Positions 1 through 64,000 of a stretch of 64,000 bases of DNA are shown here, piece by piece; positions within the stretch are counted from its first letter, which is position 1; every line of letters begins with the position of its first letter. The position numbers were made by a program, and so were the translations under genes. This DNA is from an uncultured delta proteobacterium (GTDB lineage: Bacteria; Myxococcota_A; Polyangia; Polyangiales; Polyangiaceae): the NCBI GenBank assembly GCA_963716725.1, contig CAVQUB010000001.1:225901-289900 (forward strand), written 5' to 3'. A model generated the notes under the pieces. It searched no databases. It was not told where the DNA came from and saw only the letters and a program-made list of their open reading frames with translations.

Positions 1-13
1 ACCCTGGAGTAGC

Positions 14-988
14 TCAGGCTCTGCGCAACCTCGCCACCATCGCTTCGAGGGCCAGCGCCGGCTGCACGTTGCGCTCGATCTCCGCGAGCGTGCGCAGCAC
101 GACGGCGTGACGATGGGCCGCGCGTTCGGCGCGCGGAGGGTCGGAGGTGATGGCCCCGCGGGCGTCGTCCGCCAGAGCTTGGGCGAAGAAGCCGAGTTGC
201 TCGCGGATCCCGTCGCGACCCTCGGCCCGAAACTGTCCGAGCGCGATGGCCTCTGCCAGATCGGGCGCTTCGAGGGCGGCGCGCGCGGCGCTGACGAACT
301 CGTCGCGCTCGCGCATCGCCTCGGGATCTGCCAGCTCGAAGGCGAGCTCCGCGCTGCCGTGCGCCAGCGGAGCGACGTCCGTCGCCAACCCGCGGGCCTC
401 GAGCAACTGGTTCACGATCGCGTCGGAGAGCGGCGCAAAACGCACGGCCAGCGTTCGCGAACGCACGGTGTCGAGCAGGCGCCGCGGTCGGCTCGTGAGC
501 AGCACGAAGTGGGTGCGGTCGGCGGGCTCTTCCAGGGTCTTGAGCAGGGCGTTTGCGGCTTGCTGCGTCAACTCGTCGGCGTTTCGCACGATGAAGACCA
601 GACCGCGACCCTCGTGGGCCCGATAGCCGGCGCGACTCAGCACCAGCTTCCGGATCTGCTCCACGCTGATGCCGGTGGCCTCGCTCACCCCGCTGCCGAG
701 CAGCGAACCGTACAGCCCGCGGCCCAAGAGCACGACGTCAGGGTGGGACGGAACGCGGGGATCTTCCGCTGCCAAGGTGACGGCCCGCTGACAAGCCGAG
801 CACTTTTCGCAGCCGACCGGCGTCGGCGCCTCGCACACCAAGGCCTGCGCCAGAGCGAAGGCCGCGAGCTCTTTGCCGACGCCCGGCGGTCCCTCGAAGC
901 GATACGCGTGGTGGAGCTTTCCGGCCGCGAGGGCCCGCGTCAGGGTCTCGACCGCGGTCGGCTGTCCGAGGATGGAAGAGAAACCCAT
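14..988 (-). CDS. holB: DNA polymerase III subunit delta'
   Basis: 324-aa ORF with HAYRFEGPPGVGK, a zinc cluster (CE..GCEKCSAC), AANALLKTLEEP and TVRSRT clamp-loader motifs. Confidence 0.9.
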   Translation of the reverse strand: MGFSSILGQPTAVETLTRALAAGKLHHAYRFEGPPGVGKELAAFALAQALVCEAPTPVGCEKCSACQRAVTLAAEDPRVPSHPDVVLLGRGLYGSLLGSGVSEATGISVEQIRKLVLSRAGYRAHEGRGLVFIVRNADELTQQAANALLKTLEEPADRTHFVLLTSRPRRLLDTVRSRTLAVRFAPLSDAIVNQLLEARGLATDVAPLAHGSAELAFELADPEAMRERDEFVSAARAALEAPDLAEAIALGQFRAEGRDGIREQLGFFAQALADDARGAITSDPPRAERAAHRHAVVLRTLAEIERNVQPALALEAMVARLRRA

Positions 989-1037
989 GCCAGGTGCGGC
1001 AGCTAAGCAGGCTCGGGGCGCGGCGACAACGCAGCGC

Positions 1038-2120
1038 TCACTCGCCGTTTCCCCACGAGAGAGCGCCGCTTTCGACGATCCCGGGCCAGCTGTCGACGTA
1101 GCGCGACGGCGTTCCGGGTTCCGAAACGTCGATCCAGACGGCGTGGCCCGTGCCCGGAGGTCGGACGTCCACGTGGACGAATTTGTTGTTGGGGTAGAAG
1201 CCGCATCCGACGTCCTTCAACGTGCGGCAGACCCGCACCAGCGCGTCGTTCGAGACCCCCATCACGAACAGGTCGAGGGCGCGTCCCTTGCGGTGAAAAC
1301 TCTCGTGGCCGTCGCGCCGGTAGCCGCTGATCAGGTAGATGGCGCGGCCGGGGAAGGCCTCCGAGATGCGCGCGACGACCCAGAGCAGCCGCGGGTCCAG
1401 CAGGCGCACGTTGGGCACCCACTCTCCAATCAGCTCGCTCTCGGGGAGGGGCTCGAGGGGCAGCGGCAACTCCGGGCGGTCGGCTCCCGCCGGGCGGGCG
1501 ACCACGCTGAGACGGTCGAGGGCATCGATTGCGACGGAGCCATCACACTCGAGCACGCGGAACGAGTCGCGCTCGCCTCCGTAGCGCGCGAGCGTGACGG
1601 TGTACGGTCGCTCCCAAGCCTTGCAGCGCGGCGTGCGCGTCGCGCTCACGAAGGAAGCGTCCACCCGCGGCGGCGCTCCGAGCAGCCACGAGGGCAACAG
1701 CTCCGCGGTGCCGAGTTCGGGTCGGACCATCTCCCGGGGCGGCGTCATCACCAGCTCGAGCTCGGTGGGCGCGCTGCGGCTGGGCTGCCACGCGCTCAGC
1801 GTCCACTCGAGACGTGGCGGCGTGGTCCAGCTCGCGGGTCCGAAGCGACCTCCATAGAAGCTACGCCACTCACCCTGGCGCTCGACCCACGGCTCGTCGA
1901 AACGGCGGAGCAAGGCCAGGTCGCCCTGGGACGACAGCCGAACGTCGCCGAGGTTGCCCCACGGTCCATCGCCCAGCGCCGCCAGCGGCGTCGACTTGGC
2001 TGGCCGCTGGGGGATCGGAAATGCCCCTGCGGTCGCTGCGCACGTCAGCGCGACGACCGAGCTCCGGAGCAGCGACAGCTTCACTCCCACGAACATGCCT
2101 CGGTCCGGGGCGGTTTTCAA
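1038..2120 (-). CDS. YcbK/DUF882 (peptidase M15-like) secreted protein; start uncertain
   Basis: C-terminal ISGYR, SFHRKGRALD and GFYPNNKFVHVDVR motifs of the M15/YcbK family; signal-like N-terminus. Confidence 0.75.
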   Translation of the reverse strand: MKTAPDRGMFVGVKLSLLRSSVVALTCAATAGAFPIPQRPAKSTPLAALGDGPWGNLGDVRLSSQGDLALLRRFDEPWVERQGEWRSFYGGRFGPASWTTPPRLEWTLSAWQPSRSAPTELELVMTPPREMVRPELGTAELLPSWLLGAPPRVDASFVSATRTPRCKAWERPYTVTLARYGGERDSFRVLECDGSVAIDALDRLSVVARPAGADRPELPLPLEPLPESELIGEWVPNVRLLDPRLLWVVARISEAFPGRAIYLISGYRRDGHESFHRKGRALDLFVMGVSNDALVRVCRTLKDVGCGFYPNNKFVHVDVRPPGTGHAVWIDVSEPGTPSRYVDSWPGIVESGALSWGNGE

Positions 2121-2133
2121 ATTAGGTGACGCC

Positions 2134-2817
2134 TCAGCTCTTCAGGGCCTGGGTCTCCATCGCCTTCATGCCCAGCCGTAGGAGATAGAGGAAGGTCTGG
2201 AAGGCCTCCTCGGTCTTGGCGTTGTCTTCGCCCTCGAGCTCCTGGGCCACGACCAGCCCGTTGAGAACTCCCAGGATCAGCACCGAGAGCGCTTCCATGG
2301 GTGGGAAGTCCTTGGCCTTGATCCCCAGCACGTCGGCGACTCCGTCGCTGATCAGGTCGCGGGCGTCGCGTTGGAGCGTCGCGGCGCGCTTCTTGAGCTC
2401 CGGATCCCGGCGCGCGGCAGCCCAGACCTCGATGTTGAGGCCGACGATGGTCCGGTTCTCCTGCATCGAGCCCCACAGCGACGTCAGCGCGCTGATCATT
2501 CGCTGTTTCGAGCCCTCTTCGCCGGCACTGAGCGAGCCCCGCACCTTCTCGAGGTAGCGCTTCTGCGTGAAGCTCTGGACCTCGTGGATCAAGGCGTTCT
2601 TGCTCGCAAAATAGTAGTGGACGATGCTCTTCCGGAGGCCAAGCTCCCGGCCGATCTCGGCCAGGGTCGTCGAGCTGAACCCCTTTCGGGCGAAGCAGGT
2701 GGCAGCGGCGGCCAGGATGGCCGCGACGCGCGGGTTCTCCCAATCGACGGGGCGGGTCGCGGCGCCATTGCCGCCGTTGGTGGACTCGGAATGCGTCAGG
2801 GTTTCTGCGGAAGTCAT
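2134..2817 (-). CDS. TetR/AcrR family transcriptional regulator
   Basis: HTH motif ILAAAATCFARKGFSSTTLAEIGRELGLRKSIVHYYFASK. ATG at 2817 chosen over the upstream start. Confidence 0.9.
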   Translation of the reverse strand: MTSAETLTHSESTNGGNGAATRPVDWENPRVAAILAAAATCFARKGFSSTTLAEIGRELGLRKSIVHYYFASKNALIHEVQSFTQKRYLEKVRGSLSAGEEGSKQRMISALTSLWGSMQENRTIVGLNIEVWAAARRDPELKKRAATLQRDARDLISDGVADVLGIKAKDFPPMEALSVLILGVLNGLVVAQELEGEDNAKTEEAFQTFLYLLRLGMKAMETQALKS

Positions 2818-2938
2818 ATTCGTCGTGAGGTCCGTTTCTAAACGGAACCTCGCCCTCCGGTCCGGCTTATTGGCCAAAGGCGCCACCCGAGTCAAGGCCC
2901 GCCGGCCGAATCGGCGGAGCCTCTGAAATGTCCGGCGT

Positions 2939-3523
2939 TTAGCCCCGGGCCCCGTAGCGCCGGCGCAGCGCGGCGCGGAACTCCCAAGCCGGGGCGATCA
3001 GCAGATCGGGCGGGTAGCCCAGGTGGGCCACCGCCAGGGCCTTGGCTCCGGCGACGTGCTCGAAGGCGGCGTCCACGCTGCTGCCGAGCTCGCACAGGTG
3101 GGCGGCGATGACGCTCACGCTGCGGCTCATGCCCGCGGCGCAGTGTACCAAGACGTTCCCGTGCAGCATCCGGCGCTGGATGAAGGGCAGGGTGACGCCG
3201 AGGGCGCCTTCGAACTCCGTCTCGCCGTGGCCGCCGTCCATGATGGGCAAATGCAGCCACTCGGTCTCGGCGCGCTTCGGGCCGGAGAACTCGACGCTCG
3301 GGTACAAGGGCATGGGGCAGAGGGAGACGACGCCCGAGAAGGGCGCGCAGCTGCCCTCGGGATCGGTCGGGTGCTCGGCGCCGTTCAAGGCGGTCAGGCC
3401 AGACTCGTGATCACCCAGGAACAATCGATGCTCGATGCGCCACACGACCGGCAAGGGTGCCACGGAAACGCCTGGCGCGACAGCTCGGCCCGGAGCCGGC
3501 GTGATCGCCCGCGCCGAGCTCAC
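2939..3523 (-). CDS. Dual-specificity protein phosphatase
   Basis: Catalytic VLVHCAAGMSRS (CX5R) motif, preceded by LHLPIMD. Confidence 0.88.
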   Translation of the reverse strand: MSSARAITPAPGRAVAPGVSVAPLPVVWRIEHRLFLGDHESGLTALNGAEHPTDPEGSCAPFSGVVSLCPMPLYPSVEFSGPKRAETEWLHLPIMDGGHGETEFEGALGVTLPFIQRRMLHGNVLVHCAAGMSRSVSVIAAHLCELGSSVDAAFEHVAGAKALAVAHLGYPPDLLIAPAWEFRAALRRRYGARG

Positions 3524-3939
3524 TTCTTGGGCGCAGCCGGCGGCGGCGGAGCGGCGGGCTTGGCCACCGGAGGCTTGGCCAACGGAGGCTTGGCCAACGG
3601 TGGTTTCGCTGGAGGAACGGGCGCGGCGCCGGGCTTTGCAGGAGCTGCGGCGCCGGGCTTCGCAGGAGTCGCGCCGGGCTTCGTGGGAGCGGGTGCGGGC
3701 GCAGGGTCGACCTTGGGTTCTTCGGCTGAAGGCTTGTCCTCGGCGTCGCCGCCCTCGTCACCTTTCGCGTCAGTCGCAGCCGCCGGCGTGCTCTTGGTGT
3801 CCTCTTCCTCTTGGTGAAATCCCTCCTCGGGCACCGGCTTGAACACCGGCGCGACGGGGGGAACGCTCGCGACTTCTGGACCGCCGCACGCAGCGACGAC
3901 GAGGAGGACCGGCAACGACGACCAACTGAGATGGCGCAT
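3520..3939 (-). CDS. Pro/Ala/Lys-rich lipoprotein
   Basis: Lipobox VAAC and a low-complexity PAKP tail. Stop overlaps the start of the phosphatase gene. Confidence 0.65.
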   Translation of the reverse strand: MRHLSWSSLPVLLVVAACGGPEVASVPPVAPVFKPVPEEGFHQEEEDTKSTPAAATDAKGDEGGDAEDKPSAEEPKVDPAPAPAPTKPGATPAKPGAAAPAKPGAAPVPPAKPPLAKPPLAKPPVAKPAAPPPPAAPKK

Positions 3940-3984
3940 GCCGGGGAGCCTAGAGCATTTCGTTTGCGGGATCACGGGGTCGCG

Positions 3985-5622
3985 TCACCCCTTGGGACGC
4001 TTCTTCTTGTCGGGCTTGTCGGGCTTGTCGGGCTTCTTGCCGGGCCGGTCGTCGGCCTCCTCGGCCTTCCGCGACGCTTCGTCGAACCAGGGCATTCCCG
4101 CCTTCTGGGTCCAGCGGGCCTCACCGAACTGTCCGGGCTCGCGGCTCTCGGACATGTCGCGCCCCGTCGACTCGCCGTCGTTCGCGCCGACGTCCACGCC
4201 CTGGGTCATCACCAGGAGCTCGTCGGCCAGGTACTCCGGGTGCCCGTCGTGGGTGAGCTTCACGCTGTCCGCCGCCATGGCACCCCGCCCCACCTTCACG
4301 ATCTGCGTCGTGGGCGGGTACACGTCGTTCCATCGCTCGCGCACGGCGTGCTCGCCGTCGCGTACGATGCGGTATCGGTGCAGCTTGAAGCCAGCGACGC
4401 CGCGCTGCGACAGCACGCGCACGCCGTCTGGGAGGTTCGGATCGTCGCGCTCGACCTCGTCGTAGGGGATGGCGCTGTCCACGCGCCGGATCAGCGTCAC
4501 CGTTCGCACGCGGGCGGGCCCGAGCACCTCCGCGCGCACCACTCCGTTTTTCACCGTCTGGTGGAGCACGACCGGGAAATCGAAGCCGTTCCTCACGCGG
4601 AAGTTGATGGTCGGGTACACCACCGTCGCGTCGAGTCCCATCTTGATGTACGAGCTCGGTCGCGTGTGGGGATAACGCTCGACGATCTCGAGGCCGGCGA
4701 AGAAAGCAGCGCCGTGCAGCGTGCCCGAGATCTGGCAGGTGCCGCCGCCGATGCCGTCGACCAACTCGCCCTCGGCGATCACGGGCGCGACCTTGTAGCC
4801 GTTGGCTTCGTCGCGCGCCCCCACGACCTCGTTGAAGTCGAAGGTCTCGCCGGGCAAGAGCACCGTGCCGTCGAGCTTGCTGGCCGCGAGGCGCAGGTTG
4901 AAGGTGCGGGCCTGGTAGCGGTCCCCGCGGTTGTACTTGGTGTCGAACCAGCCGATCACGGCGTCGAATTTCACGCCGCCAAGCTCCGCCGCCAAGCGCC
5001 TGGGTGGGCGTGCTTCGAACACCGCCTCCGCCGTGGTCTGCCCCGAACTCGCGGCCGCGCGCAGCGCTGCCAGCGTCGCGTCGACGTCCAGGAGGCGACC
5101 GCTGACCTCGGGCACCAGCGAGCGCTTCTCGAGATCGAGGCGCGCGTCCACGGGCAGCCGGTCGAGCTCGTCCTTGAGGCGTAGCAAGACAGCGACCGTT
5201 GCGTCGGTGTCGAGCGCCAAGGGCACGGGCAGCACCACGTCGCCCTTCGAGCCGCGTCGCGCCATGCGCAGGGGGCTGGTGGCGTCGCGGCAGTCCCGGA
5301 CCAGCTGCGAGAGCCGAACCTTGTCGATCTCGGCGCCCAGACGGCCGAGCTGGAGCTCGCGCTTCTGCCCGCCCCCCACGTCGAGCACGAGCTTCTGGGC
5401 GGCGAAGCGGCGTACCCGATCCAGGGCGCGTTTGGGCGCGTCGTCGTCCAAGCTCAGCGCTTCGCCGAGCAGCAGCACCTTGGGCGGCGGCTCTTTCGGA
5501 TCTCCCGGGGTCGGGGCCCGGGGCACCAGCAGAAGCCCGATGCCGAGGCCCGCCACGACCGCCACCGCGAGCATCAGCGCGCCGCGCGACCGATTGAGCG
5601 AGACCGGGTGCACCAACCGCAT
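3985..5622 (-). CDS. VanW family protein with N-terminal anchor and G5-like domain
   Basis: NLRLAASKLDGTVLLPGETFDFNEVVG, GIGGGTCQISGTL and ERYPH...GLDATV motifs. Confidence 0.88.
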   Translation of the reverse strand: MRLVHPVSLNRSRGALMLAVAVVAGLGIGLLLVPRAPTPGDPKEPPPKVLLLGEALSLDDDAPKRALDRVRRFAAQKLVLDVGGGQKRELQLGRLGAEIDKVRLSQLVRDCRDATSPLRMARRGSKGDVVLPVPLALDTDATVAVLLRLKDELDRLPVDARLDLEKRSLVPEVSGRLLDVDATLAALRAAASSGQTTAEAVFEARPPRRLAAELGGVKFDAVIGWFDTKYNRGDRYQARTFNLRLAASKLDGTVLLPGETFDFNEVVGARDEANGYKVAPVIAEGELVDGIGGGTCQISGTLHGAAFFAGLEIVERYPHTRPSSYIKMGLDATVVYPTINFRVRNGFDFPVVLHQTVKNGVVRAEVLGPARVRTVTLIRRVDSAIPYDEVERDDPNLPDGVRVLSQRGVAGFKLHRYRIVRDGEHAVRERWNDVYPPTTQIVKVGRGAMAADSVKLTHDGHPEYLADELLVMTQGVDVGANDGESTGRDMSESREPGQFGEARWTQKAGMPWFDEASRKAEEADDRPGKKPDKPDKPDKKKRPKG

Positions 5623-5663
5623 GCCGCGGCGCTAATATCACGAGCGAGCCAGTCCGGCACGCC

Positions 5664-7568
5664 GTGAACCCGTCCCCAGACCTCGAAGCGAAGCTGAAGG
5701 CGCTGCCCGCGCGCCCAGGCTGCTACGTATTTCGCGACGCCGCTGGCGCCGCGCTCTACATCGGCAAGGCCAAGAGCCTGCGCTCGCGCGTGCGCAGCTA
5801 CTTTCAAGAAGGGCAGGTCGACGCGCGAGGCTTCATTCCTCTCTTGCAGAAGCACCTGGCGGACTTCGACACGCTGGTGACGAGCACCGAGAAGGAAGCG
5901 GCCATCCTCGAGAACAACCTGATCAAGGAGAGCCGCCCTCGATACAACGTCAAGCTCCGCGACGACAAAGAGTTCCTGACGCTTCGGCTATCGCTCGATC
6001 ACGCCTGGCCGCGCCTCGAGCTGGTGCGGAGGCCAGCGGCGGACAAGGCGCGCTACTTCGGGCCCTATCACTCGGCTACCGCCGCGCGGCGCACGCTGAA
6101 CCTGATCGAAAAGCACTTTCAGCTTCGCACCTGCACCGACCGTGAGCTCGTGCGCCGATCGCGCCCTTGCTTGCAATATCAAATCAAACGCTGCCTCGCG
6201 CCCTGCGTCTACGAGGTCGACGGGGCGCGCTACGGAGAGCAAGTGCGAGCGGTCAGCCTGTTCCTCGACGCACGGCACGACGAGCTGACTCGAGAGCTCG
6301 AGGCGCGCATGGCCGAAGCCGCCGAGGGCATGGAGTACGAGCTGGCGGCGCTCTATCGCGATCAGATCCGCGCCGTCGGGCTGGTGCGAGAAGCGCAGCG
6401 CGTGGTGGCCGTGAGCGATCGCGATCAAGACGTGCTGGGCGTGTATCGGGAAGGAGATCTGGTCGAGCTGTCGCTGCTCAGTGTCCGCCGCGGGCGCGTG
6501 ATCGACGCCTCCAGCTTCAGCCACAAGAAGGTCGGGCTCCCCGACGATGAGCTGGTGGGCTCGTTCTTGCGCGAGCACTACGGCGCCGAGGGGCTGTCCG
6601 CGGGGCTGATCCCCGACGAAGTGCTGGTGCCGCTGTTGCCGGAAGGCGCGGCCGGAGTCGCCGAGTGGCTGACCGACCGACGTCAAGCCATTGCCAGCGA
6701 AGACGGCTCGCGGGCGCGCAAGGTCGAGATCGTGGCCCCCGAGCGCGGCCCCAGGCGCCAGCTCCTCGAGCTGGCGGTCGACAACGCTCGGCACACGTTC
6801 GAGGAGAAGCGGCGTTCGGCGGAGGACATGGATGCGAGGCTCGAGCAGCTCCAGGAGCGGTTGCGCCTACCCGTCGTGCCGCGCCGCATCGAGTGCGTCG
6901 ATATTTCGCATCTCGGTGGGCAAGACACGGTGGGCGCCATCGTCGCGCTCAGGGACGGCGTGCCCGACAAGAAGCGTTACCGCACTTATCACGTGAAGGG
7001 CGTCAGTGACGGGGACGACTACGGAGCGATGTACGAGGTACTGGCGCGCCGCTTCCGGCGGGGTCGCGCGGCCGAAGACGCCGACGAGAAGACCGAGTGG
7101 GGCTTGCCCGACCTGATGGTGGTGGATGGTGGGCGCGGTCAACTGGCGGTCGCGCTGGCGGCGGCCGGTGATCTTGGGCTGCACGAGCTCGCGGTGGTCG
7201 GCCTGGCCAAGGAGCGCGAGAACCCCCTCGGCGACAAGATCGTCGATCGCGTTTACCTGCCCGGTCAGAAGAACCCCATCGCGCTCCGGCCCCAGAGCCC
7301 CGAGCTGTTCTTGCTCGCGCGTGCCCGCGACGAGGCGCACCGTTTTTCGAATCGCGGGCGCAAGAAGCAGGGCAAGAAGCGCAGCTTCGAGAGCGAGCTC
7401 GACGCGGTCCGTGGCGTCGGGCCGAAGACCCGGCGCGCGCTGCTCGAAGCGCTCGGCACGGTGCAGGGCGTGCGCGCGGCCAGCGACGAGGCGCTCTTGG
7501 CCGTGCCTGGGATCAACCGGCGGACGCTGGCGGCGCTGAGGGCCCACCTGGATCGCGGGAACTGCTGA
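5664..7568 (+). CDS. uvrC: Excinuclease ABC subunit C
   Basis: GIY-YIG region (PGCY..YIGKAKSLRSRVRSYF), RIECVDISH, DGGRGQL, RDEAHRF and a C-terminal HhH. Confidence 0.97.
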   Translation: MNPSPDLEAKLKALPARPGCYVFRDAAGAALYIGKAKSLRSRVRSYFQEGQVDARGFIPLLQKHLADFDTLVTSTEKEAAILENNLIKESRPRYNVKLRDDKEFLTLRLSLDHAWPRLELVRRPAADKARYFGPYHSATAARRTLNLIEKHFQLRTCTDRELVRRSRPCLQYQIKRCLAPCVYEVDGARYGEQVRAVSLFLDARHDELTRELEARMAEAAEGMEYELAALYRDQIRAVGLVREAQRVVAVSDRDQDVLGVYREGDLVELSLLSVRRGRVIDASSFSHKKVGLPDDELVGSFLREHYGAEGLSAGLIPDEVLVPLLPEGAAGVAEWLTDRRQAIASEDGSRARKVEIVAPERGPRRQLLELAVDNARHTFEEKRRSAEDMDARLEQLQERLRLPVVPRRIECVDISHLGGQDTVGAIVALRDGVPDKKRYRTYHVKGVSDGDDYGAMYEVLARRFRRGRAAEDADEKTEWGLPDLMVVDGGRGQLAVALAAAGDLGLHELAVVGLAKERENPLGDKIVDRVYLPGQKNPIALRPQSPELFLLARARDEAHRFSNRGRKKQGKKRSFESELDAVRGVGPKTRRALLEALGTVQGVRAASDEALLAVPGINRRTLAALRAHLDRGNC

Positions 7569-7699
7569 TCGGTTGGCGCCCTGCCAACCGGGTTGACGCT
7601 CGCGGTCCCAGGACTTCGGGAATTTGGCCGCGTATTGCGCGGTACGGGCCTTGCTCTAATGATGCTCGGCGATGGTCTGGGCTCGACCCGAAACCGCGA

Positions 7700-7729
7700 T
7701 TGACAGCAATCCTCCCGCGCACTTACGCT
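7700..7729 (+). promoter_or_regulatory. Candidate sigma70-type promoter for the 7833 gene
   Basis: TTGACA-18 bp-TACGCT in the intergenic region. Confidence 0.4.
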
Positions 7730-7832
7730 GCGAGCGCTGGCCATTTTCGGCTGGCTGGCGGTCAGTCCCTTCCCTGGGACTACCCACCGGGCTGTTTGGA
7801 TCTCGCCGGTCCGGTCCTGAAGGAGCAATTCG

Positions 7833-10250
7833 ATGAGTCTCGATATCAAAAAGGATGACTCGCTGGTCACGCGCTGGGTGCGCATGGGCCTGGCAGGCCT
7901 CGGCCTGGTCTCAGCCGTCGCGGCTTCTGCCGTGGGCTGCCTCGATCGGCCGGTGTCGCCCGCCTCGCCGAACACGACCAACGTGTTCGTGCAGGACATC
8001 CGCCAGACCACCATCGACAAGATCGATCTGCTCTTCATGATCGACAACTCGATCTCGATGGCAGACAAGCAGCTGATCCTCGCGGACGCAGTGCCGCAGC
8101 TGCTCAACCGCTTGATCACTCCGCAGATCGTGGACGGCAAGCCCGAATTCAAGGCCGTCGTCGACATCCACATCGGCATCGTGTCTTCGAGCTTGGGCGG
8201 TCACGGCGGTGACCAGTGCTCCGAGGGCGGGCCGAACTCGAACCCGACCCAGTACGACAACGGGCGGCTGATCGGCAGCGTGCGTCCGACCGCGAGCCTG
8301 CAGAGCTACAACAACTTGGGCTTCCTCTGGTGGGACGCGGCCACCCCGCAGAAGGGCAGCCCTCCGGGTGAGAACAACCCCGGCAGCATGGAGGCCAACT
8401 TCACCGCCCACGTGAAGGCCACCGGCGAGAACGGCTGCGGCTACGAGGCCTCCCTCGAGTCCTGGTACCGCTTCCTGGTCGATCCGGCGCCTCCGGCCAA
8501 GATGGTCGTCGAGAACAACAACGCCGTGTCGACGGGCGTGGACGACGTGGTGCTCCAGCAGCGCCGAGACTTCCTCCGGCCGGACTCCCTGGTCGCGGTC
8601 ATCATGCTCACCGACGAGAACGACTGCTCGATCATCGACGGCGGCTTCAACTGGTACGCCGCCCAGACCAGCAACCCGAACAACACGCCCTTCTTGCTGC
8701 CGCGCGCCACCTCGACCTGCGCCACCGATCCGAACAGCCCCTGCTGCCGCTCGTGTGCGACCCAAGAGGGAGCTCCGCCGTCGGGCTGCCAGGCCCTGGG
8801 CAGCGACTCCGAGTGCACGCAGAACAGCGGCTTCTGGACCGACGTCGACGATCACCCGAACCTGCGCTGCTTCGAGCAAAAGAAGCGCTTCGGCATCGAC
8901 TTCCTCTACCCGACCCGGCGCTACGTCGAGGCCCTCACCCAGCCGCGCATCTGCCCGTACTGGGACGCCAACGGCCCGGTGAACTGCCAGTTCGACGACC
9001 CGAACCAGGGCAACTACCGCGCCTGCAACCCGCTCTACGTCAAAGATCTCAACAACCCGACCGAGTGCGAGACGGGCACGCGCGATCCCGCGCTGGTCTA
9101 CCTGGCGGGCATCGTCGGAGTGCCGTGGCAGGACATCGCGACGGACGAGACGCTCAACGACCCCACCAAGCTCGACTACCTCTCGTCCACCGAGCTCGCC
9201 GAGAAGAACCGCTGGGACTGGCTGGTGCCCAAGTGCGAGAAGCAGGCCACCGACAAGATGCCCCGGCCGATCTCCGTCTGCGACAAGTGGGACCTGAAGG
9301 ATCAGCCCGACGACGCCCTCATGATCGAGTCGAGCGATCCGCGGACCGGCAACAACCCGGCCCTCAACATCGCCCTGGCGGACCCAGCGGCGGGCCCCCT
9401 GGCCAACGCCATCAACGGCCACGAGTGGCTGACTTCGAAGGGCGATCTCCAGTACGCCTGTATCTTCAAGCTGCCGCAGGCCAAGGACTGCGCCACGGCC
9501 AGCGGCGGCTGCGACTGCGACGACGTGGCCTCGGGCTACACCGCCAATAACCCCCTGTGCCAGGGCGGCGGCGGCTACACCAAGCTCCAAGAGTACGCCA
9601 AGGCCTTCCCGGGCACCCGTATGCTGCAGGTGCTCAAGGACTACGGCGACAACAGCATCGTCGCCAGCATCTGCCCCAAGGTCACGGACTCGAAGGCCAA
9701 CCCGAGCTACGGCTACAACCCGGCAGTCTCCGCCATCATCGAGCGCCTGAAAGAGGTGCTCAGCGGCCAGTGCGTCAACCGTCCCATCGCGTTCCCGCCC
9801 GGGCCCGACGGCAAGCCGGATCCCAACGCCATCCCGCAGTGCGCGGTGGTGGAGGTTCAGGCGAACTCGGGCGGCTGCCAGGCCTGCGACCCGACGCTCA
9901 ACCGCTCGGAGGTCGATCCCGATCTGATCAAGCCGGTGATCAACCGCCTGAAGGAGACGGGTCAGTGCACGGGCGCCGGCTGCACCGCGGCCAGCTACTG
10001 CATGTGCGAGATCAACTTCGTGGCGGACGCCGCGAAGGACGACTGCCTGAACAATGACCCGACTCAGGCCTCGACCGTGGGCTGGTGCTACATCGACCCG
10101 GCCCAGGGCATTGGCAACCCGAAGCTGGTCGAGAGCTGCAATCCCGCGCGGCAGCTGCGCTTCGTGGGCGCGAACACGCCGACCTCTGGGTCCACGGTGT
10201 TCATCGCCTGCCTGGGTGCGCCCATCGCGGCGGCTGCCCCGACGCCCTGA
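7833..10250 (+). CDS. Large Cys-rich lipoprotein with a VWA-like MIDAS motif (myxobacterial surface protein)
   Basis: Lipobox AVGC, DLLFMIDNSISM (DxSxS), LTDEND, many Cys and strong GC3 bias. Confidence 0.8.
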   Translation: MSLDIKKDDSLVTRWVRMGLAGLGLVSAVAASAVGCLDRPVSPASPNTTNVFVQDIRQTTIDKIDLLFMIDNSISMADKQLILADAVPQLLNRLITPQIVDGKPEFKAVVDIHIGIVSSSLGGHGGDQCSEGGPNSNPTQYDNGRLIGSVRPTASLQSYNNLGFLWWDAATPQKGSPPGENNPGSMEANFTAHVKATGENGCGYEASLESWYRFLVDPAPPAKMVVENNNAVSTGVDDVVLQQRRDFLRPDSLVAVIMLTDENDCSIIDGGFNWYAAQTSNPNNTPFLLPRATSTCATDPNSPCCRSCATQEGAPPSGCQALGSDSECTQNSGFWTDVDDHPNLRCFEQKKRFGIDFLYPTRRYVEALTQPRICPYWDANGPVNCQFDDPNQGNYRACNPLYVKDLNNPTECETGTRDPALVYLAGIVGVPWQDIATDETLNDPTKLDYLSSTELAEKNRWDWLVPKCEKQATDKMPRPISVCDKWDLKDQPDDALMIESSDPRTGNNPALNIALADPAAGPLANAINGHEWLTSKGDLQYACIFKLPQAKDCATASGGCDCDDVASGYTANNPLCQGGGGYTKLQEYAKAFPGTRMLQVLKDYGDNSIVASICPKVTDSKANPSYGYNPAVSAIIERLKEVLSGQCVNRPIAFPPGPDGKPDPNAIPQCAVVEVQANSGGCQACDPTLNRSEVDPDLIKPVINRLKETGQCTGAGCTAASYCMCEINFVADAAKDDCLNNDPTQASTVGWCYIDPAQGIGNPKLVESCNPARQLRFVGANTPTSGSTVFIACLGAPIAAAAPTP

Positions 10251-10345
10251 ACCACCGAACAGTGCGCCGCGCGGGGAGTCGTTCCTCGCGCGGCACGTCG
10301 GTGGGTTGAGTCTCCGCGCCCGCCGACTACGATGGCCCGAGACGG

Positions 10346-11038
10346 ATGGAGGCCAAGAAGACCATCCTCGTCATCGACGACGAGCCGCACATCCTGCTCG
10401 GGCTGCGCGACGCGCTTACCTTCGAGGGCTATCGGGTGGTCACGGCGACCAACGGCAAAGAAGGCCTAGCGCTCTCCCGCGCCGAGCGACCCAACGTGGT
10501 GCTGCTCGATCTGATGCTGCCGGACATGAACGGCTATCAGATCTGCGAAGAGCTGCGGCGCCAGGACGCCTTCGTCCCGGTCATCATGCTCACGGCCAAG
10601 AGCCAGGAGGCCGACAAGATCCGCGGCCTCGACGCCGGCGCGGACGACTACGTCACCAAGCCCTTCAGCGTGGGTGAGCTGGTGGCCCGCATTCGGGCCT
10701 TGTTCCGGCGCACGGCGCGGCCCATCGAGAACAACAGCTTCACGATCGGCGACGTGACGGTCAGCGTCTCGGCCCACACCGTGCAGCGCACGGGCAAGAA
10801 GGCCGCTGAGGCCCTCAGCTTCTACGAGGTCGAGCTGCTCAGGCTGCTGCACGAGCGGGCCGGCACGCCGGTGAGCCGCGAGGAGATCTTGAACAAGATC
10901 TGGGGCGTCGACGCGAACCCGACCAACCGCACCATCGACAACTTTATCGTGAAGCTGCGCCGCAAGGTCGAGAAGCGCCCGGACCGGCCCGAGCACATCC
11001 TCACGGTCTACGGCTTCGGCTACAAACTGGTGCCCTGA
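10346..11038 (+). CDS. OmpR-family response regulator
   Basis: Receiver domain (VIDDE, LLDLMLP, GADDYVTKPF) and winged helix (NRTIDNFIVKLRRK, TVYGFGY). Confidence 0.95.
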   Translation: MEAKKTILVIDDEPHILLGLRDALTFEGYRVVTATNGKEGLALSRAERPNVVLLDLMLPDMNGYQICEELRRQDAFVPVIMLTAKSQEADKIRGLDAGADDYVTKPFSVGELVARIRALFRRTARPIENNSFTIGDVTVSVSAHTVQRTGKKAAEALSFYEVELLRLLHERAGTPVSREEILNKIWGVDANPTNRTIDNFIVKLRRKVEKRPDRPEHILTVYGFGYKLVP

Positions 11039-11054
11039 GCCCCGGCCGCGTCGA

Positions 11055-11355
11055 AGAGGCGCGGGGGACGCGGGGAACGCGGGGAACGCAGGAAGAGATA
11101 TTTTGGGTTCGGAAGGAGAGGGGCGAGTCGGGCCGGATCCGAACCCGAAAATCTCTGTGTGCTCTGCGTGCTCTGCGTACGCCGCGCCTTTGGCCGGGGG
11201 CGTTCACGAGGGAGAGGCGCGGGGGACGCGGGGAACGCGGGGAACGCAGGAAGAGATATTTTGGGTTCGGAAGGAGAGGGGCGAGTCGGGCCGGATCCGA
11301 ACCCGAAAATCTCTGTGTGCTCTGCGTGCTCTGCGTACGCCGCGCCTTTGGCCGG
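11055..11355. repeat. Two identical 143-bp palindromic units (11055-11197 and 11213-11355), REP/MITE-like
   Basis: Direct repeat with 158-bp period between convergent genes. Each unit has the internal inverted repeat agagatattttgggttcgga ... tccgaacccgaaaatctct. Confidence 0.9.
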
Positions 11356-11364
11356 ATCGCGCGC

Positions 11365-12217
11365 TCAGGGGTGGGCGGAGAGTGGCATCACGTTGCGCGG
11401 ATCGCAGGCAACCGTGCGCGCGTTCTTGGTCAGCTCGCCCGACGCCAACGAGGCGAGGTTGATCCCGTCGCGCACGCGCCGCACCTCGAGGTGAAGGTGC
11501 ACGTCGCCCGGGCTCCCGCTGTCGCCGACGAAGCCGAGCAGGGCGCCCTCGCGCACGTTCATGCCGCGGCTCAGTCCCGGCGCGGGTCCCTGCAGGTGTC
11601 CATAGAGGACAACGTATTCGCGGAGGCGGTCGCCCTCGCGCACCGTGTGGCGAGTCACCACCGAGTTGCCGAACACCTCGCCGACGAAGAGCACCTCGGC
11701 CTCCGCGGTCTGATGCTCCAGGTCCACCAGGCGCACCTCGGCTCCGCGACGCTGACCCAGGTCGAGGCCGCCGTGACCCACGGCCTTGATGTGCGCGCCG
11801 CGGCGCTGTTGCACGTCGGGACGATCCGAGATCGTAGCCGCTCACGACCAGGTTCTGCCCCGGCAGCGGCGGCACGGGCCAGCGGTAGCGTCGGTAGTCG
11901 CTGGGCCGCTCGGGGCGCCGGGGGATCTGATCGTAGAGCCGCCACGCGCCGCTGCGGTCACGGTGCAGGTTCTGCTCCTGAGTCAGTTCGGCGCCGCCGG
12001 TCGGGTCTCGCGGAACGGGGATGCAGACCCCCTGGTCGGGCAAGGTGCCCGGTGGGCAGGCGCTCGACAGCGCAGGCGACCCGGCGGGCGCGCTAGCCGC
12101 GCCAGCCGCAGTGACTCCGAAGGCCGGCGCGCTGACCAGAGGACGCCCACCTTCGGCCGCGTGGGAGAGGGCGGCGACGGCGGCGAGCAGGGCCGTCGCC
12201 TGGGTCAGCGGCTGCAT
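11365..12217 (-). pseudogene. M23 family metallopeptidase, frameshifted near 11828 (possible sequencing error)
   Basis: The signal-peptide half (ORF from 12217) joins the M23 motifs HGGLD, LYGHL and GDSGSPGDVHLHLE if one base is removed (..GYDL DRPDVQQRR..). Confidence 0.75.
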
Positions 12218-12316
12218 GTCGGGAGCATAACCGAGGAAGGCTCAGGGCCATTCCGTCCCGATTTCCGCCCCGCCGTGCTGGAACGTTTGCCTTCAGTCCC
12301 CCGGGTTTGATAGCGG

Positions 12317-13142
12317 ATGGGCGTGACGTTCCCTTCGGGTGAGCTCAGCCCGGCCGACTCGGCGGTGATGGAAGACCTTCGTGGTCCCGCGCTATCTGTC
12401 CTTCTACGGCGAGCTGGCCCTGGAGCTCGTGCTGGCCGGCGAGGGTGCGCGCATCGTGCACATTGGCTGCCGCACCGGCTACCCCGATCGCCAGCTCTGC
12501 GAGCTGGCAGCGCAGGCCGAGATTGTCAGCCTCGACGCGTCGCCGGCGGCCCTCGACCTCGCCAAGGGCAAGCTGGGTCCAGATGCGAGCCTGCCCATCG
12601 AGTACCTGCTGGCCAACGAGCTGCCCACCGGTCTCGATGCGGGCAGCTTCAGCCACGCTCTGTGTCTGCACCCGCTGGGATCGACACAGGAGCGGGCCGC
12701 GCTCTACCGGGAGATGTACCGCCTCTTGTGCGACGAAGGGCAGGCGTTGATCGCGTTGCCGCTGCGCGGGTCATTTCAAGAGGTCGGTGATCTGTTCCGC
12801 GAGTACGCGCTCAAGCACGACGACGGCGATCTCGGCAAGACCGTCGAAGAAGCCATGGCCACTCGCCACAGCATCGAGACCCTCTCGGAGGAAATCGAAG
12901 CGAGCGGTCTCGACGACGTGGACATCGAGGTGCGCTCCGTCACGCTCACCTTCGACAGTGGCCGCGCCTTCGTGGATGATCCCGTGACACGCCTCCTCAT
13001 CTTGCCCGAGCTCGCCGCCGCGCTGGGCGGCGTCGACCTGGAAAAGCCCCTGGCCTACTGCCGCGACGCCATCGACAAATACTGGTCCGAGGGCCAGTTC
13101 GAGCTGACGGTCAACGTCGGCTGCGCTAGTGCCCGGAAGTGA
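12317..13142 (+). CDS. Class I SAM-dependent methyltransferase-like protein; apparent +1 frameshift near 12374
   Basis: VHIGCRTG and SLDASPAAL motifs. The frame from ATG 12317 joins the main frame (ETFVVPRY) if one base is removed. Confidence 0.7.
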
Positions 13143-13219
13143 GCTCGATCGAGATCTCGCCGGGGCGCACTCGGCGACGAGACTGCACGCGACGACGACG
13201 CGTGGATGCGCCTCTGACC

Positions 13220-16200
13220 TCAGTAGCGATACTGCCAGAGCAGATCCAGCCCCGTGCCCACAGTGCCGACCTCGGTGCGCAGGGACCAATTGCGCTGAAA
13301 CCGCCAATCGACCGTTCCGCTGACGTCGACCGGGTCGGTGGTCGTGTTGTTCTGCTGCTGCTCGAGCCGGTTCCGATAGGTACCCTCGAACCACACGCTC
13401 TCGCTGAGGCGGACCGCCGCCGTGTAGCTGGCCTTGTTCTCGTCGGTGCCCGTGCGAAGCTCGACGCTGCCGACCAGAGCGTCGGCGAAGAGCGTGTTGA
13501 ACGCAGTCGCGATGCCACCCGCCGCGGCCGTCTCCCGCGTCCGGGCGCCGGAGGCTTCGTCGCCGCCGCCGCTGGACGCACCCCCAAAGAGCAGGGCCAT
13601 GATCTCGGGCTCGGACCGGGCCGGATCGCTCGACAGCCTGAGCTTGGCGTCTCCCAGCGAGCCGCCGACATCCACGGACACGACGGTTCCGTCCGGCGCG
13701 CGCCAGCTCGCGGTGGCGAACAAGTGGGGGTTGCCCGGATCGGGCGTGTCGAACACCACACGCCCGGCCTCGATCACCCAGGTCTTGCCCCACGATTGAA
13801 AGCGCCCGCCGGGCTTGAGCTCGATGAAGCCGCTGACGGCAGCCTTCTGATCCAGGTCGATCACGGGTTGACCGACCAGCGGCAGATCGAGATCCGATCG
13901 AGTGACCCGCACCCCACGCTTCAAGTTCACTACGAAGCGCCACGGGAGAATGGTCGCGGTGCGCTCCACGGCGGGTTCCTTCAAGGGTTGAACCACGTGA
14001 ATGGCGGGGTTGTCGCTGACGTCCACGACCTCGCGTCCGCTGGCCTGGGGCAGCCGCGCCGTCAGGTTGGGGATGTCCACGGTGACGAGCATGCGCTCCT
14101 CCACGCGCTCGAGCTTCAGCGTGGCGGCGCCGCTCGCGGTGGCTTGCGAGACGCCTTGGAACATCACCGGCACGTCGCTCATGCTGAGCGAGGCGTCCCC
14201 ACGCGTCATGCGCGCGCCGTCGAAGTAGAGGTTCGCGAGGGCCCGGACGTTGACCTTCTCCGAGCGCGCCTTGGCCTCCACGTCGTGGATGTTCACCCGG
14301 GTGAAGCCCCCGGCCTTCTTGGCCGTCGCCCCGAAGCTGACGTCTCGGAATTCGATGCCAAGCGGCGCGATGTGCAGCACGCCCTTCTGCACCGTGGCCT
14401 GTCCGTCCACGTCGGTCTCGAACTCCCCGCTGGGCTTCCCGTCGGCCTTCAACCGAGGCTCGAGGGTGGCGACTATGCGTCCGTCGACCTTGCCGGTCAT
14501 CCGCGAGAATATGTCTCGCAAGAACGGAGAGAGTACGACCGCGTCGTAGCCATGCGCTTCGGCCGAGAGCAGCACGCGACGGGCACGGTCGAGGCGTGGC
14601 CAAGCACCGGACCAGTCGAGTCCCATGCGAGCTTCCGCGGTCAGGCGTCCGCGTCCGTCGTCCAGCGTCGCGTCTGCACGCAGCTGGCGTCCGTCCGAGC
14701 GGATCGAGACGTTGCCGCGCCCCACGCCGACGCCGTCCACGCTGGCGCCGGTCAGGTCGACGTTGGCGGACAGCTGCGGCGGAGCGTCGGCGCTGGTGCG
14801 CTGTAGCGCGATGCTGCCCTGAAGCGCGCCCGCCACTTTGGCGTCCGCCAGCGTGCCCACCATGGTGAGCGGAGCGCTCTCGAGCGCCAGGTGCGCTCCG
14901 CCAGTCCAGGAGCCGTCCGCGATGTTGGCGTTGCCCTTCGCCGTCAGCTGCGCGATGCGCCTTCCAGCTCCGCGGACCTCTGCGTTTCCGCCAAAGCGTC
15001 CGCTCGCGAACTCGTACTGACCGTTGGCCTTCAGGTCCATCGGCAGTGCGCGGTAGCCCGAAGACCACTGAACTTGGCGCGCCTCCAGGTTGGCCGAGAG
15101 CTTGGGATCGCTGGCTGAACCAGAGAACCCCAGGCGTGCGGTGGCCGAACCCCGCAGCCCTTCCACCAAAAGCGGCTTCGGGTATTGGGAAAAGGGGCGC
15201 TCGTGCAGGGTGACCACCGCCATCAGCGGCGCGTCGAGCACCTGGCTCAGCCAGTCGTCGGGTGCAGCCAGAATTTCCTTCCAGTTGATCCTCGCGCCAC
15301 CACTGGTCGTGATGAACCAGCCTGTCTCATCGACCAAGCGCGTGGTGCCACCGATGTCGCCGCGCTCGCCGTTGACGCTGCCCGCGAGCTCGACGTCGAT
15401 CCCGGTGACCTGCAGCGGCTTGTCGCCCTTGGTGGCTGGCCCCTGCACGACCTCCAGCTTGCGCGTGCCAGCCACCATGATCTCGGCGTTCGGTAGCTGG
15501 GTCGGCGCGAGGCGCTCGACCCGGATCCGAGCGAAGGCCGTGCCCGCGACCTTCTCGATGCGGGCGGACTTCGGCAGCAGGTGCTTCAGGAGCGAGAGCT
15601 GAACGTCGCTGAGCTGAATTTCACCGTCTCCGGTCATGCCGAGCCACGACGCGGGCTCTGCTGGATTGCCGTTGACCTCGGTCTGCCAGGTGGCGCCGAA
15701 GGCGCCGATGTCCTCCACGATGCCCGAGGCCTTGCCCTCGATGTGCTCACCGTCGAGCCTTGCGTCGAGGGACAGCGAGACCCCGCCCACCGAGGCGATG
15801 GATCCCTTGCCGAGCCCGAGGCGGACGTGGCCGGTCGACTGCTCTTTGCTCGCGATGATGTCGGCATCGAGGTTGAGGATGCCGCCCAAGACTCCGCGTT
15901 TGAGCCCGATGGCGCGTGACACCACGTCGAGGTCGAGTCCGACGCCCTTGGCCTGCACCTCGACGCGATCCTTGGAGAGCCGGATCTTTCCTCCGAGCTC
16001 ACCGCCGGCGCCGGTCAACTTCACGCTGTCCACCACCACGTCGCGCGAATCGAGATCGAGGTGCGCGATGCGTCCGGTCAGAACGACGGCGTCGCGCTTG
16101 ATCTTGAGGTCGAGGTTCTTGACCGCGGGCTTGGCCTTGGCCTCGAGAATCGCGCTGGCGCGGACCTCGGAGCCGTGCTCGTCGGAGAGCGTGGCGGTGA

Positions 16201-17866
16201 CGGTCGGGCGGGTCACGGGGCCCTTCGCGGTCGCGGTCACTTTTCCGAAGCTCCGACCCTGGGCGGTGAGGTTGGAGCCGGTCACTCGGGCGTCGATGGC
16301 GAGCTTCTCGAGCTCGCTCAGCTTGCCTTTGACGCTACCCGTGACGCGTCCCCGCGCGAGCTTCACCTCCGCGAGGGAGAAGCCGGACACGTCCGCGGCG
16401 AGGGAGGCGTCGATCAGGTTCTTCGCGACGTGAGCCTTGACCTGAGCGTCGGCGTGGCCTCTTGCCGGCGTGAGCTTCTTCACGCGGGGGGCTTTCTCGA
16501 GCTGAAAGGAGCGTGCGTGCGCGTCGAGATCCACTGCGCCGTCGGGGTGCACGGTGAACGCCACCTTCAGCGGCATGCCAACCTCGTGGACAGTCGCCTT
16601 GCCCACGAACCCCTTGGGGTTCCAGGTCCCAGACAGGTCAATGGGCGGCACCGTCTGGCCCACGAAGGTCGTCTCGGCGGTGGTGCCGTTGACCTCCACC
16701 GAGACCTGGCCACGGCGTTGCCATATGGATAGTGCGGTGTCGACGTTCACGTCGGTCTTGGGCGCCGTCGGCCAGAGCGCGCGAATGTCCACGCCCCGGC
16801 CCTGAACGTCGAGGTCGATGTCGAGCTCCGGTGCAAAGCGGATGTGACCGCTGCTCGCCAATCGAGCATCTCCGACCTCGAAGCTCGCCTGGGTCTGGAG
16901 CTTCGGCAGCACGCCGCTGGCCTCGATTCGAGCGACGACCGGCTCGACCAGGGGCCAGTCCGCCAGCAGTGCGCGCACGTCTTCGGGCAGTGCCCGGGGT
17001 ATGTCGAGGGAGGCCTTGACCGTCTTTCCCTTGACGAAGACCGAGCTCGAGACTGGGAGATTGCCGAAGTAGCCGTTGAAGGAGGTCCACACGGTCTCCG
17101 GGGTCCGGATGTGAACCTCGCCGGTGCCCGTGGCGTCCGTGCCGCCGAGGCCCCGCACCGTCATGCCGTAGCGGTGCACGTCGACGGCCGCTCCCTTGGG
17201 CGTCGCCAGCACCGAGCCGCGCACCCCGCCGATCCTCACCTCCAAGGTGGGCAGGCCGGCGACGGTGCCACGGGCGTCGATACGACCGATCTCGATCTGA
17301 GGCAGCCACACGCGCAGCGGCTTCGACGGCGCGCTGGGCGTGGCAGCGGTGCTCGGGGCACCGGGCACGGGGGTCAGCGCCCGCGCCAGGGTGGGAATGC
17401 CGGCGTGGTCGGGGATGACGAGCACGTCGGCCCGACCCGCGCGGATGTGGCGAATGATGACCGTGATGCGTTCCTCGGCCGTGATCACGTCGCGCACCAG
17501 CGTCACCACGTCGGTCCGCACGCGCAGGTCGTTCAGCGTGATCACCGTGTTGCCGGATTCGTCTTTGACGGTGACCTCGCTCAGAGTCGCGCCGCGCAGG
17601 CCCAGTTCTTGGATTTCACCCGTGCGGAGCTCGCCGTAGAAGACCCCGGTGAGCGAGCGCGAGAGCAGGTCCGCCGCGACCCGCCGCGAAGCTGGCAAGT
17701 TCACGTGCAGCACGACGCCGACGCCCAGCGAAACGACGAAGGTCGCCGCGAGCCCCAGCGTCGCCAGCGTCCGCCCCGCGATGCTCAGCGCGCGCGCTCG
17801 TCGGCGCCTGGGAGCGGGCCCGCGATCGGGGACCGTGGGTGGTGGGCGGAGGGTGGACTTCCGCAT
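13220..17866 (-). CDS. tamB: Translocation and assembly module TamB (AsmA-like)
   Basis: About 1548-aa beta-rich protein with an N-terminal TM, a DUF490-like C-terminus (LSSDPARSEPEIMALL..GLDLLWQYRY), coupled to an Omp85 gene. Confidence 0.85.
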   Translation of the reverse strand: MRKSTLRPPPTVPDRGPAPRRRRARALSIAGRTLATLGLAATFVVSLGVGVVLHVNLPASRRVAADLLSRSLTGVFYGELRTGEIQELGLRGATLSEVTVKDESGNTVITLNDLRVRTDVVTLVRDVITAEERITVIIRHIRAGRADVLVIPDHAGIPTLARALTPVPGAPSTAATPSAPSKPLRVWLPQIEIGRIDARGTVAGLPTLEVRIGGVRGSVLATPKGAAVDVHRYGMTVRGLGGTDATGTGEVHIRTPETVWTSFNGYFGNLPVSSSVFVKGKTVKASLDIPRALPEDVRALLADWPLVEPVVARIEASGVLPKLQTQASFEVGDARLASSGHIRFAPELDIDLDVQGRGVDIRALWPTAPKTDVNVDTALSIWQRRGQVSVEVNGTTAETTFVGQTVPPIDLSGTWNPKGFVGKATVHEVGMPLKVAFTVHPDGAVDLDAHARSFQLEKAPRVKKLTPARGHADAQVKAHVAKNLIDASLAADVSGFSLAEVKLARGRVTGSVKGKLSELEKLAIDARVTGSNLTAQGRSFGKVTATAKGPVTRPTVTATLSDEHGSEVRASAILEAKAKPAVKNLDLKIKRDAVVLTGRIAHLDLDSRDVVVDSVKLTGAGGELGGKIRLSKDRVEVQAKGVGLDLDVVSRAIGLKRGVLGGILNLDADIIASKEQSTGHVRLGLGKGSIASVGGVSLSLDARLDGEHIEGKASGIVEDIGAFGATWQTEVNGNPAEPASWLGMTGDGEIQLSDVQLSLLKHLLPKSARIEKVAGTAFARIRVERLAPTQLPNAEIMVAGTRKLEVVQGPATKGDKPLQVTGIDVELAGSVNGERGDIGGTTRLVDETGWFITTSGGARINWKEILAAPDDWLSQVLDAPLMAVVTLHERPFSQYPKPLLVEGLRGSATARLGFSGSASDPKLSANLEARQVQWSSGYRALPMDLKANGQYEFASGRFGGNAEVRGAGRRIAQLTAKGNANIADGSWTGGAHLALESAPLTMVGTLADAKVAGALQGSIALQRTSADAPPQLSANVDLTGASVDGVGVGRGNVSIRSDGRQLRADATLDDGRGRLTAEARMGLDWSGAWPRLDRARRVLLSAEAHGYDAVVLSPFLRDIFSRMTGKVDGRIVATLEPRLKADGKPSGEFETDVDGQATVQKGVLHIAPLGIEFRDVSFGATAKKAGGFTRVNIHDVEAKARSEKVNVRALANLYFDGARMTRGDASLSMSDVPVMFQGVSQATASGAATLKLERVEERMLVTVDIPNLTARLPQASGREVVDVSDNPAIHVVQPLKEPAVERTATILPWRFVVNLKRGVRVTRSDLDLPLVGQPVIDLDQKAAVSGFIELKPGGRFQSWGKTWVIEAGRVVFDTPDPGNPHLFATASWRAPDGTVVSVDVGGSLGDAKLRLSSDPARSEPEIMALLFGGASSGGGDEASGARTRETAAAGGIATAFNTLFADALVGSVELRTGTDENKASYTAAVRLSESVWFEGTYRNRLEQQQNNTTTDPVDVSGTVDWRFQRNWSLRTEVGTVGTGLDLLWQYRY

Positions 17867-19965
17867 CAGAAGGACTCTCCGAGCGCGATGTGGATCGCCA
17901 TCGGCAGGCCAAAGACGGTGCCGGGATTGCCTTCCTGCCGCTCGAGATCTTGTTCGCCGATCTGTTGCAGCCACGGCGTGCGGTAGCCCGCGTCGATCCG
18001 CAGCGGACCCACCGGGGTTCGATACCTGAGCCCGAGCCCAGGCGAGACGTGAGGCACGTTGAAGCGGATTTCTCCCACTGTACGTGTGACGTCGCTCGCG
18101 TCCAGGAAAGTCGCCGCGTAGAGCGGCCCGATCAGCGGGAATCGGACTTCGAGCGAGGCTTCCCAGAGCGTGAGACCGCCCAGCGGACGAATGCAGGCGG
18201 CGGGCAGCTGGTCGAGGGGCCGACCGCAGTCTTCGCCCGTGGGCACCAGGAACCCGACGGGCCCGTGGGGTCCGACGCCGCGGTAAGCGTAGCCGCGGTT
18301 CGAGTTGGGGCCGCCGGAGTAGAAGGCGCGGAACAGGAGTTTGTGCTGATCGCGGATGACCGCTGGGTTGGTGGGATCGTTCGCCGCCTGGGCGCTGGTG
18401 AGCGTGTCGCCGTAGTTCGACGGAAACAGAAACCCCGCGGTCAGCCGTGTTGCCAGCGTGACGTGCTTCGACAGGGGCAAGAAGCCACGGAACTCCGGCC
18501 TCAGTCGGAGATCGCTCACCGTGCCGCCGAACAGGTAGCCCGCGACTTGCAGCGAGTTGGAGACGTAGAAGCCCTCCTTGGGTTCGATGCGATCGTCCCG
18601 GAAGTCCAGGATCGCGTACAGCTCCGGGAAGGACACGCGCACCGCGTCGAGGCCATCGGGCTTGTTGCCCTGATAGGTGAAGGGGAAGTTGGCTTGCCAG
18701 TTGAACGACGGCGTGACGAACAGGCGGTGGCCAAAGAAGGGGCGCTCGAGGCCGGTCGTCGCCCTGATCTCGTGATAGCCGATCACGCGTTCTCGTTCGG
18801 GATCGGCTCCGTCGGGGAGGGGGTAGAGCAGCGGGTAGATGCTGTAGTCGCCGGCGATGAAGCCAGTCGTTCGACCCTCGACGAAGGAGGGTTGCCGCAG
18901 CTCGGCGTGCACGCGGTTCTCCGGCAGCAACCGTGTCGGTGAGTCGAGACGCCCGATGCGCGTTGGAAAGTAGGTGACGCCGGGCCGCGCCTCGATGTTG
19001 AAGCGGCGCATGCCCCCGATGAAGTTGCGATGCTCCCAGCCCACGCGCGCGTGGGTCGACAGGCGAAGCACGTCGAAGCGCGCGCCGCCGCCGAGCCGCA
19101 GGGTGCGCAGAGATGATTCGCGCAGGACGACGGTGATGGGAACCTCGCCGCCGTCAGGGCTCGCCTTGTCCTGCCCGACCTCCACCGATGCGAAGACGCC
19201 GAGGCTCTGCAGCGCCTCTTGGGCGTCGAGCAGGTCTTTGCGCGAGTAGACCTCGCCCTCTTCGATGCCGAGCACCGCGCGAACCGGAGCTTCGGGGATC
19301 GACTCGAGCCCGACGATCCGCACTCGGCCGTAGCGCGCGACCTGGCCCGGTACGGCCTCGAAGGTCACGTCGGCGGTGTGCGTCGTGAGATCGACCTTGG
19401 CGCGATGCTTGACCTGCGCGAAGGCGTAACCGGCGTCGCCGAGCACGTGCGTGATGGCCTTGGCGCTCGCTTCGAAGGCGTCTTCGTCGAAGCGGTCCCC
19501 CGGATCCACGGTGATGGCGGCGACCGCCTTGGCCGCGACGTCGAAGGGCAGGTGGGCGAGGCCGTTGACGTCCGCGCGTCGGATTTCGACGACCGGGCCC
19601 TCGTCGACGGAAATTTCGACGCGAACGTGACGTTCATCGACGCGCAGGATGCGCGCTGCGCGGACCTTCGCCTCGTAGAAGCCTTTGCGCCGGTAGTAAC
19701 GCTCGACCCGCTCCAAATCCCGGGTGAGCACCGTGTCGTTGAACACCTCGTAGTCGTAGAGCAGCCCTTCGAGCGAACGCGGCCAGGGCGGGGGCCGTGT
19801 CGCGAGGCTGTCTTCCACGGCGCTCGCGTCGATGGCGCTGCCGCCCACTACGTCCACGTCCGCCACGAGGTCTCGGCCTGCCGGGACCCCTCTCTTGATG
19901 CAGCCGACGAGCGCGACCGAGAGCACGGCCGCCCCGGCCAGCGCTCTCGCGGGCGACGCCGTCAT
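17866..19965 (-). CDS. tamA: BamA/TamA family (Omp85) outer membrane protein
   Basis: POTRA-like repeats (YYRRKGFYEAKV, LGDAGYAFA), GGPNSNRGY, GLRYRTPVGPLRID and a terminal F. Confidence 0.88.
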   Translation of the reverse strand: MTASPARALAGAAVLSVALVGCIKRGVPAGRDLVADVDVVGGSAIDASAVEDSLATRPPPWPRSLEGLLYDYEVFNDTVLTRDLERVERYYRRKGFYEAKVRAARILRVDERHVRVEISVDEGPVVEIRRADVNGLAHLPFDVAAKAVAAITVDPGDRFDEDAFEASAKAITHVLGDAGYAFAQVKHRAKVDLTTHTADVTFEAVPGQVARYGRVRIVGLESIPEAPVRAVLGIEEGEVYSRKDLLDAQEALQSLGVFASVEVGQDKASPDGGEVPITVVLRESSLRTLRLGGGARFDVLRLSTHARVGWEHRNFIGGMRRFNIEARPGVTYFPTRIGRLDSPTRLLPENRVHAELRQPSFVEGRTTGFIAGDYSIYPLLYPLPDGADPERERVIGYHEIRATTGLERPFFGHRLFVTPSFNWQANFPFTYQGNKPDGLDAVRVSFPELYAILDFRDDRIEPKEGFYVSNSLQVAGYLFGGTVSDLRLRPEFRGFLPLSKHVTLATRLTAGFLFPSNYGDTLTSAQAANDPTNPAVIRDQHKLLFRAFYSGGPNSNRGYAYRGVGPHGPVGFLVPTGEDCGRPLDQLPAACIRPLGGLTLWEASLEVRFPLIGPLYAATFLDASDVTRTVGEIRFNVPHVSPGLGLRYRTPVGPLRIDAGYRTPWLQQIGEQDLERQEGNPGTVFGLPMAIHIALGESF

Positions 19966-19971
19966 CCGACG

Positions 19972-20688
19972 TCACTTCTTCTTCGGGGCTTCCTTCGGCG
20001 GATCCATGCCCGGCAGGAAGGCCAGCTCCGCCGGCTTCTCGTGATACGTCATGTCCTCGTAGGTGAGGATGCCCATGATGGGGTCGGCCTCGGTGCCCGT
20101 CGTGGCGCGAACGAAGGTGGTCGAGTAGTCGCCCTTCACGGTGACCTTCGCTCCCTTGTTCGGGATCGGATTCGGCATCTTGACGCCCCAGAAGGTGTCG
20201 CTCTTCTCGGCGTCTTCCTTCTTCTCGAACTCCATCACGGCGTCGTAGATGCCCGCGAAGTTCGAGGACCACCCCATGACCTTGATGCACTCGTTCTCGG
20301 GAGCGTCCTTGGTGTCGCAGACCCAGAACGCCGGCACCGGCGCGTTGCAGCCGTCCGGATCGGCTTTGCCGCCCTTGTGTACGGCGCAGGCCGGTGCGTC
20401 CGGCAGGTTGGTCTTGCCGATGTAGCCGGTGATGCTGAGCTTCTTGCCCGCCACATCTTTGCGGTGGGTGCGGCTGCGCAGGGAGTAGCTTGCACCCCAC
20501 ACCGTGTAGGCGTCCCCGGCTTTGATGGGCTTCTGCGGGACGTTCGGCACCGCCGGCAAGGACGCCTTCGGACCGCTCGAAGCGGCGCGCGGCTGGTACT
20601 TGTCCTCGTCTTTGCCTCCGCAGCTCACCATGGAGGCGGAAAGCACGACGACGGCGAGCGAGGAGTAGATTCGGCGGGCTGACTGCAT
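19972..20688 (-). CDS. Hypothetical lipoprotein
   Basis: Lipobox MVSC, RBS GGAGG upstream and high GC3. Confidence 0.7.
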   Translation of the reverse strand: MQSARRIYSSLAVVVLSASMVSCGGKDEDKYQPRAASSGPKASLPAVPNVPQKPIKAGDAYTVWGASYSLRSRTHRKDVAGKKLSITGYIGKTNLPDAPACAVHKGGKADPDGCNAPVPAFWVCDTKDAPENECIKVMGWSSNFAGIYDAVMEFEKKEDAEKSDTFWGVKMPNPIPNKGAKVTVKGDYSTTFVRATTGTEADPIMGILTYEDMTYHEKPAELAFLPGMDPPKEAPKKK

Positions 20689-20849
20689 GGGACCTCCCTG
20701 AACGGAACGATTTCGCATGGCTATCACGCGCTTGGGCGCTGCCACAAGGCTCTGGTGGCCCGGCGGGGCGTCGGCGGCTCGCGGCGCCCCGGGCGCCGGC
20801 CTGATTCAGGCATTTGACAAGGCTTTTCAGGGTCCTAGCCTCCCCGTCC

Positions 20850-21557
20850 GTGGGCCGAATCATTCTCATCGGGGACGTCCACGGCTGCCGTCCCGAGCTC
20901 GACCAGCTCCTGGACCGAGTGGCGCTTGCGGCCGGCGACGGCCTTTGCTTCGTGGGGGACTTGGTGGCTCGCGGCCCCGACTCGACCGGCGTCCTGGATT
21001 TGGCCAGCGAGCTTGGCGCGTCGATGGTCCGTGGCAACCACGAATGGCGATTGCTCGAGGCCCGGGCGGCGCGCGCGCGAGGGGACACGCCACCGCGTCT
21101 CGGGCCGTCCCACCGGACCCTGATGGACGAGCTCGAAGATCGGCATTGGGCGGCCCTCGAAGCCATGACCTCTTGGGTCGACTACCCGGACCACGAGCTT
21201 CGCGTCGTGCACGCGGGAGTGGTGCCCGGCATCCCCATCGAACAGCAAGACAAGTGGGTGCTCGCCCACCTGCGCACCCTCCGCGCCGACGGCTCACCCA
21301 GCGACAAGCGCGACTTCACCCTGTGGGCAGAGCGCTATCGCGAAGCGCCCCACGTCGTGTTCGGCCACAACGCGGTGGACGGACTGCAGCTCCACTCCCA
21401 CGCGACCGGTATCGACACGGGCTGCGTCTACGGGGGACGCCTGACGGCCATGGTGCTGGGACCCGGACAAAGAGTGCCGCCCGAGAAGCACCGCCGGGAC
21501 GTGCTCGTCTCGGTTCGGGCGCGCAAGGCCTATGTGGAGCTGAAGCCGGGGGTGTGA
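20850..21557 (+). CDS. Metallophosphoesterase (ApaH/PrpE-like)
   Basis: GDVHG, GDLVARG, GNHE, HAG, FGH and IDTGCVYGG motifs. Confidence 0.9.
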   Translation: MGRIILIGDVHGCRPELDQLLDRVALAAGDGLCFVGDLVARGPDSTGVLDLASELGASMVRGNHEWRLLEARAARARGDTPPRLGPSHRTLMDELEDRHWAALEAMTSWVDYPDHELRVVHAGVVPGIPIEQQDKWVLAHLRTLRADGSPSDKRDFTLWAERYREAPHVVFGHNAVDGLQLHSHATGIDTGCVYGGRLTAMVLGPGQRVPPEKHRRDVLVSVRARKAYVELKPGV

Positions 21558-21600
21558 CCACGCCCATCGACTTGCGTCGCGCCCGCTGTTAGGAGAGGCA

Positions 21601-22098
21601 ATGGAACCCGAAGAGCACGACGACCCTCGGAAGTCCCCAGGGGGAGACGAAGATCAGGCCGCGCCCGTGCGCTCCAAGCGCCGGAGGGCGAATCGCCCAT
21701 CAGTGGGCGAAGACCTCGCGCCTCAGCGCGAAGTCACGACCAGCAGCGGCTACACGACGGGGCAACTGCTCGTGGTGCTGATCGTCGGCCTCGGCCTCGG
21801 CGCCTTCGTCGGTTACAGCGTGCGCGGAGGCGCTCGCGCCCCGAAGGCCGAGCCCATCGCGGCCGAGTCGGATGGACCGCAGCTTGGACCGCTGGCGTCG
21901 GCGGTCGGTCCGGTCGCGCCGGCCGCGGCGCCGGGCGCGGACAAATTCGGTCGCCAGCCGGGCGACGAGCACTTCGGGCACGACCACCCACCCGAAGGTG
22001 CAGCCGCGCCGGCCGCTCCAGCTGCGCCGGCGGGTACCGGTCCGGACTCCTTCGGTCGCGCACCGGGCAGCGAGCACTACGGGCACACTCACGAGTGA
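21601..22098 (+). CDS. Hypothetical membrane protein with two His-rich repeats
   Basis: RBS AGGAGAGG, one TM helix, and the repeats DKFGRQPGDEHFGHDH and DSFGRAPGSEHYGHTH. Confidence 0.7.
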   Translation: MEPEEHDDPRKSPGGDEDQAAPVRSKRRRANRPSVGEDLAPQREVTTSSGYTTGQLLVVLIVGLGLGAFVGYSVRGGARAPKAEPIAAESDGPQLGPLASAVGPVAPAAAPGADKFGRQPGDEHFGHDHPPEGAAAPAAPAAPAGTGPDSFGRAPGSEHYGHTHE

Positions 22099-22171
22099 GC
22101 GGTCATCGTCGGTGAGCGGCCCGACCCCGGGCGCGCTGGGATCCCACGCCGCGTTGGGCGAGACTCGGAGC

Positions 22172-22582
22172 ATGAGAACCAAGCTCGTGCTCGGCGCAGC
22201 CTGCCTGCTGGTGGCGTGCAACGGTCCAGAGGCGCGCGTAGCCCCAGTGGAGACCAGCGCGCGACAAGAGCCTGCCCCGCCCGCGGCGACGACGCCGGCA
22301 GGGCCGACTCCGGATCCGATCACCCACCCCTGTGTGGTCGAGGCTGCTCAGTACGACATCGCCATCGAGAAGGGCAGCGATGCGTGCCAGAGCGACGCGG
22401 ACTGCGGTTGCTATCAAGGGGGCATCGGCAAGAGCGGATGCGGCGGGGTGCTGAACCAAGAGAGCGTGCGAAAGCTCGCGGAGATTGCCAAGCGCTTCCA
22501 CGACATGAAGTGTAGGCGCTCCGTCAACTGCGCGGCGTGGGCCTGCCAACCCCGGTGCGAGGGCGGTCACTGCCGGCGCTGA
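22172..22582 (+). CDS. Small Cys-rich lipoprotein
   Basis: Lipobox LVAC and a CQSDADC..C motif. Confidence 0.7.
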   Translation: MRTKLVLGAACLLVACNGPEARVAPVETSARQEPAPPAATTPAGPTPDPITHPCVVEAAQYDIAIEKGSDACQSDADCGCYQGGIGKSGCGGVLNQESVRKLAEIAKRFHDMKCRRSVNCAAWACQPRCEGGHCRR

Positions 22583-22604
22583 GGGCCTGGGAAGCCGGGG
22601 AAAC

Positions 22605-23903
22605 TCACAAGAGCTCCACCGCCCGCCCCAGCCCGCGCAGGGCGTGGCAACCGTCTCCGATCAGATCCAGATAGGTCTGTTCGCGGTCCTTGCGGACGGC
22701 GTCGAGGCGGTCGTAGACGCCGCCGTCGAGCAGCTCCTTGGACACGTCGACCAGATCGCCGGTGGCGTAGCGGATGGTCTGATCGATGCGCTTGCCGCCC
22801 TCGGTTTCGGGGGCGGTCAGCCCGAGGCTCTTGGCCAGCGTCAGGGTCTCGACCAGGTGACCGAAGAACTTCTGCTGCTGCAGCCGAATCAGCAGGCCCT
22901 GACCCGGATGACGCAAGAGCAGCGCGGCGTAGGCGGGACGCTCGAGCTCGTAGCGATAGAGCAGCACGCCGAGCTGCTTGCGGAACCGGCGCTCGTCTTC
23001 GTCTCGACGAGCGGCCGCGATGGCGCTCGCCACGGCCTGCACCAGGTGCATGCCGCCGCAGCTGTGCCCGTAGATGCCCTTCTTTTCGCGCTTCGCCGCG
23101 TTGAGCGGGCTGCCGTCGTCGAAGGCCTTCTCCGGCGGTCCGCCATAGCCCTCGACCACCTTCTGATCGGCTTCGAGCCGAGCGAGTGCGTCGGCGATCA
23201 GCTCGGGCAGCTTCGGCTCTTGGCCTGCCGCGGCCGGCACCCGCCTCACGTGCTCCGCCAACGCAGAGATCTGCCACGCGACGTGGTGGTAGTCCGAGTC
23301 GGTCTTGGGCGCCGCGGCCGCCGTGCGCAGATCTGCGACCAGTCGCGCCAACGTGACCTTCTCTCCCGACGAGGTCGCGAAGCTCTGGTCGAGCGGCACG
23401 TTCATCTCGAGCAACGTCTTGACCAAGATGAAGCGGTGCGGCTCGACGGGTGAGCCTTGCTTCGATTCTGGGAACAACCAGACCTTCTTGGCGCCCGCAG
23501 TGCGCGGCTCGGCGAAGGATACGATCACGTCCCGGGCAGCTCGCCCGTCCGACGCCGCGAAGTCGGGGCCAAAGGCCACCATCCCGTGGGCCAGCGCCCA
23601 GGGGCTCTTCGGATCGCCGGCGTCGGCCCGCACGGCTTGCCCAAGGCGCTTGCTCAGGGCCTCCGCCTCCGCCCGCGTTGGCACGCGCGGCGCGCGGATC
23701 GACGGCGCCTCGGCTGACTGCGACGGCCCGGGCGGAGCGCTGCCCCCGGCCGCGGGGTCCTTGCGGGCGAGACCCAAGTAGATGCCGGCCACTGCCGCAG
23801 CGGCGAACAACACGATCAAACCGCGGCCACGTTCCGACACGGCGAGGAGGATATGCGCGGTCTTCTGCGACGCGTCAGGACTTTTCGTCCAGTGAGGCTG
23901 CAA
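22605..23903 (-). CDS. Hypothetical membrane-anchored protein; start uncertain
   Basis: Long ORF with an N-terminal TM and globular composition (PWALAHG, HSCGGMHL). Confidence 0.6.
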   Translation of the reverse strand: MQPHWTKSPDASQKTAHILLAVSERGRGLIVLFAAAAVAGIYLGLARKDPAAGGSAPPGPSQSAEAPSIRAPRVPTRAEAEALSKRLGQAVRADAGDPKSPWALAHGMVAFGPDFAASDGRAARDVIVSFAEPRTAGAKKVWLFPESKQGSPVEPHRFILVKTLLEMNVPLDQSFATSSGEKVTLARLVADLRTAAAAPKTDSDYHHVAWQISALAEHVRRVPAAAGQEPKLPELIADALARLEADQKVVEGYGGPPEKAFDDGSPLNAAKREKKGIYGHSCGGMHLVQAVASAIAAARRDEDERRFRKQLGVLLYRYELERPAYAALLLRHPGQGLLIRLQQQKFFGHLVETLTLAKSLGLTAPETEGGKRIDQTIRYATGDLVDVSKELLDGGVYDRLDAVRKDREQTYLDLIGDGCHALRGLGRAVELL

Positions 23904-23971
23904 GCCCCGGGACGGTGTCGTGTCGTGTGTGTGAGTGGAGACACGAACCCCACTCGAAATTGGAGGCTTCG

Positions 23972-25036
23972 ATGCTGCGGACGATCGGATTCATCTCGCT
24001 GACTCTGGTGCTCGGTGGCTGTGGGGGAGGGGACGACGCCGGGCCCGAGGGCAGCTCCGGCGCGGGCGGTGGCCAAAACTCGGGCGGCGGCGGCGGCGTC
24101 GGCGCTGAAGGCGGCGGCGGCGGCAGCGGTGCCACCAGCAGCGGCGGCGGCAGCGCCTCGGGCGGTAGCAGCAGCGGCGGCGGCGGCGGCGCTTCGGGCT
24201 CACCCGGCACCGGGGGCGCGAGCAACGGCTGCGGCAACAACACCAAGCACGCCAACATCGGGAATCTGATCGTGGCCGACGTGAGCTGGCCCGCCGCGAC
24301 TGGGATCGCTGCTGGCACCGGGAAGCTCCAGATCTGGACGCGCACCGTGCTCGACTTTGGCGAGGCCGACGCGAAGGGCGAGATCCCCGCGACCGGTGAA
24401 GTGTCACCCTGTGGCAGCACCATCCCCGCGCTCACCAAGACCTCCATCGCGGGCGGCGGTCAGGTTCAGACGGTGATCCCCGACGCGGTCTGGGACAAGC
24501 CGGGAATGCCGAAGTTCAAGGCCACAGGCAAGCTCTCTGGCTTCGATGTGGGCGCGACGATCACGATGGAGCCGGTGGTGAGTCTGGTGGGGCTCAGCAT
24601 GTCCGATCCGAACGGCTCGTGGCCGGCGTCGGCGAAGCAGATCACGGGCGTCGATCACGACGGGGACGGGCAGCTGGGCATCTTGGCGGTGCCGCGCACG
24701 GATCCGCCCTTCTCGGCGCCGCCGACCGGCTTGCTCGAGGCGCTCAACGCCAACGGCAAGCGCGCGGTAGAGGTCTACGTCTCGACGCGTACCGCGGTGC
24801 AGATCACGGGCAAGCGTGACACCTGCAACAGCGCGTCGGGCGAGGCCGTCGTGAAGCTCTTCGACAGCCACGTGGTCGGCTGCAAACGCAACGACGGCCA
24901 GCTCTGCAAATCCGGCGAGGCCGACTTCATCGACCAGAATCAGCCAAAGTTCAAGGTGGCGAGCGCGAGCTACAAGATGGTGCAACTCAAAGAGGGAGCC
25001 ACCTGCGCAGACGTGCGCGCGGCGCTGCCACTGTGA
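23972..25036 (+). CDS. Lipoprotein with a Gly/Ser-rich linker
   Basis: RBS GGAGG, lipobox LGGC and a poly-Gly linker followed by a Cys-containing domain. Confidence 0.75.
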   Translation: MLRTIGFISLTLVLGGCGGGDDAGPEGSSGAGGGQNSGGGGGVGAEGGGGGSGATSSGGGSASGGSSSGGGGGASGSPGTGGASNGCGNNTKHANIGNLIVADVSWPAATGIAAGTGKLQIWTRTVLDFGEADAKGEIPATGEVSPCGSTIPALTKTSIAGGGQVQTVIPDAVWDKPGMPKFKATGKLSGFDVGATITMEPVVSLVGLSMSDPNGSWPASAKQITGVDHDGDGQLGILAVPRTDPPFSAPPTGLLEALNANGKRAVEVYVSTRTAVQITGKRDTCNSASGEAVVKLFDSHVVGCKRNDGQLCKSGEADFIDQNQPKFKVASASYKMVQLKEGATCADVRAALPL

Positions 25037-27570
25037 GTCGGCGCCTCGGTCTCGGTCTCGTCGTCGCGCTCTCGGTCTCGGGCTGTGCCGGGGATCCTAC
25101 GAGCGACGGCGAGGCCGCTCCGCCCGTCGAGATCATCGTCGACGATATGGGCGTACCGCACGTCTACGCCGCCACCGACGAGGACCTGTTCTTCGGGTAC
25201 GGCTACCAACTGGCCACCGACCGCCTGCTGCAACTCGAGATGTGGCGGCGCTTCGCTCACGGGCGTCGCGCTGAGGTCCTGGGCGCCGACTTCAAGGGCT
25301 CGTTCGGCGCCACCGCGCTGCACGACGACAAGCTCGTGCGCCTGTTCGACCTGCCACGCTGGGGCAAGCTCGACGCCGAGCTGATGCGGAGCGAGCATCC
25401 GGATCGCTGGAAGCTCCTTCAGGCCTGGCGCAGCGGGATCAACCGCCGCGTCGAAGAGGTCCGCAGCGGCGCGGTGCCCCGGCCCTTTGGTTTTGGCGCT
25501 GATCAGCTCGACTTCTTGCCCGAGGCCTGGAGCGAGGACGACCCACTGATCGTTCAGAAGATGATCCAGCTCGGCCTGGATCAGAGCCTGCTCTACGAGA
25601 TCCTGATCACGCTCTTGGGTCAGCTCGCGCCAAATACGCTGGAGGCGGCGAAGATCTTCCAGCCCGCGCACCCCACCTGGACCGTGGCCCCGGAGGATCT
25701 TCCGGCCGGAGCCAAGGCCGGCGGTAGCACCACTGCGCAGCCAGGGGCTGCGCAGCAAGGCGCCGAGCTGCCGGAGCCAGCGAAGAGTCCCGCGGCGTGG
25801 CGACACCTGATCGCCGTGCCCAAAGCCGGCAGCAACAACTGGGCGGTGGACGGTCGCTTTACGGACAACGGCCGACCGATGTTGGCGGGCGATCCGCACC
25901 TGGTGTTCACGCTCATGGGCGCGATGTACGCCTTGCACCTGAACAGCGCGGATCGCGGCGGGAGCTTCGACGTCGCGGGCTTCGCCTTCGTGGCGGCCCC
26001 GGGCATCTTCGCCGGTCAGACCCAGGGCGCGATGTGGGCGCCCACATCGGCCTTCGGTGACGTGATGGATCTCTGGTCCGTGGAGGTCACCGACGCCGGC
26101 GCGAAGATCGGCGACCAAGTGCTGCCCATCAGCACGCGCGAGGAGGTGATTCAGATCCGCGGAGGTCAGAGCGAGAGCATCGTGGTCCGCGACGTGCCCG
26201 GCCAAGGCGTGATCTTCACACCTTCCTTCGCCGGCGTTCCCATCCCGCTCACCGAAGAGGGCCGCGAGGTCGTGCTCGGGTGGACGGGCTTCGCGGCGAG
26301 GAGCTCGCTCTACTTCTTGGAGCTCAATCGCGCACAGAACGTGGCGGAGCTCGACGCTGCCGTGCAGCGTGCTCCCGAGCTCAGCTACAACTGGGTGGGC
26401 GCTGACTCGAAGGAGATTTTTTATCGCGTCAGCCTGGAGGTCCCGAAGCGAAACCCGGTGGTCCCAGGACGCGAGCCCTGGCGCCTGATGAACGGAGACG
26501 ATCCGCTGGCGTTTTGGCCGGGAGGCAAGCTGCCGCTCGAGCAGCTGCCCAACGGCCGGGCCGCGACGCGCGGCTTCATCGCTACGGCCAACAACGACCC
26601 CTTCGGCTTCACGGCGGACGGCGATCCGGCGAATGACCCCTGGTACTACGGTGCGTTCTTCGATCCCGGCTACCGCGCTCGACGCATCGAATCCGAGCTC
26701 GAACGCCTGACGAAGCGTGGGAGCATCGGCCTAGAGGACATGCAGGCGCTCCAGATGGACTCGCGGTGTCTGATGGCCGACACTTTCCTGAAGTTGCTCG
26801 ACGACGCTTGGTCGGGGCGCAACGACGACCCGGTGCTGGCCGAGCTCGCGGCGCGCCCAGGGACCGAGAGGGTGTACAAGCTGCTGAGCGCGGAGTGGAA
26901 CCGGGAGATGACGCGCGATTCACCCGGCGCCGTGGCGTTTCACGCGTTTGCCCACTTCACGACGGCGCACGCCATCGAAGACGACATGATCCCGCTCCTC
27001 TACGAGCGTGTGCTGGAGGCCGCCCCGTTCTACGTGCTCAAGGTGGCTGCCCTCGCGCTCAGCGGACAGTACCCGAAGGGTGACGAGGTGCTCCAAGAGG
27101 GCAGACATCGCATCGTGCTCGAGGGACTCGCGCAGACCGTGGAGTTCTTGGCCGAGCGCTTCGGTGGCGTCGAGCCCTCGCTTTACCAGTGGGGCGACGT
27201 GCACGTCAGCAGCTTCGACAACGCGTTCGGTCTGGGCGTGTCGCTGCCGTCGATCCCGACCGACGGCGGGGAAAACACAGTGAACGTCGCTCACAGCGTG
27301 TTCCGGCGGGACTTCGAGGTTCCGAAGCAATGGGTCAGCGACTACGGGCCGGTGGAGCGCTTGGTCGGTCGCGTCGGCGACGGTGGGACTCCGGAGTTGT
27401 GGGTGAACTTCCCCCTGGGCAACGTTGCCGATCCGGCCAGTCCCCACTTTGACGACATGCTGGAAGACTGGGTCGAAGGTCGTTATCGGAAGCTCGCCTT
27501 CGATCGCGGCGAGGTCGAAGCGCGGGCCGAGCACCGACGCGTGCTCGGATCTGATATGACCGCCCGGTGA
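25033..27570 (+). CDS. Penicillin acylase family (Ntn hydrolase) lipoprotein
   Basis: DDMGVPHVYA, DRLLQLE, GSNNWAV nucleophile, AGDPHL and TANND motifs. Confidence 0.92.
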   Translation: MSRRLGLGLVVALSVSGCAGDPTSDGEAAPPVEIIVDDMGVPHVYAATDEDLFFGYGYQLATDRLLQLEMWRRFAHGRRAEVLGADFKGSFGATALHDDKLVRLFDLPRWGKLDAELMRSEHPDRWKLLQAWRSGINRRVEEVRSGAVPRPFGFGADQLDFLPEAWSEDDPLIVQKMIQLGLDQSLLYEILITLLGQLAPNTLEAAKIFQPAHPTWTVAPEDLPAGAKAGGSTTAQPGAAQQGAELPEPAKSPAAWRHLIAVPKAGSNNWAVDGRFTDNGRPMLAGDPHLVFTLMGAMYALHLNSADRGGSFDVAGFAFVAAPGIFAGQTQGAMWAPTSAFGDVMDLWSVEVTDAGAKIGDQVLPISTREEVIQIRGGQSESIVVRDVPGQGVIFTPSFAGVPIPLTEEGREVVLGWTGFAARSSLYFLELNRAQNVAELDAAVQRAPELSYNWVGADSKEIFYRVSLEVPKRNPVVPGREPWRLMNGDDPLAFWPGGKLPLEQLPNGRAATRGFIATANNDPFGFTADGDPANDPWYYGAFFDPGYRARRIESELERLTKRGSIGLEDMQALQMDSRCLMADTFLKLLDDAWSGRNDDPVLAELAARPGTERVYKLLSAEWNREMTRDSPGAVAFHAFAHFTTAHAIEDDMIPLLYERVLEAAPFYVLKVAALALSGQYPKGDEVLQEGRHRIVLEGLAQTVEFLAERFGGVEPSLYQWGDVHVSSFDNAFGLGVSLPSIPTDGGENTVNVAHSVFRRDFEVPKQWVSDYGPVERLVGRVGDGGTPELWVNFPLGNVADPASPHFDDMLEDWVEGRYRKLAFDRGEVEARAEHRRVLGSDMTAR

Positions 27571-28298
27571 CCCTGCGTGCCCCGGTCGATGCGCTCGGCC
27601 CCGGTGAACGAGACCTCGATCCGGCGACCTCGCGCTACCTGGTGCGTGTGCATCGCTTGCGGGTGGGAGATGCGTTCGTCGCCTTCGACGTCGCGGCAGG
27701 GCTCGAGGCCGACGCCGAGATCCTCCAGGCCGATCCGAGGCGAGCCCGCGCGCGGGTCGGCCCGCCGCGCCCCGCAGCGGTGACCTCACCGCTGCCGGTG
27801 ACCCTGCTCTGGGCCGTTGGCAAAGCCGACAAGCCCGAGTCCGTGATCCGTGACGCCACCGCGCTGGGCGTCGTGCGCATCGTGCTCCTCACCACGGAGC
27901 GGACCATCGTACAGCTTTCGGACCGCGCCGACGTACGCCGCGAGCGCTGGCAGAACGTGGCACGGAACGCCGCTCGCCAGTGCGGGCGCGGGGACGTGCC
28001 CGAGCTGATTGGTCCGCTGCACCTCGCGGACGCGCTCGAGATCGACGCGGGCGTTTCGGGCGTGGTGCTCGACCCCAGGGCCGAGTCGACCCTCGTGCAG
28101 GCGCTGTCGGCGTTGGCGCCACGGGCGAGGCTGCGTGTGTTGATTGGTCCGGAAGGGGGGCTGGGAGTGGGTGAGCTCGCCGCCGCACGGAGCGCGGGTT
28201 TTTCCTCGGCGCGCTTCGGCCGGCTGGCGCTGCGGACCGAGACTGCGGTGGTGGCGGTTCTCGGCGCGCTTCTCGCGCGATCTGACGGGCAGACCTGA
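27567..28298 (+). CDS. rsmE: 16S rRNA m3U1498 methyltransferase
   Basis: ATALGV, AARQCGR, IGPEGG and LRTETA motifs. Confidence 0.92.
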   Translation: MTLRAPVDALGPGERDLDPATSRYLVRVHRLRVGDAFVAFDVAAGLEADAEILQADPRRARARVGPPRPAAVTSPLPVTLLWAVGKADKPESVIRDATALGVVRIVLLTTERTIVQLSDRADVRRERWQNVARNAARQCGRGDVPELIGPLHLADALEIDAGVSGVVLDPRAESTLVQALSALAPRARLRVLIGPEGGLGVGELAAARSAGFSSARFGRLALRTETAVVAVLGALLARSDGQT

Positions 28299-28315
28299 GG
28301 TAGGCTTCGGCCGCC

Positions 28316-30526
28316 ATGCGAACACGTGAGGGAGCATCACGGCCGGGACTCGGCCGTAGGTTGGGTTGGGCGGCGCTGACCGCGGCGCTGGTCGCCGCCG
28401 CGCCGGCCCGTGCGGCCTTGACGGATTCGGAGAAGGCCCAGGTCCAGGGCTTCGTGCGGTCGGGCGAGCTGCGCAACGCCGCCCGCATCCGAGCGCTGGT
28501 GGCGCGCCCGGATCTCACCGTGGACGAGGCCTCCGAACCGCTGAGTGCCGGTTTCGGAGCCGTCGCCTTCGACGACGCGCACGAGAAGCTCGCCCGGGAG
28601 ATCCTGCTGGGACCTGGCTCGGCGGCCGCGCGCAGTGCCCTCGCTCCGGCGCTCGTCCGAGCGCTCTTGGCCCGAGCCTCGAACGCCTATGCCGCGATGC
28701 CCATCAACGAGTCGGGCACCGACGCGTCGAAGGCAGATCGGCTCGCGGCCGAGAGCGTCGAGATCCATCGCTTCGTCACCGAGGTGATCGCGAACGCCGG
28801 ACAACCTCCCGTGGACGGGCACGATGCCGCCGCGGGCATCCGTGATGACGCGCTCAAGCTCTGCGTCGAGGCCTACCGCGCACACTTCGATCGCCACTCG
28901 GCGACCTTGAAGCCCGGCACCAAGCTCAGCCCGTCCTTGGTACAGGTCCGGGCGCAAGCCGCGCTTGCCGTCGTCGACTTGTCGCGTGGGCTCTATCAAC
29001 GTCACCAGGTCGCCGCGCTGCTCGGCCTCGCAGGGCCGCGCAAACAGGTCTTCGAGCGTCATGGAACGCTGCTCGAAGATGGCGGAACCGCCGGCGACGA
29101 GCGCCTGAGTGAGGTGTCCCGCTTCCTCGACAGCGCGCCGCGCGCGGCGTCAGAACTCAGCCTCTGGCTGATCAGCAAGGCGCCAGTGCGCGGGCTCTCG
29201 TCGCGGGGCGCACGCGCCAGCGCCCGGGTGTCGCTCAGTGCTGCGTCCGGCGCGCCGACCGCGGCCGCGCTCTGGCCCGAAGACGTGGTCGCCTCGCGGC
29301 CCGACCGCGAAATGATGGAGGTGGCGTATTCCGCCGCGTGGCTCGTCACCCGGGCTGCCTTCAAGGCCCAGCCGGCGCTCTCGAAGAGGGCGGCGCTGGT
29401 CGCGACTCGAGCCGCGCGCGCTGGCGCCGCCGGCCAACTCGCGCCGGATCTCGAGGCATCGGTGCTGCGGGCACCGGGCGCCATTGGTCCAGGCGCCCAG
29501 GCTGCGTCCGCCGAGCAGTTCGCCGCCCACGCCTTGCGTTTGGTGCTCCTCGACGCGCCCCGGGCGCTCGATCTCGCGCTCTCGCGTGCCGTGCAGGGAC
29601 GGGACGAGCCCTTGGCGGCCTTCGTGCTCGGCGCCAGCTTGCTGCACGCCGTTGGGGGCAGCGCCGACGAGATCGCCGTCGGGCGCACCGGCGAAGGCGG
29701 CGCGCTCGTCGCCGACAAGCTCACCCGCGTCACGCTGGCGAACGGACTCGTCTCCTCCTTCGAGCTCGACGGCAAGAAGGTGCAGGTCAACCTTGGCTCG
29801 GACGGCCAGGTCGACAAGGTGCTGGTCGATGGCGCTGCGCCACGCCTGTCGCAGCTCAGCCGCGTCCGCTTCGTGCCCAAGGCGGCGGAGAGCTGGCTGG
29901 CCGGATCCCAGCGCTGGGAAAAGCTCGGTGGCGCGCCACGCGGTCTGGCCATCGACGACGGCCGCTTCGTCCTGGGGGCCGCCGAGACGAGCGACGGCTT
30001 CGATGCGGTGGTCACCGGTGAGGCCTCGAGCGACTCCACCATCCACGCCTACCTCGCGGTCACGGGCCGCGGGGGAGGGCTCATCCTTCGGGGACAGCCG
30101 GGGCAGCAGAGCTACGACGCCATCGCCGTGCTCGTCACCCGCGAGCCGAAGCCGAAGGCGACGCTCATCCTGGTCGACGGTCGGGCCCAGGCCACGGAGC
30201 TCGCACCGGCTCGCGACCTCCCGCCGGCGGGAGAGACCGGCTACTTGGTGACCCTGAGCGCCCGGGCCGAGAAGATCACCGCCACCATCGATGGCGTGAA
30301 GCTGGAAGCCAAGCTCGCGCGCGGGGTCGGCACCGGGAAGGCCGGATTGATGGTCGTTGCCGGCGGGCTCGTCGAAGCCCGCGGGTTCGGTCGCGGGACG
30401 CCCAAGGCGCCCCAGAAACCCCCCAAGAAGGCCCCCGATCCGCCGAAGTCCACCTCGACTCCCCCGAAGGCCGGGCCGACTCCCACCAAGCCGCCGGCGC
30501 CCACCGTACCGAAGAAGAAGCCATGA
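28316..30526 (+). CDS. Secreted hypothetical protein with a Pro/Lys-rich tail
   Basis: Signal peptide ending ARAA, 736-aa ORF, stop overlapping the next start. Confidence 0.65.
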
Positions 30527-30933
30527 CCGATCGACAGAAGGTCCGCATCCTGGTGGCCAAACCCGGCCTCGACGGCCACGACCGCGGCGCCAAGGTCGTC
30601 GCTCGGGCCCTCCGAGACGCAGGGTTCGAGGTGGTCTACACCGGCCTCCATCAGACCCCGGAGATGATCGCCAGCGCGGCCGTGCAAGAGGACGTCGACG
30701 CCGTGGGGCTGTCGATCATGAGCGGCGCCCACAACACGTTGTTCCCGGCCGTGATCGAGGCCCTGCGCGGTCGAGGCGCCAACGACGTCATCGTGTTCGG
30801 CGGCGGAATCGTGCCCGACGACGACCTCGGCCGACTCACGGATGCCGGCGTGAAGCGGGTCTTCAAGCCCGGCACGACCCTCGGCGAGATCGTCGAGTGG
30901 GTCGACGAAAACGTCAGGCCGCGCGGCCTGTAG
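30523..30933 (+). CDS. Cobalamin-binding domain protein (methylmalonyl-CoA mutase small subunit type)
   Basis: [13 protein letters not shown] and VFGGG motifs. Confidence 0.93.
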
Positions 30934-31393
30934 CAATCGGTGGGCCCCCGGCCTGGCAGCTCAGGCCCGCAACTGCTGCACGCCCGTCCCGCTATGGCTC
31001 GAGCCCAGGGGCAGCGGGGTCCTTATCGAAGAGCTGACCCTCACCGTGGCCAAGGTGCGCTGAGCTCGAGATGCAGCCACGGCTCGCGGCGGCGTCAGGC
31101 GGAAGGTGCCGACGAAGATCGCCACCGCAACCAGGCTCGGGATCAGTGCGAAGAGGACGGTCATGCTTTGCCTTCGTGCTCGAGGCGTTGCAGCGCTCAT
31201 GCCGCTCGCCATCGGGGCGGCAAACCTAGGGAACAACAGGGCATTTGAGCAACAGCAAAGTTGCCCTGGGGACGCAGGGGCGTGGGTCGATTTACACGGG
31301 GCGCCAGCTCTACGTACTGAACACCGGACCATGTAGGGAGCGTGTATCCACATAGGTGCCCGGAATCCTTTGGGTTCTTCCTCGGCCGACTTG

Positions 31394-31422
31394 TTGACAG
31401 GCGAACTCCTGCCCTCTAGTTT
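31394..31422 (+). promoter_or_regulatory. dcw operon promoter
   Basis: TTGACA-17 bp-TAGTTT upstream of mraZ. Confidence 0.7.
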
Positions 31423-31435
31423 CGCCCAACCCTCG

Positions 31436-31458
31436 GTGGGAAAAAGTGGGGCGAAGTG
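31436..31458 (+). promoter_or_regulatory. MraZ operator (GTGGG repeats)
   Basis: GTGGG-aaaaa-GTGGG-gcgaa-GTG with 10-bp periodicity, matching known MraZ boxes. Confidence 0.8.
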
Positions 31459-31488
31459 TTTGCTTCGCCCGTCAGGTGTCAGGACAGG

Positions 31489-31938
31489 ATGTTCCGCGGA
31501 CAGTTCGCTCATACGATCGACGCCAAGGGCAGGGTCAGCCTGCCGGCGCGCTTTCGTGACGGACTCGTGTCGCAGGGGGACTCGCGCTTCATCCTGACCC
31601 CCGCGCTCTTCGACCCCTGCCTGCACCTCTACCCGATGCGCGGGTGGGAGGAGCTCGAGGAGAAGATCGCGGGGCTGCCGAGCTTCGACCCGAACATCGT
31701 TCGCTTCCGCCGGCTCTACGTCTCGGCCGCCATCGAGTGCGAGCTCGACAAGGCGGGTCGGGTGCTCGTGCCTCCCACGCTCCGCGACCGTGCGGCCCTG
31801 GCGAAGGACGCGCTGTGGGCGGGCATGGGACGGACCGTCGAGCTGTGGGCGAAGGAGAAGTGGGAAGTGGAGCTCACGCTTTCCGATGACGAGCGCGTCG
31901 CGCTCGAGCGGGCGGTGATGGAGCAGATCAAGGTATGA
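31489..31938 (+). CDS. mraZ: Division/cell wall cluster repressor MraZ
   Basis: MFRGQFAHTIDAKGRVSLPARFR and ELDKAGRVLVP motifs. Confidence 0.96.
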   Translation: MFRGQFAHTIDAKGRVSLPARFRDGLVSQGDSRFILTPALFDPCLHLYPMRGWEELEEKIAGLPSFDPNIVRFRRLYVSAAIECELDKAGRVLVPPTLRDRAALAKDALWAGMGRTVELWAKEKWEVELTLSDDERVALERAVMEQIKV

Positions 31939-32858
31939 TGACCGTGCCAACGACGAGCGACGACACGCCCAGCTTCGAGCACGTCACGGTCCTGGCGAAG
32001 GAGGTGCTGCGCGCCTTGGCCCCCGAACGCGGTGGCCTCTACCTGGACGTGACGGCCGGCGGCGGCGGTCATGCGGCGGCGATCTTGCTCTCGGCGCAAA
32101 ACGCCCGGGTGATCGCCTTCGATCGTGATCTGGTGGCGGTCGCGGCAGCTCGCAAGCGCCTCGCGCCCTTCGGAGAGCGTGCGCTCGTCGTGCACTGCGC
32201 CTTCAGCGGGGTCGCGGACTGGCTCGTCTCCGCCGAGATGGGTCAGGTCCAGGGGCTCATCGCCGACCTGGGCGTGAGCTCGCATCAGCTCGCGGATCGC
32301 GAGCGCGGAATGAGCTTCCGCAGCGAGGGGCCCCTCGACATGCGGATGGACACGACGGAAGGCGAGACCGCGCGTGAGCTGATCGAGCGGGTGTCACAGG
32401 ACGAGCTGGCTGACATCATCTACCAGCTCGGTGAGGAGCGACGCTCGCGGCGGGTCGCCGCATGCATCAAGCAGGCACTGGCCGCTGGCGAGCTCGAGAC
32501 GACGTCGGAGCTGCGGCGCGCCGTGGTGCGAGCCGTCGGACCGCGACGCGTTGGCGGTATCGACCCGGCGACACGCACCTTTCAAGCGCTGCGTATCGCG
32601 GTGAACTCCGAGCTCGACGAGCTTCGTGACTTGATCGACGCGCTGCCCGCCATCTTGGCCGAGGGCGGCGTCGCAGCCATCATCAGCTTCCACTCCCTCG
32701 AAGACCGGCTGGTCAAGCGAGCGTTCCTGCAACGCACGATCTGGGAGCGTCTGAACAACAAGCCCGTCGTCGCCGACGAGGACGAGCGAGCCGAAAACCC
32801 CCGATCGCGCAGCGCCAAGCTCCGCGCCGCGCGTCGCGTCGTTCAGGAGGCCTCGTGA
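31935..32858 (+). CDS. rsmH: 16S rRNA m4C1402 methyltransferase
   Basis: GGGGH, DLGVSSHQ, PLDMRM, ISFHSLEDR and NPRSRSAKLR motifs. Confidence 0.96.
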   Translation: MMTVPTTSDDTPSFEHVTVLAKEVLRALAPERGGLYLDVTAGGGGHAAAILLSAQNARVIAFDRDLVAVAAARKRLAPFGERALVVHCAFSGVADWLVSAEMGQVQGLIADLGVSSHQLADRERGMSFRSEGPLDMRMDTTEGETARELIERVSQDELADIIYQLGEERRSRRVAACIKQALAAGELETTSELRRAVVRAVGPRRVGGIDPATRTFQALRIAVNSELDELRDLIDALPAILAEGGVAAIISFHSLEDRLVKRAFLQRTIWERLNNKPVVADEDERAENPRSRSAKLRAARRVVQEAS

Positions 32859-33301
32859 GGCATCGGAAGAGCCCATTTCTCACGCTCTGGACCTTGGCTG
32901 TCTTGGCAGCGACGGCGGCCTTCGTGCTCTACCTGGGGCTCCGCGTTCGCAGCGTGGAGCTCGGATACGAGCTCGGACGAGCCCACGCACGCGTTGCTCG
33001 CCTGCGCGAAGTCAAGCGTGTGCTCGAGCTCGAGCTCGCGAGTCACAAGGCGCCGGAGCGCGTCGACATGGTGGCGCGATCGCTGCTCGGCATGAGCGAG
33101 CCCTCGGCAGATCGGATCGTGCCTGCGGGCCCGCAGCCCGCGGATGAGGGGTCGAATGGGGTGAAGCCGAACGCGGTCACCGACGAGGTCTCGGCGGAGG
33201 ACACCTCGGCCGCAGCGGCTCCGAACACCCCCGCGGGGGCGCCCCGTCCCTTGGCGCCAGCAGCACCTGCCGGCCAGTCCTGGGAGGAGTCTGACGAATG
33301 A
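32855..33301 (+). CDS. ftsL: Cell division protein FtsL
   Basis: TM followed by a coiled coil; lies between rsmH and ftsI. Confidence 0.8.
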   Translation: MRHRKSPFLTLWTLAVLAATAAFVLYLGLRVRSVELGYELGRAHARVARLREVKRVLELELASHKAPERVDMVARSLLGMSEPSADRIVPAGPQPADEGSNGVKPNAVTDEVSAEDTSAAAAPNTPAGAPRPLAPAAPAGQSWEESDE

Positions 33302-35379
33302 GCAGCCTCGATACTCCTCGTGGTCGCTGGATCCGCCTTCGCATGGGCATCCTGTGCGGCTTCCTCGCGCTCGGCCTCGGAGTGGTGGTGACATCGGGCT
33401 ACGATTTGATGATCGGCGAGGGCGCCGAGTGGCGCGAGCTGGCGGAGAAACAGCGGCAGCGCCGGCTGCACGTCACGCCCAAGCGCGGAACGATCTACGA
33501 CCGCAACAAAAACGCGCTCGCTGTGAGCGTCGAGGTGCCCAGCGTGAGCCTCGATTCCGTCGAGCTCTTGCGAAACGTCCCGGCGCAGCAGATCCCAATG
33601 GTCGCGCGCGACGCGGCTAACCGCATCGCTCAGGCGCTCTCGCTCGATCCGGCGCTGATCGAACGAAAGATCCTCCAGAAGCGCCGCTTCACCTGGCTCA
33701 AACGCCAAATCACGGCGGACGAAGCCGAGCGCGTGCGGGCGCTGGGCAGCAAGGACGGTTTGGGCGGCAAGCCCGTGCGCGGCATGGTCGTCGAAGGCGA
33801 GGGCCGGCGCTACTACCCCCGCCGTGAGCTGGCCGGACCGTTGCTCGGCTTCGTCGCACCCGACGGCGAAGGCAAAGACGGCTTCGAATACAGCATGAAC
33901 CAGGAGCTGAAGGGGCACGTGGAGCAACTCCGCGGGTTGCGCGACCGTTCCGGGCGTCTGCTCTTTGCCGAAGGAGTCCAGGACGAGCAAGCGCTGGCTG
34001 GACACAACGTCGAGCTGACGCTCGACCAAGGCATTCAGTTCGCGGCGGAGCGCGAGCTCGCCCATGCCGCTCGGACCTTCGAGGCCGCGGGCGGGAGCGT
34101 CATCGTCGTCGACCCGTGGACCGGAGAAATCCTCGCGGCGGCGAGCTGGCCTGGCTACAACCCGAACGACTACGGCGACAGCGAGCCGGCGCAACGGCGG
34201 GATCGCGGCATGAACGATGCGTTCGAGCCGGGCTCGACGATCAAGATGTTCACCATCGCCGCCGGGCTCTCAGCGGGCGTGATTACTGCCGATCAGAAGC
34301 TGTTTTGCGAGAAGGGCATGATGCCCGTCGACAACGTCGTGATCCGCGACACCCATCCGTCGGGCTGGCTGACCGTCGCGCAGGTGTTGGCTATTTCGTC
34401 CAACATCTGTTCGGCAAAAGTGGGCCTGGGCCTCGGTGGCGACAAGCTCTACGAGACCTTGCTCCGATTCGGTTTCGGCCAAGAGTCGGGCGTGCCGCTG
34501 CCCGGTGAGGCGAGCGGGACCCTGCGCCCGCGTGGACGGCCTTGGGTTCAGGTCGAGATCGCGTCCGCTGCCTTCGGTCAGGGCATCAGCGTCACCAACC
34601 TGCAGCTCGCCATGGCGTCGGCGGCCATCGCCAATGGCGGCGAGCTGATGGAGCCGCTGCTCATCAAGCGGGTCACGACCGCCACCGGGGAGGTCGTCCG
34701 CGAAGCGACGCCGAAGGTGCGTCGCCGGGTGATCCAGAAGCGAGTCGCGCAGACCATCACCGAGCTGTTGATCGCCGTGACCGAAGGCGAAGGCACGGGT
34801 CTCGAGGCGGCCATCGACGGCTACCAGGTGGCTGGCAAGACCGCCACGGCGCAGAAGACGGATCCGGCCACCGGGCGTTACTCCCTCGAGAAGTACATGG
34901 CGAGCTTCGTGGGATACGTGCCGGCCAAGAAGCCCGTGGTCGCCATCAGCGTGATCGTGGACGAGCCCATGGTCGAGCACGCCGGCGGCGCGGTGGCAGC
35001 ACCGATCTTTCGTCGGGTTGCCCAAGCCGCCCTCAAGTACAAGGGACTCACGCCCATCGGGAAGGAACGCGTCGACGTGGCGACGCTCGGCTCGAAGCCC
35101 GACCGCGCGAACGTCGCCTACGAAATGCTGCGGGAAGCCCAGGGCAAGAAGCCTGCGGTGCAGGACGGCGTCGCGGCTTCGGGTCCCGTGCCGGCAGGCA
35201 AGGTGCGTGTGCCGGACATGACCGGGTGGCCCGCGCGCGCGGCGGTGCGGCAGGCATACGAGCTCGGGGTCGAGCCCCGGCTGACGGGCACGGGCCTGGT
35301 GGCCAAGCAAGACCCGCCGCCCGGCGGAGTCGTCGACAAAGGCGCGAGCATCACCCTCGTGTTCGAGCCCGCTTCATGA
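33298..35379 (+). CDS. ftsI: Peptidoglycan transpeptidase FtsI (PBP3) with a PASTA domain
   Basis: RGTIYDRN, EPGSTIK (SxxK), SSN and GKTATAQ motifs. Confidence 0.95.
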   Translation: MSSLDTPRGRWIRLRMGILCGFLALGLGVVVTSGYDLMIGEGAEWRELAEKQRQRRLHVTPKRGTIYDRNKNALAVSVEVPSVSLDSVELLRNVPAQQIPMVARDAANRIAQALSLDPALIERKILQKRRFTWLKRQITADEAERVRALGSKDGLGGKPVRGMVVEGEGRRYYPRRELAGPLLGFVAPDGEGKDGFEYSMNQELKGHVEQLRGLRDRSGRLLFAEGVQDEQALAGHNVELTLDQGIQFAAERELAHAARTFEAAGGSVIVVDPWTGEILAAASWPGYNPNDYGDSEPAQRRDRGMNDAFEPGSTIKMFTIAAGLSAGVITADQKLFCEKGMMPVDNVVIRDTHPSGWLTVAQVLAISSNICSAKVGLGLGGDKLYETLLRFGFGQESGVPLPGEASGTLRPRGRPWVQVEIASAAFGQGISVTNLQLAMASAAIANGGELMEPLLIKRVTTATGEVVREATPKVRRRVIQKRVAQTITELLIAVTEGEGTGLEAAIDGYQVAGKTATAQKTDPATGRYSLEKYMASFVGYVPAKKPVVAISVIVDEPMVEHAGGAVAAPIFRRVAQAALKYKGLTPIGKERVDVATLGSKPDRANVAYEMLREAQGKKPAVQDGVAASGPVPAGKVRVPDMTGWPARAAVRQAYELGVEPRLTGTGLVAKQDPPPGGVVDKGASITLVFEPAS

Positions 35380-36902
35380 CCTTGGCTCAGATGACCTCCA
35401 CCTCGCTCGAACCCGGTTTGACGCTCGGCGAGCTCGGCGCCGAGCTGGCGAGCCTCGGTGCGCGGCTCACCGGCGATCCCGGCGTGCGAATCAGCGACGT
35501 GCGACAGGACTCCCGTCGTGTGGTGCCCGGCGACCTGTTTGCGGCGCGCTCCGGCGGGCAGTCCGACGGCACGAGCTTCGTGCGTGACTCGGTCGCACGA
35601 GGCGCTCGTGCGGTGATGATCCAGCGCGGGACCGCCCTGCCCGACGTCCGGGTTCCGATCATCGAGGTGCCCGACGTCCGGCTCGCAGTGGCCTTCGCGG
35701 CCGAGGCAGTCCACCACCATCCGTCGCGATCCGTCAGCGTGGTAGGCATCACCGGGACCAACGGCAAGACCACGACCAGCTACCTGACGGCGGCGGCCGT
35801 CGCGGCGGCCGGCGGAAGAGTCGGCCGGCTCGGCACCCTGGGGTTTGCCTTCGAGGACGACGTGGTCGACTCGGCGCTCACCACACCCGAGGCCGACGAA
35901 GTCACGAGGCTCGTCGCGCGGATCCGAAATCGGGGCGGGAGCCACTTGGTCATGGAAGCATCCAGCCATGCGCTGAGCCTGTGCCGGGTCGAAGCGCTCT
36001 CCTTTGCCGTCGCAGTCTTCACGAATCTGACGCAGGACCACCTGGACTTCCACGGCAGCATGGACGCCTACGCGGCGGCCAAGCTGCGGTTGTTCACCGA
36101 GCTGTCGCCGAAGGTCGCCGTGGTGAACGTGGACGACGCCTTCGGGGTCACCATCGCCGAAGGCGCGAGCGGGCGCGTGCTGCGCGTGAGCAAGCGGCCG
36201 GGCGGCGCCGACGTGTGTCCCCTGCGCGTCAGCGTCGATGCTCGCGGCATCCGCGGCACCGTGCGCCTGCCCTCGGGTCAGGTCGAGATCGTCAGTCGGC
36301 TCGTGGGCGCTCACAACCTCGACAACCTGCTGGCTGCGCTGGCCGTGGTGGAGGGGCTGGGCCTCGACCCCGAGCGCGCGGCGCGAGGTCTCGAGTCCGC
36401 CCCGGCAGTTCCCGGTCGCCTCGAGCGCTGCGACACCCCGGATGACGACGTGCTCGTCCTCGTGGACTATGCGCACACGCCGGACGCCCTCGAGCGGGTG
36501 CTTCAGACCTGCCGCACCCTGACCGCGGGCGAGCTGATCTGCGCGTTCGGATGTGGTGGCGATCGGGATCGCGGCAAACGTCCGAAGATGGGCGACGCAG
36601 TCGGGCGCTTGGCCCGCCGCGCCGTCGTCACGAGCGACAACCCGCGCAGCGAAGAGCCGAGCGCCATCGTCCGCGACATCGTGCCGGGTCTCGACGCGCA
36701 CCAGATCCCCTACGAAATCGAGCTCGACCGGGCGCGCGCCATCGATCGTGCGATCCTGAGCGCTTCGCCGGGCGACGTCGTGCTCATCGCCGGCAAGGGG
36801 CACGAGCCCTATCAGATCCTGGGCAGCGAGCGTCGAGAGTTCGATGATCGCGTCGAGGCGCGTCGCGCGCTGGCGCTGCGACGAGCGGGAAGGCGCAGCT
36901 GA
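35376..36902 (+). CDS. murE: UDP-MurNAc-tripeptide synthetase
   Basis: GITGTNGKTT, DYAHTPD, DNPR (meso-DAP specificity) and GKGHE motifs. Confidence 0.96.
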   Translation: MTLAQMTSTSLEPGLTLGELGAELASLGARLTGDPGVRISDVRQDSRRVVPGDLFAARSGGQSDGTSFVRDSVARGARAVMIQRGTALPDVRVPIIEVPDVRLAVAFAAEAVHHHPSRSVSVVGITGTNGKTTTSYLTAAAVAAAGGRVGRLGTLGFAFEDDVVDSALTTPEADEVTRLVARIRNRGGSHLVMEASSHALSLCRVEALSFAVAVFTNLTQDHLDFHGSMDAYAAAKLRLFTELSPKVAVVNVDDAFGVTIAEGASGRVLRVSKRPGGADVCPLRVSVDARGIRGTVRLPSGQVEIVSRLVGAHNLDNLLAALAVVEGLGLDPERAARGLESAPAVPGRLERCDTPDDDVLVLVDYAHTPDALERVLQTCRTLTAGELICAFGCGGDRDRGKRPKMGDAVGRLARRAVVTSDNPRSEEPSAIVRDIVPGLDAHQIPYEIELDRARAIDRAILSASPGDVVLIAGKGHEPYQILGSERREFDDRVEARRALALRRAGRRS

Positions 36903-38329
36903 TGGCGACGCCCATTCCGGACAACCGCGCGGCCTTCTCCCTGGAGGAGCTGATCGAGGCCACCGGCGCCATCGTGCGCGCGGGCGAGCACGGCGCCGTG
37001 AGCGGCGTGGCCACGGACTCGCGGGCAGACGTCGCGGGCAAGCTCTTCGTCGCGCTGACCGGCGACCGCTTCGATGGCCACGACTTCGTCGCCGATGTGG
37101 TTCGACGGGGCGCGCATGGCGTGGTCGTGAGCCGCGACGTCGAGGTGCCTGGCTCGGCCAGCGTGCTGCGCGTCGGCGACACCCTCGGGGCGTTGGGCGG
37201 CGTCGCCCGTTTCCACCGACGCCGTTGGGGCAAGTGCGTGGTGGCCGTGGGAGGCTCGGCGGGCAAGACCACCACCAAGGGAGCCATCGCGGCGCTGCTC
37301 GAGGCCGCCATGCCCGGCGCCGTGCACGCCGAGCGCGGCAATCTGAACAACTTGGTTGGCGCGCCGATGGTCCTCTTGGGGCTCCGCGACGAGCACGGCG
37401 TGGGTGTCGTCGAGCTCGGCACCAATCAGCGGGGGGAGATCCTGCGCCTCTCCGGCATTGCCGAGGCCGATGTCGCGGTGCTCACGCTGGTTGCCATCGA
37501 GCACTCGGAGGGCATTGGCGGCATTGACGCCATCGAGGCCGAGGAAGGCGCGCTCTTCGACGCGCTCGGGGCGGCGGGCACCGCCATCGGCAACTCGGAC
37601 GATGAACGCGTCGAGCGCCGGCTGCGCGCGTCGCCTGCGGTTCAGGCCATCCGCTACGGCAGCGCGGCTCCCGCCGAGTACCGCGTGGTCGGCCGAAAGG
37701 CGCTGGATCTGCACCGCGTGCAGGTCGAGATCGCGCGACCGAGGGGCGGCCCCGTGCGGGTGGAGACCCGGCTGCTCGGCGCATCCGGAGCTCTGGCGCT
37801 GGCCGGGGGGCTCGCAGTGGCGGAGCGCGTCGTCGGCGAGCCGCTGCCCATGAGCGTGATCGAGCGTGCCGTCGCCCAGCTCGGGGCGGGTGAGGCCCAG
37901 CGCCTCTGCCCTGTCGAGCTCTCCGACGGCAGCGTGGTCATCGACGACACCTACAACGCGAATCCCGCCAGCGTGCTGAGCTCCGCGGAGACAGCCCGGG
38001 AAATCGCCCGGGAGCGCGGCGCGCGTTTGCTCTTGGTGGTGGGGGAGATGCGCGAGCTCGGTTCGTTCAGCGTCAGCGAGCACCAGGAACTCGGCCGTGC
38101 GCTGGCGATTTTGGAGGCCCAGGCCCTGATCGCCGTCGGCGGCGACGCTGCGCATCTGGCGGCCGCTGCCGGTCCCCGAGCGACCTTTGCCAAAGACGCA
38201 GACGAGGCACTGGGCTCGGTGCTCGCCCTCTGGCAGGCGGGCGACGTGGTTCTGGTCAAGGCGTCCCGGGGAGTCCGCGCCGAGCGCGTCGTCGAAGGAC
38301 TGATTCGAGCGAAGGGCAGGGCCGCGTGA
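36902..38329 (+). CDS. murF: UDP-MurNAc-pentapeptide ligase
   Basis: GSAGKTTTK, DDTYNANP, MRELG and KASRG motifs. Confidence 0.95.
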   Translation: MATPIPDNRAAFSLEELIEATGAIVRAGEHGAVSGVATDSRADVAGKLFVALTGDRFDGHDFVADVVRRGAHGVVVSRDVEVPGSASVLRVGDTLGALGGVARFHRRRWGKCVVAVGGSAGKTTTKGAIAALLEAAMPGAVHAERGNLNNLVGAPMVLLGLRDEHGVGVVELGTNQRGEILRLSGIAEADVAVLTLVAIEHSEGIGGIDAIEAEEGALFDALGAAGTAIGNSDDERVERRLRASPAVQAIRYGSAAPAEYRVVGRKALDLHRVQVEIARPRGGPVRVETRLLGASGALALAGGLAVAERVVGEPLPMSVIERAVAQLGAGEAQRLCPVELSDGSVVIDDTYNANPASVLSSAETAREIARERGARLLLVVGEMRELGSFSVSEHQELGRALAILEAQALIAVGGDAAHLAAAAGPRATFAKDADEALGSVLALWQAGDVVLVKASRGVRAERVVEGLIRAKGRAA

Positions 38330-39456
38330 TCTACGAGCTGCTCTATCCGCTCTCGCTGAAGTACGGCTGGGCCGGCGCGCTCAACGTGCTCCGCTACACC
38401 CCCTTTCGCGCGATCATGGCCACCATCACCGCGATGGTGATGTGCTTCGTGCTGGCGCCTTGGTTCATCCGCACGCTGCAGACGAAGCAAATCGGCCAGG
38501 TGATCCGCGCCGACGGCCCCGAGTCGCACAAGATCAAGGCTGGCACCCCCACCATGGGCGGGGCGCTGATCCTGTTGGCGGTGTTGGTCCCCACCGCGCT
38601 GTGGGCCGACGTGAAGAACGTATTCGTGCTCGCCACCACCGCCGTCACCGCGGGTTACGGCGCTATCGGCTACCTGGACGATCGGCTCAAGATCGAAGGC
38701 CGGAGCTCCAAGGGGCTGCCCGGTCGCTACAAGCTGATGGGGCAGTTGCTCATCGGCGGCGGGGCCATCGGCTACCTCTTTCTGGGCACCGGCAAGCTGA
38801 CCCCCGAGTGGCTCGCGATCCGCGGGCGGCTCGCGATTCCGTTCGCGGCCTTCGACAAACACCAAATCGACCTGCCGCTGTGGTTCTACTTTGCGTTTGC
38901 GTTGCTGGTGGTCGTGGCCACGAGCAACGCCGTCAACCTCACCGACGGGCTCGACGGGCTCGCCATCGGTCCGGTGATGATCAACGCCGGGACCTACGTC
39001 GTGTGGGCCTACATCGCCGGCTCGGTGTTGTTCGGCCGACCGCTCGCCACCTATCTGCACATCGCCGGCATCCCGGAGATGACCGAGCTCGCCGTGTTCG
39101 GCGCGGCGGTGATAGGCGCGGGGATCGGCTTTCTTTGGTACAACACCTATCCTGCCCAGGTCTTCATGGGCGACGTGGGATCGCTCTCCCTCGGTGGTGG
39201 GCTCGGCATGATGGCCGTGCTCACCAAGACCGAGCTCTTGAGCGTCCTCTTGGGCGGCATCTTCGTGGTCGAAGCGGTCAGCGTCATCACGCAGGTGGCT
39301 AGCTTCAAGCTGTTCAAGAAACGCATCTTCTTGATGGCGCCGATCCACCATCACTTCGAGAAGAAGGGCTGGCCGGAGCCGCGCATCATCGTCCGCTTTT
39401 GGATCATCTCCATCCTGCTCGCGCTGGTGTCGCTGAGCTCGCTCAAGCTGAGGTAA
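38326..39456 (+). CDS. mraY: Phospho-N-acetylmuramoyl-pentapeptide transferase
   Basis: GTPTMGG, NAVNLTDGLDGL, FMGDVGS and MAPIHHHFE motifs. Confidence 0.97.
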   Translation: MIYELLYPLSLKYGWAGALNVLRYTPFRAIMATITAMVMCFVLAPWFIRTLQTKQIGQVIRADGPESHKIKAGTPTMGGALILLAVLVPTALWADVKNVFVLATTAVTAGYGAIGYLDDRLKIEGRSSKGLPGRYKLMGQLLIGGGAIGYLFLGTGKLTPEWLAIRGRLAIPFAAFDKHQIDLPLWFYFAFALLVVVATSNAVNLTDGLDGLAIGPVMINAGTYVVWAYIAGSVLFGRPLATYLHIAGIPEMTELAVFGAAVIGAGIGFLWYNTYPAQVFMGDVGSLSLGGGLGMMAVLTKTELLSVLLGGIFVVEAVSVITQVASFKLFKKRIFLMAPIHHHFEKKGWPEPRIIVRFWIISILLALVSLSSLKLR

Positions 39457-39461
39457 GCGGC

Positions 39462-40793
39462 ATGGAGCTCTCGAACAAGCGCGTCATCGTGGTCGGCCTC
39501 GGCAAGAGCGGCATTTCCGCGGCGCGGCTGTGTCAGAGCCGTGGCGCGCGGGTACTCGGGACGGACGTTGCTCCGGCCGACCGGTTGCCGCCCGAGCTCT
39601 CAGAGCTCGACATCGAACTCCGGCTCGGCGGGCACACGGGGGTGGATTTCGCGGGCGCCGATCTGATCGTGCTCTCGCCAGGCGTCCCCCTGTTGCCGGA
39701 GGTGGCCGACGCCGAGCGAGCGGGCGTCTTGCTCATTGGCGAGATGGAGCTCGCCTCGCGCTTCGTGCGGGCGCCTATCCTGGCCGTCGGTGGCACCAAC
39801 GGGAAGAGCACGACGACCACGCTCTGCGCCGAGATGCTCAGCGCCGAGGGGAAGCGGATCTTCGCGGGCGCCAACCTCGGGCAGCCCGCATGCGACGCTG
39901 TCGGCGCTGAGATCGACGTTGCGGTGTTCGAGGTCTCGAGCTTTCAGCTCGAACACGCCCCGACCTTCCACCCCAAGGTGAGCGTGCTGCTCAACGTCAG
40001 CGAAGACCACCTGGACCGCTATGCGAGCTTCGCCGAGTACGCGTCGGCGAAGGGCAACGCCTTTGCCAACCAGACCGAGGACGACTTCGCGGTGATCCCG
40101 AGCGATGACGCCGCTTGCGACGAGCAGGCGCGGCGCGGACGCGGCAAAAGCATCCGTTTCGGCGCGGGCGGCGACTACGACCTCCAGGGTCGTCGGGTCG
40201 TCGAGGGAGCGACCGGCGAGTCGTTCTCCCTCGAAGGCGTCGCGCTCCACGGCCGACACAACCTGGAGAACGCAGCGGCTGCCATCGCCGCAGTGCGCGC
40301 TCTCGGCGCCGAGCGCCCGGCCATCGAAGCGGGCCTCGCGCGCTTCCGACCGCTTCAACATCGCATGGCCTTGGTGCGGGAGATCGATGGCGTTCGTTTT
40401 TACGACGACTCCAAGGGCACCAACGTCGGTGCGGCAGTGACCGCGCTGCGCGGGCTCGAAGAGCCCAAGGCCGTGCTGATCGCGGGTGGGCGCGACAAGC
40501 ACGGCAGCTACCGTTCGCTGGTCGACGCGCTGGTGGACAAGGGTCGTGCGGTGGTGCTGATCGGCGAAGCCGCCGAGCGCATCGCCGAGGCCGTTGGGTC
40601 CCGGGTCCCGGTGGCACGGGCCGGCAGCGTGGAAGAGGCGGTGCGCCTGGCCTTCGAGCTCGCAGGGTCCGGGGACGCGGTGCTCCTGTCGCCGGCCTGC
40701 TCCAGCTACGACATGTTCAAAGACTACGTCGAGCGGGGCAATCGCTTCGCCGCGGCGGCGAAGGCCCTCGGCAGCGTGGAGGCAGGGGCATGA
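39462..40793 (+). CDS. murD: UDP-MurNAc-L-Ala-D-Glu ligase
   Basis: GLGKSG, GTNGKSTT, DDSKGTN and LLSPACSSYD motifs. Confidence 0.96.
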   Translation: MELSNKRVIVVGLGKSGISAARLCQSRGARVLGTDVAPADRLPPELSELDIELRLGGHTGVDFAGADLIVLSPGVPLLPEVADAERAGVLLIGEMELASRFVRAPILAVGGTNGKSTTTTLCAEMLSAEGKRIFAGANLGQPACDAVGAEIDVAVFEVSSFQLEHAPTFHPKVSVLLNVSEDHLDRYASFAEYASAKGNAFANQTEDDFAVIPSDDAACDEQARRGRGKSIRFGAGGDYDLQGRRVVEGATGESFSLEGVALHGRHNLENAAAAIAAVRALGAERPAIEAGLARFRPLQHRMALVREIDGVRFYDDSKGTNVGAAVTALRGLEEPKAVLIAGGRDKHGSYRSLVDALVDKGRAVVLIGEAAERIAEAVGSRVPVARAGSVEEAVRLAFELAGSGDAVLLSPACSSYDMFKDYVERGNRFAAAAKALGSVEAGA

Positions 40794-42043
40794 ACCTGGT
40801 GAGAAAGTGGATTTCTCCCTCCCAGGGACCCGTCGATCCGGTCCTCGCGGCCATCGTCGTGGCGCTGATCGGATTCGGCGTGGTGATGGTCTACAGCGCG
40901 AGCGTCATCGAGGCGACGGTGGTGTTCCGTGACTCGCAGTACTTTCTCAAGCGACAGGCGGTGTTTGCCGGAGCATCGCTGATCCTGATCTGGGTGACCT
41001 CGCGCATCGACTACCACCGACTCCGCCCGCTGACCTATCCCATCCTCGGCAGCGTCTTCGTGCTGCTGGTGCTGGCGGTGGCCGGCTTTGGTCACACGGG
41101 CGGCGGCGCGACGCGTTGGCTGCGCCTGGGCCCCATCCACGTGCAGCCCTCGGAGGCCGCCAAGCTCGCGCTGATCCTGTGGCTGGCGTACTCGCTCGAG
41201 AAGAAGCGAGAGCAGATGAAGTCCTTCTCGGTCGGCATGGTGCCGCATCTGCTCATGGCCGGAGCGCTGATGCTGCTCTGCCTCAAGCAACCGGACTTCG
41301 GCGGCGCGGTGGTGCTCCTGTTCTTGACCTTCACGCTCTTGTTCGTGGCCGGCGCGCGGGTGGGCTACCTGCTCGGGGTCGCGATGCTCGGCGGGCTCGC
41401 GGCGGCCTGGCTGGTGCGGTTCACGAGCTACCGCTGGGAGCGCATGCTCGCCTGGTTCAACATGAGCGAGCACCGGCAGGATCTGGCGTATCAGCCCTTC
41501 CAGTCGGTGATGAGCTTTGGTTCGGGTCAGACTACCGGGCTCGGGCTCGGCAAGGGACTGCAGGTCCTGTATCTGCCGGAGGCCCACACCGACTTCATCT
41601 CCGCCATCATCGGCGAAGAGCTCGGGTTCATCGGGGTCTTGGCCCTGGCCGCGACCTATCTCTTCATCGTGGTCCGTGGAGTGCGAGCGGCGCTCCTGGC
41701 CAAAGACGACTACGGCTCGTACATCGCGTTCGGCGTGTCGATGCTGTTCGGAGTTCAGGCACTGGCGAACCTCGGTGTCGCGATGGCGGTTTTGCCGACC
41801 AAGGGCCTGACCTTGCCCTTCGTCAGCTACGGCGGGTCGTCGTTGTTGGTGAGCGCAGCTGCCATGGGCATCTTGCTCAACGTCACCCGCTCCCGCGAGG
41901 GCGCCGCGAACGAGCGAGTCGCCGAGCCCCAGGGGCCCAAGCCCGAAGCGAGCGCGATGCTCGTGTCCGAGGCGAACTTTGCAGAAGAAGCGACGGAGCC
42001 GCGGCGCCGTCGCGGCGCGCGGGCGGCCGAGGCGGCGACGTGA
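40790..42043 (+). CDS. ftsW: SEDS peptidoglycan polymerase FtsW
   Basis: QPSEAAK, QPDFG, LPEAHTDF and KGLTLPFVSYGGSS motifs. Confidence 0.96.
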   Translation: MNLVRKWISPSQGPVDPVLAAIVVALIGFGVVMVYSASVIEATVVFRDSQYFLKRQAVFAGASLILIWVTSRIDYHRLRPLTYPILGSVFVLLVLAVAGFGHTGGGATRWLRLGPIHVQPSEAAKLALILWLAYSLEKKREQMKSFSVGMVPHLLMAGALMLLCLKQPDFGGAVVLLFLTFTLLFVAGARVGYLLGVAMLGGLAAAWLVRFTSYRWERMLAWFNMSEHRQDLAYQPFQSVMSFGSGQTTGLGLGKGLQVLYLPEAHTDFISAIIGEELGFIGVLALAATYLFIVVRGVRAALLAKDDYGSYIAFGVSMLFGVQALANLGVAMAVLPTKGLTLPFVSYGGSSLLVSAAAMGILLNVTRSREGAANERVAEPQGPKPEASAMLVSEANFAEEATEPRRRRGARAAEAAT

Positions 42044-43206
42044 GTCGACCTTCCATCCTGCTCGCCGGCGGCGGCACCGGAGGCCACGTCTTCCCGTTGA
42101 TCGCGGTGGCAGACGCGCTGACCCTGCTGGCGCCAGAACTGCAATTGGTGTTTGTCGGCACCGAGCGCGGCATGGAGGTGACGCTCGTACCGGAGCGGGG
42201 CTACGCGCTCGAGCTGGTCCGCGTGAGCCCGATCCGCGGCGGGGGAGTGCGGGGCGCGGTGCGTGGCGTGTGGCGCGCGATGATGAGCATTCCCGAGTCG
42301 CGGGCGCTCTTGGCGAAGTACGGGCCGCGTGCAGTGCTCAGCATTGGCGGCTACGCTGCGGGCCCGATCTCGTTGGCGACGCGCCTTGCACGCGTGCCGC
42401 TCGCCCTGATCGAGCCGAATAGCGTGATGGGCCTCGCCAACCGGCTCACGGCCCCGCTGGTGCAGCGCGCGTACGTGGCCTTCCCGCAAGCCGCCACCCA
42501 CTTTGGCCGGGGGACGGCCCTGACCACCGGCGTGCCGATCCGCGGCGGATTCGAGCCGCGAGCCTACGGCAAGCGCGGCGGCTCGATCGAAGTGCTGGTG
42601 CTCGGCGGCAGCCAAGGAGCCAAGTCGCTGAACGAGACCATCCCGGAGGCTTTGGCGCGGACGAGGGCCGAGATCCGGGTCACGCATCAGTGTGGCGCTG
42701 CGCACGCAGCCGCGGTGCGGGCGACCTACGAACGACTCGCTCCGGGCTTCGAATGGCAGATTGTGCCTTTCATTCAAGACGTGCCGGCAGCCCTTGCGGC
42801 TTCGGACTTGGTGATCAGCCGCTCGGGAGCCAGCGCGGTGAGCGAGATCGCAGCGGTGGGGCGCCCGGCCTTGTTCGTGCCGTACCCCCACGCGGCGGGC
42901 GATCATCAGCGCCACAACGCCGAGACGCTGGCAAGGGCCGGCGCGGCGGTTTCCGTCGCTTCGAACGAGGCGACGGCAGCGCGTCTCGCGACCGAGATCG
43001 AGCGGCTGGCCAGTGATCCCGGGCTGCTCGCGAGCATGGCTGAAGCCGCCTCCCACTGGGGCAAGCCAAACGCGGCCCGCGAGATCGCGCGCGATCTGCT
43101 CGAGCTCGCCGGCCTCGCACCCGCCGGCCACCAACCCAGCAGAGCCGCGTCGAAGGCCAAGCGACCGGACGACGGCGCCAACAAATTGCTCGAGGTAGCG
43201 GGATGA
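42040..43206 (+). CDS. murG: Lipid II GlcNAc transferase MurG
   Basis: GGGTGGHVFP, GGSQGA, SRSGAS and HQRHNA motifs. Confidence 0.96.
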   Translation: MSRPSILLAGGGTGGHVFPLIAVADALTLLAPELQLVFVGTERGMEVTLVPERGYALELVRVSPIRGGGVRGAVRGVWRAMMSIPESRALLAKYGPRAVLSIGGYAAGPISLATRLARVPLALIEPNSVMGLANRLTAPLVQRAYVAFPQAATHFGRGTALTTGVPIRGGFEPRAYGKRGGSIEVLVLGGSQGAKSLNETIPEALARTRAEIRVTHQCGAAHAAAVRATYERLAPGFEWQIVPFIQDVPAALAASDLVISRSGASAVSEIAAVGRPALFVPYPHAAGDHQRHNAETLARAGAAVSVASNEATAARLATEIERLASDPGLLASMAEAASHWGKPNAAREIARDLLELAGLAPAGHQPSRAASKAKRPDDGANKLLEVAG

Positions 43207-43347
43207 CCTCGAACGCCCCCCTCATCGAAGAAGGCTCCGCGAACGCAGAGCACGCGGAGCACGCAAGGAAGAGAAATTTGGTTCCAGTCGCGAGCCGCGG
43301 CGCAGCGGTGAGTCAATACCCTCTAGCCATCGCAGATCAGAATCGCC

Positions 43348-43581
43348 CTCCGGCCGCTGCTCGCCTCGCGAGCCAGGCTCCGGCCGCTGCTCGCCTCGCG
43401 AGCCAGGCTCCGGCCGCTGCTCGCCTCGCGAGCCAGGCTCCGGCCGCTGCTCGCCTCGCGAGCCAGGCTCCGGCCGCTGCTCGCCTCGCGAGCCAGGCTC
43501 CGGCCGCTGCTCGCCTCGCGAGCCAGGCTCTCCCTCTGCCTCTGCCTCTGCCTCCGGCCGCCGCTCGCCTCGCGAGCCAGG
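43348..43581. repeat. 30-bp VNTR: six perfect units (43348-43527) plus a degenerate seventh
   Basis: The unit ctccggccgctgctcgcctcgcgagccagg repeats head-to-tail with no spacers. Confidence 0.95.
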
Positions 43582-43857
43582 CTCTCCCTCTCCCGGCCGG
43601 CCAGGCTCTGCGTCGAGCCGCTGCTTGCAGCGGCGAGACTGGAACACCGGTCCCAGTCCGAAGCCCGATCAGATCACGATCCGCCCGAGTAGCCACAACG
43701 CCCAAGGTGCCCGGCGGAGCGGGCGCCTGGCTCCTCTCAGCCCGCGACAGTCGCAAGACCTCCCCCCGCAAGACCCAACGCAAAATACAAAACCCAAGAG
43801 CGGCCCGCCGGGGCGTTCCCACCCACCACAGTAGCCCGGCGCCCCACGGAGGCCAGA

Positions 43858-45255
43858 GTGTTTAGGGGCCGCGTCCGGCACGTGCACTTCATCGGCGTCG
43901 GTGGCATCGGCATGTCCGGCCTGGCGGAGATCCTGCGCACGCTCGAGTTCGACGTCTCCGGATCGGACATGAAGGAGGGCGAGAATACGCGGGGCCTCAA
44001 GCGGCTGGGCGTTCGCATCGACGTCGGGCATCGGGCTGAGAACGTCCAGGGCGCAGACGTGGTCGTATTCTCGAGCGCCATCGGCTCGGACAACCCCGAG
44101 ATGCGCGAAGCGGTGCGGATCGGCATCCCGGTGATCGCGCGGGCGGAGATGCTGGCCGAGCTGATGCGGGTGAAGTACGGGGTCGCCATCGCCGGCAGCC
44201 ACGGCAAGACCACGACCACGTCGCTGGTGGCCACGGTGCTCCGTGAAGCTGGCTTCGATCCGACCGTCGTGGTCGGCGGGCGCATGGCGGCGCTGGGCTC
44301 CAACGCGCGGCTCGGCGCCGGCGATCTGCTGGTCGCGGAGGCCGACGAGAGCGACGGCTCGTTCCTACGGCTCACCCCCACCATCGCTGTCATCACCAAC
44401 ATCGACGCGGAGCACCTGGATTTCTACGGGACTCACGAGCGCGTGAAGACGGCGTTTGTCGAGTTCGCGGAGCGAGTGCCGTTTTATGGGCTCAGCGTGC
44501 TGTGTCTCGACCACCCGCACGTGCAAGACATCTTGCCACGCATTCGGCACCGGCACGTGACCTACGGCCTCTCGCCGCAGGCGGACTACTGCGCGCGCAA
44601 CGTGCGCCAGGCCGGTCTCACCACCAGCTTCATGGTGCATCGCAAGGGCGAGCCCCTGGGCGAGTTCTCGGTGCGCATGCCTGGCGAACACAACGTACTG
44701 AACACCATGGCGACCATCGCCGTCGCCGACGAGCTCGAGGTGCCGCTCGACGTGATGAAGAGCGCTCTCAAGAGCTTCCATGGCGTCGCGCGCCGCTTCA
44801 CGGTCACGCACGAGATCGGCGGCGTGACGCTGGTGGACGACTACGGGCACCATCCGGCGGAGGTGATCGCGACCCTCGACGCGGCGCGGAAGGTGTTCAA
44901 TCAGCGGGTACTGGTGGCGTTTCAGCCCCATCGCTACAGCCGCACGCAGCACTCCTTCGACGACTTCACGCGGGCGTTCAACGTCGCCGACTCGGTCATC
45001 ATCGCGGACATCTACGCGGCCGGAGAACAGCCCATCGCCGGCATCAGCTCGGAGGCGCTGGTGAAGGCGATGCACGACCACGGCCACCACTCCGTTCGTC
45101 ACATCCCGGACCGGCGCGCCATCGCCGAGGCGCTGGTCGCGGAGGCTCGGCCCGGCGACGTCGTGGTCGCCCTGGGCGCGGGTGACATCAACAAGATCCT
45201 GCCGCTGGTGGCGGAGGGCTTGCGAGCGCGCTTCGGCGGAGGGAACCAGCCATGA
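43858..45255 (+). CDS. murC: UDP-MurNAc-L-Ala ligase
   Basis: GVGGIGMSGLA, GSHGKTTTTS, EADESD and DDYGHHP motifs. Confidence 0.97.
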   Translation: MFRGRVRHVHFIGVGGIGMSGLAEILRTLEFDVSGSDMKEGENTRGLKRLGVRIDVGHRAENVQGADVVVFSSAIGSDNPEMREAVRIGIPVIARAEMLAELMRVKYGVAIAGSHGKTTTTSLVATVLREAGFDPTVVVGGRMAALGSNARLGAGDLLVAEADESDGSFLRLTPTIAVITNIDAEHLDFYGTHERVKTAFVEFAERVPFYGLSVLCLDHPHVQDILPRIRHRHVTYGLSPQADYCARNVRQAGLTTSFMVHRKGEPLGEFSVRMPGEHNVLNTMATIAVADELEVPLDVMKSALKSFHGVARRFTVTHEIGGVTLVDDYGHHPAEVIATLDAARKVFNQRVLVAFQPHRYSRTQHSFDDFTRAFNVADSVIIADIYAAGEQPIAGISSEALVKAMHDHGHHSVRHIPDRRAIAEALVAEARPGDVVVALGAGDINKILPLVAEGLRARFGGGNQP

Positions 45256-46166
45256 GGTCACGAAAGCACGGAGCTGCGGTGGCGGCGCCCGACGAGAGCG
45301 GCTTCGTCGACGGCGAGAGCCCGAAGCCGGGGCCGGTGGGCGCCAAGAATGCTCGGGGACGGCGCTCCCAGAGCGGCGTGAGCGAGCCGCCCCCGGGAGA
45401 TCCCAGCTTCCTTCGCACGGCGTGGTCGCTGACCAAGCTCGCGCTCGGCGTCGTGTTGGTGGTGGCGGCGTCGGGGCTGGTCGCTTGGGGAGCGCACCGC
45501 TACGCCCTGACCTCGCCCCGCTTCGCCATTCGAGAGATCGAGGTCAAGGGCGGCAAACGCAAGGCTGAAGATCAGATCGCGCGCGCGGCTGGCATCAAGC
45601 GCGGCGACAACGTCTTCGCCATCGACACCAACGCGGCCGAGCAGAAGCTGCTGGCGGATCCCTGGGTCAAGCAGGTGAAGGTCGCGCGGGTCTTGCCGAG
45701 CACGATCAAGATCGAGCTCGAGGAGCGCGAGGCGGGCGCACTTGCGTCCATTGGCGATCGTCTGTACCTGGTCACGCGCGAGGGCGATCCCTTCAAGCCC
45801 ATCGAAGAAGGCGATCCCTTCGACCTGCCGGTGCTGACGGGCGTGACCGCAGAGGATCTAGCGCGCGACCGCGCGCGGGCCATCGAGCGCGTCGCGCTGG
45901 GGCTCGAGATCGTGAGGCACTGGGAGCGCATCCCGCTCAGTCGCGTTCACCCCGTGCAGGAGGTGCACCTCGCGGCGGGGGGCGACGTGAGCCTGACGGT
46001 GGGCAAGGCCGGCATCAGCGTGCACATCGGCAAGGGTCCGTGGCGCAAGAAGCTGCTGATGGCCGAGCGGGTCATCGGGCAGATGGAGAAGAAGGGCCGA
46101 GCGCCCGGCATCGTGTTCGCGGACAACGTGGCGCACCCCGAGCGGGTGGTGGTGAGGATGCGATGA
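45252..46166 (+). CDS. ftsQ: Cell division protein FtsQ/DivIB
   Basis: TM plus POTRA (PWVKQVKVARVLPSTI); lies immediately upstream of ftsA. Confidence 0.88.
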   Translation: MRSRKHGAAVAAPDESGFVDGESPKPGPVGAKNARGRRSQSGVSEPPPGDPSFLRTAWSLTKLALGVVLVVAASGLVAWGAHRYALTSPRFAIREIEVKGGKRKAEDQIARAAGIKRGDNVFAIDTNAAEQKLLADPWVKQVKVARVLPSTIKIELEEREAGALASIGDRLYLVTREGDPFKPIEEGDPFDLPVLTGVTAEDLARDRARAIERVALGLEIVRHWERIPLSRVHPVQEVHLAAGGDVSLTVGKAGISVHIGKGPWRKKLLMAERVIGQMEKKGRAPGIVFADNVAHPERVVVRMR

Positions 46167-46305
46167 ACGGCCAACTTCTTGGATCCGGGATTTCGCTGGA
46201 ATCCTTCGTGAAAACTTGGCCCCCCGGGGGCCCCTCTGGCAGCGTCGCCCCTGCTTCGAGGCCCGGAAAACCGGCCTCAGTCGAGCCCCGAGGAGCCCCA
46301 AAGCG

Positions 46306-47568
46306 ATGAGCTACGCCGCCCTGTCCAGCCCCGAGATCGTGGTCGGGCTCGACCTCGGTTCGACCAAGGTCAGCGCCGTCGTCGGCGAGGTCGACGGCGA
46401 CGGCATCACCATCCTCGGTGTGGGCAACGTGCCCTGCCGCGGACTGCGCAAGGGAGTGATCAGCAACATCGATTGGACCGTGCGCTCGATCCGCGAGGCC
46501 ATCGACGCCGCCCAGACCATGGCGGGCGTCGAGATCCGCACCGTCTACGCCGGCATCGCGGGATCGCACATCCGCAGCCACATGTCCGACGGCGTGTGCG
46601 CCATCAGCGGACGCGAGGTCACGCGCTCCGATCTCGAGCGGGTGCTCGAAGGCGCGCGGGCGATCCCCGTGGACGCCGATCGCATGATCTTGCACGCGCT
46701 TCCCCGCGAGTACGTCGTCGACAACCAAGACGGCATCCGGGACCCGATCGGCATGAGCGGCGTGCGCCTACAGGTGCGCTGCAACTTGGTGACGGCTGCC
46801 AGCAGCTGCGTGCAGAACGTCGTGCGCTGCGTCGAGCGCTGCAACCTCCAGGTCGCCGACGTCGTGCTCGAGCCGCTGGCCAGCGCCGACGCGGTCGTCT
46901 CCGAAGACGAGAAGGAAATCGGCGTCGCGGTCATCGACATCGGCGGCGGTACCACCGATCTGATCCTGTTCGCCGACGGCGGAGTGGCCCACGTCTCGGT
47001 GATCCCGGCCGGTGGCAACAACATCTCCAGCGACGTCGCGGCGGGGCTGCGCACGCCGCTGGCCGAGGCCGAGCGCCTCAAGCGCAACTACGGCTGCGCC
47101 CTCGGCCGCATGGTGAACGACGACGAAGAGATCGAGGTGCCGGGCGTCGGCGGACACGGACCGCGTCGCGCGGCGCGCCGCTTGCTCAGCGACATCATCG
47201 AGCCCCGGGTCGAGGAGATCTTCAGCGAGGCTCGGCGTCGCATCGAAGAGACCGGGCTGCTCGAGCAGGTGTCGAGCGGATGCGTGCTCACCGGAGGCGC
47301 TGCGCTGATGGAGGGCATGGTCGAGTGCGCGGAGGAGATCCTCGGCATGCCGGTGCGGCTCGGCTTCCCGGTCGGCGTGCGCGGCATCGTTCAGTTGGTG
47401 CAAGGGCCCCAGTACGCGACGGGAGTGGGGCTCGTGCGCTACGGCGCGCAGCAGCTCTCCGACGCCTCGCGCGGCGGGATCTCGCCGGTGGAGCAGGCGA
47501 TCAGCCCGAGCGAGGCCATCGCGAAGAGCAAGAGTGGATTCTGGGGCTGGATCAGGGCTGCGTTCTGA
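46306..47568 (+). CDS. ftsA: Cell division protein FtsA
   Basis: GLDLGSTKV, DIGGGTT, AERLK and LTGG motifs plus a C-terminal amphipathic helix. Confidence 0.97.
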   Translation: MSYAALSSPEIVVGLDLGSTKVSAVVGEVDGDGITILGVGNVPCRGLRKGVISNIDWTVRSIREAIDAAQTMAGVEIRTVYAGIAGSHIRSHMSDGVCAISGREVTRSDLERVLEGARAIPVDADRMILHALPREYVVDNQDGIRDPIGMSGVRLQVRCNLVTAASSCVQNVVRCVERCNLQVADVVLEPLASADAVVSEDEKEIGVAVIDIGGGTTDLILFADGGVAHVSVIPAGGNNISSDVAAGLRTPLAEAERLKRNYGCALGRMVNDDEEIEVPGVGGHGPRRAARRLLSDIIEPRVEEIFSEARRRIEETGLLEQVSSGCVLTGGAALMEGMVECAEEILGMPVRLGFPVGVRGIVQLVQGPQYATGVGLVRYGAQQLSDASRGGISPVEQAISPSEAIAKSKSGFWGWIRAAF

Positions 47569-47707
47569 TCGGCTTCGAGCAGTATTTGGCAACGTAACAG
47601 CGGACGACTAGGCGAAAGAAAGACGAAGGCTCCACCAGGGGAGGCAGGCCCCGGAGCTCGAGTCGAAATGACACAGCGGCGATTACCGCGCCGGGAGGAT
47701 GAGGAAG

Positions 47708-49006
47708 ATGACGTTCTCGATCGAGTTTGCCGACGAGACCCAAGCGTACCAGGCCCGTATCAAGGTGATCGGGGTGGGCGGTTCGGGCGGCAACGCAGTC
47801 AACACGATGATTCACTTCGGCCTCGAGGGGGTGGAGTTCATCAGCGTGAACACCGACGCCCAGGCCTTGGGCAGCAACGCCGCAGCGCAGAAGATCTCCA
47901 TCGGAGCGAACCTGACGCGCGGCCTCGGCGCGGGCGCCAATCCGGAGCGGGGCCGCAAGGCGGCGCTCGAGGACGTCAACCGCCTCAAGGAGGTGCTCGA
48001 GGGCGCCGACATGGTGTTCGTCACCGCCGGCATGGGCGGCGGCACCGGCACCGGCGCGGCGCCGATCATCGCGCAGGTCGCCAAGGAGCTCGGCGCGCTG
48101 ACGGTGGGCGTCGTCACCAAGCCCTTCGTCTTCGAGGGCAAGAAGCGGGCGCGCCAGGCCGAGTCCGGCATCGCCGCGCTCAACGAGCACGTCGACACGC
48201 TGATCACCATCCCGAACGAGAAGCTGATGACGCTCGCCGACGAGGAGCTCACCTTCGTCGACGCCTTCCGCAAGGCCGACGAGGTGCTGTTCCAGGCCGT
48301 GAAGGGCATCAGCGATCTGATCACCCAGGACGGCATCGTCAACGTCGACTTCGCCGACGTGCGCACGGTGATGAACAACATGGGCCGCGCGCTCATGGGC
48401 ACCGGCTGCGCCAAGGGCGAGGGCCGCGCGCGCCTGGCGGCGGAGCACGCCATCATGTCGCCGCTGCTCGACAACATCAGCGTCGAGGGCGCGACCGGCG
48501 TCCTGATCAACATCGTCGGCGGCTCCGACATGAAGATGCGGGAAATCCAGGAGGCCGCCAGCTTGATCCAGGAGCAGGCCCACGAGGACGCCAACATCAT
48601 CTTCGGCGCCAGCATCGACGAGAGCATGGGCGAGGCCATCAAGGTGACGGTCATCGCCACCGGCTTCGACCGCGCCGATGCGGACATCCCCGTCGAGATC
48701 TCCGCGCCGGCCCGGGTGGTCGCGACCGCGCCCTCGCGCCGTGACTCGGCCCGCGACGCCCTGCGCGAGGGTTTCGCCAGCGCGCCCCCGTCCCGCGCCT
48801 CGCTCTCGCGCCCCGCCCTCGATCGCGATCTGGTCCCGGCCATGAGCACGCGCCGCCCGGCTGCCCTCGCCGCGAGCCTGCAAGCGCAGAACGCCCCGAA
48901 CTCGAGCGCGGGTCCCGAGGTCCGTTCCCGCATCAGCTTCCCCGCGTCTCTCGACGCGGACGCGGACTGGGACACGCCTGCGTTCCAGCGTCGCGGCGGC
49001 GGCTGA
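47708..49006 (+). CDS. ftsZ: Cell division protein FtsZ
   Basis: [23 protein letters not shown] and the C-terminal peptide DTPAFQRR. Confidence 0.98.
48941..49006 (+). repeat. ftsZ 3'-end repeat, copy 1 (native gene end)
   Basis: The 48-bp core gacgcggactgg...ggcggctga is identical at 53358-53405 and 60594-60641. Confidence 0.95.
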
Positions 49007-49036
49007 AGTCGCCTCCTTGCCCGTTCGGTATGTCGA

Positions 49037-49069
49037 ACCCCCTCGTCTCGCAAGAGGCGGGGGGGGGGT
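49037..49069. terminator. GC-rich hairpin after ftsZ (GCAA loop); terminator-like or att arm
   Basis: accccctcgtctc-gcaa-gaggcggggg lies between convergent genes and has no U-tract. A near copy occurs at 53450-53476. Confidence 0.6.
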
Positions 49070-49195
49070 GGTGCGCCCAGCGCTACCCAAGGGGCTCCGC
49101 GGAACGAAACCAGAGCGGGTTGGGCTGCGGGCTCGCGGGGCGCACAGACCTGGGATTGGACGAGGCGCTTGGCACGCACGAACTCGCCCGCTACG

Positions 49196-49825
49196 TCAGT
49201 TGCCGCTCGTCCCGGGCGGCGGATCCGGAACGAACACGTACTGCTCATTGGCAACTACGATCTGGGGGGTAGTGGCGCGTTGGATCGTCCCAGTCAGGCG
49301 GACGGGGGTTTCCTTGGGGAATGGACAAACACGTTCGCAGTTGTTTTGGCAGTCAAAGTCATGGCACAGATACTTGTTGAGCGTCTGCGGGTCCATGATG
49401 ATGAGCGAGCTCGCGTTGCCTTCGCAGGCCGGCATCCCGACAGTGCCAGGCGGCACGAAGACCGCACGACCCGTGCATCCGGTGCAACTCCCGCACTTAA
49501 TCATCTTGCAGGTGATGGGTGCGTCGCACGACACCACCCAACCGGCGGTGGTGACTCGCTTTCCGAAGTAGGCCGCGGCCTCCACGATCAAGCGCTCGAT
49601 TGACACTTCCTCGGGGCTCTCTGGAGCGCTCGTCGCGTCATTGACGCCCCCATCGGACGCTCGGACGCCCGCTTCCGGCAGTCCGGGGTTGCCGGGTTCG
49701 GCCCGAGGCGTCGCAACGCCTTGGGATTGACCTGACGGCGCGCGACAGGTCACCGCCATCGCGGCGCCGAGCGTGGCCAAGCAGACGCTACGCGTCGCGG
49801 CCGAGAAAGCACCTCGGATGCTCAT
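49196..49825 (-). CDS. Small Cys-rich putative lipoprotein (module 1)
   Basis: Hydrophobic N-terminus ending AVTC and many Cys; starts 5 bp after the protease stop. Confidence 0.65.
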   Translation of the reverse strand: MSIRGAFSAATRSVCLATLGAAMAVTCRAPSGQSQGVATPRAEPGNPGLPEAGVRASDGGVNDATSAPESPEEVSIERLIVEAAAYFGKRVTTAGWVVSCDAPITCKMIKCGSCTGCTGRAVFVPPGTVGMPACEGNASSLIIMDPQTLNKYLCHDFDCQNNCERVCPFPKETPVRLTGTIQRATTPQIVVANEQYVFVPDPPPGTSGN

Positions 49826-49830
49826 CGCCG

Positions 49831-52800
49831 TCAGAGCCCGAGGAGCTGTTGGGTGGGCTGGGGCTTCGAGGACTGCTTTCCGCTCGCGGCCGGCGCTGCG
49901 GGCGCTGCGGGCGCGGTGGTCTTGAAGAACGTGACCTCCGCGGCGTTGATGGCCCGCAGAAGAGCCAAGAGGTCATCCGCGTGAGCTGAGTCCGCCGCGG
50001 TCCATGTGCACGCGCCCCGGCCGACAAGTAGAGCTCCCGCGCTTGCAATGACGTCAGCGACCGAGCTGTCGCGCGTATACACGAACGCACCCGCCAGATC
50101 TTCGCCGGCCGCAGCTCGCGCGACGACGTTGATCTGGCCAGCCAACAACTCGGCGTAAAGGTCGGCCATCACTCGCGCTGGGCCGATGGTGTCGCCGTGG
50201 GCTAGATGCGCCGGCAGTGCGGGAGCCCCGACGACGAGCAGCTTGGTTTTGGTACCCTGCTTGCCTGGCGGCAGATGGCACACGGCCGCGTGCGAGCCGT
50301 TCGCGCCGCCAAGCTCGGGAGCGGTGCCACTGAGCATGGCCGTTGCCCCCGATGCTGATGCCACCGAAATGCCACCAACGGTGATCGGCAAGAACGAACT
50401 CACGTCAGCCGAGATCCACTGATCGACGGGGACCGCTCCGCTCGGGCTGAGCCGCCGGGTGGGCTGGCCGAAGACCTCGTATGTGACCGGAGAGCCCACC
50501 GGGGCCCAAATGCGGACGTTGTTCTGGACGCGAAGGTTCTGCCATCGCCATTCCCACGCGCCAGGCACACCCTGGACCGTGACCTTCAACTGCTCCTCGT
50601 CGAAGACCGTCACCCCGTCGTTGTTTCCCGATGGGTTCGTGTTGGTGAGGACGACCGCCCCCGAGGGGTTCCGCACGTCGTAGCGAAGATCTGCGCTGGC
50701 GCCGGTGGCGACGCCGTTGGACTTCACATCCAGCGGCCCGCGTTGGCCCACGACCGCAGGATCGTCGTCCACCAGGATGTCAGCGTCGGCATCTCGGAGC
50801 GTCATCGAAACCGACGCGGTCCCGACATCCACGAAGAACCGAAATACTCCGTCGTACTTGGTGTCCAGCATCGCGGTGTCGGCGAGCGGACCCACGGCGA
50901 AGGGGCCGGCGAGATCGCGCGCGATGAACGCGAAGTCATTGGCGATCGTGCTGACTTGACCCGTAGCGCGCACCTTGAAGCTGTTGGTGAGCCCGGCGGT
51001 GACCGGAATGACGGGCTGCCCGCAGGCCGCCTGGGTCAGGTACACGTCGAGAATGTAGAAATGCGCCCCGCTTCCGCTCGCAGTACCGAAGACCGGTCCA
51101 GCGTATATCTTTCCCCAGGACGCGTCGGGCAGCGCAGCGTCCTCGACCACCGTGGCCGGTAGCAGCGTTTCGGGGGTGGCCTTGTCCTTGGAGCTGTAGA
51201 GCTCGTAGCACGTGCGGGTGCCGGCGTTGTTGCCGGTGTCGTACAGGCTTCCAAGCGTCTGGTCACCGTCGAAGACCTGAACGGTGACGGCGCTTTGGCC
51301 GGCGGGTACGCCGATGAGAAAACGAGTGCGCTGATTGGGTACGGTTGCGAAAGGTTGCCCCGTCACCGTCACGAATCGGCCATCGTCGCCGTCTGCTGAC
51401 GGGAAGCCCGAGAGCGGCACGCCTTTGTTGACGGGTCCGTTCGCACCACCGAAGTACAAGTCTCGCGTCCCGTCCTCTCTGATCAGCTCCAGATCGATGA
51501 AGCCGTCCTTGTCGGCGTCCCCGGTCGAGTACTCGACGTAGGTCCCGACGAGCAGGGGGAAGACGGAGCCGCCCAGATTCACATCGAAGAAGATGGCCTG
51601 CGCCCCAGCGACCACGACGAAATCTTCAACGCCGTCGTTGTCGAAGTCGCCCAGCGGAACGAACGAGAACTTGTCCGCCTGCTGCTGTGAGACGGGGAGC
51701 AGAGTGTCGAACGACACAAGGAACGCACCATCGATGTAGATGTTGATCCACAGCGTGCCTTGGTCCTCGAAGAACGCCAGGAAGTCGTCGCGGATCCCGT
51801 CCAGGTCGTAGTCATAGGCGACGGGCAGCCATTTCCGCGGAAGCTGCTTCAGGTCGAGGCCGACCGAACGATGGTCGCCGCTGCCCGGGCACGTCGGCGC
51901 GCCTTGCCCGGTTGGAAAACAGTCCTGCGTGCAGCCACCGGGGCCGAGCACCTCTTTCGGCCCAGAGATGACCATTCCGAGCGCCGCCCCGGAGGGCGTC
52001 AGCACCGGAGCGCCACTGGACCCAGGCAGCAGATCGGCCTCGACGGTGAACGTTCCGGGTCCCCCGCCGTTCACCAGCACTTGGCCGACGCTCGCAATGT
52101 TGACCTGATTGTCGAGCTTGAGTGGAAGGCCCAAGTTGTGCGTCCAAACGAGGTTGTTCTGCGAGGGCGCGACCGGCGCACTAGCTGGGAACAGCGGTTC
52201 GCGGGCGGCCGTCAGCGGGCCGCCGGTGCCGGTGCCGCCGCTCACCGGACGATCCACTCGGAAGACCACCCAATCGTTGGGCAGCCCGCTGGTCGTGGGC
52301 AGCGCGACCGGACCGTGATCGAGAACCGCATCGCAGAAGTAGATGTGGCGTGAAAAATGTTCGGGTTTCCGTCGGGAAAGCTCGAGCCGCTCGTGCGCCA
52401 CCGCATCACCACCGACCGCTCCGCGCATTCTTGATTCCAGCCGTTCCATGGAAACACCAGATCGGTCATGCAGTGCGCGGCGGTCGCGAATCGATCAGGT
52501 CCGATCATGAACGCCGTGCACGGCGCGGTTGGCAGGACGCGCTCGGAGCTGAAGAACTCCCCGCGCAGAGCCCCGATGGCGTCGTGGACATGATCCAGGT
52601 GCAATCGGTGGCCGTCGGAGGTACGGGACAGTTGAAGGCCGTCGAGTTCAGCTGGGATCGGTTCGCCATCAGCCCGACCGCGGTGCCGTATTCCTGGTGA
52701 GCCAGGGTCGACACGTTCTCGAAGTTCTTCAGGTTTGCATTGCCCCAGATCACCTCGGAGGCGGTGTTCGAGCGCGGACTCTCCATCGGCCCGTCAGGTG

Positions 52801-52930
52801 ATGAGCACGCCGTGGGTGCGACGAAGGCCAGCAGGGCGAGCAGCGCTATCGCCGCGCGGCGTGCCCCCTGCGAGGCTCGTGCCAACCTCGATACGAATGC
52901 AGTCCGCCAGCCGTCTCGTCCTTGCGCCAT
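49831..52930 (-). pseudogene. Trypsin-like (S1) serine protease lipoprotein of about 1030 aa, split by two single-base deletions (possible sequencing errors)
   Basis: RBS GGAGG and lipobox PTAC are in frame 1, TAAHC in frame 2, and NDWVVF plus PGSSGAP in frame 3. The frames join by adding one G (~52560) and one T (~52355) to short homopolymers. FG-GAP-like DxDxDG motifs follow. Confidence 0.8.
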
Positions 52931-53126
52931 CATCCACCTCCCGCGCAGCCAACGCCCCAGAGCTGAATCAACACGAAGGAGGTCGGGGTCGTCAAGGTAC
53001 GAATCAGCGCACACGCACACGCGCACGCCGACCTCGCCGACCTCGCGGCGTGCCCGGCTGCGCCCAGAAGCCCTGCGACAGTAGGTGGCGCCAGCGGCGA
53101 CGGGTTCTCTCTCGCGCGCCGTGCAT

Positions 53127-53339
53127 GCGCAGCGCTCGCCGACAAACCCGAACGTACGCACCTTCCCCTGCCGCGCGCAGCAAACTGCGCGCGCGACGCG
53201 CAGCGCGCTTCTTGTTCGTACCGCGAGGCGCGGGCTGCGAGCACGGCTTTGGGGAAGGTCGCGCGGCCGGAGACAGCGCGAGGCAGTGGGTCGCTCGCGC
53301 CGAACCTCGATCGAGGACGCGCGGGTTGGGGCAACAACA
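53127..53339. repeat. Conserved non-coding arm, copy 1, with a large imperfect hairpin at 53161-53258
   Basis: Homologous to 58235-58362 joined to 60500-60584. Nested inverted repeats ccttcccc/ggggaagg, gccg/cggc and gcagc/gctgc. Confidence 0.9.
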
Positions 53340-53405
53340 CCTGCGTCGCTCGACGCCGACGCGGACTGGGACACGCCTGCGTTCCAGCGTCGCGGCGGCG
53401 GCTGA
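53340..53405 (+). repeat. ftsZ 3'-end repeat, copy 2
   Basis: 66 bp matching the ftsZ end, with three synonymous differences. Confidence 0.95.
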
Positions 53406-53449
53406 GCCTCCGCCACGTCCGCTTTCGATTCCTCCGTCTGGTATGTCGA

Positions 53450-53476
53450 ACCCCTCGTCTCGAAAGAGGCGGGGGT
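53450..53476. terminator. GC-rich hairpin (GAAA loop), homolog of 49037-49069
   Basis: acccctcgtctc-gaaa-gaggcgggggt, preceded by the shared ggtatgtcga. Confidence 0.6.
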
Positions 53477-53478
53477 GC

Positions 53479-55506
53479 CTATTTGCGTGCCTCGAGGTTC
53501 TGGAGGAGCTCGGCGTTGCGGTCGATCGGCGCGCCGCGCCGTAGGACCACGAAGTTCGGGCGCTCGGCGTGGAAGCCGAAGCGGCCGGCGGTGAGCTCGT
53601 CGGTCACGATGCGCCGCGCCGCCCCGAAGTCGATGTCATCGTAGGAGTAGAGGAGGAAGTCCGCCCCTTGGTGCTCGTATTTGAGCGTGAACAGGTACTC
53701 GCGCTGGGCGAGGTGCGGTGTGTCGTGCTCGGTGGCAGCCACGCTTGCGTTGGCCGGAATGGTCTCGGCGATTTCGCGGAGGTTCTTCAGCTTCTCGGCG
53801 TGCTCCGGGGTGAAGTCGAACTGCACGCGGCCGCCGCCGGAGACGAAGTTGCGTTGTTGCAGCGCGCCGAACTGATGCGTGGCTAGAATCGTGCCGAATG
53901 CGAGCGCCCCGAGGGCCGAAGCGCGACCGATGGAGCCGACCGTCTTGCCCAGGTGCTCGAGTGCCAAGACCGCTGCGATGAAGACGTAGGGCGTGAAGTG
54001 CGTCACGTACTGGAAGCGGATCTCCACCACGGGGAGGTATCCGGTCGAAAGCAGCGTGACGAAGGCGCCTGGAAACAGCAAGAACCAGAAGCGCTTCACG
54101 CGCAGCGGCAGAAAAGCGAGCGGCACGAATACGTGCAGCGCGAACGGGATCTTTTCCGGGAGCAAGATCGTCGCAAGCACGAAGAGGGGATTGGTGAGGA
54201 GAGTGCGGAGCACGCCTCTGAACCCTTCCTCGCCCGGGGCCACGAGCTTCTCGTAGATGTAGACGAACGAAGCGTCCCCATAGCGCGGCATGATGACGAA
54301 CTTCACCATGACGAGGTAGGTGGCCGAGAGCACGAAGAGCGCGGCGCCGACGCGCGCACGATGGCCGGCGAGAACCAGCGCGAGCCCGACACCGATTCCT
54401 CCGAAAGGCAGGTCTTCACGGCAGAAAAGAGCCATGACGACGAAGACCCAGAAAGGCACCCAGCGCTCGGCGAAGAAGAAGTATGCCGCCCACAGCACGA
54501 AGAACGCGGAGATCGTGAGGAAGTGGAAGTCGCTGAAGTTGGGCGCGTGCAGCGGGGGATAAAGGAGAAACGCGGCGGCCAGCAGCGCGGCCATCCAGTC
54601 GCTCCCGAGGCGACGACGCGCGATCAGATACAGCGGAACGGCCGACAGCCCGAGGAGCGCCGACTGCAGGATCACCAGCGTTGAAGCGTCGGGGCGCAGC
54701 GCGTAGATGGGCGCGAGCAGGTAGACCGCGGGCTCGGCGTGGATCGAGAGGTACGATCCGGCGCGGGGATGGGTGATTGGGCAGTAGAACGGCCGGCCAT
54801 GCAGGGTGTTCCAGAAGAAGGTCGCAAAGTAGCCGAGGTCGAACCCCGATGTCTGGCGCCGAAGGTGCTGGAGCCACGTGTAGTAGCTCATGTACCCGAC
54901 GAAGCTGCTGACGAGCACGACAACGATTGCGTGCGGGGCCCACGCGAGCACGCGGGCGCGCGCGCCAGAGCCGGCGGCACGGAGCCTGGCCGCGCCTGCG
55001 CGCAGCAGGCCGAGCTCATCGGCGGCGACGAGCGTCGTGCGCAGCGCCCGCTCGAAGGCGATGACCAAGACCGCGGCACTCACCAGGTACGGAAGATCGC
55101 GGCCGACCCAGGCGCTGACCTTCATCATGGGCGGCAGCGCCCAAAGCACCAAGGACGCGGCGAACAGCCGGGCGACCTGGGAGGCACGGTCGACTTGCGC
55201 GACGGCCGCAACCCTGCCCCCACGCCTCCACGCGTGGGCCCCGGCCGCCAACGCGAGCACACATGGAATGGCCGCGCCCACCAGGGTCCAGGTGATGAGG
55301 CGCTCGCGCACCGCCGATGGGACATCGTTGTGGGCGACGAAGGCCGGAAGCCACTTGCGCCCGCGCAGCGCGAGCAGGAAGCAGGCGAGGCTCGCGCCTT
55401 CAGCGGCGAACAAAAGCAAAGTACGCATGAGCCGCGTGGTCGCTGGCGCGTCGACGGCCGGCGGCGTGGCCGCCAATGCGCTCGACGTTCGGGAGTGTGC
55501 TGGCAT
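53479..55506 (-). CDS. DUF2079-like polytopic membrane protein (GT-C glycosyltransferase-like)
   Basis: Many TM helices with FDLGYF, SYLSIHAEP, DFH and CRED motifs. Confidence 0.75.
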   Translation of the reverse strand: MPAHSRTSSALAATPPAVDAPATTRLMRTLLLFAAEGASLACFLLALRGRKWLPAFVAHNDVPSAVRERLITWTLVGAAIPCVLALAAGAHAWRRGGRVAAVAQVDRASQVARLFAASLVLWALPPMMKVSAWVGRDLPYLVSAAVLVIAFERALRTTLVAADELGLLRAGAARLRAAGSGARARVLAWAPHAIVVVLVSSFVGYMSYYTWLQHLRRQTSGFDLGYFATFFWNTLHGRPFYCPITHPRAGSYLSIHAEPAVYLLAPIYALRPDASTLVILQSALLGLSAVPLYLIARRRLGSDWMAALLAAAFLLYPPLHAPNFSDFHFLTISAFFVLWAAYFFFAERWVPFWVFVVMALFCREDLPFGGIGVGLALVLAGHRARVGAALFVLSATYLVMVKFVIMPRYGDASFVYIYEKLVAPGEEGFRGVLRTLLTNPLFVLATILLPEKIPFALHVFVPLAFLPLRVKRFWFLLFPGAFVTLLSTGYLPVVEIRFQYVTHFTPYVFIAAVLALEHLGKTVGSIGRASALGALAFGTILATHQFGALQQRNFVSGGGRVQFDFTPEHAEKLKNLREIAETIPANASVAATEHDTPHLAQREYLFTLKYEHQGADFLLYSYDDIDFGAARRIVTDELTAGRFGFHAERPNFVVLRRGAPIDRNAELLQNLEARK

Positions 55507-55551
55507 GAGCCGGTCGCTGGGAGCGTCTCAATGGGGAAAGCGGCGGTGCGG

Positions 55552-55953
55552 TCAGTCGCTTCCGCAGGGGGTGTCTTGCTGCATGTTGATCACCCACACC
55601 CCGCCCTTGCAGACCGCGGTGATGAGCTCCCACTTGGCGGCGTTGCACCACGAGCACACGGATGTGGGTGGGTTACAGCAAGGGCCAAGAGTCAGCGGCG
55701 GATCGGCCGGGCAAGCGCAGAGGGCGTCGGCCTCGAGTGTGGCGTCGGCGTCGTGGTCGCCAGCGTCAGGCACGTCGAGTTGCGCATCGCGGTCCGTCGC
55801 CGAGTCGCTCGCGGCGTCCTCGCCCGGGGCGTCGACCGGGCCATCCGTTCCGCCATCCGACGCGAGGTCGGAGTCCGCCGAGCCCCCGCACGCGCCGTGG
55901 AGCGCGATGGCGCCAAGCACGGCAAGAACCAGGATGAAACGTCGCGCTCGCAT
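55552..55953 (-). CDS. Small Cys-rich lipoprotein (module 2)
   Basis: MRARRFILVLAVLGAIALHGAC lipobox, acidic linker and Cys-rich C-terminus; starts 10 bp after the protease stop. Confidence 0.7.
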   Translation of the reverse strand: MRARRFILVLAVLGAIALHGACGGSADSDLASDGGTDGPVDAPGEDAASDSATDRDAQLDVPDAGDHDADATLEADALCACPADPPLTLGPCCNPPTSVCSWCNAAKWELITAVCKGGVWVINMQQDTPCGSD

Positions 55954-55963
55954 GCTGCGTCCC

Positions 55964-58078
<2,115 letters not shown>

Positions 58079-58234
58079 CTGCACCCTCCCGAACCTGACT
58101 GCGTTCAGGTCATCAGGTTCACCGGGAGCCGTCAAGCGCAGTGGTTGCGACTCAGCGTCGGAAGGTGACGCAAGGGCAACACGACCCGCCGCCCGGCCCG
58201 CGGGCTGCGACAGCACGGGTCGCAGCGCCGACGA

Positions 58235-58362
58235 GCGCAGCGCTCGCCGACAAACCCGCGCGCACGCACCTTCCCCTGCCGCGCGCAGCAGACTGCGCGA
58301 GCGCCGTGCAGCGCGGTCCCTGTTCGCGCCGCGAGGCGCGGTCTGCGAGCACGGCTTTGGGG
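58235..58362. repeat. Conserved arm, copy 2, 5' part (intron 5' exon)
   Basis: Aligns without gaps to 53127-53254. Confidence 0.9.
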
Positions 58363-60499
58363 TCGCGCCCGGCATGGGCGCAGAACAGAAGGTGAGAACC
58401 AGTACTCGATGAGAATTGATTCAAGTCCTTTGAGGGCCCTGACAGAGGGAACCTCTCACCGAAGGCAAGGGCGTCGGCTCGGAGCACCGAGCTTCACGCT
58501 TGCGGTTGTGAGCCGCGGTGTGCCCGCGAGGGGACGTCTGGTGGAAGCCGTAGGTGCAACACGGAACCGAGCGCAAGCGAAGCGCCGTAAGGCATACGTA
58601 CCGTGGGTGAGCCGGTCTCCAGCGGCGAAGCCCGAAGTCTGTTGGTCGGTCGGGTGTAGTGGCGACGGGATTCGTGTGAAGTTCTGCGTTTCTTACCCGG
58701 GGAGATCTGTCGGCCTCCGTGCGATGAGCACGGTAGCAGTCGAGGACGAAAGGACGAGACGATGACGGGACGAGAGAAGTCGGATGGTCGCGTAGTACCG
58801 GAAGGTCGTCGAAAGGCGCACCGAGCCGACGAGGGTCGGGAAGGGAAGGCGGTCACGGCCAGCAAACAGGTAGAGCAGCTCGCTCTGTTCGACGAGACAG
58901 CCGAAAGCCCGAAAGGGGCCGCGGTCGGACGAACGTCGGGCCCACCCGGCGGGAAACGACTCGCGGTGCCGAAGTCGTCGCAGGGAACGAGCAACGCCCT
59001 ATCGCCGATGACGATGGAGGAGATAGCCAACGATGCAAACCTGAGACGGGCGTTTCAGAAGGTCGCAGCAAATCGCGGCGCCCCTGGACCCGACCGGCAG
59101 ACGATCGGAGAGGTGCGAAAGAACCTCGAAGATTGTTTGGCCGCGCTCGGGCGGAGCTTGCTGGACGGGAGCTATCGAGCCGGGGATGTCCGGCGCGTGT
59201 GGATCCCCAAGGCGAGTGGAGGTCAGCGAGGACTTGGCATCCCGAACGTGATCGACCGGATCGTGCAGCAGGCGGTGCACCAAGTGCTCAGCCCGCATTA
59301 CGAGACGACCTTTCACGATTGGAGCCACGGTTTTCGCCCGGGTCGTGGAGCCCACACGGCCATCAAACGAGCCAAGATGCATCTGGGAGCCGGCAACGAC
59401 TGGGTCGTGGACATCGATTTGGAGAAGTTCTTCGACCAAGTGAACCACGATCGACTGATGTCGCGGCTGGAGCAGCGCATCGCGGATCGCCGCGTGCTCT
59501 CGCTGATCCGACGGATGCTGAAGGCCAAGGTGGTGATGCCGGACGGAGTGGTGGTAGCGACGGACGGCGGGACTCCGCAAGGGGGCCCACTGTCGCCGCT
59601 GCTCAGCAACATCGTGCTCGACGAGCTCGACCGTGAGCTCGAAGCGAGAGGGCATCGATTCGTGAGGTACGCAGACGATTGCAATGTCTACGTACGGAGC
59701 GAGCGTGCCGGGCAACGTGTGATGGCGAGTCTCGAGCGCTTCATCGAGAAGCGCTTGCGGCTCAGGGTCAACAAGGAGAAGAGCAAGGTGGCGAAGCCAC
59801 AGACGCGGTCTTTTCTCGGACTGACGCTACATCGGCTGAAGTCTGGGCCAGTCCGCGTCCTGGTGGCGGAGTCGTCCTGGGAGCGTCTTCGGCAACGGCT
59901 GAAGGAGCTTACGCCGCGCAACTGGGGGCAGTCGTTCGACGAGTGCATCCAGCGCGTGAACGTCTATCTCCGCGGTTGGCTCGGCTACTTCGCGATCTGC
60001 GATGGGAAGCATCACCCTCGAATGGACCGTGTCGACGGTCATCTCCGCCGTCGCCTGCGCGCTCTTCTGCTGAAGCAGTGGAAGCGCAAGCGGCACATCG
60101 TGAACCGATTGATGCAAATGGGAGTGCCGGCTCCACTCGTGCACGTCGATGTACATGCACGAAGACGGAGCTGGTGGGCGCTCAGCAAGGTCCGCGCCGT
60201 TTCTCGGGGGCTCAACAACGAGTACTTCGAGCGACGCGGCCTCTTTGCGCTGCACGCTCACTGGCGTGGCAACCACGAGCGCATTTGGCACATCGGCTTC
60301 CCGCCGCCGGTGCGGCAGGGAAGATGAGCTGAGGCGCAAGCTGATGATGGAAGAGGACCCGCCCCGGGCTACGCGAGCCATGAGGTCTCGTGAAGAACAC
60401 GGCCGTCGCCAACGCCATCGTCCCGAAGAGCCGGATGTGAGGCCCACAAGTCCGGTTCTGTGAGAGGGGCCCCCGGGCAACCGGGGGTCCCTACTCGGC
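58363..60499 (+). mobile_element. Group II intron (IIC-like) with RT/maturase ORF
   Basis: Starts ..cgcccggcatggg, contains ttcttacccggggagatctg, DV gagccggatgtgaggcccacaagtccggttc and DVI with a bulged A at 60493. Ends are defined by the intron-free paralogous site gggg|aagg at 53254/53255. Confidence 0.92.
59008..60327 (+). CDS. ltrA: Group II intron reverse transcriptase/maturase without an endonuclease domain
   Basis: RRVWIPK, LGIPNVIDR, SHGFRPGR, GTPQGGPLSPLL, RYADD and domain X (LRGWLGYF). The in-frame upstream start at 58762 overlaps ribozyme domains II-III. Confidence 0.93.
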   Translation: MTMEEIANDANLRRAFQKVAANRGAPGPDRQTIGEVRKNLEDCLAALGRSLLDGSYRAGDVRRVWIPKASGGQRGLGIPNVIDRIVQQAVHQVLSPHYETTFHDWSHGFRPGRGAHTAIKRAKMHLGAGNDWVVDIDLEKFFDQVNHDRLMSRLEQRIADRRVLSLIRRMLKAKVVMPDGVVVATDGGTPQGGPLSPLLSNIVLDELDRELEARGHRFVRYADDCNVYVRSERAGQRVMASLERFIEKRLRLRVNKEKSKVAKPQTRSFLGLTLHRLKSGPVRVLVAESSWERLRQRLKELTPRNWGQSFDECIQRVNVYLRGWLGYFAICDGKHHPRMDRVDGHLRRRLRALLLKQWKRKRHIVNRLMQMGVPAPLVHVDVHARRRSWWALSKVRAVSRGLNNEYFERRGLFALHAHWRGNHERIWHIGFPPPVRQGR

Positions 60500-60641
60500 A
60501 AGGTCGCGCGGCCGGAGACAGTGCGCGGCAGTGAGTTGTTCGCGACGAACCTCGATCGAGGACGCGCGGGTTGGGGCAACAACCCTCGACGCCGACGCGG
60601 ACTGGGACACGCCTGCGTTCCAGCGTCGCGGCGGCGGCTGA
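60500..60641 (+). repeat. Conserved arm copy 2, 3' part (60500-60584), plus ftsZ 3'-end copy 3 (60585-60641)
   Basis: Matches 53255-53405 with a 9-bp deletion. Confidence 0.95.
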
Positions 60642-60888
60642 AGTTTCCTCCTCGCCTGCCCCCTCTGTCGGCAGCCAGCGGAAACCGCGGAATTCTGAGC
60701 AGCCCGAACTGACGGCGTAGTTGGCCCCGGTGTGGCAGGCCGCCGACGATCTCGGGCCGCCCACCAAAGAGTAGGGCTCGGAGTCACAACACTCCGAGCC
60801 CCGGGCCGCCGCGAGTGGACGCGTTCGACATGACCGTTGTCGCACGAGTCCTCCGGGGTGGCCGAGTTTCCGGTGGTCGCACTCGCGA

Positions 60889-61527
60889 GTGGACGATCTC
60901 CGGCAAGTTCAATGCGTGATGGACGCGTGCCGGCGAGTCTTCTACCTCTGCCGCGACTGCGATCACGGCCACATCTATTGCGTCGACGGGCGCCACAATG
61001 AAGAGCGTGCTCTGCGCCGCCGGACGAAGCAGCGGGAGCACTGGCGGACGCCGAAGGCGAAGCGGAAGACCGCTGCTCGGACGCTCCGCTGGAGGGAGCG
61101 TCGGAAGAAGATAGTGACGGACACAGGTCGCCAGGAAGTTGCCCCGGCGTCGATCGTTTTCGTCGCGGAGCGTTCCGCCGTCGCTGTGACGGTCGAGCCG
61201 CCCCGCCGCAAGGAAGCGACCGATGACCGACATCTGGATGGGAATTGCGCCGGAGCGGCACGCCACGCGTGTGATCGCGATGGCAGGCCCGGGCGAGACG
61301 ATCTTGAAGGCGCGCCTGTCGCCGTCGCCCGTGCACCCACGCGCGATGGCCACGCTGCTGGAGGCAGTGGCGCTGTGGCAGGGAACGCGGGTCCGCGCTG
61401 CGCTCGCTGCGGCCGAGCAGGGGGAAGGGTCCGACTCGAGCCTCTTTCGCGAAGCGTTCACCGACGGCGGACCGCTCTACACCGTCGACTGGGTCCCCGC
61501 GTGCCGCGCGCGCCGCCGGCACCGTGA
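60889..61527 (+). CDS. IS21-associated Cys-rich basic protein (putative Zn-binding)
   Basis: CRRVFYLCRDCDHGHIYC, a basic helix and CARCGR near the C-terminus. Confidence 0.55.
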   Translation: MDDLRQVQCVMDACRRVFYLCRDCDHGHIYCVDGRHNEERALRRRTKQREHWRTPKAKRKTAARTLRWRERRKKIVTDTGRQEVAPASIVFVAERSAVAVTVEPPRRKEATDDRHLDGNCAGAARHACDRDGRPGRDDLEGAPVAVARAPTRDGHAAGGSGAVAGNAGPRCARCGRAGGRVRLEPLSRSVHRRRTALHRRLGPRVPRAPPAP

Positions 61528-61591
61528 TCTCGCTGGCGTCGGCCCGTTCGGTGACCTGCGCCAGCTCGTGCTGTTCGAGGTGGCGCGATGA
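61223..61591 (+). CDS. IS21-associated hypothetical protein
   Basis: Globular 122-aa ORF with RBS AAGGA; stop overlaps the istA start (ATGA). Confidence 0.6.
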   Translation: MTDIWMGIAPERHATRVIAMAGPGETILKARLSPSPVHPRAMATLLEAVALWQGTRVRAALAAAEQGEGSDSSLFREAFTDGGPLYTVDWVPACRARRRHRDLAGVGPFGDLRQLVLFEVAR

Positions 61592-63132
61592 TCCCCGAGG
61601 AGCTGCGTTCGCGCATCCGACGGCTGTTCTTCGCCGAGCACTGGAAGATCGGCACCATCGCGGCCGAGCTCGGCGTGCACCACGATGCCGTCGAGCACGC
61701 GCTCGAGCCAAAGCAATTCATCAACAAGCGCTGGGCCGCTACGGCGGCGGCGCTCGACGCCTACAAGCCGTTCGTCAAGCTCACGCTCGACCAGTACCCG
61801 CGTCTGCGCGCCACGCGCCTGCTCGAGATGATCCAGGACCGGGGCTACACCGGCAGCGTCAGCGCGCTGCGCCGCTACGTGCGCAAGGTGCGGCCCGTCT
61901 CGCGCCACGAGGCATTCTTCCGGCTGTCGGTCCTGCCCGGCGAGCAGGCGCAGGTCGACTGGGGCTCGTTTGGCAAGATCCGGGTGGGCCGCGGCGAGCG
62001 CTTCCTGTCCTGCTTCGTGATGGTGCTGGCATGGTCGCGAGCGACGTTTGCGCGCTTCACACTGGACCAGACGCTCGAGAGCTTCGTCCGCTGTCATGTC
62101 GAGGGATTCGAGCGTCTCGGCGGCGTGCCGCGCACCGTGCTCTACGACAACTTGAAAAGCGTCGTGCTCGAGCGACAAGGCGACCTCATCCGCTTCCATC
62201 CGAGGATCCTGGAGCTGGCCGGCCACTACCACTTCGCGCCCAAGCCCGTCGCGATCGCACGCGGCAACGAGAAGCCGCGGGTCGAGCGCCGGATCCGCGA
62301 CCTGCGCGAGTCCTTCTTTGCCGCTCGCGGTTTCGCCTCGCTCGACGACCTCAACCGGCAGCTGGACGAGTGGATCCAGCGGATCGTGCACGCGCGCCGC
62401 GTCCCCGGCGAGGACGAGCTCACGGTCGCGCAGGCGCTGACCCTCGAGCGGGAGCGACTGCTGGCGTTGCCCGGGCACCGCTTCACCGCCGACCTCGTGC
62501 AACCCGTCGCGTCCGGCAAGACGCCGTACGTGCGCTTCGACCGAAACGACTACTCGATCCCCCACACGCTCGTTCGGAAGCCGCTGACGCTCGCGGCCTC
62601 CGAGACCACGGTGCGCATTCTCGACGGGGATCGCGAGGTCGCTCGCCACGAGCGCAGCTGGGACCGCCGCGCGCAGATCGAGTGCGAAACGCACCTCGCG
62701 GCGCTCGCCGCCGAGAAGCGCAAGGCCCGCGACCACCGCGGCCGCAATCGGCTGTCCGCGGCGTGCGCCAACGCGACCCCGTTTCTCGGCGCCGTCGCAC
62801 TCCACGGCGGACACCTCGGCGGCACCACCAGCCGGCTGCTCCGCCTGCTCGATCAGTACGGCGCCGTCGAGCTGGATGCCGCCCTGCACGAGGCTCACCA
62901 GCGCGGCGCGTTCGCGGCGCACTCGGTGGCTCACGTGCTCGACCAGCGGCGGCGCGTTCGCGGCGCTCCCGTGCCGCTCGACGTCGTGCTGCCGGCCGAT
63001 CCACGGGTGCGCGACCTCGTGCTCACGCCCCACTCGCTCGACACCTACGACCGCATCGGACGCACCACTCCCACGCGGATCGACGACGACAGCGCGCCAA
63101 CAAACAACCCCAACGAAAGGGACCCGTCATGA
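61588..63132 (+). CDS. istA: IS21 transposase
   Basis: HTH, PGEQAQVDWG, LYDNLK and EKPRVER (DDE) motifs. Confidence 0.95.
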   Translation: MIPEELRSRIRRLFFAEHWKIGTIAAELGVHHDAVEHALEPKQFINKRWAATAAALDAYKPFVKLTLDQYPRLRATRLLEMIQDRGYTGSVSALRRYVRKVRPVSRHEAFFRLSVLPGEQAQVDWGSFGKIRVGRGERFLSCFVMVLAWSRATFARFTLDQTLESFVRCHVEGFERLGGVPRTVLYDNLKSVVLERQGDLIRFHPRILELAGHYHFAPKPVAIARGNEKPRVERRIRDLRESFFAARGFASLDDLNRQLDEWIQRIVHARRVPGEDELTVAQALTLERERLLALPGHRFTADLVQPVASGKTPYVRFDRNDYSIPHTLVRKPLTLAASETTVRILDGDREVARHERSWDRRAQIECETHLAALAAEKRKARDHRGRNRLSAACANATPFLGAVALHGGHLGGTTSRLLRLLDQYGAVELDAALHEAHQRGAFAAHSVAHVLDQRRRVRGAPVPLDVVLPADPRVRDLVLTPHSLDTYDRIGRTTPTRIDDDSAPTNNPNERDPS

Positions 63133-63911
63133 CCGACCTCGCTACGCACATGCGCAGCCTCGGACTCCTCGCCACGGCCGCCGCGCTCGCCGACATCGTC
63201 GCGCTCGCGACCAAGAAGCGCTGGGGTGCCACCGAGCTGCTCGAGCACATCGCGGACATCGAGGAGAAGGACCGCGCGGTGCGCGGCCTCGCCAGACGCA
63301 AGAAGCGCTCCAAGCTCGAACGCTTCAAACTGATGGCCGACTTCGACTGGAACTGGCCCGAGAAGATCGAGCGCTCCCTGGTCGAGTCGGTTCTGCGCCT
63401 CGACTTCATCTCCGAGGCGCGCAACGTCGTGCTGGTTGCGCCCCAAGGCCTCGGCAAGACCATGATCGTCCAGAACATCGCGCACCAGGCGATCCTCGCC
63501 GGACACGGCGTGCTCTTCATCACCGCCGCCCAGCTCCTGCTCGACCTTGGAGCGCAGGAGTCGTCGCGAGCACTCGATCGGCGGCTGCGCTACTACGCGC
63601 AGATCGGACTGTTGATCATCGACGAAATCGGATTTCTAGCATTCGACAACCGGAACGCCGACCTGCTGTTCCAGGTCGTCAGCCGCCGCTACGAGAAGAA
63701 GAGCCTGGTGCTCACCACCAATCTCCTCTTTCGCGACTGGCACACCATCTTCCCCAACGCCACCTGCGCCACCGCGCTCATCGATCGTGTCGTCCACCAC
63801 GCCGACGTGATCAGCATCGAGGGCAAGAGCTACCGGGTCCGTGACGCCGAAGTCGACGCCAAGGCCCGGGCCGCCAAGCTGCCGAAAGGCGGTGCGCCGA
63901 AGAAGGCATGA
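63129..63911 (+). CDS. istB: IS21 helper ATPase
   Basis: DFDW, Walker A QGLGKT, LIIDEIG, TTN, DRVVHH and GKSYR motifs. Confidence 0.95.
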   Translation: MTDLATHMRSLGLLATAAALADIVALATKKRWGATELLEHIADIEEKDRAVRGLARRKKRSKLERFKLMADFDWNWPEKIERSLVESVLRLDFISEARNVVLVAPQGLGKTMIVQNIAHQAILAGHGVLFITAAQLLLDLGAQESSRALDRRLRYYAQIGLLIIDEIGFLAFDNRNADLLFQVVSRRYEKKSLVLTTNLLFRDWHTIFPNATCATALIDRVVHHADVISIEGKSYRVRDAEVDAKARAAKLPKGGAPKKA

Positions 63912-64000
63912 GCGTCAGCCCGCCGCTACGATGCAGCCCGGGTCGTCCTCGAAGACGAACCGGGCTGTTCCGTTTTCTGCGGATCTGCGCGCTCGTCAAC

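Follow-up and report, generated by a model that had tools for sequence, protein, structure and literature searches.

Repeated ftsZ 3' ends and a folded, dispersed repeat downstream of ftsZ in an uncultured member of the Polyangiaceae

Results

Genes and repeats downstream of ftsZ

The window analysed here is a 64,000-nt stretch of the genome G000 (35 contigs, completeness 84%, contamination 3.9%), and its end is also the end of the contig, with no further sequence beyond 64,000. It carries an intact ftsZ gene followed by protein-coding modules, which are separated by copies of the gene's own 3' end and of a folded repeat that we refer to as the arm (Table 1). The order of units across the 57-nt end copies is given as assembled. 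Seven genomes of the genus, G000 included, were searched, and the same-genus relative G002 served as comparison genome. The ftsZ product matches the Pfam families Tubulin (E 9.2e-48) and FtsZ_C (E 4.5e-34), and the gene has 86-88% DNA identity to ftsZ of G001, G002, G003 and G005.

Table 1. Features from ftsZ to the end of the window
Feature	Position	Strand	Basis or remark
ftsZ, intact, ending in tail 1 (T1, 48950-49006)	47699..49006	+	Pfam Tubulin and FtsZ_C
Short spacer and hairpin 1 (G+C-rich stem, CAAG loop) after tail 1	49007..49066	+	sequence repeat comparison
About 105 nt unique to G000	49067..49171		matched in 1 of 7 genus genomes (G000 itself)
Cargo 1: 209-aa ORF (49196-49825) and 872-aa ORF (49831-52449)	49172..53022	-	95.5% identity to C5:12524-16424
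Arm copy 2, complete folded repeat	53127..53338	+	cmsearch, 177.6 bits over 53142-53352
Tail 2 (T2, 53349-53405), long spacer and hairpin 2	53340..53476	+	orthology to the G001/G005 ftsZ flank
DUF2079 membrane protein gene	53479..55506	-	Pfam, E 1.6e-62
Small ORF s, no family	55552..55983	-	ORF as listed extends to 56205
Trypsin-like lipoprotein gene trypA (likely extent)	55964..57960	-	Pfam Trypsin, 25.7 bits
Arm copy 3, 5' part	58235..58362	+	repeat, 90%; cmsearch
Group II intron inside arm copy 3	58359..60499	+	boundaries good to a few nt; ORF with RVT_1 and GIIM
Arm copy 3, 3' part	60497..60583	+	repeat, 92%; cmsearch
Tail 3 (T3, 60585-60641) and 24-nt spacer, interrupted by IS	60585..60665	+	repeat comparison
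IS21-family element, to contig end	60666..64000	+	IstB-like ORF 61524-63911, Pfam IstB_IS21, E 5e-60

The three tails each comprise the last 19 codons of ftsZ (57 nt) and start 4399 and 7236 nt apart. As the first-pass annotation had stated, they share an exact 48-nt core; T1 and T2 agree at 56 of 57 positions, T2 and T3 at all 57, and the same 18 residues are encoded by each. A search of the full genome for the core and the arms, which that annotation had proposed, revealed a fourth copy that it had missed, on another contig (G000:C2:477024-477246, minus strand). Here the 3' part of the arm, a tail (T4, whose peptide has one A-to-T change) and the hairpin are followed by a DUF2079 gene with a 1700-nt internal deletion and by a relative of s (s'). 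Where tails differ, they do so by G/C, G/T or G/A at 1-3 of 57 positions. T1 to T3 are thus much more alike (56-57 of 57) than the adjoining arms (90-93%) or the spacer and hairpin (70%), which points to ongoing recombination among the copies; the orthologous ftsZ tails of G001, G002 and G005 show several synonymous-site differences.

The same hairpin was indeed found behind T1 and T2 (25 nt, 96%), but the spacer and hairpin taken together have only 69.9% identity. The hairpin had been read as one arm of a mobile element; it also lies downstream of ftsZ in G001, G002 and G005, and is ftsZ's own 3' flank. The flank of T2 aligns with that of the G001 and G005 ftsZ genes at 87-88% identity and with no large gaps, as against 81% to the T1 flank of G000 itself. 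On this orthology, 53340..53476 is the native sequence downstream of ftsZ, which cargo 1 has displaced, and 53127-53476, which had been proposed as a reconstituted attP, is instead an arm joined to native flank (attR-like). The closer match to an attP is copy 3, in which arm and tail are followed by a 24-nt spacer that is nearer the T1 than the T2 type (55% identity to the T1 spacer). Over an 86-nt repeat, copy 3 is 88% and copy 2 74% identical to copy 1, and the junction between arm and T3 has 9 nt fewer than that of copy 2, an in-frame deletion.

Origins of the two cargo modules

Cargo 1 is 95.5% identical over 3915 nt to G000:C5:12524-16424 (98% and 93% for its two ORFs by tblastn) and is, by this measure, evidently a recent copy of the cassette at that site. 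Its 872-aa ORF gave a weak match to Pfam Trypsin_2 (21.2 bits, below the cut-off). The G002 ortholog (80%) lies away from ftsZ, at C2:1933508, and in G002 the ftsZ tail and hairpin run straight into DUF2079, which provides the empty site that the first-pass annotation had suggested looking for in relatives. Relative to G002, cargo 1 is an insertion with a direct copy of the ftsZ end on either side, and it is the only module with both the direct-repeat flanks and the empty site of an integrative element.

Cargo 2 had also been described as an accreted cassette, a description that the relatives contradict. In G002, ftsZ is followed by DUF2079, a trypsin-like gene and an arm in identical order (DNA identity 75% and 71%), with 73% amino acid identity for DUF2079 and 61-65% for trypA; G005 retains about 135 nt of the DUF2079 end behind its ftsZ hairpin. 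As judged from these alignments, cargo 2 (DUF2079, trypA and the arm behind it) consists of ancestral neighbours of ftsZ. The open frame of trypA extends to 58375; a start near 57960, after a lipoprotein-type signal, is likely from the alignment. Residues 75-217 of s are 84% identical in the C2 paralog.

The large proteins of cargo 1 and cargo 2 could not be aligned (BLASTP best E 1.4 in one comparison, 0.5 or more overall), in keeping with the earlier remark that the cargo DNA of the two units is not visibly alignable; these are not the full-length alignable units of a simple tandem duplication. Two further elements have entered the region. The group II intron (ORF 58762-60327; Rfam RF02001 at 58520-58690) has a 97.6% copy at C13:94664-96804 and a partial one on C20, and the IS, missed by the first reading, begins 24 nt past T3 and has a left end 98% identical to C5:720653-720803.

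The arm is a folded repeat of the family

A common arm of about 210 bp had been reported ahead of T2 and T3. This holds, with copy 3 split by the group II intron: the 5' parts are 89.8% identical over 128 nt and the 3' parts 92.9% over 84 nt (alternatively 92% over 87 nt). The arm is, however, not the private attP arm of the ftsZ locus for which it had been taken, but a folded repeat of wider occurrence in the family, with copies in 22 of 61 Polyangiaceae genomes and in none of the 89 examined from the order's other families; among 101 genomes of the order it was found in two, both from family f1. Copies range from 135 to 210 nt in length. For 16 of them, RNAalifold gave a structure of 33 pairs, 12 of them compensatory; with 50 copies, paired cells amount to 97.0%, and changes on both sides are seen in 26 of the 33 pairs. 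The observed value was reached by none of 500 shuffles, and slid controls gave at most 11 pairs. In Rfam at the gathering threshold, the intron was the sole match in 46000-64000, with none for the arm, and at E up to 10 the region 53050-53500 gave one chance-level snoRNA hit on the opposite strand. The arm is, then, a strongly covarying, family-restricted folded element without an Rfam match. A divergent DUF559 nuclease gene accompanies 8 of 49 copies, and the subfamily in the window has GTT where other copies have ATG or GTG.

In several genomes, what adjoins the 3' end of the arm is a copied segment from the neighbourhood, and no arm precedes the original. In G002 this segment is DUF2079 aa 45-228 (86%), in G052 part of the main RHS gene (91%) and in G008 a tRNA-Ser fragment, while in G042 the 3' half of tRNA-Pro and the arm are repeated around a PIN-toxin cassette. 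On contig C10 of G000 it is a stretch of 132 nt that matches the main Rhs gene at 92% identity; there, the orphan ORF opens at the arm's ATG and has 73% identity to the main Rhs up to the DPxG motif, then diverges. Same-strand toxin-antitoxin pairs, nuclease genes and toxin tips are carried by the arm-bearing cassettes. The recurrence of arm followed by target end at tRNA and Rhs genes makes an attP-like reading of arm and core reasonable. No fixed core or crossover position is common to all arm sites: the copied segments are mutually unrelated, their lengths vary between about 22 nt for tRNA-Ser and about 570 nt for DUF2079, and their starting points shift by some +/-15 nt with respect to the end of the arm. 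This variable start fits homology or illegitimate joining and gives no defined mechanism.

These junctions bear on a segmental duplication, in which the unit tail-hairpin-DUF2079-s-protease-arm was duplicated in tandem at chance breakpoints, the resulting arm-to-tail junction was amplified, and one unit was later refilled from C5 with a paralogous protease cassette, the arm being a bystander. We consider this unlikely, as chance breakpoints are not expected to coincide with the 3' end of the arm as often as observed, five genomes yielding at least six unrelated cases (ftsZ, DUF2079, two Rhs loci, tRNA-Pro and tRNA-Ser), and as cargo 1 resembles a cassette on another contig rather than cargo 2. 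The first of these arguments needs to be interpreted cautiously, as the arm's 3' boundary was set where copies cease to resemble each other and the coincidence of breakpoints with the arm end is partly circular. Several observations do fit a duplication. The arm of G002 is directly followed by an old second unit made up of a truncated DUF2079 gene, s' and trypB (52-56% amino acid identity between trypB and trypA), and the C2 copy is a 92-93% paralog of the unit; both can be aligned along their length, as a simple tandem duplication requires, and the second unit of G002 may equally well be a plain old tandem duplication. Moreover, 53340-60583 resembles one complete unit of a tandem array, and the junction GGGGCAACAAC is common to the three arm-tail copies and thus probably has a single origin.

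Search for a recombinase

The first-pass annotation held that neither module encodes a recombinase, and our scan agrees: none was found among 14 ORFs of the window with Pfam. It had also advised looking for a recombinase that co-occurs with the modules. Tyrosine recombinases (PF00589) are present at 19 places in G000, but none lies in the window (nearest, C1:194758-196452), and their coordinates place all of them more than about 50 kb from every G000 arm; the serine type (PF00239) was found at no place in this 84%-complete genome. The ORFs scanned beside arms in G002, G008, G042 and G052 include neither an integrase nor another recombinase.

The annotation had interpreted the modules as non-autonomous circles with a single attP (arm, 48-nt core and hairpin arm), integrated in series at an ftsZ attB by a recombinase of the tyrosine or serine type encoded elsewhere, after the fashion of cis-mobilizable elements that accrete next to an integrative element. 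Part of this stands, in that cargo 1 is an insertion between direct repeats with an empty site in G002. Any of the 19 tyrosine recombinases could act in trans, and the arm lies beside tRNA 3' ends, which are classic integration sites, with a tRNA 3' half repeated in tandem units. Nevertheless, we regard serial integration of circles as improbable: cargo 2 and its arm are ancestral neighbours of ftsZ, the supposed hairpin arm is native flank, the unrelated copied segments with their floating starts are unlike a fixed core, and the recombinases of G000 lie away from its arms.

Joints in metagenome contigs

The sequence of the window is present in wastewater, biofilter and groundwater metagenomes, and contigs of 4 runs were examined. 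Of the joints in them, 15 were listed, with 39 more beyond these; none of the 15 links T1 to T2 or T2 to T3, and neither circles nor excised alleles nor products of a crossover were seen among them. In every one of the 4 runs, a contig links 58236 back to 53193, which indicates that arrangements besides the assembled one exist.

Strain variants of the region behind ftsZ might have been strung together by the assembler through the 57-nt tail, which is repeated exactly and has a length near that of short-read k-mers, and through the arms with their 90% identity, and the fragmented and slightly contaminated state of G000 would be in keeping with this. We think an artefact of this kind very improbable. 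In independent runs, a contig of X1 spans the stretch from T1 through hairpin 1 into cargo 1 (48977-49474, 0 differences), and one of X9 carries T3 into the IS (60585-60865, 0 differences). The sequence that joins arm to tail is unique and must be present in at least one genome, and it occurs in three non-identical versions; the units are also too different (arms 90%, spacers 70%) for collapsed repeats.

Discussion

The explanation that we favour, in which we place about even confidence, is homology-driven insertion or duplication of modules that end in the arm, leaving displaced tips of ftsZ as in Rhs orphan arrays. The extra ftsZ ends would be displaced 3' tips. A module's far end would be the folded arm, with a short copy of the target end right behind the arm's 3' end; at ftsZ, this copy would consist of the last 19-22 codons and the terminator-like hairpin. 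Recombination within the short homology, by a single crossover of a circle or by unequal crossing-over, would place the module behind an intact ftsZ and push the old tip and native flank downstream. T1, the short spacer and the hairpin would then be the new tip, cargo 1 and its arm the inserted module, and T2, the long spacer, its hairpin and DUF2079 the old tip and old neighbour. The ancestral arm behind trypA may have gained the third tail likewise, through recombination between arms or a further duplication. Joining by homologous recombination is our inference. Two points count against a homology-driven reading: it does not account for the origin of the first arm-to-tail junction, and a homology of 57 nt is short for such recombination to be efficient. 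Since the arm stands at like junctions in Rhs main/orphan arrays and in tRNA tandem units, the ftsZ locus would be one case of a family-wide, integrase-free stacking of cassettes.

In Rhs and CdiA loci, displaced C-terminal 'orphan' tips lie downstream of a main gene. The ftsZ locus is similar in that an intact gene and cargo are followed by partial copies of the gene's 3' region (T2 and T3), and the arm occurs at the main/orphan junction of genuine Rhs loci in G000 (C10) and G052, the orphan frame starting at the ATG of the arm. It differs in that ftsZ is an essential division gene and no polymorphic toxin; rather than divergent orphan tips with cognate immunity genes, we found proteases and a membrane protein as cargo, and tip copies that encode an identical peptide (bar the one change in T4), so that nothing is diversified.

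The 3' ends of genes are target sites of integrative elements, and cis-mobilizable elements that lack an integrase can be stacked there by tandem accretion. The likeness lies in insertion between direct repeats of the target end with the gene kept intact, in stacked units without an integrase, and in the use of tRNA 3' ends by arm-bearing units elsewhere. Unlike such elements, the units have no integrase near, their core differs in sequence and length by site, and one of the two supposed cassettes is, on the alignments, ancestral flank. Integron attC arrays are comparable in their small same-strand cassettes separated by a conserved folded element (135-210 nt here). No IntI-type integrase was seen, however, with no Phage_integrase match in the window or about 50 kb around the G000 arms for an IntI with attI by the array; the arm is conserved in sequence as well as fold, and adjoins a target copy rather than terminating each cassette.

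In diversity-generating retroelements, a variable repeat at a gene's 3' end is followed by a hairpin, with a template repeat nearby. The ftsZ locus is similar in having nearby repeats of the final ~60 nt of a gene and, after the gene end, a G+C-rich hairpin with a four-base loop. In contrast, the sole reverse transcriptase is of the group II intron maturase type (RVT_1 and GIIM) and lies inside the intron, the tails are either identical or depart from one another at G/C positions, not in an adenine-specific manner, and the target is a conserved partner-binding peptide. A full-text literature search brought up only unrelated work, and we found no description of such cassette stacking at ftsZ.

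More speculatively, the arm, at times with the divergent DUF559 (Vsr-like PD-(D/E)XK) nuclease gene, might be the working part of an undescribed, integrase-free cassette system restricted to a single family of Myxococcota, in which the 3' end of the folded 135-210-nt arm would be joined to a short copy of whatever gene end is the target (tRNA, Rhs core, DUF2079 or even the essential ftsZ). Arm and copy together would then be a programmable site of attachment, at which homology, perhaps aided by the nuclease, would drive the insertion and stacking of cassettes; we regard this as possible but rather doubtful. On such a reading, the module would supply a spare C-terminal peptide and terminator at ftsZ, so that the essential gene survives.

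If homology-driven stacking is correct, cassettes can be stacked at gene ends without a dedicated integrase, and the end of an essential division gene can be a landing pad, with the module carrying a replacement tip. If, on the other hand, the arm plays no part in the duplications beside it, the locus is a rearrangement hotspot of an ordinary, albeit ornate, kind. The arm itself is the larger prize: it marks the edges of Rhs orphan tips, tRNA-linked toxin-antitoxin cassettes and DUF559 nuclease genes, and offers a handle on the assembly of orphan toxin arrays and small defence and toxin cassettes in myxobacteria.

Repeated ends of ftsZ

The last 57 nt of ftsZ, which encode 18 residues, are repeated twice downstream of the gene (see table), and the first-pass annotation, made from the sequence by itself, read this locus as an array of integrase-free circles accreted at ftsZ. 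Its description of the repeats was accurate. A 48-nt exact stretch is common to the three tails (T1 to T3, the copies of the ftsZ 3' end), whose spacings of 4399 and 7236 nt agree with its figures; the same G+C-rich hairpin follows tails 1 and 2, and the same folded repeat of ~210 nt, which we call the arm, precedes tails 2 and 3, with 89.8% identity over its 5' part (128 nt) and 92.9% over its 3' part (84 nt). Tails 2 and 3 are identical at 57 of 57 positions and tail 1 is one synonymous base off both. In copy 2 the homology to ftsZ begins about three codons (P-A-S) earlier than the tail.

The hairpin has only three copies in the assembly of the source genome (G000). Spacer plus hairpin are 69.9% identical between T1 and T2; the long spacer of T2 is orthologous to that of two other genomes, G001 and G005 (87-88%), and the short spacer of tail 1 is a diverged form of it. 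The spacer of T3 (24 nt) is closer to that of tail 1 (55%) than to that of tail 2, and across an 86-nt repeat copy 1 shares 88% with copy 3 and 74% with copy 2. The tails are 98-100% alike where the adjoining arms are 90-93% and the spacers 70% alike, which indicates that the tails evolve in concert through continuing recombination among them. We also considered arm plus tail as a gene for a free FtsZ C-terminal peptide. The frame is kept (copy 3 has an in-frame indel of 9 nt); this reading was dropped because GTT occupies the start position in the copies of the window, C2, G001, G002 and G005, and because the C2 copy does not share the upstream frame.

This fourth copy, on contig C2 of the source genome and 5.4 kb from the contig end, comprises the 3' part of the arm, the tail and the hairpin. 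It continues into a 92-93% paralog of the start of cargo 2 (DUF2079, small ORF s and trypA), in which DUF2079 has a 1700-nt internal deletion. Tail 4 carries three differences, one giving the change of A to T also found in G001 and G005. No synteny was supported between C2 and the ftsZ region of G002, a genome of the same genus. The window ends where its contig ends, and an IS21-family element (IstB-like ATPase), inserted 24 nt past the stop of tail 3, reaches that end and so hides the sequence beyond tail 3.

Window sequence was found in metagenome runs of nine studies (wastewater, biofilter, groundwater, sediment), and contigs of four runs from four studies were compared with the window. Without differences, run X1 has a contig that extends from T1 through hairpin 1 into the start of cargo 1, and run X9 one that extends from T3 into the IS; the deletion joint of the C2 paralog (53561 to 55262, with 10 inserted letters) occurs in all four runs. 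A tail-to-tail joint is absent among the 15 joints listed (there are 39 further ones, and contigs are uninformative on circles and empty sites). One contig per run, in all four runs and at about the local depth, joins 58236, the start of arm copy 3, back to 53193, inside arm copy 2; this could be an extra unit or a circle formed by arm-by-arm recombination, or an unassembled paralog.

Locations of features in the window (bare coordinates) and elsewhere
Feature	Location	Strand	Remark
ftsZ	47699-49006	+	
Tail 2	53349-53405		
Tail 3	60585-60641		
Fourth copy	C2:477024-477246	-	
Cargo 1 and its match	49172-53081; C5:12524-16424	inverted	95.5% identity over 3915 nt
Ortholog of the cargo 1 872-aa protein	G002 C2:1933508		80%; away from ftsZ
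Middle junction	53127-53476		
Mid-arm breakpoints	53246-53258		arm copy 3 point 58362/60497
Truncated arm	C5:12282-12370		
(CTGT) run	58017-58058		~10.5 units
(CTGT) run in G002	L030:7868-7888		~5 units, at the matching place
Group II intron	~58359-60499	as the arm	
Intron copy	C13:94664-96804		97.6%
IS21-family element	60666-64000		
IS21-family element, deleted copy	C5:720653-721634		
1.18-kb unit	C13:110109-113649, 126927-128107; C8:414898-417265, 422716-423888		
Arm array L009	G000:C5:134000-152000		
Arm array L073	G052:C1:345000-364000		

Histories of the two cargoes

The two modules were both originally read as cassettes, and their large proteins indeed give no alignment. Comparison with relatives separates them. 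In G002 (5 contigs), ftsZ, its tail and the hairpin are followed by DUF2079 (-, 75% DNA identity) and a trypsin-like gene (-, 71%), then an arm (+), a truncated DUF2079 (aa 45-228, 86% to the gene of G002 itself), a small ORF, a second trypsin-like gene (52-56% aa to trypA), an IS110 element, an arm fragment and an RCC1-repeat gene; for this second unit an old tandem duplication is an equally good explanation. With the middle junction as query, 9 of 41 genomes matched, and its tail part gave one match each in G001, G002, G003, G005, G009 and G014 and several in G000 only. About 135 nt of the end of DUF2079 remain after the hairpin in G005, beyond which lie Zeta and MNT/HepT toxin-antitoxin genes and a GlmS-like gene (locus L031); in G001 ftsZ is followed by an unknown ORF and a GlmS-like gene (L032), and in G003 an IS91-family transposase fragment lies directly 3' of ftsZ, with radical-SAM genes (L033).

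This comparison shows cargo 2 plus its arm to be ancestral at ftsZ, an old neighbour by the order in G002 and not an accreted cassette, and the hairpin, once taken for an arm of the element, to belong to ftsZ itself. The middle junction, proposed as attP, is not attP. The stretch after ftsZ, which differs in every species examined, is a variable spot in the genus. The (CTGT) run just upstream of the trypsin-like lipoprotein gene, at which short-read contigs break, is possibly phase-variable.

Cargo 1, the protease-like cassette between T1 and arm copy 2, has a close copy on C5; high identity to it spans window positions ~49178 (just past the stop of the 209-aa ORF) to ~53022, and the 872-aa protein matches the frameshifted C5 copy at 98% and 93% identity. 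The C5 cassette likewise sits among arm-type repeats. About 105 nt between hairpin 1 and cargo 1 are unique within 7 genomes of the genus. The ortholog located elsewhere in G002, together with the close C5 copy, indicates that cargo 1 was inserted recently, relative to G002, between T1 and T2. The proposal of an insertion between ftsZ ends therefore holds for cargo 1, and fails for the native cargo 2.

The arm is a family-wide folded repeat

Among 16 arm copies from 6 genomes, alignment yields 33 pairs, of which 12 show compensatory changes. The covariance model derived from these copies gathered 50 copies, in an alignment that is fitted to the model and so biased towards it, with 97.0% of cells paired and 26 of the 33 pairs changing on both sides (248 cells); none of 500 shuffles equalled the observed covariation, partner-slid controls reached at most 11 pairs and 33 cells, and an independent MAFFT alignment shows covariation of the outer stem too. 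The excess of G-U over A-C cells (22 vs 10) is a weak hint that the strand as written may be the folded one. No Rfam family matches the arm.

Of 61 genomes in the family, the model detects the arm in 22 (21 of 60 genera), with as many as 10-12 copies in a single genome, frequently near contig ends or in same-strand arrays. In an order-wide sample under strict filters it was found in 2 of 101 genomes, both of family f1, and in none of 89 from 23 other families.

Arm copy 3 is split in its outer stem by a full-length group II intron, the ORF of which encodes a 521-aa RT/maturase (RVT_1, GIIM), with no endonuclease domain seen; the intron matches Rfam RF02001, has a further partial copy on C20, and all three copies end ...CTACTCGGC. 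Three independent breakpoints fall mid-arm within ~12 nt: the site of the intron in copy 3, the point where homology to the truncated C5 arm stops, and the start of the C2 copy. A MITE nature of the arm was considered, as its ends are imperfect inverted repeats and some copies form inverted pairs, and was rejected, target duplications not being definable.

What adjoins the arms

We found that the DNA just 3' of the arm repeatedly copies a nearby segment whose original has no arm before it. The copied segment is the ftsZ tail in the window and on C2, DUF2079 in G002, the end of an Rhs core on C10 of the source genome (132 nt, 92%), part of the main RHS gene in G052 (where orphan RHS ORFs follow the arms, one of them encoding a TNT toxin domain), the tRNA-Pro 3' half in G042 (which, like the arm, recurs around a PIN-toxin pair) and a 3' fragment of tRNA-Ser in G008. 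On C10 the orphan frame has its ATG 7 nt after GAGGA inside the arm; its product is 73% identical to the main protein as far as the DPxG motif and diverges beyond it. The arm 3' end lies at most 25 nt from the 3' end of a tRNA gene in 5 of the 49 arm copies outside the window. A gene for a DUF559 (Vsr-like) nuclease starts on the opposite strand 30-190 nt from the arm 5' end in 8 of these 49 (C10 of the source genome, frameshifted; G001; two in G008; G042; three in G052), and none was found beside the arms of the window.

Cassettes between arms elsewhere include AbiEii/AbiEi, an HTH protein and MazF. At L073, four same-strand arms 2.1-2.9 kb apart lie beyond FG-GAP and RHS genes, three of these arms with a divergent DUF559 gene, and two orphan RHS ORFs (one TNT) begin inside the arm 3' end. 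At L009, an RCC1-repeat gene ends 27 nt before an arm; three same-strand arms follow, separated by AbiEii/AbiEi and HTH cassettes, and after them comes a TniA/TniB-like transposon module. The RCC1 gene also has a partial arm 3' end 100-170 nt upstream of it. The segment after the arm in this C5 array was considered as a copy of the RCC1 gene end, and was found instead to match that partial arm.

Candidate movers

No recombinase was found in either module (0 of 14 scanned window ORFs), and scans of ORFs next to arms gave no integrase in any genome, so that the absence of an integrase is upheld. In the source genome (84% complete) there are 19 tyrosine-recombinase places, all outside the window and by coordinates more than ~50 kb from arms, and no serine recombinase was found. 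An IS91-family (Y2) transposase was weighed as the mover: two truncated arms (C5, C12) each have such a gene at a distance of 1-2 kb, and in G003 one adjoins ftsZ on its 3' side. It was rejected, as a 1.18-kb repeat unit ends ~970 nt from the arm and there is no consistent adjacency. This unit, most of a Y2 transposase gene, has at least 7 copies in the source genome that are 99.3-99.9% identical, of which three stand head to tail on C13, and looks like a rolling-circle product. A reverse-transcriptase template jump joining arm RNA to the 3' end of ftsZ mRNA was rejected as origin of the junction because the arm in G002 is joined to the antisense of an internal DUF2079 segment.

Proposed mechanism and relation to known systems

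Writing H for the copied segment, the locus reads gene, H, new 3' end, cargo, arm, H, old 3' end. A module of arm, H, new end and cargo that recombined with the chromosome within H, by single crossover of a circle or an equivalent unequal exchange, would give exactly this pattern. T1 with its short spacer and hairpin would then be the incoming tip, cargo 1 plus arm the module, and T2, long spacer, hairpin and DUF2079 the native end in its displaced position. Behind trypA, the ancestral arm now also carries a tail with a tail-1-like spacer, which could have come from arm-arm recombination with a second module or from further duplication. The first-pass interpretation finds partial support overall: the insertion of cargo 1 between ftsZ ends, the absence of an integrase and the attP-like logic of arm plus core survive, and cargo 2, the hairpin and the middle attP do not.

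H begins at a position that shifts by about +/-15 nt relative to the arm end, which argues against a fixed-site recombinase and is compatible with any of homologous recombination, illegitimate joining at a structure-prone site or a nuclease-stimulated process. Chance can hardly account for an arm end at junctions with six unrelated partners across five genomes, though this recurrence is partly definitional, as the arm boundary was set where copies cease to be alike.

We take the closest kinds of system to be Rhs/CdiA orphan-tip arrays, stacks of integrase-free elements next to integrative ones at gene 3' ends, integron arrays with folded attC sites and diversity-generating retroelements; from each of these the ftsZ locus differs in at least one defining feature. 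A limited full-text literature search returned no account of a repeat linked to DUF559 or of ftsZ serving as an insertion site. The architecture of the ftsZ locus is that of an Rhs main gene with displaced orphan tips, with the same arm at the junction, and the arm may itself be a new element.

Follow-up and report, generated by a model that had tools for sequence, protein, structure and literature searches.

The window, a stretch of 64,000 nt from an uncultured delta proteobacterium, carries a full-length group II intron, here assigned to class C (IIC), that interrupts a copy of a conserved repeat composed of two hairpins (P1 and P2) and a tail. On balance we favor the view that this intron lies in the sense strand of the element, and that the element family is a preferred but not an exclusive home of the intron and its relatives, as attC sites are for IIC-attC introns. 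Below, G000 denotes the source genome of the window (7.9 Mb), G002 a congeneric genome, G013 a genome of another genus and L267 a metagenome contig.

The intron occupies positions 58363-60499 (plus strand, 2137 nt), with boundaries set by comparison with an empty paralogous copy and an empty ortholog. A repeat search paired 53127-53254 with 58235-58362 (90% identity) and 53252-53338 with 60497-60583 (92%); since these paralogous repeats pair up to both of its edges, 58363-60499 is an insertion. It is flanked by GGGG at 58359-58362 and AAGG at 60500-60503, exactly the gggg/aagg split claimed in an earlier note on this DNA, which had also called the insertion a group II intron. The latter identification is borne out by an ORF with RVT_1 and GIIM domains and by Rfam model RF02001 (group-II-D1D4-3), which matches the domain I-IV segment at 58520-58690 (plus strand) over model positions 1-170 of 170, scoring 78.9 bits (gathering threshold 32). 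Domains V and VI (60426-60499, plus strand) are aligned end-to-end by RF00029 with 38.6 bits (E 2.1e-5), which is 1.4 bits under the gathering score of 40, and in this alignment the branch point is a bulged A at 60493, six nt upstream of the 3' splice site. The EBS1 stem-loop GCCGG-UCUCCAG-CGGC is located at 58611-58626 (plus strand), with EBS1 itself, CUCC(AG), at 58617-58622.

The intron starts with 5' UCGCG and ends with CUACUCGGC 3'. All copies in G000, G001, G193 and G366 have the ends UCGCG...GC, departing from the group II consensus 5' GUGYG...AY 3' that is given in PMC7923331 and PMC4238363. Among 80 loci of other phyla that carry the conserved IIC 19-mer at canonical 5' ends, 65 start with GT and none with TC. 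The non-canonical ends could impair splicing. At the same time, natural U1...G(n-1) ends, as opposed to the group II G1...A(n-1), offer a ready test of the interaction between the first and the penultimate nucleotide.

The RT/maturase ORF (58762-60327, plus strand; 521 codons as listed) contains an RVT_1 domain (residues 148-356, E 2.4e-43) and a GIIM domain (residues 374-448, E 8.9e-15) and nothing else; a domain search at E<=0.001 detected no HNH or other nuclease family. Its best solved relative is the GsI-IIC RT (2.4e-112, residues 85-500). The solved IIC RTs match at 2.4e-112, 1.2e-92 and 4e-76, compared with 1.2e-37 for LtrA (IIA) and 1.5e-30 for 6me0, where the class of the matched PDB entries (IIC, IIA or IIB) is taken partly from their names. 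Similarity to the solved IIC RTs begins at about residue 84, and the true RT start may thus be further in. The ORF is intact with its YADD motif in all three full-length copies. Together, the RT similarity, the lack of an endonuclease domain, the Rfam D1-D4 match and a short, covarying EBS1-IBS1 pairing mark the intron, as judged from sequence, as a member of class C, in agreement with the endonuclease-less IIC type that had been supposed.

The 5' exon (58268-58362, plus strand) comprises P1 up to the insertion point and is 90% identical to 53127-53254. Its P1 5' strand, ACCTTCCCC, is found at 58268-58276, IBS1, (UU)GGGG, ends at 58362, and the element model R1 matches 58273-58362 with 33.6 bits (E 0.0012). 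The 3' exon (60500-60582, plus strand; 92% identical to 53252-53338) consists of AAGGT, the five nt that complete the basal stem of P1, then P2 and the tail, which reads GGGTTGGGGCAAC at 60568-60580. On its own it is matched weakly by R1 (60490-60582, 17.8 bits, E 0.7); both exons joined in silico reach an E-value of 5.9e-15 against the element HMM. The insertion thus splits the 9-bp basal helix of P1 into 4 bp on the 5' side and 5 bp on the 3' side. The uninterrupted paralogous element at 53157-53337 (plus strand; P1 at 53160-53259, followed by P2 and the tail) matches the full R1 model with 68.8 bits (E 7.8e-10), and its empty intron site lies between 53254 and 53255. In the predicted fold of this copy, ACCTTCCCC and GGGGAAGGT form the basal stem, with weak single-sequence z-scores of -1.5 to -2.0.

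In an alignment of 19 P1 copies from eight genomes, 95.5% of the cells are paired, a share that drops to 32-47% once the 3' partners are shifted by sliding. Compensatory changes are present in 13 of the 24 pairs, and none of 500 shuffles matches the observed values. The fold of 53160-53259, the covariation and the shuffles confirm that the intact hairpin noted earlier in the paralog is real, and the pairing is kept among its homologs. A full-element alignment of 19 metagenome copies contains 26 pairs, 11 of them compensatory. These patterns argue that the P1 hairpin is under selection for pairing. Conservation is confined to its base and a few unpaired positions, around a variable center; the base reads RYCTTCCCC / GGGGAAGRY in 19 genome and 28 metagenome copies, and P1 is always accompanied by P2 and the tail. 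In the aligned copies, which we read directly, neither P1 nor P2 nor the tail is followed by a run of T, unlike an intrinsic terminator. The alignments identify the element as a conserved, widespread two-hairpin-plus-tail repeat and not a generic terminator.

At gathering threshold, Rfam recognizes only the intron in the window and nothing on the element, and on 16 element loci (E<=0.1) it yields a neighboring tRNA and chance matches only. A full-text search with the core sequence of the element retrieved no paper, and the literature found holds no such element. R1 has 14 matches in G000 at E<=0.01; among other genera, copies are present in G017 (three), G006 and G013, and metagenome contigs contain at least 124 exact matches to the 18-mer core. 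The element is thus conserved to 18 invariant nt across genera and many environmental contigs, with a precise placement at gene 3' ends. It usually lies tail-to-tail with a convergent gene, at whose stop codon it is placed, or with the 3' end of a tRNA-Ser gene, and co-oriented arrays have toxin-antitoxin, Rhs-toxin and small ORFs in between. The tail resembles GGAAG; a role as 5' leader or riboswitch was dropped because the downstream gene is on the opposite strand in nine of 11 G000 copies.

The repeated arm described in the earlier note does contain a structured element, but the arm as a whole is a composite of the element and a duplicated 3' end of ftsZ. The ftsZ gene (47699-49006, plus strand; Tubulin/FtsZ and FtsZ_C domains) has had its last ~65 nt and terminator (48941-49063) duplicated behind the element tails. 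One copy (53340-53475, plus strand, 81% identical to 48941-49063) directly follows the tail of the empty element, and another, of the ftsZ 3' end (60585-60670, plus strand, 88% identical to 48950-49035), directly follows that of the occupied one. By synteny comparison, a 4.3-kb segment (49064-53340) that ends in the empty element is missing from G002. It includes a trypsin-like peptidase gene (49831-52449, minus strand, identified by Pfam), and its part 49172-53081 is 95.5% identical to G000:C5:12524-16424. Homology to two segmental duplicates, C5:12282-16424 and C2:476943-477246, breaks off no more than about 10 nt from the intron site.

A hairpin lies upstream at every intron junction that we read. 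Of the 5' junctions of 15 introns, six are matched directly by the element model with E<0.05, namely G000-C1, G366, G193a, G251, G013-C114 and L267, with the bias that L267 and the G013 5' junction were found through the element search and not the intron search. Applied to the 80 loci around canonical IIC 5' ends of other phyla, the same model has no match at E<0.1. An HMM built from seven G000 P1 copies had no match in the flanks of related introns, and the wider family came from metagenome copies. In G013, G366 and L267, introns occupy the identical nucleotide of homologous elements, the junction sequence being (TT)GGGG/A or G; two of three intron 3' exons in G013 run on as AAGACCGCGCGGCC..., homologous to the window arm. 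The G193a intron is inserted at a second site, TGGG, within the tail of the element. The introns in occupied elements belong to two RT sub-clades that are only 55-59% identical to each other. As a point against a preferred home, occupancy is low: one of ~15 elements in G000 and, in a set of 80 metagenome loci that contained 44 family members, one of the latter.

The EBS1 loop, aligned across 10 relatives, covaries with the final 3-5 nt of the respective 5' exon. Six loop variants occur, with the EBS1/5'-exon pairs CUCC with GGGG or GGAG, CCCC/GGGG, UGCUC/GAGCA, CCUC/GAGG, CCCG/CGGG and CAA/UUG. The window loop is complementary to the invariant TTGGGG of the element, with up to 6 bp for UUGGGG.

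A rival reading is generic IIC behavior, with insertion behind any GC-rich stem-loop that precedes GGGG or GGAG and with no specialization; the element would be used occasionally just for having such a motif. The model places the remaining nine of the 15 junctions outside recognizable elements. They include the C13 copy of G000 and an 89% identical copy in G001; the hairpins of these close relatives, as well as G193b and G071, are recognized by neither the element model nor the HMM. The model likewise fails on the distant relatives G054, G034 and G368, which follow unrelated short hairpins or a tandem repeat, and the GT-starting loci of other phyla (65 of 80), as far as they were read, follow ordinary terminator hairpins. 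Some of the unrecognized junctions can be read as diverged element members, given a 35-nt BLAST match for C13 and an architecture common to them by eye, in which the basal stem is interrupted 5-7 nt from its end. Against generic behavior, diverged introns occupy the identical nucleotide of the element in at least four genomes or contigs, and the EBS1 loops of the clade fit the invariant core by up to 6 bp. Moreover, ~15 elements per 7.9 Mb are too few for five to six of 15 junctions by chance, assuming that other GGGG-ending hairpins are numerous. We therefore regard purely generic targeting as possible, if rather unlikely. The specialization on the element that had been suggested from the window alone is supported by G013, G366 and L267, by the second site in G193 and by the fit of EBS1 to TTGGGG; it does not extend to C13, G001, G193b, G071, G054, G034 and G368. 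Relatives at unrelated generic hairpins, named beforehand as the finding that would speak against specialization, account for part of the set, with some introns outside elements and some inside.

Shared occupancy could also reflect descent and duplication, that is, one ancient insertion inherited or copied with its host element. The two occupied G013 3' flanks, compared by eye over 300 nt, are ~90% alike and could be duplicates of a single occupied element, and the window arms are segmental duplicates. Nevertheless, the G002 ortholog of the occupied arm (G002:C3:2425050-2425223) is uninterrupted, in a kept gene order of ftsZ - DUF2079 - trypsin-like - hairpin. In addition, a second full copy in G000 (G000:C13:94664-96800), 97.6% identical to the window intron and with identical ends, is inserted at a different site. 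The introns of G013, L267 and G193 are strongly diverged, that of G193a being at another site of the element, and because the G013 and L267 sequences clearly differ from the window intron we count these insertions as separate events. A single inherited insertion is a very improbable source of the pattern. Further remnants in G000 are one 3' partial and one 37-nt 5' fragment.

Two metatranscriptome runs contain intron pieces with at least 99% identity, with DNA carry-over as a possible source; the exon-exon joint was not seen in the RNA contigs, of which the covered parts only are informative. A single read contig joins 58362 to 60500. Its 13+6 differences, together with upstream sequence that belongs to the paralogous arm, identify it as that arm (arm B) and not as an empty allele of the occupied site. 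With recent activity indicated by the near-identical copies at two sites, the intact ORF and the empty G002 site, the intron appears intact and is probably still mobile.

The earlier note took the arm to fit a structured recombination site of a cassette system. This remains unproven, as the element has no attC core triplets, true attC repeats lie elsewhere in the genome and no recombinase is linked to it. In an integron version of this reading, the element would be an attC cluster without integrase and the intron an ordinary member of the IIC-attC group. P1 ends in RYCTTCC...GGAAGRY, which has the purine/pyrimidine pattern of attC R''/R' (RYYYAAC...GTTRRRY) with a different inner triplet, and the co-oriented arrays, in which toxin-antitoxin, Rhs-toxin and small ORFs separate the copies, also speak for it. 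G000 encodes a true integron integrase, and three sister-subfamily copies lie 5-13 kb from its intI. The insertion point also lies in the 3' basal strand, and IIC-attC introns likewise enter that strand, at TTGT/T (PMC7923331), in R'' on the bottom strand of attC. The defining AAC/GTT triplets are, however, absent from the element, and canonical attC repeats of ~175 nt (GCCTAAC...GTTAGGC) are located 3' of intI in both G000 and G002; these were found by synteny BLAST, being longer than the 150-nt limit of the pattern scans, which gave no clusters. No element was found within 20-40 kb of intI in G001, G002 and G005, and P2 and the tail always move with P1, unlike the sequence downstream of attC. 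We thus reject the attC identity of the element, and the integron reading as a whole is very improbable.

For the favored reading, in which the element family is a preferred home, the mechanism would follow established IIC behavior. The intron RNP would reverse-splice into transiently single-stranded DNA, recognizing a stem-loop instead of IBS2 together with short IBS1 and IBS3, and the intron would be copied by its own RT with a replication primer. The P1 inner helix followed by GCTTTGGGG mimics the terminators that serve ordinary IIC introns, in which a stem is followed by ~10 nt. The local radiation of introns has EBS1 loops complementary to the invariant core of the element, and it is this fit that leads us to consider the family a preferred home. 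The hairpins known as targets of IIC introns are of two kinds, terminators and the attC sites of integrons; a third kind of structured target, defined by its sequence, would imply that the tuning of EBS1 (4-6 nt) to a conserved hairpin base arose more than once.

A further-reaching proposal, which we put forward tentatively and consider unlikely, is that the element is a new structured site that acts as folded ssDNA or RNA. As a possible site of recombination or insertion, it could bring gene cassettes to gene 3' ends (ftsZ, tRNA-Ser), and an entire IIC sub-radiation would have co-evolved with it down to the EBS1 loop and the U1...G(n-1) ends. If true, the breakpoints near the intron site would mark the crossover point of the element, or intron-mediated recombination as proposed for the genesis of IIC-attC cassettes.

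Among known repeats, ERIC and REP/REPIN sequences are similar in being imperfect palindromes of ~80-180 nt, present in few to tens of copies per genome, intergenic and kept across genera. Unlike these, the hairpin units of the element are direct and not inverted, and its placement is precise, at a convergent gene's stop codon or the tRNA-Ser 3' end. G000 has two Y1_Tnp hits, and no Y1 (RAYT) transposase flanked by elements was found there (best nearby match 14.1 bits, E 0.076); a RAYT/REPIN interpretation was discarded as these hits have no link to the element. Integron attC sites share with it an imperfect hairpin of 60-180 nt with a conserved base and variable center, and co-oriented arrays, and differ in having core triplets and in lacking an attached second hairpin and tail.

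The terminator-targeting IIC introns (B.h.I1, GsI-IIC and O. iheyensis type) are related through the RT (2.4e-112 to the GsI-IIC RT) and the RF02001 match common to both, and likewise use an upstream stem-loop and a short EBS1-IBS1 pairing, with no EBS2 assigned. They go to unrelated Rho-independent terminators that carry a T run, as read by eye among the 65 of 80 loci starting with GT, whereas here a single conserved element without a T run is involved, and their ends are GUGYG...AY instead of UCGCG...GC. The IIC-attC introns (S.ma.I2 type) differ in their IBS1/IBS3, which is TTGT/T compared with (UU)GGGG/A or G, in a target with AAC/GTT and in the link to an integrase, which the element lacks. 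The accessible part of PMC3552965 contains nothing on intron targets. IIC-attC introns as described in PMC7923331 and PMC4424553 resemble the window intron in several respects: they are class C introns without endonuclease, they form a sub-lineage whose short IBS1/IBS3 fits the conserved base of a long imperfect hairpin, they insert in the 3' basal strand rather than behind the hairpin and antisense to the neighboring gene, and other hairpins are still usable to them.

The arm, i.e., the element (hairpins P1 and P2 and a tail) plus a duplicated ftsZ 3' end, is present twice in the window. Copy B (53127-53434) is unbroken and copy C is in two pieces, the left (58235-58362) being 90% identical to 53127-53254 and the right (60497-60583) 92% identical to 53252-53338. 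Since copy C matches copy B on both sides only, 58363-60499 (2137 nt) must have been inserted between GGGG and AAGG, and this insert is a group II intron. Its ribozyme domains D1-D4 (58520-58690) match Rfam RF02001 (type 3) with 78.9 bits (gathering score 32), while the D5-D6 model aligns over its full length at 60426-60499 with 38.6 bits, slightly below the gathering score of 40, and places a bulged A at 60493, 6 nt ahead of the last intron base. The intron ORF of 521 codons (58762-60327) contains RVT_1 and GIIM domains, and the domain search found no nuclease domain in it. The earlier note had described, with coordinates, an intron splitting gggg|aagg of a hairpin, which proved correct given the alignment of split and unbroken arms, the Rfam matches and the RT domains. 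Compared with solved structures, the RT matches the GsI-IIC RT (2.4e-112), three further group II RTs that we take to be IIC (1.2e-92 and about 4e-76), LtrA (1.2e-37) and 6me0 (1.5e-30); we are dealing with an intact IIC intron. The true RT start is probably internal to the listed ORF, as this similarity begins around residue 84 and codon 1 is GTG in the copy on contig C13.

The source genome (7.9 Mb, 35 contigs, with the window at the end of C1) contains a second full intron copy (C13:94664-96800, 97.6% identical), a 700-nt 3' part on contig C20 and a 37-nt 5' fragment on C5, and congeneric G001 holds a copy at 89%. The 521-codon frame and the YADD motif are kept in all three full copies. Congeneric G002 keeps the order ftsZ - DUF2079 - trypsin-like peptidase - hairpin, with the hairpin uninterrupted, so the window insertion postdates the divergence of these species. 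One DNA run contains the occupied locus letter for letter and probably comes from the source sample. Intron pieces at least 99% identical occur in two metatranscriptome runs of another study, where DNA carry-over is possible, and no exon-exon joint was seen in these two runs.

The intron ends, 5' UCGCG and 3' GGC, are unusual, the group II consensus being GUGYG...AY (PMC7923331, PMC4238363). When genome contigs were scanned with the conserved 19-mer that comes after the first two intron bases, 65 of the 80 loci listed start with GT, two with TT and none with TC. The termini covary across relatives (window 58363-58367 and 60497-60499; loci L008, L206-L211, L009, L010, L217): 5' UCGCG or UUGCG goes with 3' ...CUCGGC in G000 (the source genome), G001, G366, G071 and G013, and GUGCG or GAGCG with ...CUCGAU, GAC or GAG in G054, G251 and G368. 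U1 is thus accompanied by a penultimate G, as opposed to G1 with A in the consensus. The first and penultimate nucleotides are said in PMC4238363 to interact after lariat formation.

In an alignment of ten relatives over their initial ~430 nt, one stem-loop (58611-58626, GCCGG-UCUCCAG-CGGC) has a loop varying with the 5' exon. Loop CUCC goes with exon end GGGG (both full source-genome copies, G001, G366) or GGAG (G368), CCCC with GGGG or UGGG (G193), UGCUC with GAGCA (G251), CCUC with GAGG (G054), CCCG with CGGG (G034) and CAA with UUG (G071). As loop and exon end change together, the 5' splice site is fixed and IBS1 identified. The C5 fragment, preceded by GGAG, is too short to include the EBS1 loop. 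EBS1 is complementary to the conserved (UU)GGGG, with up to 6 bp possible for UUGGGG when two further loop bases are counted. In near-identical introns, the 3' exon begins with A or G.

RNAalifold on 19 well-aligned copies predicts two helices for P1, basal (9 bp) and inner (15 pairs). Both-side changes affect 13 of the 24 pairs, and pairing holds in 95.5% of cells versus 32-47% with slid partners, values reached by none of 500 shuffles. The hairpin pairing, which the earlier note proposed to examine for covariation among arm copies, is thus conserved. Versions of the basal helix are ACCTTCCCC/GGGGAAGGT, ACTTCCCCC/GGGGGAAGT, ACCTCCCCC/GGGGGAGGT, GCCTTCCCC/GGGGAAGGC and GTCTTCCCC/GGGGAAGAC. In the alignments, P1 reads 5' RYCTTCCCC, inner hairpin (often ...GCGCGCAGC - variable - GCGAGCAC...), TTTGGGG AAGRY, followed by P2 (CG - second hairpin - CG) and the tail AGTTGGGGCA. 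The minimal element is ~77 nt long, and the window copies contain long variable inserts. It matches no Rfam family, and a text search of the literature with four strings of its core sequence returned no paper.

A profile of the hairpin found seven copies in the source genome and the covariance model R1 at least 14 elements at E<=0.01, a lower bound because 150 of 22,846 first-look candidates were scored. BLAST of the arm gave strong copies in three congeneric genomes and, in other genera, short 92-100% matches to 36 nt around the intron site. The exact 18-mer GCGAGCACGGCTTTGGGG occurs in at least 124 stretches of metagenome contigs; in 44 of 80 such loci fetched, the conserved 5' block lies no more than 170 nt away, and 39 of these 44 also have a conserved tail. 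A sister subfamily is built in the same way (GTCCCCTCC...GGAGGGGAC, then a second hairpin and the tail AGGGGAGGCAGGAA); BLAST gives at least 20 copies of it in the source genome, mostly in co-oriented clusters, with sites including C1:139683-162784, C5:758837-767423, C34:143051-157348 and C8:400508-408529.

In nine of the 11 source-genome copies with a called downstream gene, this gene lies on the other strand with its end close to the tail, and an opposite-strand tRNA-Ser gene abuts the tail in 6/39 metagenome copies. Co-oriented arrays of three copies were found on C5 (where genes for an AbiEii toxin and an HTH protein separate the copies), behind an Rhs/TNT toxin gene in G017, a genome of another genus, and amid ordinary genes on G002:C2. 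At L205 (G017:C103) 284-5988 and L003 (G000:C10) 6727-12919, genes for Rhs/YD-repeat proteins (one bearing a TNT toxin domain) precede one to three same-strand elements, with small ORFs in between.

In the window, each element tail runs into a duplicate of the ftsZ 3' end (~65 nt) together with the terminator. This sequence occurs four times (48941-49063, 53340-53475, 60585-60670 and G000:C2:477029-477164), three times directly after an element tail. Contig C2 stops 5 kb past its copy; it may be joined to the contig end in the window through an IS21 copy. That contig end holds an IS21-type pair (61588-63844; IstA-like rve transposase and IstB ATPase), the probable cause of the assembly break. 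Copy B terminates a 4.3-kb segment (49064-53340) with a trypsin-like peptidase gene. G002 lacks this segment between its ftsZ and DUF2079 genes; the segment is 95.5% identical to G000:C5:12524-16424, flanked there by two sister-subfamily elements. Homology of two segmental duplicates ends within ~10 nt of the intron site; these breakpoints may reflect a crossover point, intron-mediated recombination or chance. Further window repeats are a perfect TCTG run of ~11 units (58017-58060) just upstream of a minus-strand trypsin-like peptidase ORF, seven tandem 30-nt units (CTCCGGCCGCTGCTCGCCTCGCGAGCCAGG; 43318-43641) that lie ahead of the Mur ligase gene (43858), and identical 143-nt direct repeats (11055-11197 and 11213-11355) spaced 158 nt start to start.

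The earlier note saw in the arm a fit to a structured recombination site, and an integron reading is attractive because the P1 base shares the purine/pyrimidine pattern of attC R''/R'. However, the element lacks the AAC/GTT of attC, and true attC sites lie elsewhere, beside the integrase gene intI, so we rejected the element as an integron attC. The source genome's true integron integrase (C8:394020-395177; TIGR02249, 443 bits, cut-off 265) has on its 3' side four ~175-nt repeats with GCCTAAC...GTTAGGC-type ends, and two more adjoin the G002 integrase; these are canonical attC sites, and the array is therefore downstream of intI, not upstream. In this locus of gene and repeats (G000:C8:390700-395177; L352 720-5178), the four repeats are spaced 0.5-0.8 kb, with the same layout in G002. 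No element copy was found within 20-40 kb of intI in congeneric G001, G002 and G005; in the source genome, three sister-subfamily copies are 5-13 kb from intI. Short tandem repeats (23-, 22- and 9-nt units) adjoin the intI 5' end in three congeneric genomes (L361 1332-1722, L362 1359-1500, L359 19453-19604). No Y1 transposase flanked by the element was found.

Fifteen intron 5' junctions were compared, 14 found from the intron side and one, metagenome contig L267, from the element side. An R1 match (E<0.05) abuts six: G013-C114 (49.8 bits), G193a (48.1), L267 (46.1), the window site (33.6), G366 (26.7) and G251 (25.9). R1 found none at C13, G001, G071, G193b, G368, G054, G034, G360 and the C5 fragment. 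Nor did it match, at E<0.1, any of 80 loci from other phyla that surround canonical IIC 5' ends. One nucleotide is recurrently occupied, the intron following the same GGGG in G013, G366 and L267; it follows GAGTGGG of the tail in G193a and GCGAGCA, fitting its own EBS1, in G251. The 5'-truncated C20 copy runs into GCAACAA, as an element tail would, and of the three 3' junctions in G013, two read on into AAGACCGCGCGGCC..., which is homologous to the arm. On joined exons, an element HMM gave E 5.9e-15 at the window site and 0.0026 at G366, but 0.5-1 at G001 and C13 and no hit at G071. By eye, the last three sites have a long hairpin whose basal helix is interrupted 5-7 nt short of its end (GTCGCCCCC...GGGG|GCGAC, GTCCCC...GGGG|GGGAC, GTGGCCC...TTTG|GGGCCAC), and the C13 5' exon matches the sister subfamily over 35 nt; one reading is that these sites share the element architecture. 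The RTs of occupied sites form two groups (G000/G001/G366 and G193/G071/G251), 55-59% identical to each other, and in a tree of 11 sequences without outgroup, G054 and G034 (the latter with a broken ORF), located at other hairpins, branch beside the second group. Many genomes of relatives are fragmented. We conclude from these junctions that the element is a preferred, not exclusive, target of the intron lineage, the preference arising since EBS1 matches the invariant core beside a stem-loop. The specialisation suggested earlier, by analogy with IIC-attC introns, stands as preference only, and the aligned flanks of homologs share a site in part of the relatives.

By analogy with IIC work (PMC4424553, PMC7923331), the intron would reverse-splice into transiently single-stranded DNA, a stem-loop would be recognised instead of IBS2, and cDNA synthesis would be primed from the replication fork, as the RT has no endonuclease. 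In this model, the outer 9-bp P1 helix would have to open so that IBS1 can pair. The P1 inner helix stops 9-10 nt before the insertion point, compared with a stem-to-site gap of ~10-11 nt, measured by eye, at the terminator sites of canonical IIC introns.
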